NCBI RefSeq assembly: GCF_963921235.1
Contig: NC_086108.1
Span: forward strand, 92,630,001 to 92,694,000
DNA: 64,000 bases
Source: Mobula hypostoma
Lineage: Eukaryota
Direction of reading: 5' to 3'
The translations under genes and the position numbers were made by a program. This document shows positions 1 through 64,000 of this stretch, piece by piece (positions within the stretch are counted from its first letter, which is position 1; each line of letters begins with the position of its first letter). Below the pieces are notes generated by a model. It saw only the letters and a program-made list of their open reading frames with translations. It did not search any database and was not told the DNA's origin.

Positions 1-23
1 GGATTTGGTATGTCAGCTAAAAC

Positions 24-352
24 ATAGAACATAGAAATCTACAGCACATTACCCAGCCCTTCAGCCCATAAGGTTGTGCTGACCATGTCACCTACTCTAG
101 AAACTGTCTGGAATTTCCCTACCGCATAGCCCTTTAATTTTCTAAGCTCCATGTACCTAACAGTCTCTTAAAAGACCCTATTGCGTCCTTCTCCACCATC
201 GCTGGCAGTACATTCCACCCACCCACCACTCTCTTTGTGAAAAACTTGCCTCTGACATCCCCCTTGTACCTACTCCCAAGCACCTTAAAACTGTTCCCCC
301 TCGTGTTATCCATTTCAGCCCAAGGAAAAAGCTTCTGGCTATCCACACGACC
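24..352 (-). mobile_element. CR1-type LINE 3' fragment
   Basis: ORF 134..385 (RVDSQKLFP...GKFFTKRVVGGWN...SFKRLL) is the CR1 ORF2 C-terminus; (ttctatg)n-type tail at the left end. Confidence 0.85.
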
Positions 353-644
353 AATACCACAAATTTTTTTGCTGAACGATATCATATTTTGTAAAACAAG
401 TACTATTATGTCTGTAGAGCATTACGAAATTTAATTCAACCCATTGACTACATTGTACTTTGTTTTAAACAAATGGGTTCAGAACATCTTGAACTATTAT
501 GGAATTACGTACAAAGGACCATCAAATACATCTAAATTAATTAGTACTATGCAAAAACTTAGACAAACTTCTATAGATTCACAGTGGAGAGTATGCTTCT
601 ATTTATCTGTTGGCATACACTTCAGAAAAGGCTGTTCCAGCCCT

Positions 645-770
645 TTGGAGCTGTGCTGCCCTGCCTAATCACAGGACAATTTAAATTAACCAGCTAACCT
701 CCCAACCGGTATGTCTTTGGACTGTGGGAGGAAACCAGAACACTGGGAGGAAAGCTGCATCCAGCAACTC
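645..770 (-). mobile_element. Degenerate V-SINE/HE1-like SINE fragment
   Basis: atgtctttggactgtgggaggaaaccagaac is the reverse complement of the SINE body seen at ~14275-14480. Confidence 0.5.
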
Positions 771-850
771 TGAATTCTGAGGGAGTTAGAGTTTGATGAG
801 GGACATGCCTAGAAGCTCTTCAACCTGAGGAGCAAGCAGTCTCTCTGAAA

Positions 851-968
851 CACACACAAAACATCGACTCTCTATTCCTTTCCAGAGATGGTGTCTGACC
901 TGCTGAGTTACTCCAGCATTTCTTGTGTATACTCTGGGTTTCCAGCATCTGCGGAATCTCTCGTGTTT
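851..968 (+). mobile_element. Miniature PLE terminal insertion with 13-bp TSD
   Basis: PLE 3' end plus tail (...tttccagcatctgcggaatctctcgtgttt) flanked by AGTCTCTCTGAAA at 838-850 and 969-981. Confidence 0.8.
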
Positions 969-1438
969 AGTCTCTCTGAAAGCTTCATTTGAAATGTGCT
1001 GCATGAGGTTTTGTTTGTTGATGTCATTACTTACTGGGAGCTGGAATGCCCCAGCAGACTCCGATAAAAGAAAAACTATTGTTGCTGTTGGAAGCTATTG
1101 GATAAATATTTGCAAAAAAAGGATTTATAAAGAATGGAGGGCAGCTTGAATTTCAGACAAATCCATATCACCCTTTCATCTGGTGAAAATTAACCTGTTT
1201 TAATGATAATGTTCTATTGAAAATCTATACCTGTTCTAAGGGTACTCAAGCAGAAAGTAGAGCAAGAAATTATATGAAAGGTGCCTTGTGATTTCTGCAA
1301 CATCCATTCGTTGTAGTGAGTGTGAAAGTTTCGGAGTGAGATTTATAGAGCATATGGTTGACAGACAGCACCAAAATTTCCGTGTATTACATAAGTACAG
1401 TTTGCCTTCTTTTGTACATTGGTGAGCCTTTGTCTGTT

Positions 1439-2545
1439 TAGAAACATAGAAAACCTACAGCACAATACAGGCCCCTTCAGCCCACAAAGTTGCGCCGAAC
1501 ATGTCCCTACCTTAGAAAGTACTAGGCTTACCCATAGCCCTCTATTTTTCTAAGCTCCATTTACCTATCCAAAAGTCTCTTCAAAGACCCTATTGTATCC
1601 GCCTCCACCACCATTGCCAGCAGTCCATTCCACGCACTCATCATTCTCTGAGTAAAAAACTTACCCCTGACATCTCCTCTGTACCTACTTCCCAGCACCT
1701 TAAACCTGTGTCCTCTTGTGGCAACCATTTCAGCCCTGGTAAAAAGCCTCTGACTATCCACACGATCAATGCCTCTCATCATCTTATACACCTCTATCAG
1801 GTCACCTGTCATCCTCCATCACTCCAAGGAGAAAAGGCTGAGTTCACTCGACCTGTTTTCGTAAGGCATGCTCCCCAATCCAGGCAACATCCTTGTAAAT
1901 CTCCTCTGCACCCTTTCTATGGCTTCCACATCCTTCCTGTAGTGAGGCGACCAGAACTGAGCACAGTACTCCAAGTGGGGCCTGACCAGGGCCCTATATA
2001 GCTGCAACATTACCTCTCAGCTCCTAAGTTCAGTTCCACGATTGATGAAGGCCGTACGCCTTCTTAACCACAGAGTCGACCTGCGCAGCTGCTTTGAGCG
2101 TCCCATGGACTTGGACCCCAAGATCCCTCTGATCCTCCACACTGCCAAGAGTCTTACCATTAATACTATATTCTGCCATCATATTTGATCTACCAAAATG
2201 CACCACCTCACACTTATCTGGGTTGAACTCCATCTGCCACTTCTCAGCCCAGTTTTGCATCCTATCAACGTCCCGCTGTAACCTCTGACAGCCCTCCACA
2301 CTATCCGCAACACCTCCAAACTTTGTGTCATCAGCAAACTTACTAATCCATCCCTCCACTTCCTCATCCAGGTCATTTATAAAAATCACGAAGAGTAAGG
2401 GTCCCAGAACAGACCCCTGAGGCACACCACTGGTGACCAACCTCCACGCAGAATATGACCTGTCTACAACCACTCTTTGCCTTCTGTGGGCAAGCCAGTT
2501 CTGGATCCACAAAGCAATGTCCCCTTGGATCCTATGCCTCCTTGT
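1439..2545 (-). mobile_element. 5'-truncated CR1 LINE (RT region to 3' end, frameshifted)
   Basis: ORFs 2030..2602 (SGVPQGSVLGP, KFADDTK), 1819..2010 and 1561..1812 are consecutive CR1 ORF2 segments. Confidence 0.92.
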
Positions 2546-3114
2546 ATATAGTTTATAAGGTTTATATATAGTTTTCCATGCCTGTAAGAAAATTAATCTC
2601 AAGTTAACATATAGGTCCTATGATAATAAATTTACTTTGAACTTTGATATTTAATTATAGTGAGGAGGGGCCATGGTGAAGTGTTTACTTATGAGAAGAG
2701 ATGGAAAGGGAGGGTGATGACAGAAGGAGCTAAGAAGGTGGGACTGCTATGCTTCTTGTGTGCGCCCTACTGATATGGTGAACTGAGACCAAGGCTTGGG
2801 CCTACTCTGGGGACTCGGACCTAAGGACTCAATTTGGTTCTGAATGCTGTTGTTCACTTATATTGTTTATATGGTTTGTGTTTCTTTTCTCTTCCTCTGT
2901 GCACTGGGTGTTAGTATTTTTTTAAAATTGGGTTTTTTGCTTTGTGGAAGCAGACAGGTCTCAAGGTTGTGTAATTTGTACATTCTTTGATAATAAATGT
3001 ACTTTGAATTTGAATAAAAAGAAAGGTAGCTGAAAATGGTTAGTGTGATGTAGGGAGAGACTCAGGTGGGTGAAGAGTTGAAGGAAGAGGATAGTTACAG
3101 GACAAGAGCATTTC

Positions 3115-3216
3115 TATGCGTGCGTATGTGCTTGCATGCGAGTGAGTGAGTGTGCATGTACGTGTTTGTGTATATGTGTTTGTATGCACAGTCTGTAATC
3201 TTTTGGCCTGTGTGCA
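3115..3216. repeat. Degenerate (TG)n-rich simple repeat
   Basis: tgcgtgcgtatgtg...gtgagtgagtgtgcatg...tgtgtgca. Confidence 0.6.
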
Positions 3217-3218
3217 TA

Positions 3219-3759
3219 CACTCAGTGGCCACTTTATTAGGTACCTCTGCTCCTTAATGCAAATATCTAATCAGCAAATCATGTGGCAGCAACTCAGTGC
3301 ATTAAAGCATGCAGACATAGTCAAGAGCTTTAGTTGTTGCTCAGACCAAATATCAGAATGAGGAAGGAGTGTGACCCAAGTGACTTTGATGGTGGAATGA
3401 TTGTTGATGCCAGATGGGGTATTCTGAGCATCTTAGAAACCACTGATCACCTGGGATTTTCATGTACAACAGTCTCTTAAAGTTTACGGAGAATGGTACA
3501 AAAAAATCCTGTGAGTGGCAGTTCTGTGGGTGAAAACGCCTTGTTAACGAGAAAGGTCAGAGGAGAATGGCCAGACTGGTTCAAGCTGGCAGGAAGGCGA
3601 CAGTAACTCAAGTAACCATGCGTTCCAACAGTGATGTGTAGAATGCACAGTACATTGAACCTTGAAGTGGATAGTCTACTGCTGTAGAAGACCAGAAACA
3701 TACACCTATTGGCCACTGTTTTAGGTAAAGGAGGCATCTAATAACATGGCCACCGAGTG
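3219..3759 (+). mobile_element. Non-autonomous Tc1/mariner element (MITE)
   Basis: TIRs cactcagtggccactttattag / ctaataacatggccaccgagtg, TA on both flanks (3217-3218, 3760-3761). Confidence 0.85.
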
Positions 3760-5086
3760 TATGTATTTGCAGCTGAGGTTGAGGTCCGCAGATTAGGGGT
3801 TCATCTGGATGTGATCTTGATCTCGGTTGCTCTCTGTGTGGAACTTGGATACTCTCTCTGTGACCAGTGGTGTGGTGTTCCTCCAAGTACCTGGTTGCCT
3901 TTCTGTGTGCTGGTTGGTAGGTTAATTTTGGTAGATTAATTGCTCACTGTAAGTTGCAGCTAGTGTACCTGGATGCAATGAGAATGAGACGGCGGTATCG
4001 AAAGGGTTAATGAGCACGTGAGAGAGAATGGATTACGGGAATTTGATAGATATTTTATCGATCCCAAAGGAAATTACAGTGTCACAGTAGCATTACAAGT
4101 GTACAGATACAAATATTAGAAGAGAAGTAGAAAGAATAAAAAATAAGTTACCTCAAACAGCTGAACAGGAGGGGGTAATTACTCCTCGGCTGTAGGTTGA
4201 CTCATTATAGACGCAAAGAATAACCTCATATAGCGCTCTTTGGAGCAGTGCAGTTGTTTTGGTGTATCCCTAAAAGTGCTCCTCTGCTCAGCCAAGGTGG
4301 CATGCAGAGGGTGAAAAACATTGTATAGAATTGGCAGGATTTTCCATAGGGTTTTGTTTTACCACAAACTCAGTGTGTCCAGTTTGACTCCTATAACAGA
4401 GCCAGCCTTTCTAATCAGTTTATTGAGCTTGTTGGCATCACTAGTGTTGATGCCATTGCCCAAGCTCACCACCACAAAGAAGATTGTACTGGCAACAACA
4501 GACTGGTAGAGCATCTGAAGGAGAGGCCTGTTTACTCCAAAGGACCTCAGTCTCCTCAAGAAATAGGTGACTCTGGCCCTTCTTGTACACAGCTTCTGTG
4601 TTGGAGCCCCATTCAAGTCTGTCATCCAGGTGCATCCCAGGTACCTGTAGAACCTCACTATCAATAGTAACAGAGAGCAGTGCAGGCTTAGTCTTCCTAA
4701 AGTCCATCACCATCTCCTCTGAGCTGCAGATAATTCAGCTTGCACTATTTGACAAAGTCCTCCACCAGGACCCTGTATTCATCCTCCCATCCTCCTTTTA
4801 TACACCCAACTATCGCTAAGTCATCAGAGAATTTCTACAGATGACATGACTCAGTGTTGTGTTTAAAGACCAAGGTACATCAGGTAAACAGAAAGGAAAC
4901 CAATACATTCCCCTTTGAGGCCCCAGTGCTGCTTTTGGCTCTGAGGCTGCGCATACTGTGGTCTGCCAGTCAGGTAGTCTGTTATCCAGGATACAATGGA
5001 AGAACCAATCTGCATTGAATGGAGCTTTTCCCCCAGCAATGAAGGATGTATGCTATTGAAGGCATTGAGAAATCAAAAAAACATGA

Positions 5087-5610
5087 CGGCCTCCTCTACT
5101 GTAAAGATGAAGCCACACTCAGGTTGGAGGAACAACACCTTATATTCCGTCTGGGTAGCCTCCAACCTGATGGCATGAACATTGACTTCTCTAACTTCCG
5201 CTAATGCCCCACCTCCCCCTTGTACCCCATCTGTTATTTATTTATTTATATACACACATTCTTTTTCTCTCTCTCCTTTTTCTCCCTCTGTCCCTCTGAC
5301 TATACCCCTTGCCCATCCTCTGGGTTTTCCCCCCCTCCCCCTTTTCCTTCTCCCTGGGCCTCCTGTCCCATGATCCTCTCATATCCCTTTTGTCAATCAC
5401 CTGTCCAGCTCTTGGCTCCATCCCTCCCCCTCCTGTCTTCTCCTATCATTTTGGATCTCCCTCTCCCCCTCCCACTTTCAAATCTCTTACTAGCTCTTCC
5501 TTCAGTTAGTCCTGACGAAGGGTCTCGGCCTGAAACGTCGACTATACCTCTTCCTAGAGATGCTGCCTGGCCTGCTGCGTTTACCAGCAACTTTGATGTG
5601 TGTTGCTTGT
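5087..5610 (+). mobile_element. PLE 3' fragment (GIY-YIG C-terminus and pLTR), subfamily A
   Basis: Near-identical to 17599-18120; encodes LLYCKDEATLRLEEQHLIFRLGSLQPDGMNIDFSNFR. Confidence 0.9.
5507..5544 (+). ncRNA. Minimal type I hammerhead ribozyme motif
   Basis: tagtc-CTGACGA-agggtctcggcct-GAAA-cgTC-gacta: intact core boxes, stem I tagtc/gacta, palindromic ACGT stem III. Confidence 0.75.
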
Positions 5611-6044
5611 CTTCAACTTCTTTTTCCACCATGAAATAAAGTGATCTGTTAATTAATAGTTGCAACTCCTCTCTTTCTACTGTTAGGGCAATATGAATAA
5701 TAGACTTGATCTATCCACTCGCTTTTTAATTTTTTGTGTCCTATGTCTCCTAAATGTGTTTCTTGTAATAGAGCTATAGAGCAATTAAGTTTTTTCAAAT
5801 GAGTTATTATTTTTTTCCTTTTAACGTGGTGATTGATTTCATTAATATTATAACTAATCATGTTCAAAGTGGCCACGATACAATATATCACTTAGTACAT
5901 CATCAACCCCCTCCCACCTTCAACCAAACCTGGCATTTTTATAGTATAATAACTAAAAAACTTGTGATTACCTGCCAATGCCTAGAGGACTATTTACAAA
6001 AGAATATAACTCATAAAACACAACAAAACCAAACAAGACTATAA
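5611..6044 (-). mobile_element. L1-clade LINE fragment (start of ORF2 AP endonuclease)
   Basis: ORF 5649..5891: ISYNIN...KRKKIITHLKKLNCSIALLQETHL...SRKRGVA, typical N-terminal L1 APE motifs. Confidence 0.8.
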
Positions 6045-6703
6045 GGTGATGTGGCCTTTTATATATTGGCGAGACCCGACGCAGACTGGGAGACCGCTTT
6101 GCTGAACATCTACGCTCTGTCCGCCAGAGAAAGCAGGATCTCCCAGTGGCCACACATTTTAATTCCACATCCCATTCCCATTCTGACATGTCTATCCACA
6201 GCCTCCTCTACTGTAAAGATGAAGCCACACTCGGGTTGGAGGAACAACACCTTATATTCTGTCTGGGTAGCCTCCAACCTGATGGCATGAGCATTGACTT
6301 CTCTAACTTCCGCTAGGCCCCACCTCCCCCTCGTACCCCAGCTGTTACTCATTTTTATGCACACATTCTTTCTCTCACTCTCCTTTTTCTCCCTCTGTCC
6401 CTCTGAATATACCTCTTGCCCATCCTCTGGGTCACCCCCCCCCCCGTCTTTCTCCCTAGGCCTCCTGTCCCATGATCCTCTCGTATCCCCTTTTGCCTAT
6501 CACCTGTCCAGCTCTCGGCTCTATCCCTCCCCCTCCTGTCTTCTCCTATCATTTTGGATCTCCCCCTCCCCCTCCAACTTTCAAATCCCTTACTCACTCT
6601 TCCTTCAGTTAGTCCTGACGAAGGGTCTCGGCCTGAAACGTCGACTGCGCCTCTTCCTATGGATGCTGCTTGGCCTGCTGCGTTCACCAGCAACTTTGAT
6701 GTA
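6045..6703 (+). mobile_element. PLE 3' fragment (GIY-YIG and pLTR), subfamily B
   Basis: Near-identical to 47538-48185; LYIGET...RFAEH coding segment. Confidence 0.9.
6611..6646 (+). ncRNA. Minimal hammerhead ribozyme motif
   Basis: agtc-CTGACGA-agggtctcggcct-GAAA-cgTC-gact. Confidence 0.75.
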
Positions 6704-9700
6704 TGATGATCGTCACAGTGCTGCCCTGCTTATCCAGATGGGAGTAGGCTCTGTTCAGCAGGTAGAGGACAGCATCATCGACTCCAATGTACTCCTGGTA
6801 GGCAAACTGCAGGGGATCAAGGACTGATCTGACCAGGGGTCAGAGGTGAGCCAGGACCAGCCCCTCTGGGGTCTTCATGATGTGTGAGGTCAGGGCCACT
6901 GGACGGTAGTCATCCAAGACTTTCAGTTGCCCCTCCTTGGGTTGCTCCACTTGGGAAAACACCGTGTGTTTTCCATACTGTCGGAACCCTTTCCAGGCAG
7001 AGACTCTGATTGAAAATGCACTGGAGAACTCCAGACAACTGCTCAGCACACTTTTTCAGGACCTTGGGGTTCACGCCATCCGGTCCTGATGCGTTGCCGT
7101 GTCTGAGTTTCCCCAGGGCCCTTCTCACCTGCTCAGTAGTGAAGGTGAGTCCATGATGACTGGGGAGTTGGTGGAAAGTGGGGGCTGGGGGAGGTGAAGA
7201 TCGGGGCGATAGCAGTTGGTATGTGGAGGTGTGGATGGTAGGTGCAGAGCAAGCAAGAGGTGCAGACTGTAGAAGATAGCCTGTCTGAATGAAGTGGGGG
7301 AATGGGCTCAAATCTGGCTCAGGCAAGATGGGCTGTCTGACCTCCCTCTCTGCCATTAGGAATGTGAAATACGAAACTATCCCTGCCATTGAAAAAATTC
7401 ATGCAGGACATCGCGAACTGGATAGAAGCAAGTTATCCTTCATCCTAATGGAATGAAGAAGAAGATCATTTGTTGAGGTTTATTAATATGTGGACACTTC
7501 GAAAACAAGATTACAATACTTCCATTTGAAAGTAATATACAAAGCCGAAGTAGAAGCTAGGTTATTTACAAATCCAGCTTTTTATGAGTGTTGTGAACTG
7601 TATCTGCATCTTCATGTATCTGAAAAGTTCTTGCTCGTCCTCACTTTCTCAGGGATTCCAGTAATGGAAAGCTGGACCATCCAGACAAATGCTTTTTCTC
7701 CTGGCTTCCTGACAGACTGTGGATTATTGCAGGAGCAGTTTATCTTTGAACAGCAGTTGACAGATCGTCAACTCCAGGTCATAGAGTTGTGGAGAGACAC
7801 AGCACAGAAGCAGGTTCTTTGGCCCACACCAACCATCAAGCTTCCATTTTTACAGTAATCCTGCCTAAACTTATTTAATACCGCCCCCCCCCCCCCCACG
7901 TAGTGTGTTGACTCCTTGTCTCCAGAGTCAAGCAGGCCTGGGCTGTTCTGGAACATAAACTAGAGCTAGCTGACAGCATGCAGCATACATGCTGACTCCA
8001 GGACAACCTTGGATCAGGTTCCAGGCCGGTGGAGACTTCTCTCCCCTGATTTTTGTATCTTTGGTTGTAACTGAGATGCGGCTGTGGGTTCCTCACACCA
8101 TCAGAGTAATTCTGGAGAGGACGAGGACCTAAAATGGGTAACACTCCACCAGCTTGTGAAGCGGAACATCTCGGAAGTCAGAGTCACGCAGCAGTGAAAC
8201 AGGGTTTTCGACCCGCTGAATTTGTGCAGATCGTCAAGCTTGCCAGGAGGAAGTGGATTTGCTGACATTTTTCCTTGCTTGCTGTTCAGAGAGGGGCTTA
8301 CAAAGAAGACTCAGTGAACTGGAGCAACTAACAATGTGCTGCAGGAAATCTGCAGGTCAAACAGCATCTGTTGGGGAAAAGGAATTGTCAATATTTCGGG
8401 GGAGTAAACATTTTCTCTCAGACTCAGTGAACTGTTTACCCTTCCAGGACATCTGCTGACTTCTAGAATTCTTTCCTGTAAATCATTTTTGTAACTTTTA
8501 TTATGTTTTTTTTAACATAGCTCTTGGAGTACCGTGGATGTGTCACTGTACTAGTTCTCAGAGAGCTGGTCAGTGACCGGGCCCAAGTTCCAACTCTGCT
8601 TTGTCAGCTGAGGGACTTACACTCAAGAAATGAAATAAATCTGGAGAAATGCGGTGATCACAAAACTACGGGTGGCCCCTCCGTTTTGGACATTCAGATA
8701 AGGGCATTTTGCCTTTACAGAATTCACAAATTACTACCCAAAATTTGAGATACTGAATAAAATGTATTCTCACAGAATTTGGGTGAAAAAAGTAAAGAAA
8801 TAAATTATCTTTTCCCCAATCTTTGTTTCTTGAAGTATGTGCAATTGATTCAGCTTTACGTGACAGAAAACGATGAATATCTAAGAACACAACCCTCCGT
8901 GTGACACGGGGGTTGCCTGCACTGGATTATGTAAACACAGATTTAATTCACCAATGGCACTCAGGGAAGGTATCTGCTCTGCTTATCCAGAATGAGTTTG
9001 ACGTGGCCCAGCCCAGATCCATGGCAACTTGGTTAAGTGTTAAAAGCTCAGCAAACCAGTTCAAGGACAATTCAGAAATAACAACAGAAATGCTGGAAAT
9101 ACTGTAATCAGCTAATCAGGCAGCATCTCCAGAAAGAGAGACGGTTAACGTTTTTCAGTCTGAGGCCCTTTGTCAGAACTGGGAAAGAGAAAAAACAAGT
9201 TATTTCTCAGTAGCAATGGAAGTGGAGGAGGGTTAAGTGTAACAAAGGGAAAGGGTGAAGCCAAGTGGGTTAATCCAACTGGTAAAGTACGCCACAAGGT
9301 TGGAAACTGGAGATCTGAGTAAATTATGTTCAAGGATATTTTAGCTTAGCTGTAAGTGGTGACCCTTCAACAATACCTGCACCCAGCAAGTGAATGAAAA
9401 CACATTTTTATTAATTTTAAAGATTCTACTCTTAAATTATTTCATTGATTTTGTTTGCAAGAGACAGTATGACTAAAATTTTCAGGTTTGCACTGGCTGC
9501 CATTACGTAATGTAAAAATATAAGGTAATATGGTGGCAATGCTAGAAAGCAGCGACTTCTACAGGGCCAGCCAAAGTGTTGTTGTTCTTTTTAAACATAT
9601 TTGTTACGATTGCAAGACGCTGCTGGACATTAAGAACTTAACTACTGTAGGCCTACCCCATCAGCAAGTTGCTCGTTGGCAGAGAAACTGGAGGAGCTGG

Positions 9701-10668
9701 ACTTGATGCGATTGTGCTGGTGCAGGCGTCAGAGGGGCGTTGGTGTGCCAAGGCAGTGTGCAGTCTTAACAGCGGGTGATTGTCTTAGTCATTTTTCTTT
9801 TGATGGCAAGACCCTGTTGGACATTGGCAATATGGTATTCTGCAAGTCGGACTCTCTGTTTTATTGGCGAACGGCGGGGGAGCTACGTGGCTCGGCCGCA
9901 CTAAAGAATAGCTCTCAAACTTGTTTGTAGTCACTGAGGAGCGAGGCGTCAGAGTCAGTATGCTCCACCAGAGTGCCAGAAATGGTGTAGCACGGTGTCC
10001 ATGCTATAGTCACGCTGTTGTCCCGTGTTCACTCAGCAATACAGAAGATGTATTGTGTTCAACTGCAGACTGCTGCAACGTTCATGGACACAGGGACTTG
10101 GACTTTTTTTTTTGGGTGTGACTATATTTTACTGCTGTCTTCTATGTGCTACTGTATGTGTGCCTTGTGCTGTGAATGACTGTTGGTACAATGTTTTGCA
10201 CTTTGGCCCTGGGGTAACACCGTTTCATTCGGCTGTATTTGTGGGTATTCATGTATGGTTGAATAACAATTAAACTTGATGTATCACATAAGACAGTAAA
10301 GAATACTCTAAGTGAATAGAGGAATCAGGAGCAGGGGTATGCCTGTCAGACTCTCATACCTGGTCCATCATTCAGTAAGATATTGGCTGATCCAGTCTCA
10401 ACCTTCCTCACGTAATAGATTGCAGCATCTATGGCCTTTTGTGTCTCCACTTATCACCTTCTAAACTCCATCTCTACCTCCACCCTCCCTTTCCCTGCAG
10501 TCTTTATCTCCTTATCTGTTTCTACTTATCACCGATCAGTTGCTATTTCCAAACTCTACCTCTCCCCCTTCCCCAGTTCCATCTGCCCATCATCTCCCTC
10601 CTCAACTGCTTCCACCTATCGTCTGCCAGCCTTGCCTCACCCCTCCCTCCCCCTTACACTCTCAGTAC

Positions 10669-11604
10669 TGTTACGTACCCCGTAACTGGGTTGCCAAACC
10701 AGCAGAAATGGATCACTCAGTTGGAGTCTGGATTACTAGAACTAAGAAAGTTTTATTAAAGAAACAAGCAACACAGTAATCGAAAGGATAATAAATGCAA
10801 CAGTTCAGCACACATGTGCACAGAATTAAGATAACAGGATCAATCAAGCTCTATCGTTGACACAAAGTCCAGTTCAATTTAGTTCATTTCGCAGTAATCG
10901 TTGCCATGGCGATGGACAATGTGGGGGGAAGGAGAGAGAACAAGAACGAATGATCATTCGAAATGGCTTCCACACACAGACCTACGATATTGCTCACAAG
11001 CAGCTTTCGGGCGAGTCCTTTGTGATGTCACCTGAGGTCACCGACTGTGACCCCTCCTCCAGATGCGGTCGATCCTCTGCAGTGAACCTGGCACCCCAGG
11101 CAAGGGCGGACACACACTGGGTTCCCGCTGATCGTACCTTTCCACCCTGTGCGTCTAAGGCTGATCCCGCGATCAGCCGTCCAAGAGCTTCCCACCAACT
11201 TGTGGGAGGCGCACCGCTTCCAGGGTCTCGTTACCTTGGGGTGTCGTGTGTGTCCTGCCTTAGCGAACCTGTCCCTTTTTATCCCCCTGCTGGGGTATCG
11301 CCTGTCCATCACTTCAAACAGTTCAGGGTTCAAAGGGGGAGCCGCTCTAGACAGCTCTCTCTCCCGTCCCTTCATTACACATCTCCAGATCGCCTGTCCA
11401 TCACTTCAAACAGTTCAGGGTTCAAAGGGGGAGCCGATCTTGACATTACCCAGACTGATGGCTCCTTCATTAACATCTCCAGATGCTGCTTCATTGTGTT
11501 CCTTATCTCTCCCTCCCCTGAGGACAGGTGGCAGACCAACTGCTGATGCCACTGGTGCTAGCCCAGGCCAGCAAACATCTTAATTTATGTGTATTCTCGT
11601 CACA
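10669..11604 (-). mobile_element. Solo LTR (Gypsy-type), 936 bp
   Basis: Termini TGTTACG...CGTCACA, 4-bp TSD GTAC (10665-10668, 11605-11608), AATAAA on the minus strand near 10752; second copy at 32181-33039. Confidence 0.88.
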
Positions 11605-13212
11605 GTACTAATGCAAGGCCTTGAACCAAAACATCGATTGACTATCCCTCTGCCTCTACAGATGATGAGTTCCTCCAGCAGAATACTTTTTAGCTCAACA
11701 CTACAGTGATACAGCCAAGTCCATCACGGGATAAGCCCTCCCCACCATTGAGCACATTTACAAGGACTGACACCACAAGAAAGTGGCATCTATCATCCAT
11801 CAGGCAGGAGGGACAGGAGCCTTAGGTCCCATACCACCAGATTCAAGAACAGTTATTACCCAACAACCATCAGACTCCTGATCCGGGGGGATAACTTCAC
11901 TCACTTCAACCCTGAACTGATTTCACATCCTCTAGACTCACCTTCAAGGAGTCTACAACTGATGTTCTTAGTATTTTTTTTATTTGCATGATTTGTCGTC
12001 TTTTGCACTTTGGTTGTTTGTCAGTCTTTGATTATGTGTAACTTTTCATAATCTCAGTTCCTGTTATGATCTGTTTCTGGTTACTCCTTTTTTGTTGCAG
12101 TTCTGTGCAAATTTGATCAGGGTGGACTGGCTTTGCAACCTGCAGTTAACGAACAACACAGCACTAAACTGAACTGACAGGAACTAAAGTGAACATTCCT
12201 AGACCGTTTCAATAACTTTGTGATCTGATGTTTTATAGTCTGTTTTTCAGTAGTTTTTGCCATTTCTGCGATTTGTTCTTTTTTTTGTGTGTGTTGGGTG
12301 CTTGATGTTTTCTTTGAACAGGTTCCGTGGTGTTGCTTTGCTTGTGGCTGTCTGTGGAAAGACAAATCTCAGAGTTATATACTACATGTATACTTTGATG
12401 ATAAATGTACTTTGAATCTTTGAATATGGTGATATAAACGTATTTTAATAATAAATTTACTTTTGACTTCCGTGCTTACTCCCTGCATCCCTTGTCCAGC
12501 AGTAGAAAACCTACCATCCTGCCTTAAAGAAGAGCAGGAAAAATAAACCAGGATTTCAAGTAGTTCATGTCTGAGCGAACCGAGAGTATATTTAACAGGA
12601 ACTGAACAATGACCATCCTGGATGAGAGGAATATGTTGAGGTCGGGCCAGGAAATACTTGGCATGAGTTGTGATGATGGGACATAGTGTCAAATAAACCA
12701 AGGTTGAACTTCATCCAGACCAGTCTTGTGAAACCTAATTCCTTTGGCAAGAGCCATTTCTGAATGAATTGTTACATTGGCACCACTGGGTTTCCCTTTG
12801 CTGTTTGGGTCAAACTTATTAGAAGAAAGAGTGATCGATATTCACAACACATTACCAGATGAGACAGGTGGTTCAGATGTATTTATTATTGGTATTGATA
12901 TTGATTTATTATTGTCACATGCTCCAAGATACAGTGAAAAGCTTGTCTTGCACACTGTTTATATAAATCAGGTCATTACACAGTGCACTGATGTAGAATA
13001 AGGTAAAACAATAACAACGTGCAATAAAGTGTAAAAGCTACCGAAACAGTGCAGTGCAGGTAAATGCTGATGTGCAAGGTTATAATGAGGTAGATTGTGA
13101 GGCCAAGAGTCCATTTTATTGAAAAAGAGGTCTGTTCTAGAGTCTGAGAGCAGTATTATATTAAAGAAGCAATTACATAGCTACTTAAGTGGACATGGCA
13201 TGGAAGGCCAGG

Positions 13213-14175
13213 GTCATAGTCATACTTTATTGATCCCGAGGGAAATTGGTTTTCGTTGCAGTTGCACCATAAATAATTAAATAGTAATAAAACCATAAAT
13301 AATTAAATAGTAATATGTGAATTATGCCAGGAAATAAGTCCAGGACCAGCCTATCGGCTCAGGGTGTCTGACCCTCCAAGGGAGGAGTTGTAAAGTTTTA
13401 TGGCCACAGGCAGGAATGACTTCCTATGACGCTCTGTGTTGCATCTCGGTGGAATGAGTCTCTGGCTGAATGTACTCCTGTGCCCAACCAGTGCATTATG
13501 TAGTGGATGGGAGACATTGTCCAAGGTGGCATGCAACTTGGACAGCATCCTCTTTTCAGACACCACCGTCAGAGAGTCCACTTCCATCCCCACAACATCA
13601 CTGGCCTTACTAATGAGTTTGTTGATCTTGTTGGTGTCTGCCACCCTCAGCCTGCCGCCCCAGCACACAACAGCAAACATGATAGCACTGGCCACCACAG
13701 ACTCGTAGAACATCCTCAGCAGCGTCCGGCAGATGTTAAAGGACCTCAGTCTCCTCAGGAAATAGAGACGGCTCTGACCCTTCTTGTAGACAGCCTCAGT
13801 GTTCTTTGACCAGTCCAGTTTATTGTCAATTCGTATCCCCAGGTATTTGTAATCCTCCACCATGTCCACATTGACCCCCTGGATGGAAACAGGGATCACC
13901 GGTACCTTAGTTCTCCTCAGGTCTACCACCAGCTCCCTGGTCTTTCTCACATTAAGCTGCAGATAATTCTGCTCACACCTTGTGACAAAGTTTCCTACCG
14001 TAGCCCTGTACTCAGCCTCATCTCCCTTGCTGATACATCCATCTATGGCAGAGTCATCAGAAAATTTCTGAAGATGACAAGACTCTGTGCAGTAGTTGAA
14101 GTCCGAGGTGTAAATGGTGAAGAGAAAGGGAGACAAGACAGTCCCCTGTGGAGCCCCAGTGCTGCTGATCACTCT
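13213..14175 (-). mobile_element. Relatively young 5'-truncated Rex1/Babar LINE with open RT C-terminal ORF
   Basis: ORF 13351..14190, 279 aa: TGAPQGTVLSPFLFTIYTSD...LQKFSDDSAI...YKYLG...RLYFLRRLRSF; aataaa and (gactat) tail. Confidence 0.9.
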
Positions 14176-14274
14176 GTCCAAATGGGACAAGTGGGATCAG
14201 TGTCGATGGGCAAAAAGAATGGCAAGGATGTGGTGGGCCGAAGAGCCTGTTTTCGTGCTTTACAACTCTGTGGC

Positions 14275-14480
14275 TATTACAACACCAGTGACCCAGTTCA
14301 ATTCCCGCTACTGTCAGTAGGGAGTTTGCATGTTGTGCCTGTGGCCACATGGGTCGCCTCCGGGTGCTCCTATTTCCTCACACATTCCAAAAATGTGCAG
14401 GTTAATAGGTTAGTTGGTCACACGACTATAATTGGGCAGTACAGGGTTTTTTTTAGGCCAGAAGGGCCTGTTACCCTGTT
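14275..14480 (+). mobile_element. tRNA-derived V-SINE/HE1-like SINE
   Basis: B-box-like gttcaattccc followed by ggagtttgcatgtt...ctccgggtgctcc...ttccaaaaatgtgcaggtt; related copies near 3780-3960, 27530-27640, 31120-31325 and 49560-49710. Confidence 0.65.
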
Positions 14481-14526
14481 TTTAATGCAGCAGCTATACA
14501 ATGCATTACCTACAATTACTATAATA

Positions 14527-14588
14527 CAGTGCAAAGGTCTTAGGCACTCTAGCTGTATATATGTGCCTAAGACTTTTGCACAGTACTG
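14527..14588. mobile_element. 62-bp Tc1/mariner-type micro-MITE
   Basis: Inverted repeat gtgcaaaggtcttaggcac / gtgcctaagacttttgcac, CAGT...ACTG ends, TA flanks. Confidence 0.7.
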
Positions 14589-15410
14589 TACTTTAGATCT
14601 CCCTCTGAAATTGGCAGCAAAGTACAAATTATAAAAATCCTTGCAAACCAATTGGCATGATAACACAATGCTTGCCCTGTCACCATTTTTTGTAAAGTAC
14701 ATCGAAGCCATAGTAATTGTTCTTTTTGATTGTACATCCACAAAGGAAAGGTTAGGTGGACTTTGCACTTTCCATTTTCTCTGGCCTACACAAACAACAA
14801 GACAATGGAGCCCACACCGTTGCATGAAGCAGACTTCCGTTTTAATATCGGGTGATAAAAAGAAGGGCAAAAGCTGCTGGAGAAACTCTTCTACCTCCAG
14901 TACCTTGTTTGTGTCTCCAGAATCCAGCATCTGCAGTCCATTGTGTCTAACTTTTAAATGGATTCTCAAACGTGAATCAGTTTTGAAACTAGGGCAGCCC
15001 TTGAGAATCTAAATGAATAGTTTGCGCACCTTTCAGATCAAAGGATTTACATGAGAGTCAAGAGGTTTCAGGTTCAAATTACCCCCAGACACACAACTTG
15101 GGCTGCTGCTGCAGGTTAACACAGAGGAAGCTACACTGTAGAAATGTTTTCTCTCAAATAAGGCATTTACTGCAGGTTTCCTCTTAGCTTCTTAGATGGA
15201 ACAGATTATCTGATCGTTACCCACTGACGTTTATAGAAGCTTGCTGTTTGCACATTGTCTTTAATATTTTCAATATTACAACAAGACAATGTTTCAAAAT
15301 GTCTAGATATTGTTCTTGTATGTCCAGAGGTATTAAAGCAAGAGGATTTACATGAACACAGAATATTCTGCAGATGCTGAAAACCACACACAAATGCTGA
15401 AGGAGCTGAG

Positions 15411-15576
15411 ACGAGGAAATCTACAGATACTGGAATTTCAAGCAACACACTTAAAAGTTGCTGGTGAATGCAGCAGGCCAAGCAGCATCTCTAGGAAGAG
15501 GGACAGTCGCCGTTTCAGGCCGAGACCCTTCGTCAGGGCATGAAGGGTCTCGGCCCGAAACGTCGACTATGTGTGT
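15411..15576 (-). mobile_element. Miniature fold-back PLE insertion (~165 bp) with two opposed, damaged hammerhead motifs
   Basis: Tailed minus arm 15411-15537, plus arm 15540-15576 ending gtgtgttgct; direct repeat TGCTGAAGGAG at 15395-15405 and 15577-15587. Confidence 0.75.
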
Positions 15577-16838
15577 TGCTGAAGGAGGTAGACAGCGTCT
15601 ATGGAAGGGAATAAAGAGTCGACATTTCGGGCCGAGACCCTTCATCACGACTGGAAAGGAATGGGGAAGGAGGGCATGCTAGAAGTTGGAAGGTGGAGCC
15701 AGGTGTGTGGGGGAGGGGGAATGAAGTAAGAAGCATGGAGGTGATAGGTGGAAAAGGTCAAAGGCTGGAGAAGAAGGAAGCTGATAGGAGAGGAAAGTAG
15801 ATCATGGAAGAAAGGGGAGGAGGAGGGGCATCATGGGGAGGTGATACGCAGGTGAGGAGTTTAGAAGAGGTAAGAGGGGAGCCAGAGTGGGGAATTGTAG
15901 CAGAGGCGATGGGGGGGGGGGTGAAATTACCTGAAAATTGAGAAATTGATGTTCATGCCAGAAGTTACCCAGATGGAATATGAAGTGTTGCTCCTCCAAC
16001 CTCTGAGAGTGGCCTCATCATGGCAGTAGAGGAGGCCATGGACTGACATGTTGGAATAGGGATTAAAAATAAAATGTTTGGCTACTGGGAAATCCTGCTT
16101 TTTGCAGATAGAGTGAAGGTGCTTTACAAGTGGTCCCCCATCTATATTAGGTCTCACCAGTGCAGAGGAGGCCACATCAGGAGCACTGGATACAGTACAT
16201 GGCCCCAACAGATGACCCCACTCAGGATCAATAGGACATTGACTCCCACACCATAAGTTCCTCATCTCTACAAATCTGAATGTCCAGGTAGGCCCATTGT
16301 TTCTGTCTGCTCCTGCCCCACTGAACTGCATACTGTGACTCCATTTTTTCCCCCTTGGTTCAGTCTCTTTCCACCTATGTTCACAAAACTTCACTTGCTC
16401 TCAATCTCCTCAGCAACTTTTAATTCCCGGGCCCTGGCCATCTCCATGGATGCACAGTCCCTATACACTTCTGTCCCCCTAACAAGAAGACCTTAAATTT
16501 CTCTGTTTCTTTCTCAACAACAGACCCGACTGGTTTCCTTCCACCCCCGGCTTCTTCTGTTTGGCAGAACCGGACCTTGTCCTCAACAACTTCTTCGGCT
16601 CCTCCCACTTTCTCCAAACTCAAGGTGTAGTATTGGGCACCTGCATGAGCCCCAGCTATGCCAGCCTTTTTGTTGGCTGTGTGGAACAATCTGTGTTCCA
16701 AGCCTTCCCTAGTAATGCTCCCCAACTGTTTCTGCACTACATCAGTGCTGAGCTCATCAATTTCATCCAACTTTGCCTCCAGCCGCCACCGTGTCCTTAA
16801 ATTCATTTGGTCCATTTCTGACACACCTCTCCCTTTCT

Positions 16839-18158
16839 ACTATAAGCCTACTGACTCTCACAGCTATCTGGATTATTCCTCTTCTCACCCTGTCTCTTGC
16901 AAAAATGACATCCCCTTCTCGCAATCCCTCCGTCTCTGCCGCATCTGCTCTCAGGATGAGGCTTTTCATTCCAGGACGAGGGAGATGTCCTTTTTTAAAG
17001 AAAGGGGCTTCCCTTCCTCCACCATCAACTCCGCTCTCAAACGCATCTCCCCCATTTCACGCACATCTGCTGTCACTCCATCCTCCTTGTCACCCCACTA
17101 GGAATAGGGTTCCCCTGGTCCTCACCTACCACCCCAGCAGCCTCCGGGTCCAACATATTATTCTCCGTAACTTCCGCCACCTCCAAGCACCACTAAGCGC
17201 ATCTTTCCCTCTCCCCCTCTCTGCTTTCCGCAGGGATCGCTCCCTACGCGACTTCTTTGTCCATTCGTCCCCCCCATCCCTCCCCACCGATCTCCCTCCT
17301 GGCACTTATCCTTGTGAGCGGAACAATTGCTACACATGCCCTTACACTTCCTCTCTTACCACCATTCAGAGCCCTAGACAGTCCTTCCAGGTGAGGCGAC
17401 ACTTCACCTGTGAGTCGGCTGGGGTGATATACTGCGTCCGGTGCTCCCGATGTGGCCTTCTATATATTGGTGAGACCCGACGCAGACTGGGAGATCGTTT
17501 TGCTGAACACCTACGCTCTGTCCACCAGAGAAAGCAGGATCTTCTAGTGGCCACACATTTTAATCCCACATCCCATTCCCATTCTGATATGTCTATCCAC
17601 GGCCTCCTCTACTGTAAAGATGAAACCACACTCAGGCTGGAGGAACAACACCTTATATTCCGTCTGGGTAGCCTCCAACCTGGTGGCATGAACATTGACT
17701 TCTCTAACTTCCGCTAATGCCCCACCTCCCCTTCGTACCCCATCTGTTATTTATTTTTATACACACATTCTTTCTCTCTCTCTCCTTTTTCTCCCTCTGT
17801 CCCTCTGACTATACCCCTTGCCCATCCTCTGGGTTTTTCCCCCTCTCCCCCTTTTCCTTCTCCCTGGGCCTTCTGTCCCATGATCCTCTCGTATCCCCTT
17901 TTGCCTATCACCTGTCCAGCTCTTGGCTCCATCCCTCCCCCTCCTGTCTTCTCCTATCATTTTGGATCTCCCCCTCCCCCTCCCACTTTCAAATCTCTTA
18001 CTAGCTCTTCTTTCAGTTAGTCCTGACGAAGGGTCTTGGCCTGAAACGTCGACTGTACCTCTTCCTAGAGATGCTGCCTGGCCTGCTGCATTCACCAGCA
18101 AATTTGATGTGATGTGTGTTGTTTGAATCTCCAGCATCTGCAGAATTCCTCGTGTTTA
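16839..18158 (+). mobile_element. Young 5'-truncated PLE (thumb, Cys linker, GIY-YIG, pLTR), subfamily A
   Basis: ORF 16773..17717 ends YPCERNNCYTC...GVIYCVRCSRCGLLYIGETRRRLGDRFAEH; TSD CCCTTTCT at 16831-16838 and 18159-18166. Confidence 0.9.
18019..18054 (+). ncRNA. Minimal hammerhead ribozyme motif
   Basis: agtc-CTGACGA-agggtcttggcct-GAAA-cgTC-gact. Confidence 0.72.
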
Positions 18159-19349
18159 CCCTTTCTCCATCTCTGTTTCCATTCCTAGACACAAACTGTC
18201 TACTGATATCTTTTATAAACCTACTGACTCCCATAGCTGACTTGACTATACCTCTGTCCACCCTGTCTCTGAAAATGCAGTTCCCTTTACTCAGTTCCTT
18301 TGTCTCTGCCACATCTGTTCCCAGGATGAGGCTCTCTTTTCCAGGACATCAGAGATGTCCTCCTTCTTCAAAGAAAGGGATTTTCCTTCCACCACCATTG
18401 ATGCTGCCTTCATCCACATCTCCTCCATTTCCAGGGTATCTGACCTCACTCCATCTTCTCTCCACCTTAACAGGAAGAGTTCCTCTTATCCTCACCTACC
18501 ACCCCTCTGAGCCTCCGCATGCGGCACATCATTCTCCTCAACTTTCACCATTTTCACTATCTTTGCCTCTCCCACTCTCTTTTTTCCCTAGGGATGTCTC
18601 CCTTGTGATTCCCTTGTCCATTCATCCCTCCTCACTAATCGTATTGCTGGCATTTATCCCTGCAAGTAGCAGATGTACTTTCAGCGCCTCAAACAGGTAA
18701 AGCAACATTTCAGGTACAAATCTGTTGGGGTCATCTACTGTATCCGGTGCTCCCAAAGGCGACAGAGCCCAGAGCCCAGACAAAAGGGTTGCTCTGCTAC
18801 TCTTACTGAGGAAAGCCAGACACGTGGAACCTTGGGAAAAGGGAAAGAAAATGAAACTGAGCTTTTCATAGTTTGTGAGGTAAAATCCAGCATCGATTTT
18901 GTGGGTGTGGAGCAACTGTGCGTGGTGGGTGGGGAGCCATCTGAGGTGGTTGAAGAGAATGGAGTAAGATGACAATTTCACTGGCACAAGGGTTTGGAAT
19001 TAATAAATTAATCTTTTGTCTCTTCATATTGACAGTGAAAAGATGTGTCATTGAGGATGGGGATTTAATTTCAGCACATGACTTCATCTAACACGCTATT
19101 GAAATCAGATCATCCTTTGGCACTATGGCGCCTATCATGCACAGTGCTTGTGGAATTTAACAGTGCTTTCCTTGGCCAGTGATTCATTAGCTGCATTAGA
19201 TCATCACCCAAGATCAACTGTGCGTTTGAGAGTCTGGGGTCAAGGACTGGAGGCCTGGAAGCGGAGGAGGGGCTGGAGGCCTGTGTGTGTGAAGGGTGGG
19301 AGGGTGGGAATGGCGCTTGTTTTGTTGTTGTCTTGCTTTGTTCTGTTAT

Positions 19350-20240
19350 TCAAAGTTCAATGTAAATTTATTATCAAAATACCTACTGAATGTCACTATA
19401 TTAACCCCTGAAATTCATTTTCTTGCAGGCATAATTAATAAATTCAATAACCATAATAGAATCAAAGAAAGACCAAACCAACTGGGTGTTCAACCAGTGT
19501 GTGAAAGACAACAAAATGTGAAAATATAAAAAGAAATAATAATAGTAAATAAGCAATAAATATTAAGCATATGAGATGAAGAGTTCTTGAAATTGAGTCC
19601 ATTGATTGTGGGGGACATTTCAATGATGGGGCAAGTTGAGTGAAGCAAGAGCCCGATGGTTGTGGGGTGGGACGTTCTTCTTGAACCTGGTGGCTTGAGT
19701 CCTGAGGCTCTTGTACCTTCTTTCTGATGGCAGCAGCGAGAAGACAGCATGACCCGTGCGGTGGGGGTCCCCGATGATGGACGCTGCTTTCCTGCGACAA
19801 CGCTCCACGTAAATGCGTTCAATGGTTGGGATGGCTTTACCTCTTTTGGACTGGGCCATATCCTCTATTCTTTGTAGGATTTTCCGTTCAAGGGCATTGG
19901 TGTTTCCATACCAAGCTGTGATGGAGCCAGTCAGTATACTTCCCACCACACATCTATAGAAGTTTGTCAAAGGTTTAGATGTCATGCAGAATCTTTGCAG
20001 ACCCTAATGGAAGTAGAGGCACTGCTTTCTTCATAATTGCATTTACGTGCTGGGCCCAGGACATATCCTCTGATAGGACAGCACAGGAATTTAAAGTTGC
20101 TGACTTTTTCCACCTCTGATTTCCCCCAATAAGGACTGGCTCATGGACCTCTGGTTTCCTCCTGCTGAAGTCAATAACCAGCTCCTTGGTCTTGCTGGCA
20201 TTGGGGAAGAGGTTATTGTTGTGGCACCACTCAGCCAGAG
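19350..20240 (-). mobile_element. Rex1/Babar-like LINE 3' fragment
   Basis: ORFs 19975..20268 (WCHNNNL...SKTKELVIDF) and 19620..19985 (NFYRCVVGSILTGSITAWYGN...LLPSERRY); (tttgaac)-type tail. Confidence 0.8.
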
Positions 20241-21189
20241 GTAGTGAATCTGTGAAATTCATTGCCATAGATGGCTGTGGAGGCCAGGTTATTGGGTGTA
20301 TTTAAAGCTGTGGTAGATGGATTCTTGATCAGTAAGGGTGTCCAAGGTTATGGGGAGAAGGCAGGAGAATTGGATTGATAGGGATAATAAACCAGCCATG
20401 GTGGAATGGCGGAGCAGACTTGGTGGGCCAAATTCTACTCCTACCTACTCTGCATGGTCTTGTTTTGTCTGTATTTGCTTGCATTATGCCCTTATCCTTC
20501 TTTGCTTTGCCTACGTGAGGGGAGCTGGTTTGGCTACAGTTGTATGCAGCTGGCGGCTTTCAAGGACTTTGCTAGGCGTGAGTGGTTCCCCCACTTAAGT
20601 GGACTTTCAACCCATTATAAGAGTCAGGCTGAGTTTAACTTTTCTAGACATCCACTTATATGAACTTTGCATCTGATATCATAGGACCGGGAGTCCTGGA
20701 AAAGGAAGTGTCTTTCCTAAAGCTCCCTCAGACCAGGGATTGAAGCATATGCCCTTGTGGCCTGTATGACTCAGTATCACATTATCATGGTGGATCTAAT
20801 CATCTCAGTACAGCTGTCTGATAAAACTATACTCATCACATTTTGGCGTAGGATCTACAGATGGATATTTTGAACATTTTTTAGAAATCAGTGTTTCTCA
20901 CGCTCTGTGATGTCCATATTCTCTTCTTAGCCAAGCCCCCTTCCCCTGCAAGACACCTCTTCCTCTGTCTGTGACATGAGCCCTCTTGCCCTTCGTCTAG
21001 CTCTTACCCTCTTCCCTTCTTCCTCTCTCCCTCTCTATCCCCTCCTCAGGGGTATTTCCGAAACTATGCTTTGACCAGACTAAGACAGCAAGACCTTACA
21101 TCCAGTGTTAAAATGGGAGCAAGCTTAATGATGTTGCTTGTCTGGTGATCTCTCAAATCACGCAAGTGTCCCCTTGTGTTTCCTTGCAG

Positions 21190-21420
21190 GTTCTGTGTAA
21201 CGGACCAGGGACGTGTGTGCCTCCCTGTATATCTGCCCTGTTGCTCGGAATATTTGGAATGAAGAAGGTGCTGATCCTCTACGTCGAGAGCATCTGCCGT
21301 GTGGAAACGTTGTCCCTTTCTGGGAAGATATTGTACTGTCTGTCAGATTACTTTTTCGTCCAGTGGCCCACGCTGCAGAAGAAGTACCCTAAGGCAGTGT
21401 TCCTTGGTCGACTGGTTTGA
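21190..21420 (+). CDS. ALG14: Terminal coding exon of UDP-N-acetylglucosamine transferase subunit ALG14
   Basis: Polypyrimidine acceptor ttgtgtttccttgcag|G (phase 0), then VLCNGPGTCVPPCISALLLGIFGMKKVLILYVESICRVETLSLSGKILYCLSDYFFVQWPTLQKKYPKAVFLGRLV-stop, matching the vertebrate ALG14 C-terminus (NGPGTC, YVESICRV, VQWP motifs). Upstream exons were not found in the window. Confidence 0.95.
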   Translation, partial: VLCNGPGTCVPPCISALLLGIFGMKKVLILYVESICRVETLSLSGKILYCLSDYFFVQWPTLQKKYPKAVFLGRLV

Positions 21421-21497
21421 ACATAGTTTTGGAGACGGGGACACTGATAGTAGAGATAATGTTTGCTTGCAGATGCCAGGAAGCAGCTGCAGTGCAG

Positions 21498-21747
21498 AAT
21501 AAATCACGCTCCATACTCTGTAGGGAGGAGAACTTGCACTGAAAAGTTTGGTGTGAATTTATGATTTTGTGGACTTATTCACTAGATTGACATATACAGT
21601 CTCAAGATTGTTACCAGGCCAGAGAACAAAGTGTTAGCTATGAACATCAGAGTGTGAAGGAGTCAGCGTCCAAATAAACAATCTTACAACATTCTAAACG
21701 CTAATAGATTCCTTTGTTACTCCCACTATTTAGGATTACAAAATAAA
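21498..21747 (+). terminator. Candidate ALG14 polyadenylation signals
   Basis: AATAAA at 21498-21503, 21673-21678 and 21742-21747 downstream of the stop codon; which is used cannot be determined. Confidence 0.45.
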
Positions 21748-23569
21748 CAGTATGTTTGTCATTGCACCCTTTCATTATAAAAGTTTATCTATGCATGAAT
21801 CGCCCATTCTCTTACCCCCATAAATTTTGCTGGCTCATGTCATGTATTTAGTGATAGTTAAAGCCTTTTTCACCTTACGAGACCAACAATTTTAATGGAT
21901 CTACACCAACTAATCTTCGAACAGTTCACTACAGTCCATGACTACAAATCAACATAACAAAGAAAAATGCAGAGTATATTGTGTAATTGTTCGCCCCACT
22001 CCACTTGCCCATCACCCACGCACTCCTCCACTCCTCCCAGCCCATTTCCATCAGTCCTCCCTACCTCTCTTATTTCGTTCCACGCACCACCTTCCTTTCC
22101 TGTCAGATTCCATCATCTGCAGCCCTCTCTTGCCTCCACCTGCCATCTCCCAGCCTCTATCGTTCTCTCCTCCATCTGCCAATCACTCCTCCTCACCTGT
22201 GTCCACCTCTCACTCCCCAGGGCATGTCTCACTTTTCTCCTTTCCCTCTTTATACTGCCTACTTCCACTCTTATCTGTTTAGCTGAACTCTCAAGACTCT
22301 CAATCCAAAATGTTAACTGTCCATTTCCCTCCACATATGCTTCCTTGCCCACTGAGTTGATTGCATTTTTCTCAGATTTAATATTGTACTTTTCTTGATT
22401 CATATTAGCCCTTTGCAAGAATGAGTGTTGAAACTATATTCATTGCATCTCGAAAATAGCAGGTAAGCACTTCAAAGAAGATGCACACTCCATTAGTCAC
22501 TCCAAACGTTCATTCCCTCCATCACTGACAAACAGCAGCTACGGTGTGTGCCATCTTCAAAATGCATCGCAGTTACTGAATCAACAGCATCTCTCAGGCC
22601 CTTTTACCATCAAGAAGGACAAAACCACCAGGTGCAGTGAAGTACGGCCACCTGCAGACTCCCCTGACGTTGTGCGGTGTCCTTACTTGGAAATGTATTG
22701 CTGTTCTTCCATAATTGTCGGATCTAAACCCTGGATCCCCCTTCTCAATGGCACTGTGGAAATACCTTCAGCAGAGGGACTGCAGCAGCTGGAAACATCT
22801 CCTTCTCAGGGCAGTTAGAGATGAGCAATAAATACTGCCCTTACATGCAATGCCTATAGTACCTAAAAATGAATAAAGAATTTTTTTTTAAGTAAAATCA
22901 GATCTAAAATCTGGGATTTGCTCCCAATGTCCTGCACAGGAGTCAGTTAAAAAGTCTGCCTTAAACTTGGCAGAGATTCAATGTGTACAGAATGCAATAA
23001 TAACTCATGGGCATCAGCCAGTTTCTTCGCTTTCAGTGTTGCTGGGTTATGGTAATTATATTCAAAATGAATTAATGTGCAGATTCCTATCCTGACCTCA
23101 ATGTGTCATGTTTATTCTATGTGAAATGTAAATGCTATTTATCTGCGTTATGAACAGACACCAACTCAGATTGGAGTTTAAAGAGTCTTTGAGGAAACTT
23201 CACAAAAACAGATTTGTCCTGCAGACCTCAATTCATGCAGGCTACAGCTGGGAGCTACAAATCACTTCCGGGATTAAAAGAGGAATCTATTTGTATTTAT
23301 GCTACTGTACTCATGGATGGACTCGCTTCAATTTCATTAAGCTTCTTAAACGTCCACTTCACTAACAAGGGCCAAGAGGGAAAAAAAAACTGCAATTTGA
23401 GATGGTGAATCAAAATCGACTGAGTTGAAGAATAGCAAGAAGCTTTGCTAAAGCATTGACCATTCATTATAATGTGCTAAACAGAAAATTAAGAAGAAAA
23501 AATGTTATCATTCGATATTGCAGGGAAGTGCAAAAGGTCTGCAGATGGAATTGGAGCAGCATGGCAGTG

Positions 23570-23985
23570 TTGCTCCCCTTCTTACCCCTTTCCTTCTTCT
23601 CTTCCCCCTTCTTACCCCTTCTCCTTTTACCCCTCTTACCTCTTCTCCTCACCTGCCCATCACCTCCCACTGATGCCCCTCCTCCTTCCCTTTCTCCCAT
23701 GGTCACTCTCTTCTCCTATCAGATTCTTCCTTCTACAGCCCTTTACCCCTTCCACCTATCACCTCCCAGCTCCTCATGTCATGCCTCCTCCTCTTACCCC
23801 CCTTACCTGGTCTTAATTAACATCTACCAACTTGTACTCCTCCCCCCCCCCACCTTATTCTGGCTTCATCGCTCTTCCTTTCCAGTCCTAATGAAGGGTC
23901 TGGGCCTGAAACGTCAACTACTTATTCCCCTCCATTGATGCTATTTGACCTGCTGAATTCCTTCACCATTTTATGTGTGTTGCTT
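23570..23985 (+). mobile_element. Old PLE pLTR remnant with mutated hammerhead (23884-23919)
   Basis: Pyrimidine-rich pLTR, agtc-ctaatga-agggtctgggcct-gaaa-cgtc, ends gtgtgttgct. Confidence 0.7.
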
Positions 23986-24462
23986 AACATATTTGAACTT
24001 TTAAATTTTTTAAACTTGTCTGTCCCTTTACCATATTGCACTTAGTTAAAAATAACTCTGTGTCAAACTTTTGGTTACTTGCCTTAATATCTGTGTATAC
24101 AGTGCCTATAAAAAGTTCCCCATCCCCAAGAAGTTTTCATGTTTTATTGTTTTACAACATTGAATCACAGTGGATTTAATTTGGCTGCTTTGACACTGAT
24201 CAACAGAAAAAGACTCGTGTCAAAGTGAAAACATCTCTACAATGTGATCTAAATTAAATACAAATGTAAAACACAAAATAATTGTGATTGCTTAAGTATT
24301 CACCCCCTTCAGGTCAGTATTTAGTAGATGCACCTTTGGCAGAAATTACAGCCTTGAGTCTGTGTGGATAGGTCTCTTATCAGCTTTACATATCTGGACA
24401 CTGCAACTTTTCCCCCATTCTTCTTTACAAAACTACGCAAACTCTGTCCAATTGCATGGGAA

Positions 24463-25068
24463 TTATGAGTGAACAGCCCTTTTCAAGTCCAGCCACACAT
24501 TCTCAATTGTATTGAGATCTGGACTTTGATTTGACCACTCCAGGTCATTAACTTTATTGTTTTTAAGCCATTCCTGTGTAACTTTGGCTTTATGCTTCGG
24601 GTCATTGTTTTGCTGGAAAACAAATCTTCTCCCAAGTCGCAGTTCTCTTGCAGACTTTGTCAGATTTTCGTCCAGGATTCCCCTATATTTTGCTGCATTC
24701 ATTTTACCCTCTACATTCTCAAGCCATCCAGGGCCTGCTGCAGTGAAGCATCCCCACAGCATAATGCAGCCACCACCATGCTTCACGGTAGGGATGATAT
24801 GGTTTTTGATGATGTGCTCCATTTGGCTTACACCAAACATAGCACTTGGTCTGATGGCCAAAAAGCTCAATTTTGGTTTCATCAGACCATAGAACCTTCT
24901 TTCAGCTGACTTCAGGGTGTCCACATGCCTTCTGGCAAACTCTAACTGAGATTTCATGTGAATTTTTTTCAACAGTGATTTCCGCTTTGCCACTCTCCCA
25001 TAAAGCTGCAACTGGTGACGCACCCGGGCAACAGTTGCTGTATGCGCAGTCTCTGCCATCTCTGCCAC
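24463..25068 (-). pseudogene. Tc1 DD34E transposase remnant
   Basis: TVKHGGGCIMLWGCF...FVFQQNNDPKH...WSNQSPDLNTIENVW; the usual QQDND is QQNND, plus frameshifts and a CR1 insertion. Confidence 0.88.
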
Positions 25069-25090
25069 TGAAGCTTGTAACTCTTCCAGC

Positions 25091-26247
25091 GGCTACACAT
25101 GCCACACATGAGGCTACATAACAAGATAAGAGCCCATGGAATTAGGGGCAAGTTACATACGTGGATAGAGCATTGGCTGATTGGCAGGAAACAGAGAGTG
25201 GGAATAAAGGGATCCTATTCTGGTTGGCTGTGGTGTGCCACAGGGGTCCATGTTGGGGCCACTTCTTTTTACATTGTACATCAACGATTTGGATTATGGA
25301 ATAGATGGCTTTGTGGCTAAGTTTGCTAATGATATGAAGATAGGGGGAGGGGCCGGTAGTGCTGAGGAAACAGAGAGTCTGCAGAGAGACTTGGATAGAT
25401 TGGAAGAATGGGCAAAGAAGTGGCAAATGAAATACAATCTTGGAAAGTGTATGGTTATGCACTTTGGCAGAAGAAATAAACAGGCAGACTATTATTTAAA
25501 TGGGGAGAGAATTCAAAGTTCTGAGATGCAACAGGACTTGGGAGTCCTCATACAGGATACCCTTAAGGTTAACCTCCAGGTTGAGTCAGTGGTGAAGAAG
25601 GCGAATGCAATGTTGGCATTCATTTCTAGAGGAATAGAGTATAGGAGCAGGGATGTGATGTTGAGGCTCTATAAGGCGCTGGTGGGACCTCACTTGGAGT
25701 ACTGTGGGCATTTTGATCTCCTTATTTAAGAAAGGATGTGCTGATGTTGGAGAGGGTACAGAGAAGATTCACTAGAATGATTCCGGGAATGAGAGGGTTA
25801 ACATATGAGGAACGTTTGTCCGCTCTTGGACTGTATTCCTTGGAGTTTAGAAGAATGAGGGGAGACCTCTTAGAAACATTTTGAATGTTGAAAGGCATGG
25901 ACAGAGTGGATGTGGCAAAGTTGTTTCCCATTATGGGAGAGTCTAGTATGAGAGGGCATGACTTAAGGATTGAAGGGCACCCATTCAGAACAGAAATGCC
26001 AGGAAATTTTTTTAGCCAGAGCGTGGTGAATCTATGGAATTTGTTGCCATGGGTGGCAATGGAGGCCAAGTCATTGGGTGTATTTAAGGCAGAGATTGAT
26101 AGGTATCTGAGTAGCAGGGCATCAAAGGTTATGGTGAGAAGGCAGGGGAGTGGGAGTAAATGGGAGAATGGATCAGCTCATGATAAAATGGCAGAGTAGA
26201 CTCGATGGGCCGAATGGCCGGCTTCTGCTCCTTTGTCTTATGGTCTA
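25091..26247 (+). mobile_element. 5'-truncated CR1 LINE nested in the Tc1
   Basis: ORFs 25235..25729 (PQGSMLGPLLFTLYINDLD...AKFAND) and 25885..26199; (tcttatgg) tail. Confidence 0.9.
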
Positions 26248-26929
26248 GTTGTCATAGGTCTCTTGGTGGCCTTCCTCACTAGTCCTCTTCTTGCACAGTC
26301 ATTCAGTTTTTGAGGACAGCCTTCTCTCGGCCAATTTACAACTGTGCAATATTCTTTCCATTTCTTGACGATTGACTAAACTGTACTCTAAGGGACATTC
26401 AATGATTTAGAAATTTTCTTGTATCCATCTCCTAACTTGTGCTTTTTAATAACCTTTTCGCTTAGAGTGTTCTTTTGCCTTTGTGGTGTAGTTTTTGCCA
26501 GGATACTGACTCACCAGCAGTTGGACCTTCCAGATACAGGTGTATTTTTTACAATGATCAGTTGAAACACCTTGACTGCACACAGGTCTATATATAGCTA
26601 GGACACCTTAACTAATTACGTGACTTCTAAAACTAATTGACTGCAACAGTGATGATATGGTGTGTCATATAAAAAGGGGGTGAGAACTTATGCAATCTAT
26701 TATTTTGTGTTTTATATTTGTAATCAATTTAGTTCACTTTGCAGAGATCTGTTTTCACTTTGGCAAGACGGAGTCTGTTTTCTACTGATCATTGTCAAAA
26801 AAGGTGAATAAATCCACTGTGATTCAATGTGGTAAAGCAATAAAACATGAAAACTTTCAAGGGAGTGAATACTTTTTATAGGCACTGCAAACTTCCATAA
26901 ACCACAAGTTAAAGGTAGGAGAAAATTTA

Positions 26930-27353
26930 TGGATCAGAATGGGGAAGAAATGTGAACTAAGTGATTTTTGATTGTGGAATGATTGTTGGCGCCAGTTGGG
27001 GTGGTTTGAGTATCTCAGAACCTGCTGATCTGGGATTTTTACACATAACAGTCTGTAGAGTTTACAGAGAGCAGTGTGAAAAACAACAAAAAAAAATTTA
27101 ATTGGCAGTTCTGTGGGCAAAAACGCTTTGTTAATGGAAAAGATCAGAGAAGAATGACCAGACCTGTTCAAGCTGACTTGAAAGCAACAGTAACTCAAAT
27201 AGCCATATGTTACAACCATGGTGTGCAAAAGAGCATCTCTGAATGCACAACATGTCAAACCTTGAAGTGGATGGGCTACACAGCCGAAGACCACAAGCGT
27301 ACATTTAGTGGCCAATTTATTACCTCCTATAGCTATAAAGTAGCCACTGAGTG
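26930..27353 (+). mobile_element. Partial copy of the 3219-3759 Tc1-derived MITE family
   Basis: Similar to 3350-3759; right TIR ataaagtagccactgagtg followed by TA. Confidence 0.75.
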
Positions 27354-29208
27354 TAGTCAATTAACACAGAAAGAGATCCTTCAGCCTGTCAAGTCCATAC
27401 TGACCAATAAACACACTTTTACACAAGCCCTACACTGTTCCCATTTAACACTCTCTACAATCATATCAACACCCCCCCAACTCCCGCCCACCCCAGATTC
27501 TACCACTCACACACACATTAAGGACAATTTAAAATGACCAATTAACCTGCCAACCTGCACACCTCTGTTATGTGGGGGGAAAACCACAGAAGAACATGCA
27601 AACTCCACACAGTCAGCACTGGAGGTCAGGATTGAACCATTCCTTTGTTCTGAACTGACCTGGAATATGTGGTCAAATGTCAGCGTGGACTTGAAACCAA
27701 AACCTTTAGGCTGTTAGAGAAGGTTGGGACCACTGAATGAAAGGAATCAAAGGGAGGCTAAATATATTCTGAGCGGGTGTGAAGAGGTTTGGCACAGTCC
27801 AGAGCTTCATGGATGATGATAGAAGTTAAAGAAAATACAAAATTTAAGAAGGAGTCATAGGATAAAGGGAAGGCTGCTGGGATGGAAGAAGAGAGAAGTG
27901 GAAAGTAAAGTGTTCTCTAGAGATTGGGGTTCCAATTACAAGCAGGTTGCAGGAATCATTAGGAAAGATTAATTAAAATGTAGAACATAGTACTACTGCA
28001 CAGTACAGGTCCTTTGGCCCACAATGTTGTGTCGGCCTTTTAACTTACTCTAAGATCAATCTAACCATTTGCTCCTACATAGCCCTCCATTTTTTCTATC
28101 ATCCAAGTGATGACAGAGTTTCTTAAGTGCCCCTAATGTATCTGCCTGTGTCACCACCCTTAGCAAAGCATTTCATGCACTAACCACTCCCCGTGCAAAA
28201 AACCTACCTCTGGCATGCCCCAAACCTTCCTCCACTCACTTTAAATTAGCCATTTCTGCCCTGGGAAAAAGTCAATCCACGCAATCTGTGCCTCTTATCA
28301 TCTATGATAAGATTAACTAGAAGAATACCAGACAAAAGACGAGCTATGATACTCAGGTGAAAATGCAGATAAGCAGAAAATATCAAAGAAACAAATTCTG
28401 AACGCGTTTTTAGTGGGTAAATAATCAAAGTTCATTCATTGGTAAATCAGTAACTAATTAAGTAAAAACAGGACTATGGATAATTTTCAAACAAAATGCT
28501 ATTAATAGCCTGCACTTAGGTTGCTGTTGAAACCAAATGTGGTGTAGTCATAGCTGAACTGGTCTACATTGTCTCCTGATTCGGACAGGTATGGGTTCAT
28601 GATACATCTTGGACATTTGAACCAATAGCCTTCTTTGTCTCTTGGCTGAGGGAGTGTTAGATGAGTTGCACTTTGGAGAAGATATTGGACCAACCACTAT
28701 ATCAAGGGTGGTGCAAGCAATGAAACATTATCTATGCACTTTGAGGGACTTCACTGAAGGTAGATTGGTTGCAGCATTTCCTATCTTGCAGCACTTAAGT
28801 ACATTTTAAAGATTTTTTTAGCTGTAAATGGCTTTGGGTGTCTTGGAATTTGAAAGACATTCTATAAGTACAACCAGCTTCAGACTGGAACTAGCCAGAG
28901 AGTGGCGAACCTGTGGGATGCTCTGCCACAGACTGTGATGGAGTCCAAGTCCATGGATGTATTTGAGGCAGAGATTCATCATTTCCTGATCGATCAGAGC
29001 ATCAAGGGATATGGCAAGAAAGCAGGTGTACGGAGCTGAGTGGGATCCGGGCTCAGACATGATGGAATGGCAAAGCAGACTCGATGGGATGAATGGCCTA
29101 ATTCTGCTCCTATGTCTTACGGTCTTATGTCAATCAGAGAATTTAAGTGAGAGTTAGATGATAATGAAAACGATCACAAATGGGACAGAGCAAACTATTA
29201 TTGGAATA

Positions 29209-29339
29209 CAAACCAGAGAAAATTTACTGATGCTGGAAATCCAAGCAACAAACACCAAATGCTGGAGGATCTCAGCAGGCCAGGCAGCATCCATGGAAAA
29301 AAGTACAGTCAATGGTTTGGGCAGAGACCTCGTGTGTTG
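29209..29339 (-). mobile_element. Miniature fold-back PLE terminal insertion with 14-bp TSD
   Basis: Tailed minus arm plus inverted stub gtgtgttg; CTATTATTGGAATA at 29195-29208 and 29340-29353. Confidence 0.82.
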
Positions 29340-29549
29340 CTATTATTGGAATAGCTAGTTCCAGTCTGGAGCTGTCATATATAATGTGATGAATAGTCAT
29401 CTTTGCTAAATGTCATTCTAAGGTTTATCATTGGTAGAATTGCTTATAAATTCCATTCACTTTTACATGGCTGACAGGTAGGAAGGAAGAAGCAAAGAAC
29501 AGACTTGAGATACCTAGTACTTCGTGAGCAAGTTACAATGATAGCTCTA

Positions 29550-30270
29550 TTGGATCAGGAAGAGTAAGATGAGGGAACACACACCAGTCCCCATAGACGG
29601 ATCAGAAGTGGAGAGAGCGAGCAATTTCAAGCTCCTTGGTGTTACTCGCTCAGAGGATCTAACCTGAACCCAATATATCGATGCAGCTATAAAGAAGATA
29701 AGACAGCGGCTATATTTCATTAGGAGTTTGAGGAGATCTGCTATGTAACCTAAAACACTCACAAATTTCTATAGATGTACTGGCGGAGAGCATTTTAACA
29801 GGCTACATCACCATCTGATATGTGGGGGCTACTGCACAGGACTGAAATAAGCTACAGGGGGTTGTGAACTCAGTCAGCTCCATCATGGGCACTAGCCTCC
29901 ACAGTATCCAAGGTATCTTCAAGGAGCGGTGCCTCAAAAAATCGGCTTCCATCAGCAAGTAACCCCACCACCCAAGTCATGCCCCCTTCTCATTATTACC
30001 ATCAGGACGAAGGTACAGAAGCCTGAAGGCACAGACTCGACGATTCAGGAACAGCTTCTTCCCATCTGCCATCCAATTTCTGAATGGACATTGAACCGAT
30101 GAACGCTACCTCATTACTTTTTTATTTCTGCTTTTGTACTACTTATTTAATTAGACTGTTTAATATGTATACTTACTATAATTCAAGCTTTTATATATAT
30201 ATTATATATTGCATTATACGCAAATTTCACGACACATGCTGATGATATTAAACCTGATTGTGATTCCGAA
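29550..30270 (+). mobile_element. Rex1/Babar-like LINE 3' fragment
   Basis: Homologous to 35740-36260 and 41200-42060; ends gatattaaacctgatt. Confidence 0.75.
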
Positions 30271-30839
30271 GATATCACTAACAGATCATAAATACTGCAA
30301 CTGCAGAAGTTTCTGTTTTTAATACTCATACGTTAAATTCTTCTCATGTACACCAGTGCCATCCTAAAAATAGCAGAGTGAAGTGAAATGTGAGCACATT
30401 AAACAATTGTGTGTGAAAGTTCCTGATTGGAAGGTGATCTCTTTCATGCAATGGTTCCATGAAATATTACTTGATTACTGCCCTAGTCCCATGCTTGAAG
30501 GCTCATACTTCACACAGCCACTGGCAGGGTGACAATAGAGTGCAAAAATTCCCAAGAGGGTCAAGACTTCTTCAGATATCAAGTAAATTCATTCTATGTT
30601 TATGCTTTTTAAAAATTAACAGAAAAGAGCTTATGTGATGATTGTAAAGTACCACATCTTAAGTAAGGGTTATCAGGGTGCCATTAAATGCTAATTTCCT
30701 AATTATTTTCAAAATAAAGATGAACTTTGTTGTGAAAAATATGACCATTAGAAAAATTAGTAAAATGAAAGTTTTGAAAATTGGGTAACAAGACAAGTCA
30801 AGCACCCTGGTGAAGAAGCCATTGAAATTTTCAGCATGG

Positions 30840-31033
30840 TGTGGCGGCTCGCCCACGCAGCAAGCGAACCGGCTCCAGCAGTCGTCGGCACACCCGCAGC
30901 CAGCGACAACCGAGAGGAATCTGAGTACGGGGCAGACCTCGGCCCCGGAGGCCGACATCACTTCCGCCCCACAGAGAGCAGGGGTTGCTGGGAGCGGGTA
31001 CTTAAGCGCTCGTAGCATATCAGCGCGACTACA
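30840..31033. mobile_element. Very short (194 bp) CpG-rich candidate solo LTR
   Basis: TGTGG...CTACA termini, 4-bp TSD ATGG (30836-30839, 31034-31037). Confidence 0.65.
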
Positions 31034-31882
31034 ATGGAAGCATATCCTTTGGCCTATCAAATCCATGGGAAAGCTTTTCATAAGTCCCACACTAAACACA
31101 TCTTATTCACCTGATGTTCACATCAGCTAATCCCAGAGTCCGCTACTCACCTACAGAGCAGGGAAATTTTACAGGAGCCAATTATCCTACTTTGGGATGT
31201 GGAAGGAAACCGGAACACTCAGAGAAAGCCCATTCAATAACATGATATTGCACAAATTCCGCACAGACAGGATTGAACCCAATTCACTGGAGATGTGGGG
31301 TAACAGCTCTACCAACTGTGCCTGTTTAAGTGTTGGTAATTTAAAAAAATTCTGTGTCCTGACGAAGATTATGTGATTAACTATATTGAATGCTGGTAGA
31401 TATTTGTGTGTTAGTGAAATTAGAGGCAATGGGGACTGGGCAGGAAGATGAAGTTGAGGCCAAAGCTCACCTCAACCATTATCTGAATGAAAATCAGCGC
31501 AGGTTGGAGGGGCCAAGTGGCCTTCCCCAACCCTATCTATTATGTTTTCACATTGATTCAAGATCTTATGCTGCAGGATGTTTGACGATGATACATTCTA
31601 AGTTTCTCATTCTTCATGACAGAAAACACAGAAAATACCTTCCATCCCATCAGCCTACACATTGAACACATTATCCTCCACAACATCTACCATCTCCAAA
31701 GGGATCCTACAACTAAACATACCTCTACTTCCTCATTCCGCTTTCAGCAGGAATCACTTCCTCCACAATTCTTTGTTCTCCAGCCCTTGATCTTCCCCCA
31801 CCTCACCCCAGCTGGCTTCACCCATCACCTTCCAGCTAGCCTCTTTTCCCTTCCCCCACCTTTTTATCCTGGCATTTTCCCA

Positions 31883-33337
31883 CTTCCTTCTCAGTCCTGA
31901 GGAAGGGTCTCGGCCCGAAGTGTTGACTGTTCATTCTTTTCCATAGATGCTGCCTGACCTGCTGAGTCCCTCCAGCGTGTTGTGAGTGTTGCAGCAAATA
32001 AATAGGTTATGAAACAATTTACGCTGCTATACACTAGGTTCATTAAATTATGCATATGGATTTAAGGCTTCACTTCAAGTACATTATAAGTAGCAGAATG
32101 AATATTTACGCTGGGAAATTAAACAGTAACAATTAAAACAAGCATATACTGTAAGTACTTCTGCGTTTGTCAATTGTTCCTGTTTCGTACCCCGTAACTG
32201 GGTTGCCAAACCAGCAGAAATGGATCACTCAGTTGGAGTTTGGAGTACTAGAACTAAGAAAGTTTTATTAAAGAAACAAGCAGCACAGTAATCGAAAGGA
32301 TAATAAATGCAACAGTTCAGCGATTATAAACACACGTGCACAAAATTAAGATAACAGCATCAATCAAGCTTTATCGTTGTCTAGGGGTAAATGACCAAAT
32401 TTCAAAGTGACTCAAAGTTCAGTCCAGTTTAGTAGTTCAGTTCGCAGTAATCGTTTCCATGGCGATGGACAACGTGGGAGAAGAGAGAGAGGGAACAGGA
32501 ACAACTGATCATTCAGACACGGCTTCACTCACAGACCGGCGATATGGCTCCCAAGCAGCTTTTGGGCAGGTCCTTGGTGATGTCACCTGAGGTCACCGAC
32601 CGTGACCCCTCCTCCAGATGCGGCCGATCCTCTGCAGTGAACCCAGCACCCAGGCAAGGGCGGACACACACCGGGTTCCCGCTGATCGTACCTTTCCACC
32701 CTGGCCGTTGTCTGGTACTTCCCACCGACTCGTGAGAGGCGCACCGCTTCCAGGGTCTCGTTACCTCGGGTGGCGTGTGTGTCCTGCCTTAGCGAACCGG
32801 TCCCTTTTTATCCCCCTGCTGGGGTATTGCCTGTCCATCACTTCAAACAGTTCAAGGTTCAAAGGGGGGAGCCGCTCCAGACAGCTCTCTCTCCCCTGTC
32901 CCTTCATTACACATCTCTAGACGCTGCTCCATTGTTCCTTATCTCTCCTTCCCCTGAGGGCAGGTGGCAGACCACTTGCTGATGTCACTGATGCTAACCC
33001 AGGCCAGCAAACATCTTAATTTTATGTGTATTCTCGTCTCTTCCTTCTCAGTCCTGAGGAAGGGTCTCGGCTCGAAGTGTTGACTGTTCATTCTTTTCCA
33101 TAGATGCTGCCTGACCTGCTGAGTCCCTCCAGCGTGTTGTGAGTGTTGCAGCAAATAAATAGGTTATGAAACAATTTACGCTGCTATACACTAGGTTCAT
33201 TAAATTATGCATATGGATTTAAGGCTTCACTTCAAGTACATTATAAGTAGCAGAATGAATATTTACGCTGGGAAATTAAACAGTAGCAACTAAAACAAGC
33301 ATATACTGTAAGTACTTATGCGTTTGTCAATTGTTCC
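31883..33337 (+). repeat. 298-bp direct duplication (31883-32180 and 33040-33337) flanking a solo LTR
   Basis: Both copies run cttccttctcagtcctgagg...caattgttcc; about 4 substitutions seen by eye. Confidence 0.92.
32181..33039 (-). mobile_element. Solo LTR, same family as 10669-11604, with a non-canonical right end
   Basis: Starts TGTTTCGTACCCCG, colinear with the first copy, ends ...ttctcgtct instead of ...ttctcgtcaca. Confidence 0.88.
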
Positions 33338-33789
33338 ACAAAACATTAGCGCACATTAAGTTCATTGCTGCTCCCCCATGTCTACAGTACATTTATAACT
33401 TGCACATTTATTAAACACAAACTTATTTTCTTTTAAAAGAAATTAAATGACTGTGCACAATTATTTACACATTTGAAAGGTCCCTTACTTCCAGATTGTG
33501 CTAATGAAGCTGGAAAAAAATCGTGAAAGCAGACTATTCATCATGGTGATGTAAAATTTCCAACCTCCACTTAGGGCCTTCTGGATCCTGTTCCCAAATC
33601 ACAGGGATGAAGTAATTAGAATAGAGGTCTGGGTTTTCCTGTAAAATGTCAGCAGTGTAAGTGTAAGATATTGTGAACTTCCTGTTTAGCATTGACGTGG
33701 GTTTTGTTGACAATGCTCTATTAGTGAACCTGCTTCAACATGCTATCATTTAATGTGACGTGTCTGTTTTCAGACATCTCTGGCAAATG

Positions 33790-36290
33790 TAGCCCCTGGA
33801 AAAATAAAATTGCAGACCTCAGAGCAAGATTGCAGTACCAGAGAGACATCAGGGACTGTACTTTGCTTCACGGAAACACGGTTAACCTTTGCCATTTTGG
33901 GCGCAGTGCCGCTGCCCTCTGGTATCACCATTCTCCACAAAGACTTGTTTGTTCCGTTTTTTAACAACAGAAGAGGGGAGTAGGCTTTGTGGTTAATTCA
34001 TTGTCATATATATGTGACAGATCTGTCTCAATCCTGCTCATCCAGTCTGGAGTATCTAGCAGTCAAGTGCCGTCCATTTTATCTGCCAAGGGAATTTTCC
34101 ACCACATCCTAGTAGCAGTCTACATTCCACCTCAGGCTAGTATCAGGCAGGCACTGGAGGAGCTGAGCACCATGATCAGCCATCACGAAACAGCACACCC
34201 AGATGCTGTCCCTATCATTGTGGGGCTTTTCAACCAGGCCAGCCTGAAGAAGTCTCTGAACAGCTATCACCAATATATCACCTGTGGAACTAGAGGAGCC
34301 AACAGACTTGACCGCTGTTATATCACCACGAAGAACGCTTACCGTGCCATCCCATGCCTGCACTTTGGAAAGCCCAATTACCTGGCTGTATTTGCTCATA
34401 GTGTATAGGCAGAGATGAAAGACTGCAGCACCAGTGGTGAGGACCAAGGAGGTATGGTCAAGGGAGGCAGACGAGTTCTTACGGGGTTAGGTTGAGTCGG
34501 TGGACTGGACGATATGCAGGGATTCATCCTCGGATCTGAATGAATACACCACAGTTGTCACCAACTTCTGTGGACGACTGTTTGCCTCCAAGAACATACT
34601 GGACATACCCAAATCAAAATCCATGGACAAACTAGGAAATCCGTAGCCTGCTGAGGGCTAAGTCTGTGGCATTCAAGACCAATGATCCAGAACTATACAA
34701 GAAGTCCAGTTACGGCCTACAGAAGGCTATTGTAAAAGTGAAAACAATTCCGATTGAATTTCGTGATGGAATCAGATGCACACCAGTTCCAGCAGTGTTT
34801 GCAGGCCATTACTTCAAAACCTAACATCTTGAATGTCTGTGATGCTTCACTTCCAGATGAGCTCAACACCTTTTATGTCTGCTTTAAAAGGAAGAATAAA
34901 ACTACATCTGTGCAAATCCCTGCAGCATCTGGTTCACCCTGTGATCTCTGTCTCGGATGCTGATGTCAGAACATAAGGGTAAACCCTCACGAAGTGACAG
35001 GCCCTGATGGTATACCTGGGTAAGGAACTGAAAACCTGTACCTATCAACTGGCTGCAGTGCTCAAAGACATCTTCAATCTCTCACTGCTATAGGTAGAGG
35101 TTCCCATCTGCTTCAAATGGGTGGCAAATGTACCAGTGCCCAAGAAGAGCAGGGTGAGCTGCCTCAACGATTAGTGCCCAGTGGCAGTCACATCTATTGT
35201 GATGAAGTGCTTTGAGAGGTTGGTCAAAACTCCTGCCTTAGCAAAGACGTGGACATGCTACAATTTGCCTATTGCCACAATGTATCTATAGCGGACACTA
35301 TCTCACTGGCTCTCCACTTTGCCTTGGATCTTGTGGACAACAGTAATACCAACATCAGGCTGCTGTTTGTTGATTCCAGCTCGAAGTTCAACAGCATCGT
35401 ACACTCAGTACTATTCAACAAGTTCCAAAACCTGGGCCTCCGTACCTCCCTCTGCAAACTGGATTCTTGACTTCCTCGTCAGTATACCACAGTCAGTGTA
35501 GATTGGAAATAACATCTCCTCACTGACACACCTCAAGGATGCATGTTTGGCCCACTGCTCTACTCTTTCTACACCCACTACTGTGTGGCTAGGCACAGCT
35601 CAGACGCCATCTACAAACTTGCTAATGGCCCTACTATTGATGCCAGCATTTCAAATGGTGATGTTTCAGTTGGTTAATTGCTGTTGAAACAACAACCTTG
35701 CACTTAATGTCAGTAAGACCAAGGAATTGATTGTGGACTTCAGGAAAGGTAAGATGAAAGAACACACGTCAGTCCTCATTGAAGGATCCGAAGTGAGCAA
35801 TGAGTATTTTCAAGTTGCTGGCTGTCAATGTCTCTAAGGATCTATCTCAGGTCCAACAGTTATAAAGAAGACATGACAGTGGCTATACGTCATTAGGAGT
35901 TTGAGGAGATGGGGTATATCAACATAGGCTCTCACAGATTTCTATAGATGCACCATGGAGAGCATTCTAACTGGTTACCTCACTACCTGGTATGCAGGGG
36001 CCACTGCGCAGGATCGGAAAGAGCTGCAGAAAGTTACAAACTCAGCCAAGTCCGTCATGGGCAATAGCCTACCCAGCACCGAGGACATTTTCAAAAGGCA
36101 ATGCCTCAAAAAGGTAGCACCCATCATTAAGGGTCTCCATTGCCGAAAATACTTCTTCTTCTCATTGCTACCAGCAAGGAGGTAGCCTGAAAACACACAC
36201 TCAAAGTTTTACGAACAGCTGCTTTCCTTCTGCCATCAGATTTCTGAATGGTCAATGAACTCTACCTCACTTTTTTTTCTTATTTTGTTT
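33790..36290 (+). mobile_element. Long degenerate Rex1/Babar-like LINE (APE and RT)
   Basis: ILVAVYIPPQA...FNQASLK...CGTRGANRLDRCY (APE); LQFAYCHN...IRLLFVDSSSKFNSI (RT); ESILTGYLTTWY. Confidence 0.85.
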
Positions 36291-37160
36291 TCAAAGTTCA
36301 AAAGTTTGAAGTAAATTTTATTATCAAACTATATATATGTTATCACATTCAATCCTGTGATCCATTGTCCTGTGGGCATACTCTGCAAATCTATAGCAAA
36401 TCAGTGAAAGATCAACCAGAGTGCAAAAGACGACAAACTGCAAATGCAAATATGGATAATTAGCAATAAATAATGGGAACAAGAGATAATGAGATAAAGA
36501 GTCCTTAAAGTGAGATCATTGGTTGTGGGAACATTTCAGTGATGGGGGAAGTGAATGTAGTTATCCCCTTTGTTCAAAAGCCTGACGGTTGAGGGGTAGT
36601 AATTGTTCTTGACCCTGGTGTGGCAAATCCTGAGGCTCTTGTACCTTCTAACTGATGGCACCAGTGAGAGGAGAGCATGACCTGGGTGGTGGGGATCTCT
36701 GATGATGGATGCTGCTTTCCTATGATAGCCTTTCAGTAGATGAGCTCAATGGTTGAGAGGGCTTTACCCGTGATGTACCGGGCTGATGTAGGATTTTCCA
36801 TTGAAAGGCATTGGTGCTTCCATAGCAGGCCATGATGCAGGCAGTCAATACACACTCCACTACACATCAATAGAAGTTTGTCAAAATCTTAGATGTCATA
36901 CTAAGTGTCCAGAGACTCCTAAGGAAGTAGAAACACTGCCATGCTTTATTCACAATTGCACTTGAATGCTGGGTCCAGAACAGGTCCTCTGAAATAGTAT
37001 TACCCAGGAATTTAAATCTGCTAACCCTCTCCACCTCTGATCCTCTGATGAGGACTGGCTCATGGACCTCTGGTTTCGTTCTCCTGAAGACTATAATCAG
37101 TTCCTTGGCCTTGCTGATATTGAATTCACCATTCAGCTGAATCTTCAATCTTCCTCCTGT
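36290..37160 (-). mobile_element. Rex1/Babar-like LINE 3' fragment
   Basis: ORF 36867..37148 (NISKAKELII...FKFLGNTISEDL...YFLRSL); aaagttca tail. Confidence 0.8.
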
Positions 37161-38219
37161 ACGTATAATTATTGGAAAGGTGCAGAAAGGAACAACAATG
37201 ACCCAATGGCTTGGCCTCTACAGCTGCCTCTGGCAACAGATTCCACAGATTCGCCACTCTCTGGCTAAAGAGGATCTCTAGTCTTTTGCATCTCTACATT
37301 CCTGTGACCAGTGTTCACTTGTTACAGCCTCTCAGCTGAGTAAAATCTCGCAGGAAGCTACAGACGAGTGACTGCATGGCAATGTGAAATATAATCAACT
37401 GCTACACATTTATCATCCCTGTATCTCTGGGGAAGGACCTTCTACATACAAGGACACTTTGCTTTTGCCACTGCATAGTTGTTTAAGCAGGCAGCCCTCA
37501 AATATAACATTCTATCAGGAATAAATTATTCAGGGCGAGTATCAATTGTTTCTCATATTACCATTGATGGGACTTACACACATCCGTTGTTGACTTGATG
37601 TATCCCTTTCTGGATGGACTAAAGAAACAGAGTTGCATAGGGCAATACTTTGCTTGTATAGAATTTCAAGTTAATAAAACATGCTTTGACCAATTTAGCC
37701 ATAAAAGTTTACAAGAATGTGGAAAGCCATCTGACCCATCATGTATGTACTGCGTTCTATCACACAATACAAAATCAATTGCAGAGCCCAATTTCCTTGT
37801 CTACATGGTACTTCAAGCTTCCATTCTAATGGGCAGTAGATGTCATAGGTGAAAGGTAAAAAAGGAACCTGAGGAGAACTTCGTCACTCAGGGTCTGGTG
37901 CGAATGTGGAAGGAACTGCCAGTGGAAGTGGTAAATCCTGGTTAAGTTGTAGCATTTAAGAAAGATTTGGATAGGTACACAGATGAGAGTGGAATGGATG
38001 GCTATGGTCCAGGTGTGGGTAGATAGGACTAAGCAGAGTAACAGTTTGGCACAGACTAGCTCGGTCAAATGGCCTGTTTCTGCGCTGCCGTTCTCCGTGA
38101 CTCAATCACTTGTTTCCTGATGTTATTTTGACCAGATATGTCAGCTATCTTTGTCTTCCTACAGAAAACATTTTCTGTTCTTATTTCTGATTTTCAAAAA
38201 TGTTTGATGTATAATTTTG

Positions 38220-39810
38220 TGAAGTTCAAAGTAAATATATTATCAAAGTACATATATGTCACCATATACAACTGTGAGATTTCTTTTCTTGTGGATATAC
38301 TCAGTAAATCCAATAACCATAATAGAGTCAATGAAAGTCCAAAGCAACTGGGCATACAATCAGTGTGCAAAAGACAACAAACATTGCAAATACAAAAAGA
38401 AAGAAGAACTTATAATAATAATAACAATAAAAATAATAGTTATAATAAATAAATAAGCAATAAGTATCGAGAACATGAGATGAAGAGTCCTTGAAAATGA
38501 GTCCATAGTTTGTGAGAACTTTTCAGTGATGGGGCAAGTGAAGTTGAGTGAAATTATCCCCTTTGGTTTAAGAGCCTAATGGCTGAGGGGTAGTATTGTG
38601 CCTGAATCTAATGGTGTGAGTCCTGAGGCTCCTGTACGTTCTTCCTGACGGCAGCAGCGAGAAGAGAGCATGGCTTGGGTGGTGGGGGTCCCTGATGATG
38701 GATGCTGCTTTCTTGTGACAATGCTCCATGTATATTGTGCTGAATGGTGGGGAGGACTTTACCGTTGATGGGCTGGTCTATACAATACTTTTTGTAGGAC
38801 TTTCCATTCGAGGGTGTTGGTGTTTCCATACCATGCTGTAATGCAACAAGCCAATATACTGTTCACTACACATCTATAGAAGTTTGTCAAAGTTTTAGAT
38901 GCCATGCCGAATCTTTTCAAAATGCTAAGGAAGTAGAGGCACTGTTGTGTTTTCTTCATAACTGCATTTACATGCTGGGCCCAGGGCATGTCCTCTGAAA
39001 TAATACAGTACCAAGGAATTTAAAGCTGCTGACCCTCTCCACCTCTGATTCCCCAATGAGGACTGGCTCATGGACCTCTGGTTTCCTTCTCCTGAAGTCA
39101 ATAATCAGCTCCTTGGTCTTGCTGACATTGAGTAAGTGGATGTTGTTGTGGCACCAACCAGCCAGATTTTCAGCCTCTCTACTGTCTGCTGATTCATCAC
39201 CACCTTTAGTTGACCTACGATAGTGGTCTTGTCAACAAGCTTGAATATAGCATTGGAGGTGTGCTTAGCCACACAGTCATGGGTGTAGAGCAAGCAGAGA
39301 AGGGGACTAGGCAGACAATCTTGTAGTGCACCTGTACTGATGGAGATCATGAAGGCGATGTTGTTGACAATCCAAACCGGGGTCTGCAAGTGAGGAAATT
39401 AAGGATCCAATTGCACAAGGAGGTATTGAGGCCAAGGTCATGAAGGTTATTGATTAGTTTTGAGAGGATGATAGTATTGAATGCCGAGCTGCAGTCGCTA
39501 AAGACCATCCTGATGTATGCATCTTTGCTATCCAGATGTTCCAGGTTTGAGTGAAGAGCCAATGACATAGCATCTGCGTCGTTTCTCAGGCAGGAGTTGA
39601 TATGTTTCCTCGCCAGCCTCTCAAAACACTTCAACACTCTGCATATACTGTAAGTGCTATTAGATGGCAGTTATTGAGGTGATTTACCACATTCTTCATA
39701 AGCACTATTGTAATTGAAGCCTACTTGAAGCAGATGGGTACCTCAGACAACCAAAGCTAGAGGTTAAAGACCTCAGTGAACACTCCAGCCAGTTGATCAG
39801 CGCAGATCGT
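38220..39810 (-). mobile_element. Rex1/Babar-like LINE fragment
   Basis: ORFs 39347..39637 (KCFERL...SSAFNTI), 39105..39389 and 38759..38989. Confidence 0.82.
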
Positions 39811-39829
39811 CAGGTCTTCCCTGATGGTA

Positions 39830-40630
39830 GTAATAAGAAAAGAGAATGTCCCTGTTGGTGAAGGTCCTTAATAAGAGATCTGTTTTCTTGAGACACTGCT
39901 TCTTGAAGGTGTCCTCGAGGGTGGGAGGGCTGTACCCTGGCTGAATCTATAACCCTTTGCAGCTTTTTGCAGTCCTGTGCATTGAAGCCTCTATATCAGA
40001 CCGTGATGCAACCAGCCAGAATGCTGTCTGCTATACATCTATTGAAATTTGTAAGTGCCTTTGGTGACATACCAAATCTCCTCAAACTCCTAACCACGTG
40101 GAGCTGCTGGCATGCATTCTTCATCATTGCATCAATGTGTTGGGCTCAGGATAGATCCTTTGAGACGTTGATGGCCTGAAAGTTGAAGCTACTCTTTCCA
40201 CCTTTGATACGGAATGTGTTTTCCCAACTTCCCCCTCTTGAAGTCCTTAGTCTGTTCCTTGGTCTTGTTGATGTTGGTTGCGAGGCTATTGTTGCAATAC
40301 CACTCAACCTGCCGGTCTGTTTCACTCCCGTAAACCTTCTCATACCCATCTATGATTCTATCAACAATAAAGGTGTTATTGGTGAACTTACACATGGCTT
40401 TTCACCTCTGCCTAGCCACACAGTCAAGAGTGTACGGAAGGTAGAGCAGTGGGTTAAGCACGCATCTTTAAGGTGTGCCCTTGTTGATAGTTTTAGGTGT
40501 TATGATCTCCGAATAAGGAAACTGAGGATCCAATTCCATAAAGAGATATGGGGGCTCAGGATTTGAAGCTTGGTTATTCATCCTGAAGAAATGATGAACA
40601 CTGAGCTGTAATTGATAAACAGTAGCCTGA
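39830..40630 (-). mobile_element. Degenerate Rex1/Babar-like LINE fragment
   Basis: ORF 40189..40395 (EWYCNNSLATNINKTKE...DFKRG). Confidence 0.7.
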
Positions 40631-41019
40631 CGAATGTCTTGTTCGATATGCCTGGAAGCAGCAGTTTTTCATACATATCCCAGCATGGGTTTAGACCATA
40701 TAAATAAGATTCATGTTTCACGCTGTTGTACATAGTTTTCATACTTGTAGATTAATGAAATGGTGTAACAGAACATTCTTGGCTCTGTTACATGACAACA
40801 CACATTAGTCAATGTTTAATATGAAGCATTTTCTCATTGGACATCTGTGATCACTCCTTAGCTCTACTTTTGCCAGGCAATGATCTGTGTCTACTCCAAG
40901 AACTGTTGTACACTGTGTCCTGATGTCTCATAATTCAATAGCCTGGAACAGTGTATTTATGACTATTGCCAGCTGATGAAAAATACCTCAAGGATGTGTG
41001 CTTAGTCCACTGGTCTAAT

Positions 41020-42060
41020 CTCTCTACACCCACGATTTTGTGGCTAGACACAACTCAAACATCATCTATAATTTTGCCGATGACACAACTATTGTCAGCA
41101 GAATTCCAGATGGTGAAAAGGAGGAGCACAGGAGTGAGATAGATCAGCAGGTTGAGTAGTATTGAAACAACAACCTTGCACTCAACGTCAGTAAGACCAA
41201 GGAATTGATTGTGGACTTCAGGAAGGGGAAGTTAAGGGAACACACGTGGGGCCAGGGGGCCAGAAGAGGAAAGGGTGAGCATTTTCAAGTTCCTCGGTGT
41301 CAACATCTCTGATGATCTATCCTGGGCCCAACATATTGATACAATTACAAAGAAGGCATGTCAGCAGCTATATTTCATTGGGAGTTTGAGGAGATTGGTA
41401 TATCACCAAAGGCACTTGCAAATTTCTACAGATGTACTGTGGAGAGCATTCTAGCTTGTTGCATCACCATCTGGTATGGAGGGGCTACTGCACAGGAACA
41501 GAAAAAGCTGCAGAAAGTTTGCCAGCTCCATCATTAACACGAGCTTCCTCCTGAGGCTTAGATTGATCTTACAGAAAAGGTTGGCACAACATTGTGGGCC
41601 GAAGGGCCAGTACTGTGATGTAATGTTCCTCGGTCTATTAAGTGAGTGCCAGCTATGCCTGTAGATTGTTTTACACTATATCCACACATTCAGCATCAAG
41701 ACCTTCAAAAGGCAATCCTCAAAAAGATGGCATACATCAATAAGGATGCCCATCACCCAGGATATGCCCCCTTCTTATTGCTACCATCAAGGAGGACGAA
41801 CTGAAGCCTGAAACCACACTCTCAATGTTTCAGGAACAGCTTCTTCCCCTCCAGCATCAGATTTCTGGATGGATTAAGAACCCATAAATGCTACCTCAGT
41901 ATTTTTTCCCTTTTTTTGCACCTCTTATTTAATTCAGTTTTCATTTATATATATATTTCTTATTGTAATTTATAACTTTTATCCTCAAGTATTGCAACGT
42001 ACTGCTGCCACAAAACAAGTTTCACGACATATGCCAGTGATATTAAACCTGATTTAGATT
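41020..42060 (+). mobile_element. Rex1/Babar-like LINE 3' fragment with a ~140-bp foreign insert
   Basis: tttgccgatgacacaact (FADDTT), aacgtcagtaagaccaaggaattgattgtggacttcagg; tail gatattaaacctgatt. Confidence 0.8.
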
Positions 42061-42469
42061 CTGTCTGTTGGTGTTGACAGCTCTGCAGAATACCTCCATA
42101 CATTCCAAAATCACTGAAGCTATGTGCTTTCACAGTAATTAAATACAGCTGGATGAAACAGAGAATTATTGACTTTGATCTGGCAAAATTCCCGATTAAG
42201 AAGGGACACTAACATTAAAGGTTATGAGCGACACTGACATGGGTTTGAAATCTTCCAAGGAAAGGGTATGACAACAAATTAGTTTAGTAACTGTACCAAT
42301 TTAGACTGAGTGTAATATATCCCTGTAATAGTTACAAAGCCTTTTAAGGCAAGTGCAAAATATGCTAGTATAAACTGATTAAATAATATGTGAACGTTTA
42401 CAAAAAAGTTTTGTTCTCATTAATTTTTACACCTTGCTGCAAAAGTATTTATTGCACATTATTGCCGTG

Positions 42470-42900
42470 AAGGAGAGGTTTCTTGACAGATGATAAGAGA
42501 CATAAATAGAGTGGATGGCCAAAGCTTTTTTCCTAGGGCAGAAATGGCTAATATGAGGAGGCATAGATTTAAAGTGAGTGGAGGAAAATACAGGGCAGGG
42601 GTTCCCAATTTACCCCTTGCTTAATGGGCCATGGCATAATAAAGATTGGGAACCCCTGGTTCAGGGGGAAGTCAGAGTTAAGTTCTTTACACAGAGAGTG
42701 GTTAGTGTAAGGAATGCCTGCCAGGGATGGTGATAGAGGCAAATACATTAGGGACATTTAAGAAACTCTAGCATAGGCCCATGGATGTTGAAAAAAATGG
42801 AGGGCTATGTGGCGTTAGATTGATCTTAGAAAATGTTAAAATATTGGCACAACATTGTGGGCCGAAGGGCCTGTATTGTGCAGTAATGCTCCATGTACTA
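42470..42900 (+). mobile_element. CR1 3' fragment
   Basis: agagtggatggccaaagc...ttctttacacagagagtgg...ggcacaacattgtgggccgaagggcc. Confidence 0.78.
42596..42658. mobile_element. 63-bp hAT-type micro-MITE
   Basis: Perfect 14-bp TIR CAGGGGTTCCCAAT; degenerate 8-bp TSD ATACAGGG / GTTCAGGG. Confidence 0.78.
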
Positions 42901-43174
42901 TTATATGAGGCCCAACTATGTCTGTGGATTATTTTACACCATAACCACACACTCGGAATATCATGTGTACATTTGTGTTTACATTGGATCGTGGATTTGG
43001 CTTCCTTTCTTTTTTAAAATCTGACCCAGCTATCACTTCAAATCTAATTTCACTTCAGTGCCTCTAAAAAGCAAGATGAAATTGAGCCTTTCAGTTTAGA
43101 AATCCTTTGCATTTCCCAGTCTTCAGAATCTTTCAGTTGATTTAATGTCTATCTCCCTCTTCCATCTTTTCACC

Positions 43175-44005
43175 AGTAGGAAGCAAGGGAAGAAATTCCT
43201 GTGATCCCGGCAGACGTTTGTCTACCTCCCCTAGACACGGGTGAGGTAGCAGAGGACTGGAGGGTGGCCAAGGTTATGCCTTTACTTAAGAAAGGCTGCA
43301 AAGATAAGCCAGGGGACTACAGGCTGGTGAGCAGAACATCAGTGATGGGGACGTATGTTACTGGAGGGAATTCTGAGGAGCTGTCAGTATTTAGAAAGGC
43401 AAGAACTGGTTAGAGATTGTCTGCATGGCTTTATGCATGGGACGTTATGTCATCAGAATTTGACTGAGTTTTTGGAAGAGCTGAGCAAGAAGATTGACAA
43501 GGACAGGGCGATTAATGTTGTGTTCATGGACCTTTTGACCACTTGGTAGATTGGCCCCAAAGGTGAGATCACATGGGATCTGAGGTGAACTAGCCAATTA
43601 GATATAAAATTGGCTTGGTGGAATGAGCAAGTATTGGGTTTGTTTTTCAGATTGAAAACCTGTGATCAATGACATGCTGTGGAGATCAGTGCTGGGTCCA
43701 CTGTTTACAATATATATTAATAATTTAGATTAAAATTAAGGTGAAATATTTAGTAACTCTGAGGAAAACACCAAAATAGGTGGTGTGGTGGACAGTGAAG
43801 AAAGTTAGTCAACTGGGAAAATGACCAAGGAATGACTTGCGGAATGGCAGCACCAAGAGATGCATTTTAGGAACATAAACCTGAGCAGAACTTGCACAGT
43901 AAATGGTGAGGCCTTGGGGAGTATAGAACAGAGAGACCTAGGTGTACGTACATAATTCCCTGAAAATGGCAACACAGGATGGTGAAGAAGGCATTTGGCA
44001 CCCAC
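43175..44005 (+). mobile_element. Old CR1 RT fragment
   Basis: TGEVAEDWRVAKVMPLLKKGCKDKPGDYRLVS; HGFMHGTLCHQNLTEFLE. Confidence 0.8.
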
Positions 44006-46161
44006 ATGAGTTAAAGTTCAAAGTTAAAATTCAAAGTAAATTTTATTATCAAAGTACATATATGTCACCATATACAGCCCTGAGATTCATTTTCTTGTGG
44101 GTATTCTCAGCAAATCTACAAAATAGTAATTATAAGAGTTAATGAAAGACTACCCCCAGCTGGGGCATTCAACCAGAATGCAACAAACTGCGCAAGTGCA
44201 AATACAAATAAATAGCAATAAATAACGAGAACATGAGATGAAGAGTCCTTGAAAGTGACCATTGGTTGTGGAAACATTTCAACGATAGGGCAAGTAAGTT
44301 GAGTGAAGTTATCGCCTTTTGAAGATGACATGTTCTAGCTGTGTAGGATGTTATTGAAACCAGGTGTGTAATATTGTTACAGTTCCAGTCGCCATACTGG
44401 ATGTGATTATGAAGCCAAGAGTTTGACACTAGGGGATCATTCAATAGTCTTAAACCAGCGGGTTAGAAGCTATCCTTGAGCCCAGTGATACATGTTTTCA
44501 GTCTTCCCTATCTTCTACCTGTTGGGAGAGAATGTTCATTGTGGGTAGTGTGGGAGAGGTCTTTGATTATGCTGGCTGCTTTAGTGAGGTCATGGAGTGG
44601 AGGCTGGTTTCCATTACGTGCTGTTGCTCCACAACTCTCAAGTTTCCTGTGGACATATACAGAGCAGTTGCCATGCCAAAGCATTACAGATCCAGATAGC
44701 AACACACATCAAAGTTGCTGGTGAACGCAGCAGGCCAGGCAGCATCTCTAGGAAGAGGTGCAGTCGACGTTTCAGGCCGAGACCCTTCGTCAAGACAAAC
44801 TGAAGGAAGAGTGAGTAAGGGATTTGAAAGTTGGAGGGGGAGGGGGAGATCCAAAATGATAGGAGAAGACAGGAGGGGGAGGGATAGAGCCAAGAGCTGG
44901 ACAGGTGATAGGCAAAAGGGGATACGAGAGGATCATGGGACAGGAGGGCTGGGAAGAAAGACAAGGGGGGGGGACCCAGAGGATGGGCAAGAGGTATATT
45001 CAGAGGGACAGAGGGAGAAAAAGGAGAGTGAGAGAAAGAATGTGTGTGTAAAAATAAGTAACAGATGGGGTACGAGGGGGAGGTGCGGCCTTAGTGGAAG
45101 TTAGAGAAGTCGATGTTCATGCCATCAGGTTGGAGGCTACCCAGACGGAATATAAGGTGTTGTTCTTCCAACCTGAGTGTGGCTTCATCTTTACAGTAGA
45201 GGAGGCCGTGGATAGACATGTCAGAATGGGAATGGGATGTGGAATTAAAATGTGTGGCCACTGGGAGATCCTGCTTTCTCTGGCGGACAGAGCGTAGATG
45301 TTCAGCAAAGCGGTCTCCCAGTCTGCGTCGGGTCTCACCAATATATAAAAGGCCACATCGGGAGCACTGGACGCAGTATATCACCCCAGTCGACTCACAG
45401 GTGAAGTATTGCCTCACCTGGAAGGACTGTTTGGGGCCCTGAATGGTGGTAAGGGAGGAAGTGTAAGGGCATGTGTAGCACTTGTTCCGCTTACACGGAT
45501 AAGTGCCAGGAGGGAGATCAGTGGGGAGGGATGGGGGGGACGAATGGACAAGGGAATTGTGTAGGGAGCGATCCCTACGGAATGCGGGGGGGGGAGGGAA
45601 AGATGTGCTTAGTGGTGGGTTCCCGTTGGAGGTGGCGGAAGTTACGAAGAATAATATGTTGGACCCGGAGGCTGGTGGGGTGGTAGGTGAGGACCAGGGG
45701 AACCCTATTCCTAGTGGGGTGGCAGGAGGATGGAGTGAGAGCAGATGTACGTGAAATGGGGGAGATGCGTTTAAGAGCAGAGTTGATAGTGGAGGAAGGG
45801 AAGCCCCTTTCTTTAAAAAAGGAAGACATCTCCCTCGTCCTAGAATGAAAAGCCTCATCCTGAGAGCAGATGCGGCGGAGACAGAGGAATTGCGAGAAGG
45901 GGATGGCGTTCTTGCAAGAAGAGGAATAGTCCAGATAGCTGTGAGAGTCAGTAGGCTTATAGTAGACATCAGTGGATAAGCTGTCTCCAGAGACAGAGAC
46001 AGAAAGATCTAGAAAGGGGAGGGAGGTGTCGGAAATGGACCAGGTAAACTTGAGGGCAGGGTGAAAGTTGGAGGCAAAGTTAATAAAGTCAACGAGTTCT
46101 GCATGCGTGCAGGAAGCAGCGCCAATGCAGTCATCGATGTAGCGAAGGAAAAGTAGGGGAC

Positions 46162-47800
46162 TTTATCCGCTCAGGGGATCTCCCATCCACTGCTACCAAC
46201 CTTATAGTTCCCACACCCCGCACTTCCTGTTTCTACCTCCTACCCAAGATCCACAAACCTGCCTGTCCTGGCCGACCTATTGTCTCAGTTTGCTCCTGCC
46301 CCACTGAACTCGTTTCTGCATTACTCGACACAGTTTTATCCCCCCTTTGTTCAATCCCTTCCTACCTATGTTCGTGACACTTCTCACGCTCTTAAACTTT
46401 TCGATGATTTTAAGTTCCCTGGCCCCCACCGCTTTATTTTCACCATGGATGTCCAGTCCTTATATACTTCCATCCCCCATCAGGAAGGTCTCAAAGCTCT
46501 CCGCTTCCTTTTGGATTCCAGACCTAATCAGTTCCCCTCTACCACCACTCTGCTCCGTCTAGTGGAATTAGTCCTTACTCTTAACAATTTCTCTTTTGGC
46601 TCCTCCCACTTCCTCCAAACTAAAGGTGTAGCTATGGGCACCCGTATGGGTCCTAGCTATGCCTGCCTTTTTGCTGGGTTTGTGGAACAATCTATGTTCC
46701 GTGCCTATTCTGGTATCTGTCCCCCACTTTTCCTTCGCTACATCGACGACTGCATTGGCGCTGCTTCCTGCACGCATGCAGAACTCGTTGACTTTATTAA
46801 CTTTGCCTCCAACTTTCACCCTGCCCTCAAGTTTACCTGGTCCATTTCCGACACCTCCCTCCCCTTTCTAGATCTTTCTGTCTCTGTCTCTGGAGACAGC
46901 TTATCCACTGATGTCTACTATAAGCCTACTGACTCTCACAGCTACTTGGACTATTCCTCTTCTCACCCTGTCTCTTGCAAAAACGCCATCCCCTTCTCGC
47001 AATTCCTCCGTCTCCGCCGCATCTGCTCTTAGGATGAGGCTTTTCATTCTAGGACGAGGAAGATGTCTTCCTTTTTTAAAGAAAGGGGCTTCCTTTCCTC
47101 CACTATCAACTCTGCTCTTAAACACATCTCCCCCATTTCACGTACATCTGCTCTCACTCCATCCTCCCGCCACCCCACTAGGAATAGGGTTCCCCTGGTC
47201 CTCACCTACCACCCCACCAGCCTCTGGGTCCAACATATTATTCTCCGTAACTTCCGCCACCTCCAACGGGATCCCACCACTGAGCACATCTTTCCCTCCC
47301 CCCCTCTCTCTGCATTCCGCAGGGATCGCTCCCTATGCAACTCCCTTGTCCATTCGTCCCCCCCATCCCTCCCCACTGATCTCCCTCCTGGCACTTATCC
47401 GTGTAAGTGGAACAAGTGCTACACATGCCCTTACACTTCCTCCCTTACCACCATTCAGGGCCCCAAACAGTCCTTCCAGGTGAGGCATCACTTCACCTGT
47501 GAGTCGACTGGGGTGATATACTGCGTCCGGTGCTCCCGATGTGGCCTTTTATATATTGGTGAGACCCGACGCAGACTGGGAGACCGCTTTGCTGAACATC
47601 TACGCTCTGTCCGCCAGAGAAAGCAGGATCTCCCAGTGGCCACACATTTTAATTCCACATCCCATTCTGACATGTCTATCCACGGCCTCCTCTACTGTAA
47701 AGATGAAGCCACACTCAGGTTGGAGGAACAACACCTTATATTCCGTCTGGGTAGCCTCCAACCTGATGGCATGAACATCGACTTCTCTAACTTCCACTAA
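46162..47800 (+). pseudogene. PLE polyprotein (5'-truncated): RT, Cys-rich linker, GIY-YIG endonuclease
   Basis: MDVQSLYTSIPH, GVAMGTRMGPSYA, RYIDD, PFLDL, CKWNKCYTC, VIYCVRCSRCGLLYIGET. ORFs 46280..47032 and 47063..47800 share a frame and are split by one TAG (CAG in sister copies); probable frameshift near 46320. Confidence 0.9.
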
Positions 47801-48093
47801 GGCCCCACATCCCCCTCGTACCCCATCTGTTACTTATTTTTATGCACACATTCTTTCTCTCACTCTCCTTTTTCTCCCTCTGTCCCTCTGAATATACCTC
47901 TTGCCCATCCTCTGGGTCCCCCCCCCTTGTCTTTCTTCCCAGCCCTCCTGTCCCATGATCCTCTCGTATCCCCTTTTGCCTATCACCTGTCCAGCTCTTG
48001 GCTCTATCCCTCCCCCTCCTGTCTTCTCCTATCATTTTGGATCTCCCCCTCCCCCTCCAACTTTCAAATCCCTTACTCACTCTTCCTTCAGTT

Positions 48094-48129
48094 AGTCCTG
48101 ACGAAGGGTCTCGGCCTGAAACGTCGACT
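48094..48129 (+). ncRNA. Minimal hammerhead ribozyme motif
   Basis: agtc-CTGACGA-agggtctcggcct-GAAA-cgTC-gact; the mirror copy at 44762-44797 (minus) has C3>U. Confidence 0.75.
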
Positions 48130-49974
48130 GCACCTCTTCCTAGAGATGCTGCCTGGCCTGCTGCGTTCACCAGCAACTTTGATGTGTGTTGCTTGAATTT
48201 CCAGCATCTGCAGAATTCCTGTTGTTTACAGATCCAGATAGGATGCTTTCAAAGTTCAAAGTACGTTTAATTATCAAAGTATTATATGTCCCCATGAGAT
48301 TTACCTCCTTATCACAAAACAAAGAAATGCAAAAGAACCTATTGAAATATAGAAGACTGTCAAACACCCAATGCGCTGGGGGAAAATGTGCAGACAATAA
48401 AAATAAGCAAATAACATTCAGAACCGAAGTTCATGAAAGAGAGTCCACAGCCACGAAGTCAGTCAGAGCCGATTCAGGAACCCGCTAGTTGCAGGCCATA
48501 GTCTCAGTTCAGTGCAGAGCTGAGCAAAGCTCAGGGAGCAGCGAGCTGAACTGACATGTCCCTCGCCTCCAGTCCCGACACCCTGACCTTTTCAATCCGG
48601 CCAAATAGTTCCTTGTTCTCAGACCTGGGCCCTGCTGCTTTAACACAGTCTTGCGCATAGGATCCATGTGTATTAATAAAAATTAGTAAGGTTGTTGAAA
48701 GGGACATGCCAAACTTCTTCAGCTTCCTGAGGAGGTAGAGGTGGGTGAGCTTTCATGGTGTCAGGATGGTTGGACTAGGACTGGCTGTTGATGATGTTCA
48801 TTCCAAGGTACTTGCAGCTCTCACACTATCAACCTTAACATCGTTGATTAGACAGGAGCAAGTACACCCCTTCCTGAAGTCAATGGCCAGCTCTTTTGTT
48901 TCGTTGACATTGAGGGAAAGGATGTTGCCATGACACCCTGTTACTAAGCTCTCAACCTCCTTCCTGTTCTTCAATTCATCATTACTTGAGGTGGAGCAGA
49001 ATCCGGCTGCATGCTCCTGAGTGTACAGAGGGTAGAGTTGGGGGCTGAGGATGTAAACTTGTGGAGCAGAAGTGCTTTGAATAATTGTGGCAGAGGTGTT
49101 GCTACCCGTCCTTACTGATTTGCAGTCTGTTGCTTTGGAAGTGTGAAAGGCATTTGGACAGGTTTATGAATAGAAAAGGTTGAAAGCAAATCGAGGTATT
49201 TCTGCAGTGATTGGCATGCAGGAGTTGCGCCAAAGGGCCAGTTTCCGTGCTGTAGAACTCTAGGAATCTTCGACACTCTGCTTGGAACATTGCCTGCCAT
49301 TTCTACTTATTGTTGCCTTTGGAATTGATGTGTTCATTCACTTACACCCTCCCACTTGGCTGCCTGTCCCTTGTACTTTTCCACACAGCATCTATTCATC
49401 GCAGAGAGTATAGTACAGAATAAAATCAATGTTCACCAGTGCACACTTTCTACCTTGCTATTTTTTTTCAGTTCAAATTCCTCATTCCTTGTATATTTTG
49501 TTACTACAATGAAGGAGTCTATTCAGCCCATTGACTCAATGCAGGTGCTAAGCACAATTGCGTGGCACACATCTTCGGACTGTGGGAGAGCACCCGGAGG
49601 AAACCCATGCAGTTACGGAGAGAACACACAGAATCCGTACCGGCAGCAGGAGGAATTGAACCCCCATCACTAGTACTGTAAAGCGTTGTACTTTGCCACA
49701 GTGCCACCTAATATCCACCCAGACCTTTCCTATCCGTATACTTGCCCAAGTGTCTTTTAAATATTGTTACTCTGCTTTCCATAAACACCTCCTCTGGCAT
49801 CTTGTACCCTAGATGCATCACCTTCTGCCTGAAGAAGATACCCTTCAAAGTTCCTTCAAAACCTTTCCCGTCTCACCTTAAACCTACGCCCTCTTTTTTA
49901 TTATTCCCTTTCCCTGGGAAAAAAGGACTGTGCAAATTCACCCTAACTATTCCCTTATTAAGTTTTAAAACCTC

Positions 49975-51945
49975 TATTCAGGATGCTCTAGTCAGGAGGA
50001 AGAAGGCAGCATACATGAGGTTTGGGAAGCAAGGATCAGATGGGTCTATTGAGGAATATAGGATAGCAAGAAAGGAGCTTAAGAAGCGGCTGAGAAGAGC
50101 AAGAAGGGGGCATGAGAAGGCCTTGGCGAGTAGGGTAAAGGAAAACCCCAAGGCATTTTTCAATTATGTGAAGAAAAAAAAGATGACAGGAGTGAAGGTA
50201 GGACCAATTAGAGATAAAGGTGGGAAGATGTGGCTGGAGGCTGTGGAAGTGAGCGAGGTCCTCAATGAATACTTCTCTTCGGTATTCACCAATGAGAGGG
50301 AACTTGATGATGGTGAGGACAATATGAGTGAGGTTGATGTTCTGGAGCATGTTGATATTAAGGGAGAGGAGGTGTTGGAGTTGTTAAAATACATTAGGAC
50401 AGATATGTCCCGGGGCCTGACAGAATATTCCCCAGGCTGCTCCACGAGGCAAGAGAAGAGATTGCTGAGCCTCTGGCTAGGACCTTTATGTCCTCGTTGT
50501 CCACGGGAATGGTACCGGAGGATTGGAGGGAGGCGAATATTGTTCCCTTGTTCAAAAAAGGTAGTAGGGATAGTCCGGGTAATTATAGACCAGTGAGCCT
50601 TACATCTGTGGTGGGAAAGCTGTTGGAAAAGATTCTTAGAGATAGGATCTATAGGCATTTAGAGAATCATGGTCTGATTAGGGACAGTCAGCATGGCTTT
50701 GTGAAGGGCAGATCGTGTCTAACAAGCCTGATAGAGTTCTTTGAGGAGGTGACCAGGCATATAGATGAGGGTAGTGCAGTGGATGTGATCTATATGGATT
50801 TTAGTAAGGCATTTGACAAGGTTCCACACGGTAGGCTTATTCAGAAAGTTAGAAGGCATGGGATCCAGGGAAGTTTGGCCAGGTGGATTCAGAATTGGCT
50901 TGCCTGCAGAAGGCAGAGGGTGGTGGTGGAGGGAGTACATTCAGATTAGAGGATTGTGACTAGCGGTGTCCCACAAGCATCTGTTCTGGGACCTCTACTT
51001 TTCGTGATTTTTATTAACGACCTGGATGTAGGGGTAGAAGGGTGGGTTGGCAAGTTTGCAGACGACACAAAGGTTGGTGGTGTTGTAGATAGTGTAGAGG
51101 ATTGTCAAAGATTGCAGAAAGACATTGATAGGATGCAGAAGTGGGCTGAGAAGTGGCAGATGGAGTTCAACCCGTAGAACTGTAAGGTGGTACACTTTGG
51201 AAGGACAAACTCCAAGGCAGAGTACAAAGTAAATGGCAGGATACTTGGTAGTGTGGAGGAGCAGAGGGATCTCAGGGTACATGTCCACAGATCCCTGAAA
51301 GTTGCCTCACAGGTGGATAGGGTAGTTAAGAAAGCTTATGGGGTGTTAGCTTTCATAAGTCGAGGGATAGAGTTTAAGAGTCGCGATGTAATGATGCAGC
51401 TCTATAAAACTCTGGTTAGGTCACATTTGGAGTATTGTGTCCAGTTCTGGTCACCTCACTATAGGAAGGATTTGGAAGCATTGGAAAGGGTACAGAGGAG
51501 ATTTACCAGGATGCTGCCTGGTTTAGAAAGTATGCATTATGATTAGAGATTAAGGGAGCTAGGGCTTTACCATTTGGAGAGAAGGAGGATGAGAAGAGAC
51601 GTGATAGGGGTGTACAAGATGATAAGAGGAATAGATAGAGTGGATAGCCAGCGCCTCTTCCCCAGGGCACCACTGCTCAATACAAGAGGACATGGCTTTA
51701 AGGTAAGGGGTGGGAAGTTCAATTGGGATATTAGAGGAAGGTTTTTTATTCAGAGAGTGGTTGGTGCGTGGAATGCACTGCCTGAGTCAGTGGTGGAGGC
51801 AGATACACTAGTGAAGTTTAAGAGACTACTAGACAGGTATATGGAGGAATCTAAGGTGGGGGCTTATATGGGAGGCAGGGTTTGAGGGTCGGCACAACAT
51901 TGTGGGCCGAAGGGCCTGTACTGTGCTGTACTATTCTATGTTCTA
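49975..51945 (+). mobile_element. 5'-truncated CR1 LINE nested in an older opposite-strand CR1
   Basis: ORFs 50488..50949 (PEDWREANIVPLFKKG...YRPVSLTS...QHGF...DFSKAFDKV), 50956..51177, 51187..51546 and 51574..51885. Confidence 0.93.
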
Positions 51946-52636
51946 TAAATCTGTCAGTCTCTCGTGCTCCAAAGCACAAAGACTTAGTCTTTCCAGCCTC
52001 TCCCTATAACTCAATGCCCTTGATTCCTTCGCACGCTTCTAGCTTAATAACATATTTCCTATAAAAGCGCAACCTAAGGCATACACGGTACTCCAGATGT
52101 AGCCTCACCAACATCTTCTGCAGCCACAACATAATGTCCCAACTCCAATATGCTACGTCCAGACTGATATTGTCAGAGTGCCAAACACCTTCTTCACCAT
52201 CCTGTCTGCCTGTGACACCATCATCTGGGAACCATGTGGAACGTAAAACATGGAATAGTACAGCACAGTGTAGACTCTTCAGCCCACAATGTTGTGCTGA
52301 CCTTTTAACCTACTCCGAGATATCTGCCCCTGGCAGCATGTTCCATGCTCCAACCACTCGCTGTGTTAAAAACCTAATTCTAACGTCTCCCTTGTTCTTT
52401 CTTCCAAATATCTTAAACTTACGTCCCCTCGGATTCGCCATGAACTTGTACTCTTCGGTCCCTCTGTTCTACAACACTCCCCAGGGCCTTCACTGTGAAT
52501 GTTCTACCTTGGTTTCGCTTCGCACAGTGCAGAAATCACACTTAACTGCATTGAATGCTGTTTACCATTTCTCGGCCCACTGACCTAGCTGATCAAAATC
52601 TTTCTGCAGTTTTTAATAACTTTATTCACTGTTTGT

Positions 52637-52980
52637 GACGGGGGTGGAGATACATCTCTACCAAAGGAAGTGTAAGGCGCTCCTTCCCTCCTCTAGCCCA
52701 CAGGTTATCCTTGGCAAGATGCAGCACCCGCTTAGCCCCCCGATCAGGGTTACATGAAGTTATGGGTGCAGGTTGTGGCCGGTCATATGAGCAACTGATG
52801 CATAACACAAGTCCTGATGCCAGGCAGACAATTTCTAAAGAGGACTGATAATGGTTGGGATCACTTGTCTTGTAAAGACGCTGCCCAGAAGAAGGCAATG
52901 GCAAATCACTTCTGTAGAAAAGTTAGTCAAGAACAATCACAGTCAAGACCATGACATGGCGCATAATGAATGAATGAATT
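52637..52980 (+). mobile_element. Probable non-autonomous RTE-related element
   Basis: agaaggcaatggcaaatcacttctgtag resembles the RTE/BovB-related conserved motif; (atga)n tail. Confidence 0.5.
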
Positions 52981-52986
52981 CACTGA

Positions 52987-53225
52987 CAAGAGAAGATCTG
53001 CAGACGCTGGATATCCGAGCAACACACACAAGTGCTGAAGGAACTCAGCAGGCCAGGCAGCACCTATGGAAAAAAGAACAATTGACATTTTGGGCTGAAA
53101 CCCTTCGGCAGGACTGGAGAAAAAGAAAGCTGGGGAAAAGATTTAAAAGGTGGGGGGAGGGGAGAGAGAAACACCAGGTGATAGGTGAAACCTGGAGGGG
53201 AAGGGATGAAGTAAAGAGCTGGGAA
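52987..53225 (-). mobile_element. Old PLE pLTR remnant (tailed end, degenerate hammerhead near 53080-53115)
   Basis: gatctgcagacgctgg...agcaacacacacaagtgctgaaggaactcagcaggccaggcagc. Confidence 0.75.
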
Positions 53226-53239
53226 GGTCTACCTGAAGG

Positions 53240-56200
53240 ATATGGGAATTCATGGAACCTGATGGTCTCCCTGACGACGACACCTGCAGGAAGTGCAGCC
53301 AACTCCAGTTCCTGAGAGACAGCATTAAGGAGCTGGAGCTGGTTTTGGATGGACTGAGGATCATCCGGGAGGCAGAGCAATAGATAGATAAGGCTTTTGA
53401 GCAGGTGGTTACACTCAGAGTGCAGAATTCAGGGAGTGAACACCGAGAGAGCTAAAGGGAGAAGGAAGTTAGTGCAGGGTCCCACTGTGGCCATTCCCCT
53501 CAGCAACAGGTAGACCCCTTTGGATACTGCCGTGGGGGGGTAACCTGTCTGGGCAAGGCAGCAGCAGCCAGACCAATAGCACTGTGGTCGGCTCTGAGTC
53601 TCAGAAGGGTAGGGTGAAGTCAGGCAGAACAATAGTCATAGCGGACCCGATAGTTAGGGAACAAATAGGAGATTCTGTGACAGCAAAAGAGTCACCAGAA
53701 TAGTGTGTTGCCTCCCGGGTGCTAGGCTCCAGGATGTCTCTGAGTGGTTGCAGAATATTTTTGAAGGGGAGGGTGGGCAGCTGGAGGTCGTGGTACATGT
53801 TGGTACCAATGACCTAGGTAGGAGAGAGGTAGAGGTCCTACGTAGGAAGTTTAAGGAGTTGAGAAGGAGGCTGAACAAGACCTCCAAGGTGGTAATCTCC
53901 AGATTACTCCTGGTGCAACGAGCTAAGGAAGGTCAGAACAGGAAGATAGCGCAGACGAATGAGTGGCTGAGGAGATGCTGCAGGGGGCAAGGCTTCTAGT
54001 TCTTGGACCATTTGAACTTTTTCTGGGGAAGGGGTGACCTGCACAAGTGGGATAGGTTGCACCTGAACTGGAGGGGAACCAATATCCTGGGAGGGAGGTT
54101 TGCTAATGCTGTTGGGGAGGGTTTAAACTAGATTTGCAGGAGAGTGGAAACTGAAGTGAAGAGGCAGAGGATGGGATGGTTGGTGCACAAACAGAGACAG
54201 CTTATAGGGAGTTTGTGAGGGAGGATAGGCAGATAATAGAGCAAAGATGCATTCAGCCAGCTGGCTTGAGATCTGTCTATTTTAATACAAGGAGTATCAT
54301 AAACAAGGCTGATGAACTTAGAGCGTGGATCAATATGTGGACATCCATTTGGCCACTATGATGTCGTGGCCATTACAGAGACTTGGATGACTCAGGGGCA
54401 AGAATGGCTGCTGAGTGTGCCGGGCTTTAGATGTTTCAGAAAGTACAGGGAGGGAGGTGAAAGAGGTGGGGGTGTGGCATTGCTAATCAGGGATAGTGTC
54501 ATGGCTGCAGAAAAGTAGTAAGTCATGGGGGGATTGTCTATAGACCCCCAATAGTAACAGGGATATCGAGGAGCTGATAGGAAGGTAGATTCTGGAACAG
54601 AGCAATAATAATAGTTTTTGTGATGGATGATTACAACTTTCCTAATATTGACTGGCATCCCTTTAGAGCAAGGGGTTTAGATGGGGTGGAGCTTTTTCGG
54701 CATGTTCAGGAAGGTTTCCTGATGGCGTATGTAGATAAGCCTACTAGAGGAGAGGCTGTACTTGATCTAGAATTGGGAAATGTACCTGGTCAGATATCAG
54801 ATCTCTCAGTGGGAGAGCATTTTGGAGGTTGTGATTACAACTCTATCTCCTTTACCATAGCACTGGACAGGGATAGGAGCAGAAAATTTGGGAATATCTT
54901 TAATTGGGGCAGGGGGAAATATGATACTATTAGGCAGAAACCTGGGATCATAAATTGAGACCAGATGTTCTCAGGGAAATGCATGGCAGAAAATATGGCA
55001 AATGTTCAACAAAAATTTGCATAGGTATGTTCCATTGAGGCAGGGAAAGGATGGTAGGGTACAAGAACCATGGTGTGCAAAGGATGTAGAAAATCTAGTT
55101 CAGAAGAAAAGAAAACCTTACGAAAGGTTCAAGAAACTAGGTACTGTTAGAGCTCTAGAAAATAAGATTGCCAGGAAGGAGCTTTAGAATGAAATTAGGA
55201 GAGCTAGAAAGGGCCAGAAGAAGGCCTTGGTGAGCACGAGTAAGGTAAATCCCAAGGAGTTCTACAACTATGTGAAGAGCAAGAGGATGAGCCATGTGAG
55301 AATAGAAACAATCAGGTGCAATAGTGGAAACGTGTGCATGTGTCGGAGAAGGTAGCAGAGGTACTTAATAGAACATAGAAAACCTACAGCACAATACAGG
55401 CCCTTTGGCCCACAATGCTGTGCCGAACATGTACTTACTTTAGAAATTACCTAGGGTTATCCATTGCCCTCTATTTTTCTAAGCTCCATGTACCTATCCA
55501 GGAGTCTCTTAAAAGACACTTGTATCCACCACCACCATGGTCGCCGGCAGCCACATTCCATGCACTCACCAATCTCTGCATAAAAAACTTACCCCTGACA
55601 TTTCCTCTGTACCTGCTTCCAAGCACCCTAAACCTGTGCCCTCTTGTGTCAGCTATTTTAGCCCTGGGAAAAGGCCTCTGACTATCCACACGATCAATCC
55701 CTCTCATCATCTTGTACACCTCTATCAGGTTTCTTAATCATCTTATACACATCTACCAGTATTCTTAATGGATACTTTGCTTCAGTGTTCACCAAGGAAA
55801 AGGACCTTGGCAATTGTGGGGTTGACTTACAGCAGACTGAAATGCTTAAGCATATAGACATTAAGAAAGAAGATGTGCCAGAGCTTTTGAAAAACATTGT
55901 TAGATAAGTCGCTGGTCCGGAGGAGGTATAGCCCAGGCTACTGTGGGAAGTGAGGGAGGAGATTGCTGAGTCTCTGGCGATGATCTTTGCATCATCAATA
56001 GGAACAGAAGAAGTACCCAAGGATTGGAGGGATGCCAATGTTGTGCACTTGTTCAAGAAAGGAGTAGAGATAACCCAGGATATTATAGACCAGTGAGTAT
56101 GACTTCAGTAGTGGGCAGGTTGTTGGAGAAGATCCTGAGGGACAGGATTTATGAGCATTTGGAGAGACATAATCTGAATAGGGATAGTCAGCATGGCTTT

Positions 56201-57430
56201 GTCAAGGGCAGGTCATGCCTTATGAGCCTGATTGAATTCTTTGAGGATGTAACAAAACACATTGATGAAGATAGAGCAGTGGATGTAGTGTAGATGAATT
56301 TCAGTAAGGCATTTGATAAGGTTCCCCATGCAAGTCTTATTCAGAAAGTAAGGAGGCATGAGATCCAAGGAGACCTTGCTTTGTGGATCCAGAATTGGCT
56401 TGCTCACAGAAGGCAAAGGGTGGTTGTAGACGGGTCATATTCTGCGTGGAGGTCGGTGACCAGTGGTGTTCCACAGGGATCTGATCAGGGACCCCTCCTC
56501 TTTGTGATTTTTATAAACGACCTGGATCAGAAAGTAGAAGGGTGGGTTAGTAAGTTTGCTGATGATAGGAAAGTTGGGGGTGTTGTGGATAGTCTGGAGC
56601 ATTGTCAAAGGTAACAGCGGGACATCGATCGGATGCAGAACTGGGCTGAGAAGTGGCAGATGGAGTTCATCCCAAATGAGAATGAAGCTGTTCATTTTAG
56701 TAGGTCAAATTTGAAGACAGAATATAATATTAACGGTAATATTCTTGGCAGTGTGGAAGAGCAGAGAGATCTTGGGGTCTATGTCCATAGGACATTCAAA
56801 ACTTCTGCACAGGTTGACAGTGTTGTTAAGAAGGCATATGGTGTGTTGGCCTTCATCAACCATGGGACGAATTCAAGAGCCATGAGGTAATGTTACTGCT
56901 ATATAAGACCATAGTTAGACCCCACTTGGAGTACTGTGCTCAGTTCTGGTCACCTCATTTCAGGAAGAATGTGGGTACTATAGAGCAAGTGTAGAGGAGA
57001 TTTGTCTGAATTAGAGAGTGTGCCTTATGAGAATTAGTTGAGTGAACTTGGCCTTTTCTCCTTGAGCGATGGAGGATGAGAGGTGACCTCATAGAGGTGT
57101 ATAAGATGTTGAGAGGCATTGATTGTGCTGAAATGGCTAACACAAGGGGACATAGTTTTAAGGTGCTTGGAAGTAGGTATGGGGGAATGTCAGAAGTAAG
57201 TTTTTCACACAGAGAATGGTGGGTGCATGGAATGCACTGCCAACGATGGTGGTAGAGGTGGATACAATAGGGTCTTTTAAGAGACTCTTAGATAGGTACA
57301 TGGAGCCTAGAAAAATAGAGGGCTATGCAGTATGGAAACTCTAGGCAGTTTCTAGAGTAGGTTACATGGTCGGCACAACATTATGGGCTGAAGGGCCTGT
57401 AATGGGCTGTAGATTTCTATGTTCTATGTT
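53240..57430 (+). mobile_element. Near full-length degenerate CR1 LINE (ORF1 Zn/leucine-zipper and SGNH esterase; ORF2 APE and RT)
   Basis: DDTCRKCSQLQFLRDSIKELEL; CCLPGARLQD...VVHVGTNDLG (esterase); YFNTRSIINK, VAITETW, DYNFPNIDW (APE); GVPQGS, KFADD (RT); ttctatg tail. Confidence 0.9.
55370..55763 (-). mobile_element. CR1 3' fragment nested antisense in the long CR1
   Basis: ORF 55471..55719; target CTTAAT at 55364-55369 and 55764-55769. Confidence 0.85.
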
Positions 57431-58050
57431 CAATGGTGTGACCACAGTAAGTGATGCTTGGTTAAAGAATTCACACTTGACTGTCATACTCTGAACCTAT
57501 GATCTTCGAATCATTTTAACACTGCCTTGAGATTTTGGAGATGTTCCTTGCCTTCCTTATCAGTGACAATTATAACATCCAGGTAGAACTTGGTGCCTGG
57601 GCAGTCTTGCAGCATCTGGTCCATGGCTTTCTGCCAGAGTGCAGGTGCAGATGCTACCCCAAAAATAACCCTGTTACAGTGATAAAGCCTGTTGTGAGTG
57701 TTTATGGTGAGGAACACCATCTCTGTCTGTAGGAAGGCCTCAGCTAGGTCCACTTTGCTGAAGGGTTTTCCTCCAGGAAGGTTTGCAAAGACATATTCTA
57801 TCCTGTCCAGAGGATATTGATCTACTTTTCAGTACTGGGTTGATGGTGACCTTAAAATCACCACAGTTACTGACAGATCCATTCTTCTTGGCTACTGGGA
57901 CCACCGGCATTGCCCATTGGCTCCCTCAACTTTGGAAAAAATTCCTTCATCCTCAATGTGATCGAGCTCACTGGCAACTTTATATCAATGGTATAAGGAA
58001 CCGGACCAGCTTTGAAAAACTTAGGTATGACATTTTCATTTAGTGCTATT

Positions 58051-58909
58051 ACGCGACTCCCTTGTCCATTCATCCTCTCCATCCCTTCCCACCGATCTCA
58101 TGCCCTTACACTTCCTTCCTCACCACCATTCAGAGCCCCAGTCAGTCCTTCCAGGTGAGACGACACTTCACCTGTGAATCGGCTGGGGTGATATATTGTG
58201 TCCGGTGCTCCCGATGCAGCCTTCTATATATTGGCGAGACCCGACGCAGACTGGGAGATCATTTCGCTGAACACCTACGCTCTGTCCGCCAGAGAAAGCA
58301 GGATCTCCCAGTGGCCACACATTTTAATTCCACGTCCCATTCCCATTCTGATATGTCTATCCACAGCCTCCTCTACTGTAAAGATGAAACCACACTCAGG
58401 TTGGAGGAACAACACCTTATATTCCGTCTGGGTAGCCTCCAACCTGATGGCATGAACATTGACTTCTCAAACTTCCGCTAATGCCCCACCTCCCCCTCGT
58501 ACCCCATCCGTTATTTATTTATATACACACATTCTTTTTCCCTCTCTCCTTTTTCTCCCTCTGTCCCTCTCACCATACCCCTTGCCCCTCCTCTGGGCTT
58601 CCCCCCCCCTTCTTTCTCCCTGGGCCTCCTGTCCCATGATCCTCTCATACCCCTTTTGCCAATCAACTGTCCAGCTCTTGGCTCCATCCCTCCCCCTCCT
58701 GTCTTCTCCTGTCATTTTAGATCTCCCCCTTCCCATCCCACTTTCAAATCTCTTACTAGCTCTTCTTTCAGTTAGTCCTGATGAAGTGTCTAGGCCCGAA
58801 ACGTCGACTGTACCTCTTCCTAGAGATGCTGCCTGGCCTGCTGCGTTCACCAGCAACTTTTATGTGTGTTGCTTGAAATTCCAGCATCCTGCAGATTTCC
58901 TTGGGTTTT
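58051..58909 (+). mobile_element. PLE 3' fragment (subfamily A) inserted in the Gypsy pol region
   Basis: ORF 58062..58481 GIY-YIG; short direct repeat CTATT at 58046-58050 and 58910-58914. Confidence 0.88.
58774..58809 (+). ncRNA. Minimal hammerhead ribozyme motif (weakened stem II)
   Basis: agtc-CTGATGA-agtgtctaggccc-GAAA-cgTC-gact. Confidence 0.6.
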
Positions 58910-61249
58910 CTATTTTACCTTTGATATGTTTGAATTTTCCAATACCATCCCTGAACACTGTTCTGGCATCGTCCAGTACCTTTCTTAATTTGCTTTCAGT
59001 AACTCTTTTGCAGGGGATGTGGCATGCAAATGGTGGATGGATCTCCAGTCAAGTTGTAGTTGTCTCAGCAAATCACTTCCCCACAATGCTGGTCCCCTTG
59101 GTTTTACCAGATACAAGCCCAATGTATCTTGTTGCTTGTTGTATTTCACTGTTACAAATGACATTCCAACAGCAGTTATCTTTTCTCCAGTCTAAGTTCT
59201 TAGTTGGATATCACAGGCTTCAGTTCAGTGTCTTTGAAATGCTGTTCAAACTCATTTTGTGGAATGACTGAAAATTCAATTTTAATTAATTTGCCATTCA
59301 CTTTTGGTGTAAACCATATTACCTATCTATTGTTAGTGTTCACATTGTAAATCTCAAGGTTACTCAGTCCTGTGTCAGTTTCAACAGATATTTCATCAAC
59401 AGCATTCAGATTACAGCTATTTTTTTGAAATTGCAACTTCAATTTTTTTTTAATCTTTTTCTCTTCCTTGTGCAGCCCATTTATTTTTATCTGTTTGACA
59501 TTCTGTTTGTATGTGTCCTACTTACTACAAGTTTTGCCTTTAAATCTGCATTGATCTGGTTTATGTGAGCCCTTGGCACAACAAAAAGACAATTTGTTTG
59601 GCCAGGCCAGTTTCTGTTTAGAAGTTGTAATTCTGTTCATGCTCACTTTCACTCCTGACTACAAGACAATTGTGTCTCTTTCTGCTGTTTTCATTGATAC
59701 AGCTATTTCAACTGCTCTGTGACACATAAGTTATGCTTCATTTAGGAGCCATTTTTTGAATAATTTCTTGTAAGATTCCACAAGCAAAATGATCTTTCAG
59801 CGTATCATTAAGCCCATTACCAAACTGACAATTCTCAGACAATTTCTTCAATTCAGCCAAGAATGCTGAAATGGACCGCCTTTCCTTTTGATTGTGCTTA
59901 TGAAACCTAAAATGTTCTGCAATCAACGATGGTTTTAGTTCTAAATGTTCCTGCATTACTTTCATGATTTCAGCCGAGCTCATTTTGACTAGCTTGGTTG
60001 GTGCATTTAAATTTCAAAACAAACTCAGCAAAACTGGTACTCGTTTCTCATTGGCTATTTCATTTGCTTTAAAATACTGCTCAGTCCACTTGCTATATAA
60101 TATCCAGTTGTCTGTTGTGTAAGCAGAGGCGTCAATCTTTCTGATGTAGCCAACCATTTCTGCTCTTTTTTTAATGATATTACCCACACTCACTAATAAT
60201 GACCCGATGAATTGCTCCATTTTTCTGTCTTTTTTAACTCATCGTCTCTGTCCCTTCCTGAAGAAACATGTGCTGCGTTGCTTTAATTTATTTGACCTTT
60301 TCTCACTCTCCTTTTTAAAACTCTAATGTCTCACTGTGCTTCAATAGGTAGGTAGTTGTCTTGGGTTCATTTTAAAAATACTTTGCCGCCACTATTAACT
60401 CCAAAACATTAAACTAATTGAAAGGAAAAGATGGGAGTTTAAAAAATGAGTCTAACTTCGTGTTTACTTTTAGTGAAGCACACACATATCATGTGACAGT
60501 GTCATGTTTTATGCAATTTGCTTATTTTTACATATAACCTGCAATGAATTATTTAAATGAACAAGAATGCTGAATCAAACAATATATTTACAATATCACT
60601 CAATTACAGAATTAAATACAGAAAATGTTCAAAGCATTCAACAAGTCAACTGGCATCTGTGGAAAGAGAGCCAGATGTAATGTTTCAAATGGATGAGTCT
60701 TTTTCGGAATTGGGAAAGACCAGATGAAGGATCTTTGACCTGAAATATTAACTGTGTCTTCCCACAAATGCTGCCTGACCAGTCAAGAGTTTCCAGTATT
60801 TCCCATCTAGGTAATGTTTTCCAAACATTGCTCTGATTCTTTTTCCAATGACTATAATTCTGCAGTCCTCTGGGTATGAATAGTTCCCTTTTATTTACTC
60901 CATCCAAAGCCCTGGTCCAAGTGTCAGTTCATCCTGTTCTACTGCTCGGATGGAACACCTTTACATAGTTTCAACAAAATCTTCTTGGACTAATCTAAGC
61001 AGATGCAAATTGCAGGAAGTCTATAAGTGAATCTGTAATCCAATATATGCAGCTGATGGCTGGTAGCAATTGTTGAAATTGTTTTGGTTTGAGAAATGGA
61101 AAAATGAAATCTTGGCAATTTTCCTTACTGAACAAATACCATGGAATCATTTTAAGATGGATTGCATTTGCCAAAAATATCTTTGGGTATGTTGTCATAC
61201 AATGGAATGAGCTCTGTTGTGATAAATATATTGATGGAAAAGAATTATA

Positions 61250-61522
61250 CTTGGAAGTAGGTACAAGGGGAATGTCAGAGGTAAGTCTTTTCCACAGAGA
61301 GTGGTAGGTGTGTGGAAAGCATTGCCAGCAACAGTGGTAGAGGGAGCTACAATAGGGTCTTTTAAGAGACTCTTAGATAGGTACATGGGGCTTAGAAAAA
61401 TAGAGGGCTATGCAGTAGGGTAATTCTATGTAGCTTCTGGAGTAGGTTACATAGTCGGCACAACATTGTGAGCCGAAGGGCTTGTAATGTGCTGTAGATT
61501 TCTATGATTCTATGATTCTATA
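61250..61522 (+). mobile_element. CR1 3' fragment
   Basis: Homologous to 57168-57430 and the reverse complement of 24-280; (ttctatga) tail. Confidence 0.82.
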
Positions 61523-61954
61523 TTTCTTGTGGTCATAGTTATAGAACCTGTCAGCACAGAAACAGGCCTTTCAGCCCATCTAGCATGTACTGAACTCTTA
61601 TTCTGACTAATCCCATCGACCTGCACCAGGACCATTCACCTCATTCTCCTGCTCTCCAGGAAATAAAGTCCTAACCTACCCAACCTTCCCCTATAACTCA
61701 CAAGTACGATCTCAAGCTCACCAAATGTCCCGACTGGCCCCGCTCGTTTTGCCAGTCTCCTGCTCACTCGCCACAAGCAATGGCTCACATGATCTCAAGG
61801 ACGCCAAACGTCCTGACTATACTCAAGCTCCTCTTAGCTGAAAGCCAATAAAATTTTCTTGAGCTAATCTAGCAGATGGAAATGGCAGGAAGTCTATAGG
61901 GTGTACAGGTGTACTTTATAAAGTGGCCAGTGAATCTATATCTGTCTTTCTCTA

Positions 61955-63240
61955 AAGTTCAAAGTTCAAAGTAAATTTATTATCAAAGTACATATATGGC
62001 ACCATATACAATCCTGAGATTCATTTTCTTGAGGGCGTACTCAATAAATCCAATAACCGTAACAGAAACCATGAAAGACCGCACCAACTGGAGGTCAACC
62101 AGTCAGTAGTATACAGCAAACTGTTCAAGAACAGAAAGAGAGAAGTAATAATAATCAATAAATATTGAGACCATGAGATGAAGAGTCCTTGTAAGTGGGT
62201 CCATAGGTTATGGGAACAGTTCAGTGAGGGGACAAGTGAAGTTGAGTTCAAGAGCCTGATAGCTGAGGGGTAGTAACTGTTCCTGTAACTGGTGGTGTGA
62301 GTCCTGAGGCTCCTATACTGTCTCTCTGACTGTAGCAGTGCAAAGGGAGCATGATCTGGGTGGTGGGGGTCCCTGATGGATGTCACGTTCCTGCGACGGC
62401 ACTCCGTGTAGATGTGCTCAGTGGTGGGGAGGACTGTATCTACTATTTCTTATAAGATTTGCCATTCAAGGTCATCAGTATTTCTATATCAGGCTGTGAC
62501 ACAGCCCGTCATTATACTGCACATCAGTAGAAGTTTTCCAAAGTCTTTGATGTCATGCAGAATCCTCACAAACTCTGGATGAAGTAGAGGCACTGTTGTG
62601 CTTTCTTCATAATTACATTTATGTGCTGGGCCCAGGACAGGTCCTCTGAATGATAACTCTGAGAAATTCAAAGTTGTGAACATCTTCACCTCTGATCCCC
62701 TGATGAGGACCAACTCACGGACCTCTGATTTCCTCCTCCTAAAGTTACTACTCAATCCCTCGGTCTTGCTGACATTGAGTGAGAGGTTGTTATTGTGGCA
62801 CAGCTCATCCAGATTTTCAGTCTCCCTCCTCTTTGCCAATTTGTCACCACCGTTGATTCAGCCTACATCAGTGGTGTTGTTAGCAAACTTGAATATAGCA
62901 TTGGACTGCTGTAACTATATGTTATAATTATGTGGTTCTGTCAGTGTTAGTCTTTGGTCTGTCCTGCTTTCTGTGATATCACTCCAGAGAAACATTGTAT
63001 CATTTCTTAATGTATGCATGCATTTCTAAATGACAATAAAAGAGGACTGAGTGTTCTCATAATCTAAACTGTGCTTAGCCACACAGTCATAATTGTAAAG
63101 CAAGTGGAGCAGGGGTCTAAGCTCACAGCCCTGTGGTGCACCTGTGCTGATGGAGATTGTGAAGGAGATGTTGTTGCCAATCTGAACTGACTGGGGTCGC
63201 AAGTGGGGAACTTGAGGATCCAATTGCACAAGGAGGTATA
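61955..63240 (-). mobile_element. Rex1/Babar-like LINE fragment (interrupted at ~62905-63065)
   Basis: ORFs 63026..63304 (ISTGAPQGC), 62489..62839 (CHNNNLSLNVSKT) and 62021..62386; aaagttcaaagttc tail. Confidence 0.8.
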
Positions 63241-64000
63241 ATGTCTTGTATTCAATGTCCAAACAAGTAAAATTAGAATGTTGATTAAAATAATTGCCTA
63301 TCATTTAGACTTGAACAAAAATGCTGCAAACATTTAACACATTTGAAATTTGTAATGAGAGGAAGAAAATTACTTTTTCGGCTGATAACCTTCCCTCTTT
63401 TATAACCATACAGCTTAAGCAGACCTCATTTTATAAATGATGTTAATGAAGGCAATGGCCTCTTTCCCTACTGCAGATTTTAAGTGTTCACACTCCTTCC
63501 TCTAGGTGATCATTACTTACTTTTTTCTTCAGCAGAGTGGAAAGGTTCAAAGATGGAATGCTGGATAGGTAGCATGTTCTTGTCCAGAAGACATTATTTT
63601 TACTTCATATCTTCGATTCACTTTTCCAGCTGGAGAGAAAATTTCTTTTCTCTCACATTTTCAGTTCTCTTCAACATTTTTAGAACTTGCATCATACGAA
63701 CTTGCATCAATTTTTCTTATTTTTCCATTGAGATTAAATTTTATTTCCAAAACCTTCTTTTATAGGTCTGTAATCATACTTTCCATTGCGTGATTTTGTT
63801 TAATGTAACTGTAGAACAATGGAGCCAAATTAGCATTGATCCAACGTCTATTGCATTTTCCTTATAATGGTAGATAAACCATTTAGAATTTTATTCAGTT
63901 GAACAATTAGGAACTTTGACAAATAAAATATTTTTTAATTAAGGTAGACTTCAACTTGTGGAGATGAGTTTTTTTTTAACAATATTTTATATTGAGCCCA

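What the first reader, a model, noticed from the sequence alone, without database searches (positions are those of the whole stretch)
48094..48129. PLE family carrying an ultra-minimal, probably dimer-dependent hammerhead ribozyme (at least 5 intact and about 10 decayed copies in 64 kb)
Seen: the PLE 3' ends contain agtc-CTGANGA-stemII-GAAA-CG-TC-gact, with intact cores at 5507-5544, 6611-6646, 18019-18054, 48094-48129 and 58774-58809. Mutated copies lie at 15505-15537, 15540-15569, 15617-15652, 23884-23919, 31893-31928, 33050-33085, 44762-44797 and near 9143, 53080 and 60716. Stem III is only A-CG-U, which cannot fold as a monomer but is a self-complementary 4-mer. Known: minimal type I hammerheads occur in PLE pLTRs and are thought to cleave as dimers. 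Inference: this is a recently active ribozyme-retroelement system in this lineage, with cleavage predicted after GUC (for example after 48125). I cannot tell whether it has been described for this taxon.
Basis: partly seen in the sequence, partly recalled or inferred. Interest (0 to 1): 0.7.

Follow-up and report, generated by a model that had tools for sequence, protein, structure and literature searches.

The report
Ray Penelope copies with minimal hammerhead
The motif is really there, at the ends of broken copies of a Penelope-type jumping gene in a ray genome; it matches an already described kind of tiny RNA predicted to cut itself, and these truncated copies are likely inactive leftovers.

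Summary
48094-48129 has a full hammerhead core, helices I and II and a loopless ACGU helix III; the predicted cut is 48125/48126. All 15 listed places were found (60718 only weakly), plus two stubs. Four copies pass a strict descriptor (0 in 30 shuffles); 58774 has a helix II mismatch. The carrier is a 5'-truncated Penelope-like element (RT, Zn linker, GIY-YIG; likely Neptune) in a Mobula-type ray. The 48094 copy is one arm of a head-to-head insertion (44700-48225, 16-bp target duplication), so its partner motif is on the other strand. Related elements carry the same motif after 17 of 37 ORF ends, with compensatory changes. This is the min-HHR of Cervera and De la Pena 2014; only the taxon is absent from their list. 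'Recently active' is not shown: no intact ORF, no direct tandem, arms 2.1% apart, 0 of 17 copies start at the cut site, and folding predicts the core is masked. Cleavage is untested; no raw RNA reads were available. The scan has noted this family many times before on other DNA (76 findings, at least 22 genomes).

The parts
48094..48129 (+). Minimal type I hammerhead motif: helix I 48094-97/48126-29; core C3-A9 48098-48104; extra A 48105; helix II 48106-09/48114-17 (G.U closing, 4-nt loop); G12-A14 48118-20; palindromic helix III 48121-24; C17 48125; predicted cut 48125/48126
46153..47800 (+). 5'-truncated PLE ORF remnant: RT, CX4CX2C linker, GIY-YIG endonuclease; frame break near 46343-46368 and premature stop at 47030-47032
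47801..48093 (+). Pyrimidine-rich 3' UTR / pLTR; its last 14 nt are predicted to pair with the hammerhead core
48130..48193 (+). Spacer and conserved downstream block, up to the first of two 3' end sites
48194..48225 (+). 32-nt optional tail, present on this arm only; second 3' end site
   Evidence: loose ends at 48227-48230
44700..46161 (-). Inverted second arm of the same insertion (equals 46719-48193), without the tail
44762..44797 (-). Motif of the inverted arm, C3>U and one helix I change
44684..44699 (+). Left copy of 16-bp target-site duplication
48226..48241 (+). Right copy of 16-bp target-site duplication
5508..5543 (+). Intact motif in truncated copy 5086-5609 (likely in the last ALG14 intron, sense)
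6611..6646 (+). Intact motif in truncated copy 6048-6708 (separate insertion, 1103 nt after the former)
18019..18054 (+). Intact motif (loop II change) in decayed copy of about 16257-18160
58774..58809 (+). Core intact, helix II mismatch, in truncated copy of about 58044-58901
15406..15576 (.). Mini head-to-head insertion (minus arm to 15537, plus arm from 15540) folding back inside the motif; 11-bp TSD at 15395-15405 / 15577-15587; landed in the tail of an older copy
15617..15652 (-). Decayed motif of an older subfamily (C3>G, ATGT), target of the mini insertion
23884..23919 (+). Decayed motif, older subfamily (G5>A)
31893..31928 (+). Decayed motif, older subfamily (A15.1>G)
33050..33085 (+). 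Duplicate of the former within a 298-bp local duplication (31883-32180 / 33040-33337, 98.7%)
53080..53115 (-). Decayed motif (A6>C, G12>A)
9143..9182 (-). Strongly decayed motif
60718..60753 (+). Weak, strongly decayed stub that seems to begin at the motif's 5' edge
   Evidence: not found
851..968 (+). Stub beginning inside the motif, with an 8-nt inverted arm; 13-bp TSD at 838-850 / 969-981
29209..29339 (-). Stub beginning inside the motif, with an 8-nt inverted arm; 14-bp TSD at 29195-29208 / 29340-29353
21191..21420 (+). Context: last coding exon of ALG14, 100% identical to a Mobula-labelled protein cluster

Best explanation
The motif is a minimal hammerhead sequence in the terminal repeat of a Penelope-like retrotransposon (likely Neptune clade) of a ray; it is predicted to cut after C48125 only in the parent element's RNA, likely as a pair and with help from the element's protein, and the truncated copies here are likely silent. 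Shown: the anatomy, its place 298 nt after the ORF stop, its fixed place in related elements, compensatory changes between distant families, and the insertion structure. Inferred: a tandem source locus makes an RNA with two motifs; two ACGU stretches pair to make helix III of a double hammerhead; the RT/endonuclease cuts both DNA strands 11-16 bp apart and copies mostly uncut RNA from two internal start sites, leaving head-to-head, 5'-truncated arms with the tail on one arm. After insertion the copies decay neutrally, many changes falling on the CpGs of the motif.
For: All 12 core bases, extra A after A9, ACGU palindrome fit the published consensus. RT + CX4CX2C linker + GIY-YIG upstream; best named hits Chiloscyllium 72-76%. 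Same motif 70-301 nt after 17 of 37 related ORF ends; 0 in 50 shuffles and 0 on the opposite strand. L009 has the motif on both sides of a full ORF. L025/L065 carry the sequence printed for the Acropora Neptune element, and the window RT is 50-58% identical to those loci. 9 of 11 pairs show two-sided changes, helix III switches ACGU to AUAU in L058. Contigs of four runs break from the reference at the motif's edges, 48094 and 48130. Four two-armed insertions with 11-16-bp TSDs. For silence: monomer forms a core-blocking helix, p 0.96-0.98; with 10-20 nt of upstream pLTR helix I falls to 0.03 or less for 48094; 0 of 17 copies start at G1.1; published relatives cut weakly as dimers or only with protein.
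Against: No cleavage or expression data. Covariation comes from sequences picked by a descriptor that demands pairing; inside the window family there is no compensatory change in helix I. 20 of 37 related ORF ends had no motif. The downstream block is also fairly constant (13.6% departures), so the motif is not the only conserved part. Folding z-scores are weak (-0.4 to -1.5) and the energy model lacks the core's tertiary contacts. No Rfam hammerhead family matched. Clade call rests on motifs and an indirect link, not a labelled tree.
Confidence: 0.75

Rival explanations
1. The motif is kept as a protein-binding or transcription-start element of the pLTR and no longer cleaves in this lineage, even in source copies.
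For: 0 of 17 copies begin at the cut site, 5 of 17 begin inside the motif or at its 5' edge. Double-hammerhead fold is about 10 kcal/mol worse than two monomers and 18.8 worse than the co-fold minimum, the largest gap among intact motifs tested. In the anole element cleavage was not needed for insertion and no reads ended at the cut site.
Against: All catalytic bases, a cleavable NUH triplet and the helix III palindrome are kept from cnidarian-type relatives to rays; the anole motif does cut with protein and loses this with C3G or G8C.
Confidence: 0.15
2. One reading: a recently active ribozyme-retroelement system whose intact copies cut RNA as dimers, including 5508 + 6611 (and 18019) together in the ALG14 pre-mRNA.
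For: Three identical 36-nt motifs; three descriptor-passing copies lie in sense in what is likely the last ALG14 intron, two of them 1.1 kb apart; very many family contigs in four runs.
Against: No intact ORF or direct tandem in the window; young copies differ 3.4-9.8% from each other and the paired arms 2.1%; upstream masking predicted; survival of intact sense copies in a housekeeping gene's intron fits low activity (weak argument).
Confidence: 0.08
3. Chance resemblance amplified by repeat copying.
For: One ancestral chance match would be copied with the repeat; no Rfam hit.
Against: Same motif at the same place in distant relatives with different helix sequences; identical architecture to the published consensus.
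Confidence: 0.02

Closest known systems
Minimal hammerheads (min-HHR) in pLTRs of metazoan PLEs (Cervera and De la Pena 2014, PMC4209133; read parts 1-2 of 4 and supplement parts 1-2 of 3)
   Same: CUGANGA + extra base, short helix I, loopless palindromic 15.1-16.1 stretch, mostly single motifs in truncated copies, opposite-strand pairs; G.U at 10.1-11.1 also occurs in their alignment.
   Different: No chondrichthyan among the species rows I read in Table S1 and Fig. S3; helix II here is short (4 bp) and the sequence family is not listed.
Neptune-clade EN+ PLEs (Craig et al. 2021, PMC8557442, passages; Acropora digitifera Neptune motif in PMC4209133 supplement)
   Same: RT, CX2-5CxxC linker, C-terminal GIY-YIG with C/C/H/H residues, inverted 5'-truncated arm, one-sided 30-40-bp tail.
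   Different: Only truncated copies here; Nematis, which shares a linker, was not excluded by a tree.
PAc Poseidon element of the anole (Frangieh et al. 2024, PMC11167929; read parts 1-2 of 4)
   Same: Protein-assisted hammerhead, both-strand nicking, two internal RT start sites that define the tail, uncut RNA as main template: all fit the two 3' end sites and two-armed insertions here.
   Different: Different clade (no Zn linker); here nothing was tested and the ORF start is not in the window.
Non-LTR retrozymes (Li, Clavereau, Pollet 2026, 10.64898/2026.07.22.740005; read parts 1-3 of 5)
   Same: Type I hammerheads tied to PLE pLTRs; found in the one chondrichthyan sampled; 1 of 9 dimers tested cut.
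   Different: Retrozymes are tandem non-coding units; none here. Their closed supplements may name the species and PLE class.

Membership tests
Minimal type I hammerhead (min-HHR) | Core C3-U4-G5-A6-N7-G8-A9, G12-A13-A14-A15.1, U16.1-H17 | tested here: met
   12 of 12 positions in 5 of 17 copies
Minimal type I hammerhead (min-HHR) | Open-ended helix I and a helix II | tested here: met
   4-5 bp and 4 bp in 4 copies; two-sided changes across relatives
Minimal type I hammerhead (min-HHR) | Palindromic 15.1-16.1 stretch without loop | tested here: met
   ACGT here; CG 12, TG 2, TA 2 in 16 relatives
Minimal type I hammerhead (min-HHR) | Extra base between A9 and 10.1; G10.1-C11.1 usual | tested here: met
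   Extra A at 48105; 11.1 is U in 9 and C in 8 of 17 copies; U also in published rows
Minimal type I hammerhead (min-HHR) | Self-cleavage after H17, as dimer or with protein | not testable with these tools
   No raw RNA reads; folding predicts competing folds
EN+ Penelope-like element | Single ORF with RT and C-terminal GIY-YIG | tested here: met
   RVT_1 E 7.5e-5, GIY-YIG E 1.9e-4, both just under Pfam cut-offs; 287 homologues
EN+ Penelope-like element | Direct pLTRs from tandem or partial tandem | tested here: inconclusive
   None in the window; present in relative L009
EN+ Penelope-like element | Inverted 5'-truncated arm, one-sided 30-40-bp tail, TSD | tested here: met
   44700-48225, 32-nt tail, 16-bp TSD
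EN+ Penelope-like element | Intron in the 5' UTR / pLTR | not testable with these tools
   Acceptor-like pyrimidine tract + AG at the motif's 5' edge seen; no RNA reads
Neptune clade | CX2-5CxxC linker between RT and EN | tested here: met
   CX4CX2C in three copies; feature taken
Neptune clade | RT phylogeny inside Neptune | tested here: inconclusive
   No labelled references; 50-58% identity to loci bearing the published Acropora Neptune motif
Non-LTR retrozyme | Non-coding tandem units each with a hammerhead | tested here: not met
   No such array; copies are dispersed PLE ends
Rfam hammerhead families | Covariance-model match | tested here: not met
   No hammerhead family at E<=10

The most novel reading that the evidence does not exclude
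The ray hammerhead is a position-gated switch. In the 3' repeat the upstream pyrimidine tract pairs with its core, so read-through RNA is never cut; only an RNA that starts at the motif's foot folds helices I and II, and even then a GAYG/CGUC helix holds it off until the element's dimeric protein pairs two ACGU palindromes. Pairing the RNAs this way would also hand the enzyme two templates to prime both ends of a staggered DNA cut, which would explain the head-to-head arms and the one-sided tail in one mechanism.
Probability: 0.1. Interest if true: 0.5.

Novelty: new member of a known kind. Interest (0 to 1): 0.15.

Why it matters
Little as it stands: minimal hammerheads in Penelope-like ends are described from cnidarians to reptiles, and this adds a ray family. 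Its use is as material: a very abundant family with clean two-armed insertions and a short motif makes the open question of what PLE hammerheads do easy to test with four small constructs and end sequencing.

Tried and rejected
No whole genome is held for the window, so no genome-wide count or subfamily consensus test. Rfam: no hammerhead match. Exact-pattern scans of metagenome and viral contigs: 0. Sequencing runs: no RNA holder listed, all 23 rows are contigs; expression, RNA starts, splicing and cut ends could not be examined. Per-position variation rejected as evidence: only three loop II changes were listed while common variants at 48102 and 48117 were not, which points to the tool's end filter. 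Loose ends at 48126 are not among the 24 rows shown (126 not shown) or (2505 not shown): inconclusive. Retrozyme array rejected. 5508/6611 as a tandem pLTR pair rejected: separate truncations with unrelated DNA between. 44797 as dimer partner rejected: opposite strand and C3>U. One-strand A-to-G editing scar in the long arms not seen (one A>G per arm). Splice acceptor at the motif's 5' edge: seen in window copies, not general in relatives; untested. Lunse et al. 2016 not held; known only from a reference line and a review passage. One search was a script typo, rerun. Pfam scan covered 92 frames (11 + 81) of 279 frames of 70 aa or more.

Full report
Observation. The motif is at 48094-48129 on the + strand. 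In hammerhead numbering: helix I 48094-97/48126-29, C3-A9 at 48098-48104, an extra A at 48105, a 4-bp helix II closed by G.U, G12-A14 at 48118-20, ACGT at 48121-24, C17 at 48125. Six window matches lie within 3 mismatches, against 0 in 100 shuffles. A strict descriptor passes 4 copies (C3 at 5512, 6615, 18023, 48098); 30 Markov shuffles gave no hit of this kind. 58774 keeps the core but has a helix II mismatch. All other listed places were found; five are on the minus strand; 60718 is weak. With two further stubs I aligned 17 copies, which stand for at most 14 insertions.

Carrier and host. Upstream of the motif lie an RT remnant and a GIY-YIG domain (both just under Pfam's cut-off) joined by a CX4CX2C linker. 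The best named homologues are Chiloscyllium proteins at 72-76%, then cnidarian and mollusc ones. Linker plus C-terminal endonuclease define Neptune or Nematis (PMC8557442, passages). Loci L025 and L065 carry the motif printed for the Acropora Neptune element, and the window RT is 50-58% identical to them, so Neptune is likely; no labelled tree was possible. The window holds the last exon of ALG14 (21191-21420), 100% identical to a Mobula-labelled cluster and 96% to Hypanus, so the host is a devil-ray-type batoid. No earlier ALG14 exon is in the window, so 1-21190 is likely its last intron.

Insertion anatomy. 44700-48225 is one insertion: a plus arm (about 46162-48225) and an inverted arm (44700-46161), 5' ends joined, flanked by a 16-bp duplication at 44684 and 48226. 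Only the plus arm has the last 32 nt. Three mini insertions repeat this with 11-, 13- and 14-bp duplications and short inverted arms (15406-15576, 851-968, 29209-29339). 3' ends fall at two sites, near 48193 and near 48225 (contig loose ends at 48227-48230). Inverted arms, TSDs and a one-sided 30-40-bp tail are described for PLEs (PMC8557442 and PMC3846280, passages), and the anole enzyme nicks both strands and starts at two internal RNA sites that bound the tail (PMC11167929). The second motif of this insertion is on the other strand and has C3>U, so it is no dimer partner; read-through would pair the arms into a 1.46-kb duplex (inference).

Is it a selected structure? In 80 related metagenome loci the descriptor found 17 hits in 13 loci, 16 with a two-base helix III centre (CG 12, TG 2, TA 2), and 0 in 10 shuffles. 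Of 37 ORF ends with 200 nt or more downstream, 17 had the motif 70-301 nt on, 20 had none; 0 in 50 shuffles and 0 on the opposite strand. Here the distance is 298 nt. L009 has it on both sides of a full ORF. On 19 motifs (7 of 17 window copies, 12 of 16 locus motifs; near-duplicates left out) 90.9% of cells pair and 9 of 11 pairs change on both sides, above all 500 shuffles for percent paired and score; this is partly circular, as the descriptor demands pairing, and no compensatory change occurs within the window family. In 13 window copies departures from the majority are 12 of 156 at core sites, 20 of 208 in helices, 137 of 361 upstream, 45 of 180 in the spacer and 39 of 286 in the next block (copies were picked by likeness, and two upstream flanks are junctions). 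In four contig runs loose ends pile at the motif's edges: 88, 10, 458, 16 before 48094 and 114, 15, 457, 12 behind 48130; low agreement upstream suggests a mix of a second subfamily and insertions that begin there.

How it likely works. ACGU cannot close on itself, so helix III would have to form between two motifs, as published for this class, where single motifs did not cut and dimers cut weakly (PMC4209133; review PMC6765202, passages). Folding adds two predicted blocks. In the monomer G5-G8 pairs with 15.2-17 at p 0.96-0.98; the double-hammerhead fold scores -9.5 against -20 for two monomers, a gap of 18.8 kcal/mol to the co-fold minimum, compared with 5.3-17.1 in nine relatives. With 10 or more upstream bases helix I of 48094 drops from 0.69 to 0.03; 5508 and 18019 drop to 0.03 at 20 bases. 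These energies omit tertiary contacts and z-scores are weak. None of 17 copies starts at the cut site; 5 start inside the motif or at its edge; the rest run through it, so uncut RNA was the template, as in the anole. Best reading: a conditional, likely protein-assisted ribozyme of the source element; copies here are passengers.

Age. The long arms differ at 31 of 1456 sites, 27 private to one arm, 11 at CpG: one source, then decay of about 0.9% per arm. At the epaulette shark rate of 7e-10 per generation (CI 1.4-14.1e-10; PMC10587355, passages) that is about 13 million generations, 6.6 million at the upper rate; my arithmetic, another species' rate, so only an order of magnitude. Other young copies differ by 3.4-9.8%. 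The ORF has a stop and a frame break. Active copies elsewhere cannot be excluded.

Known or new. The class is published (PMC4209133). No chondrichthyan appears in the Table S1 and Fig. S3 rows read. A 2026 preprint reports retrozymes in one chondrichthyan and Neptune/Poseidon PLEs in five vertebrate classes; its closed supplements may name this family. Searches found no paper on a shark or ray PLE hammerhead; subscription journals, Repbase and Dfam were not searchable. Earlier notes of this scan describe the same family many times (76 findings in at least 22 genomes; many in this genome; none by sequence). Two of their leads (5' ends near the motif's foot, two-ended priming with TSDs) I checked on this window and found partly and fully consistent.

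Verdict. Real motif, known kind, new taxon record at most, activity unshown. Interest 0.15.

Noticed in passing
window:21191-21420 (+): Last coding exon of ALG14, 100% identical to a Mobula-labelled protein; three intact hammerhead motifs lie in sense in what is likely its last intron (5508, 6611, 18019).
   Followed up: partly
window:31883-32180 and 33040-33337: 298-bp direct duplication (98.7%) that starts 10 nt before a decayed motif, includes about 190 nt of flank and encloses 860 bp of other repeat; large target duplication, transduction or local duplication, not resolved.
   Followed up: partly
window:15540-15576: Plus arm of the mini insertion jumps from just after helix I to the first 3' end site (about 54 nt skipped) and carries N7=T and 11.1=C like the older copy it landed in, unlike its sister arm; two templates or CpG decay, not resolved.
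   Followed up: partly
window:48080-48097 and other copies: Pyrimidine tract plus AG right at the 5' edge of helix I looks like a splice acceptor, as the intron end in D. virilis Penelope maps to helix I; not general in relatives.
   Followed up: no
L075, minus strand, C3 at 2030: A canonical type I hammerhead with 6-bp helix I and a palindromic CAGCTG helix III insert, retrozyme-like, near a PLE fragment.
   Followed up: no
L014, L025, L058: Marine invertebrate-type relatives also show motifs on both strands flanking the ORF, the same head-to-head layout as 44700-48225.
   Followed up: partly
window:14526-14585: Near-perfect 60-nt hairpin (weak Rfam mir-8186 hits, far below gathering score), probably a small inverted-repeat element.
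   Followed up: no
window:24463-25092 (-): Tc1/mariner transposase remnant (HTH_Tnp_Tc3_2, DDE_3).
   Followed up: no
window:2030-2617, 13351-14196, 38759-39670, 49712-51546, 53658-57828: Several decayed LINE-type RT remnants (RVT_1, ALKBH8_N-like and GDSL-like hits); CR1/L2-type labels are recalled, not tested.
   Followed up: no
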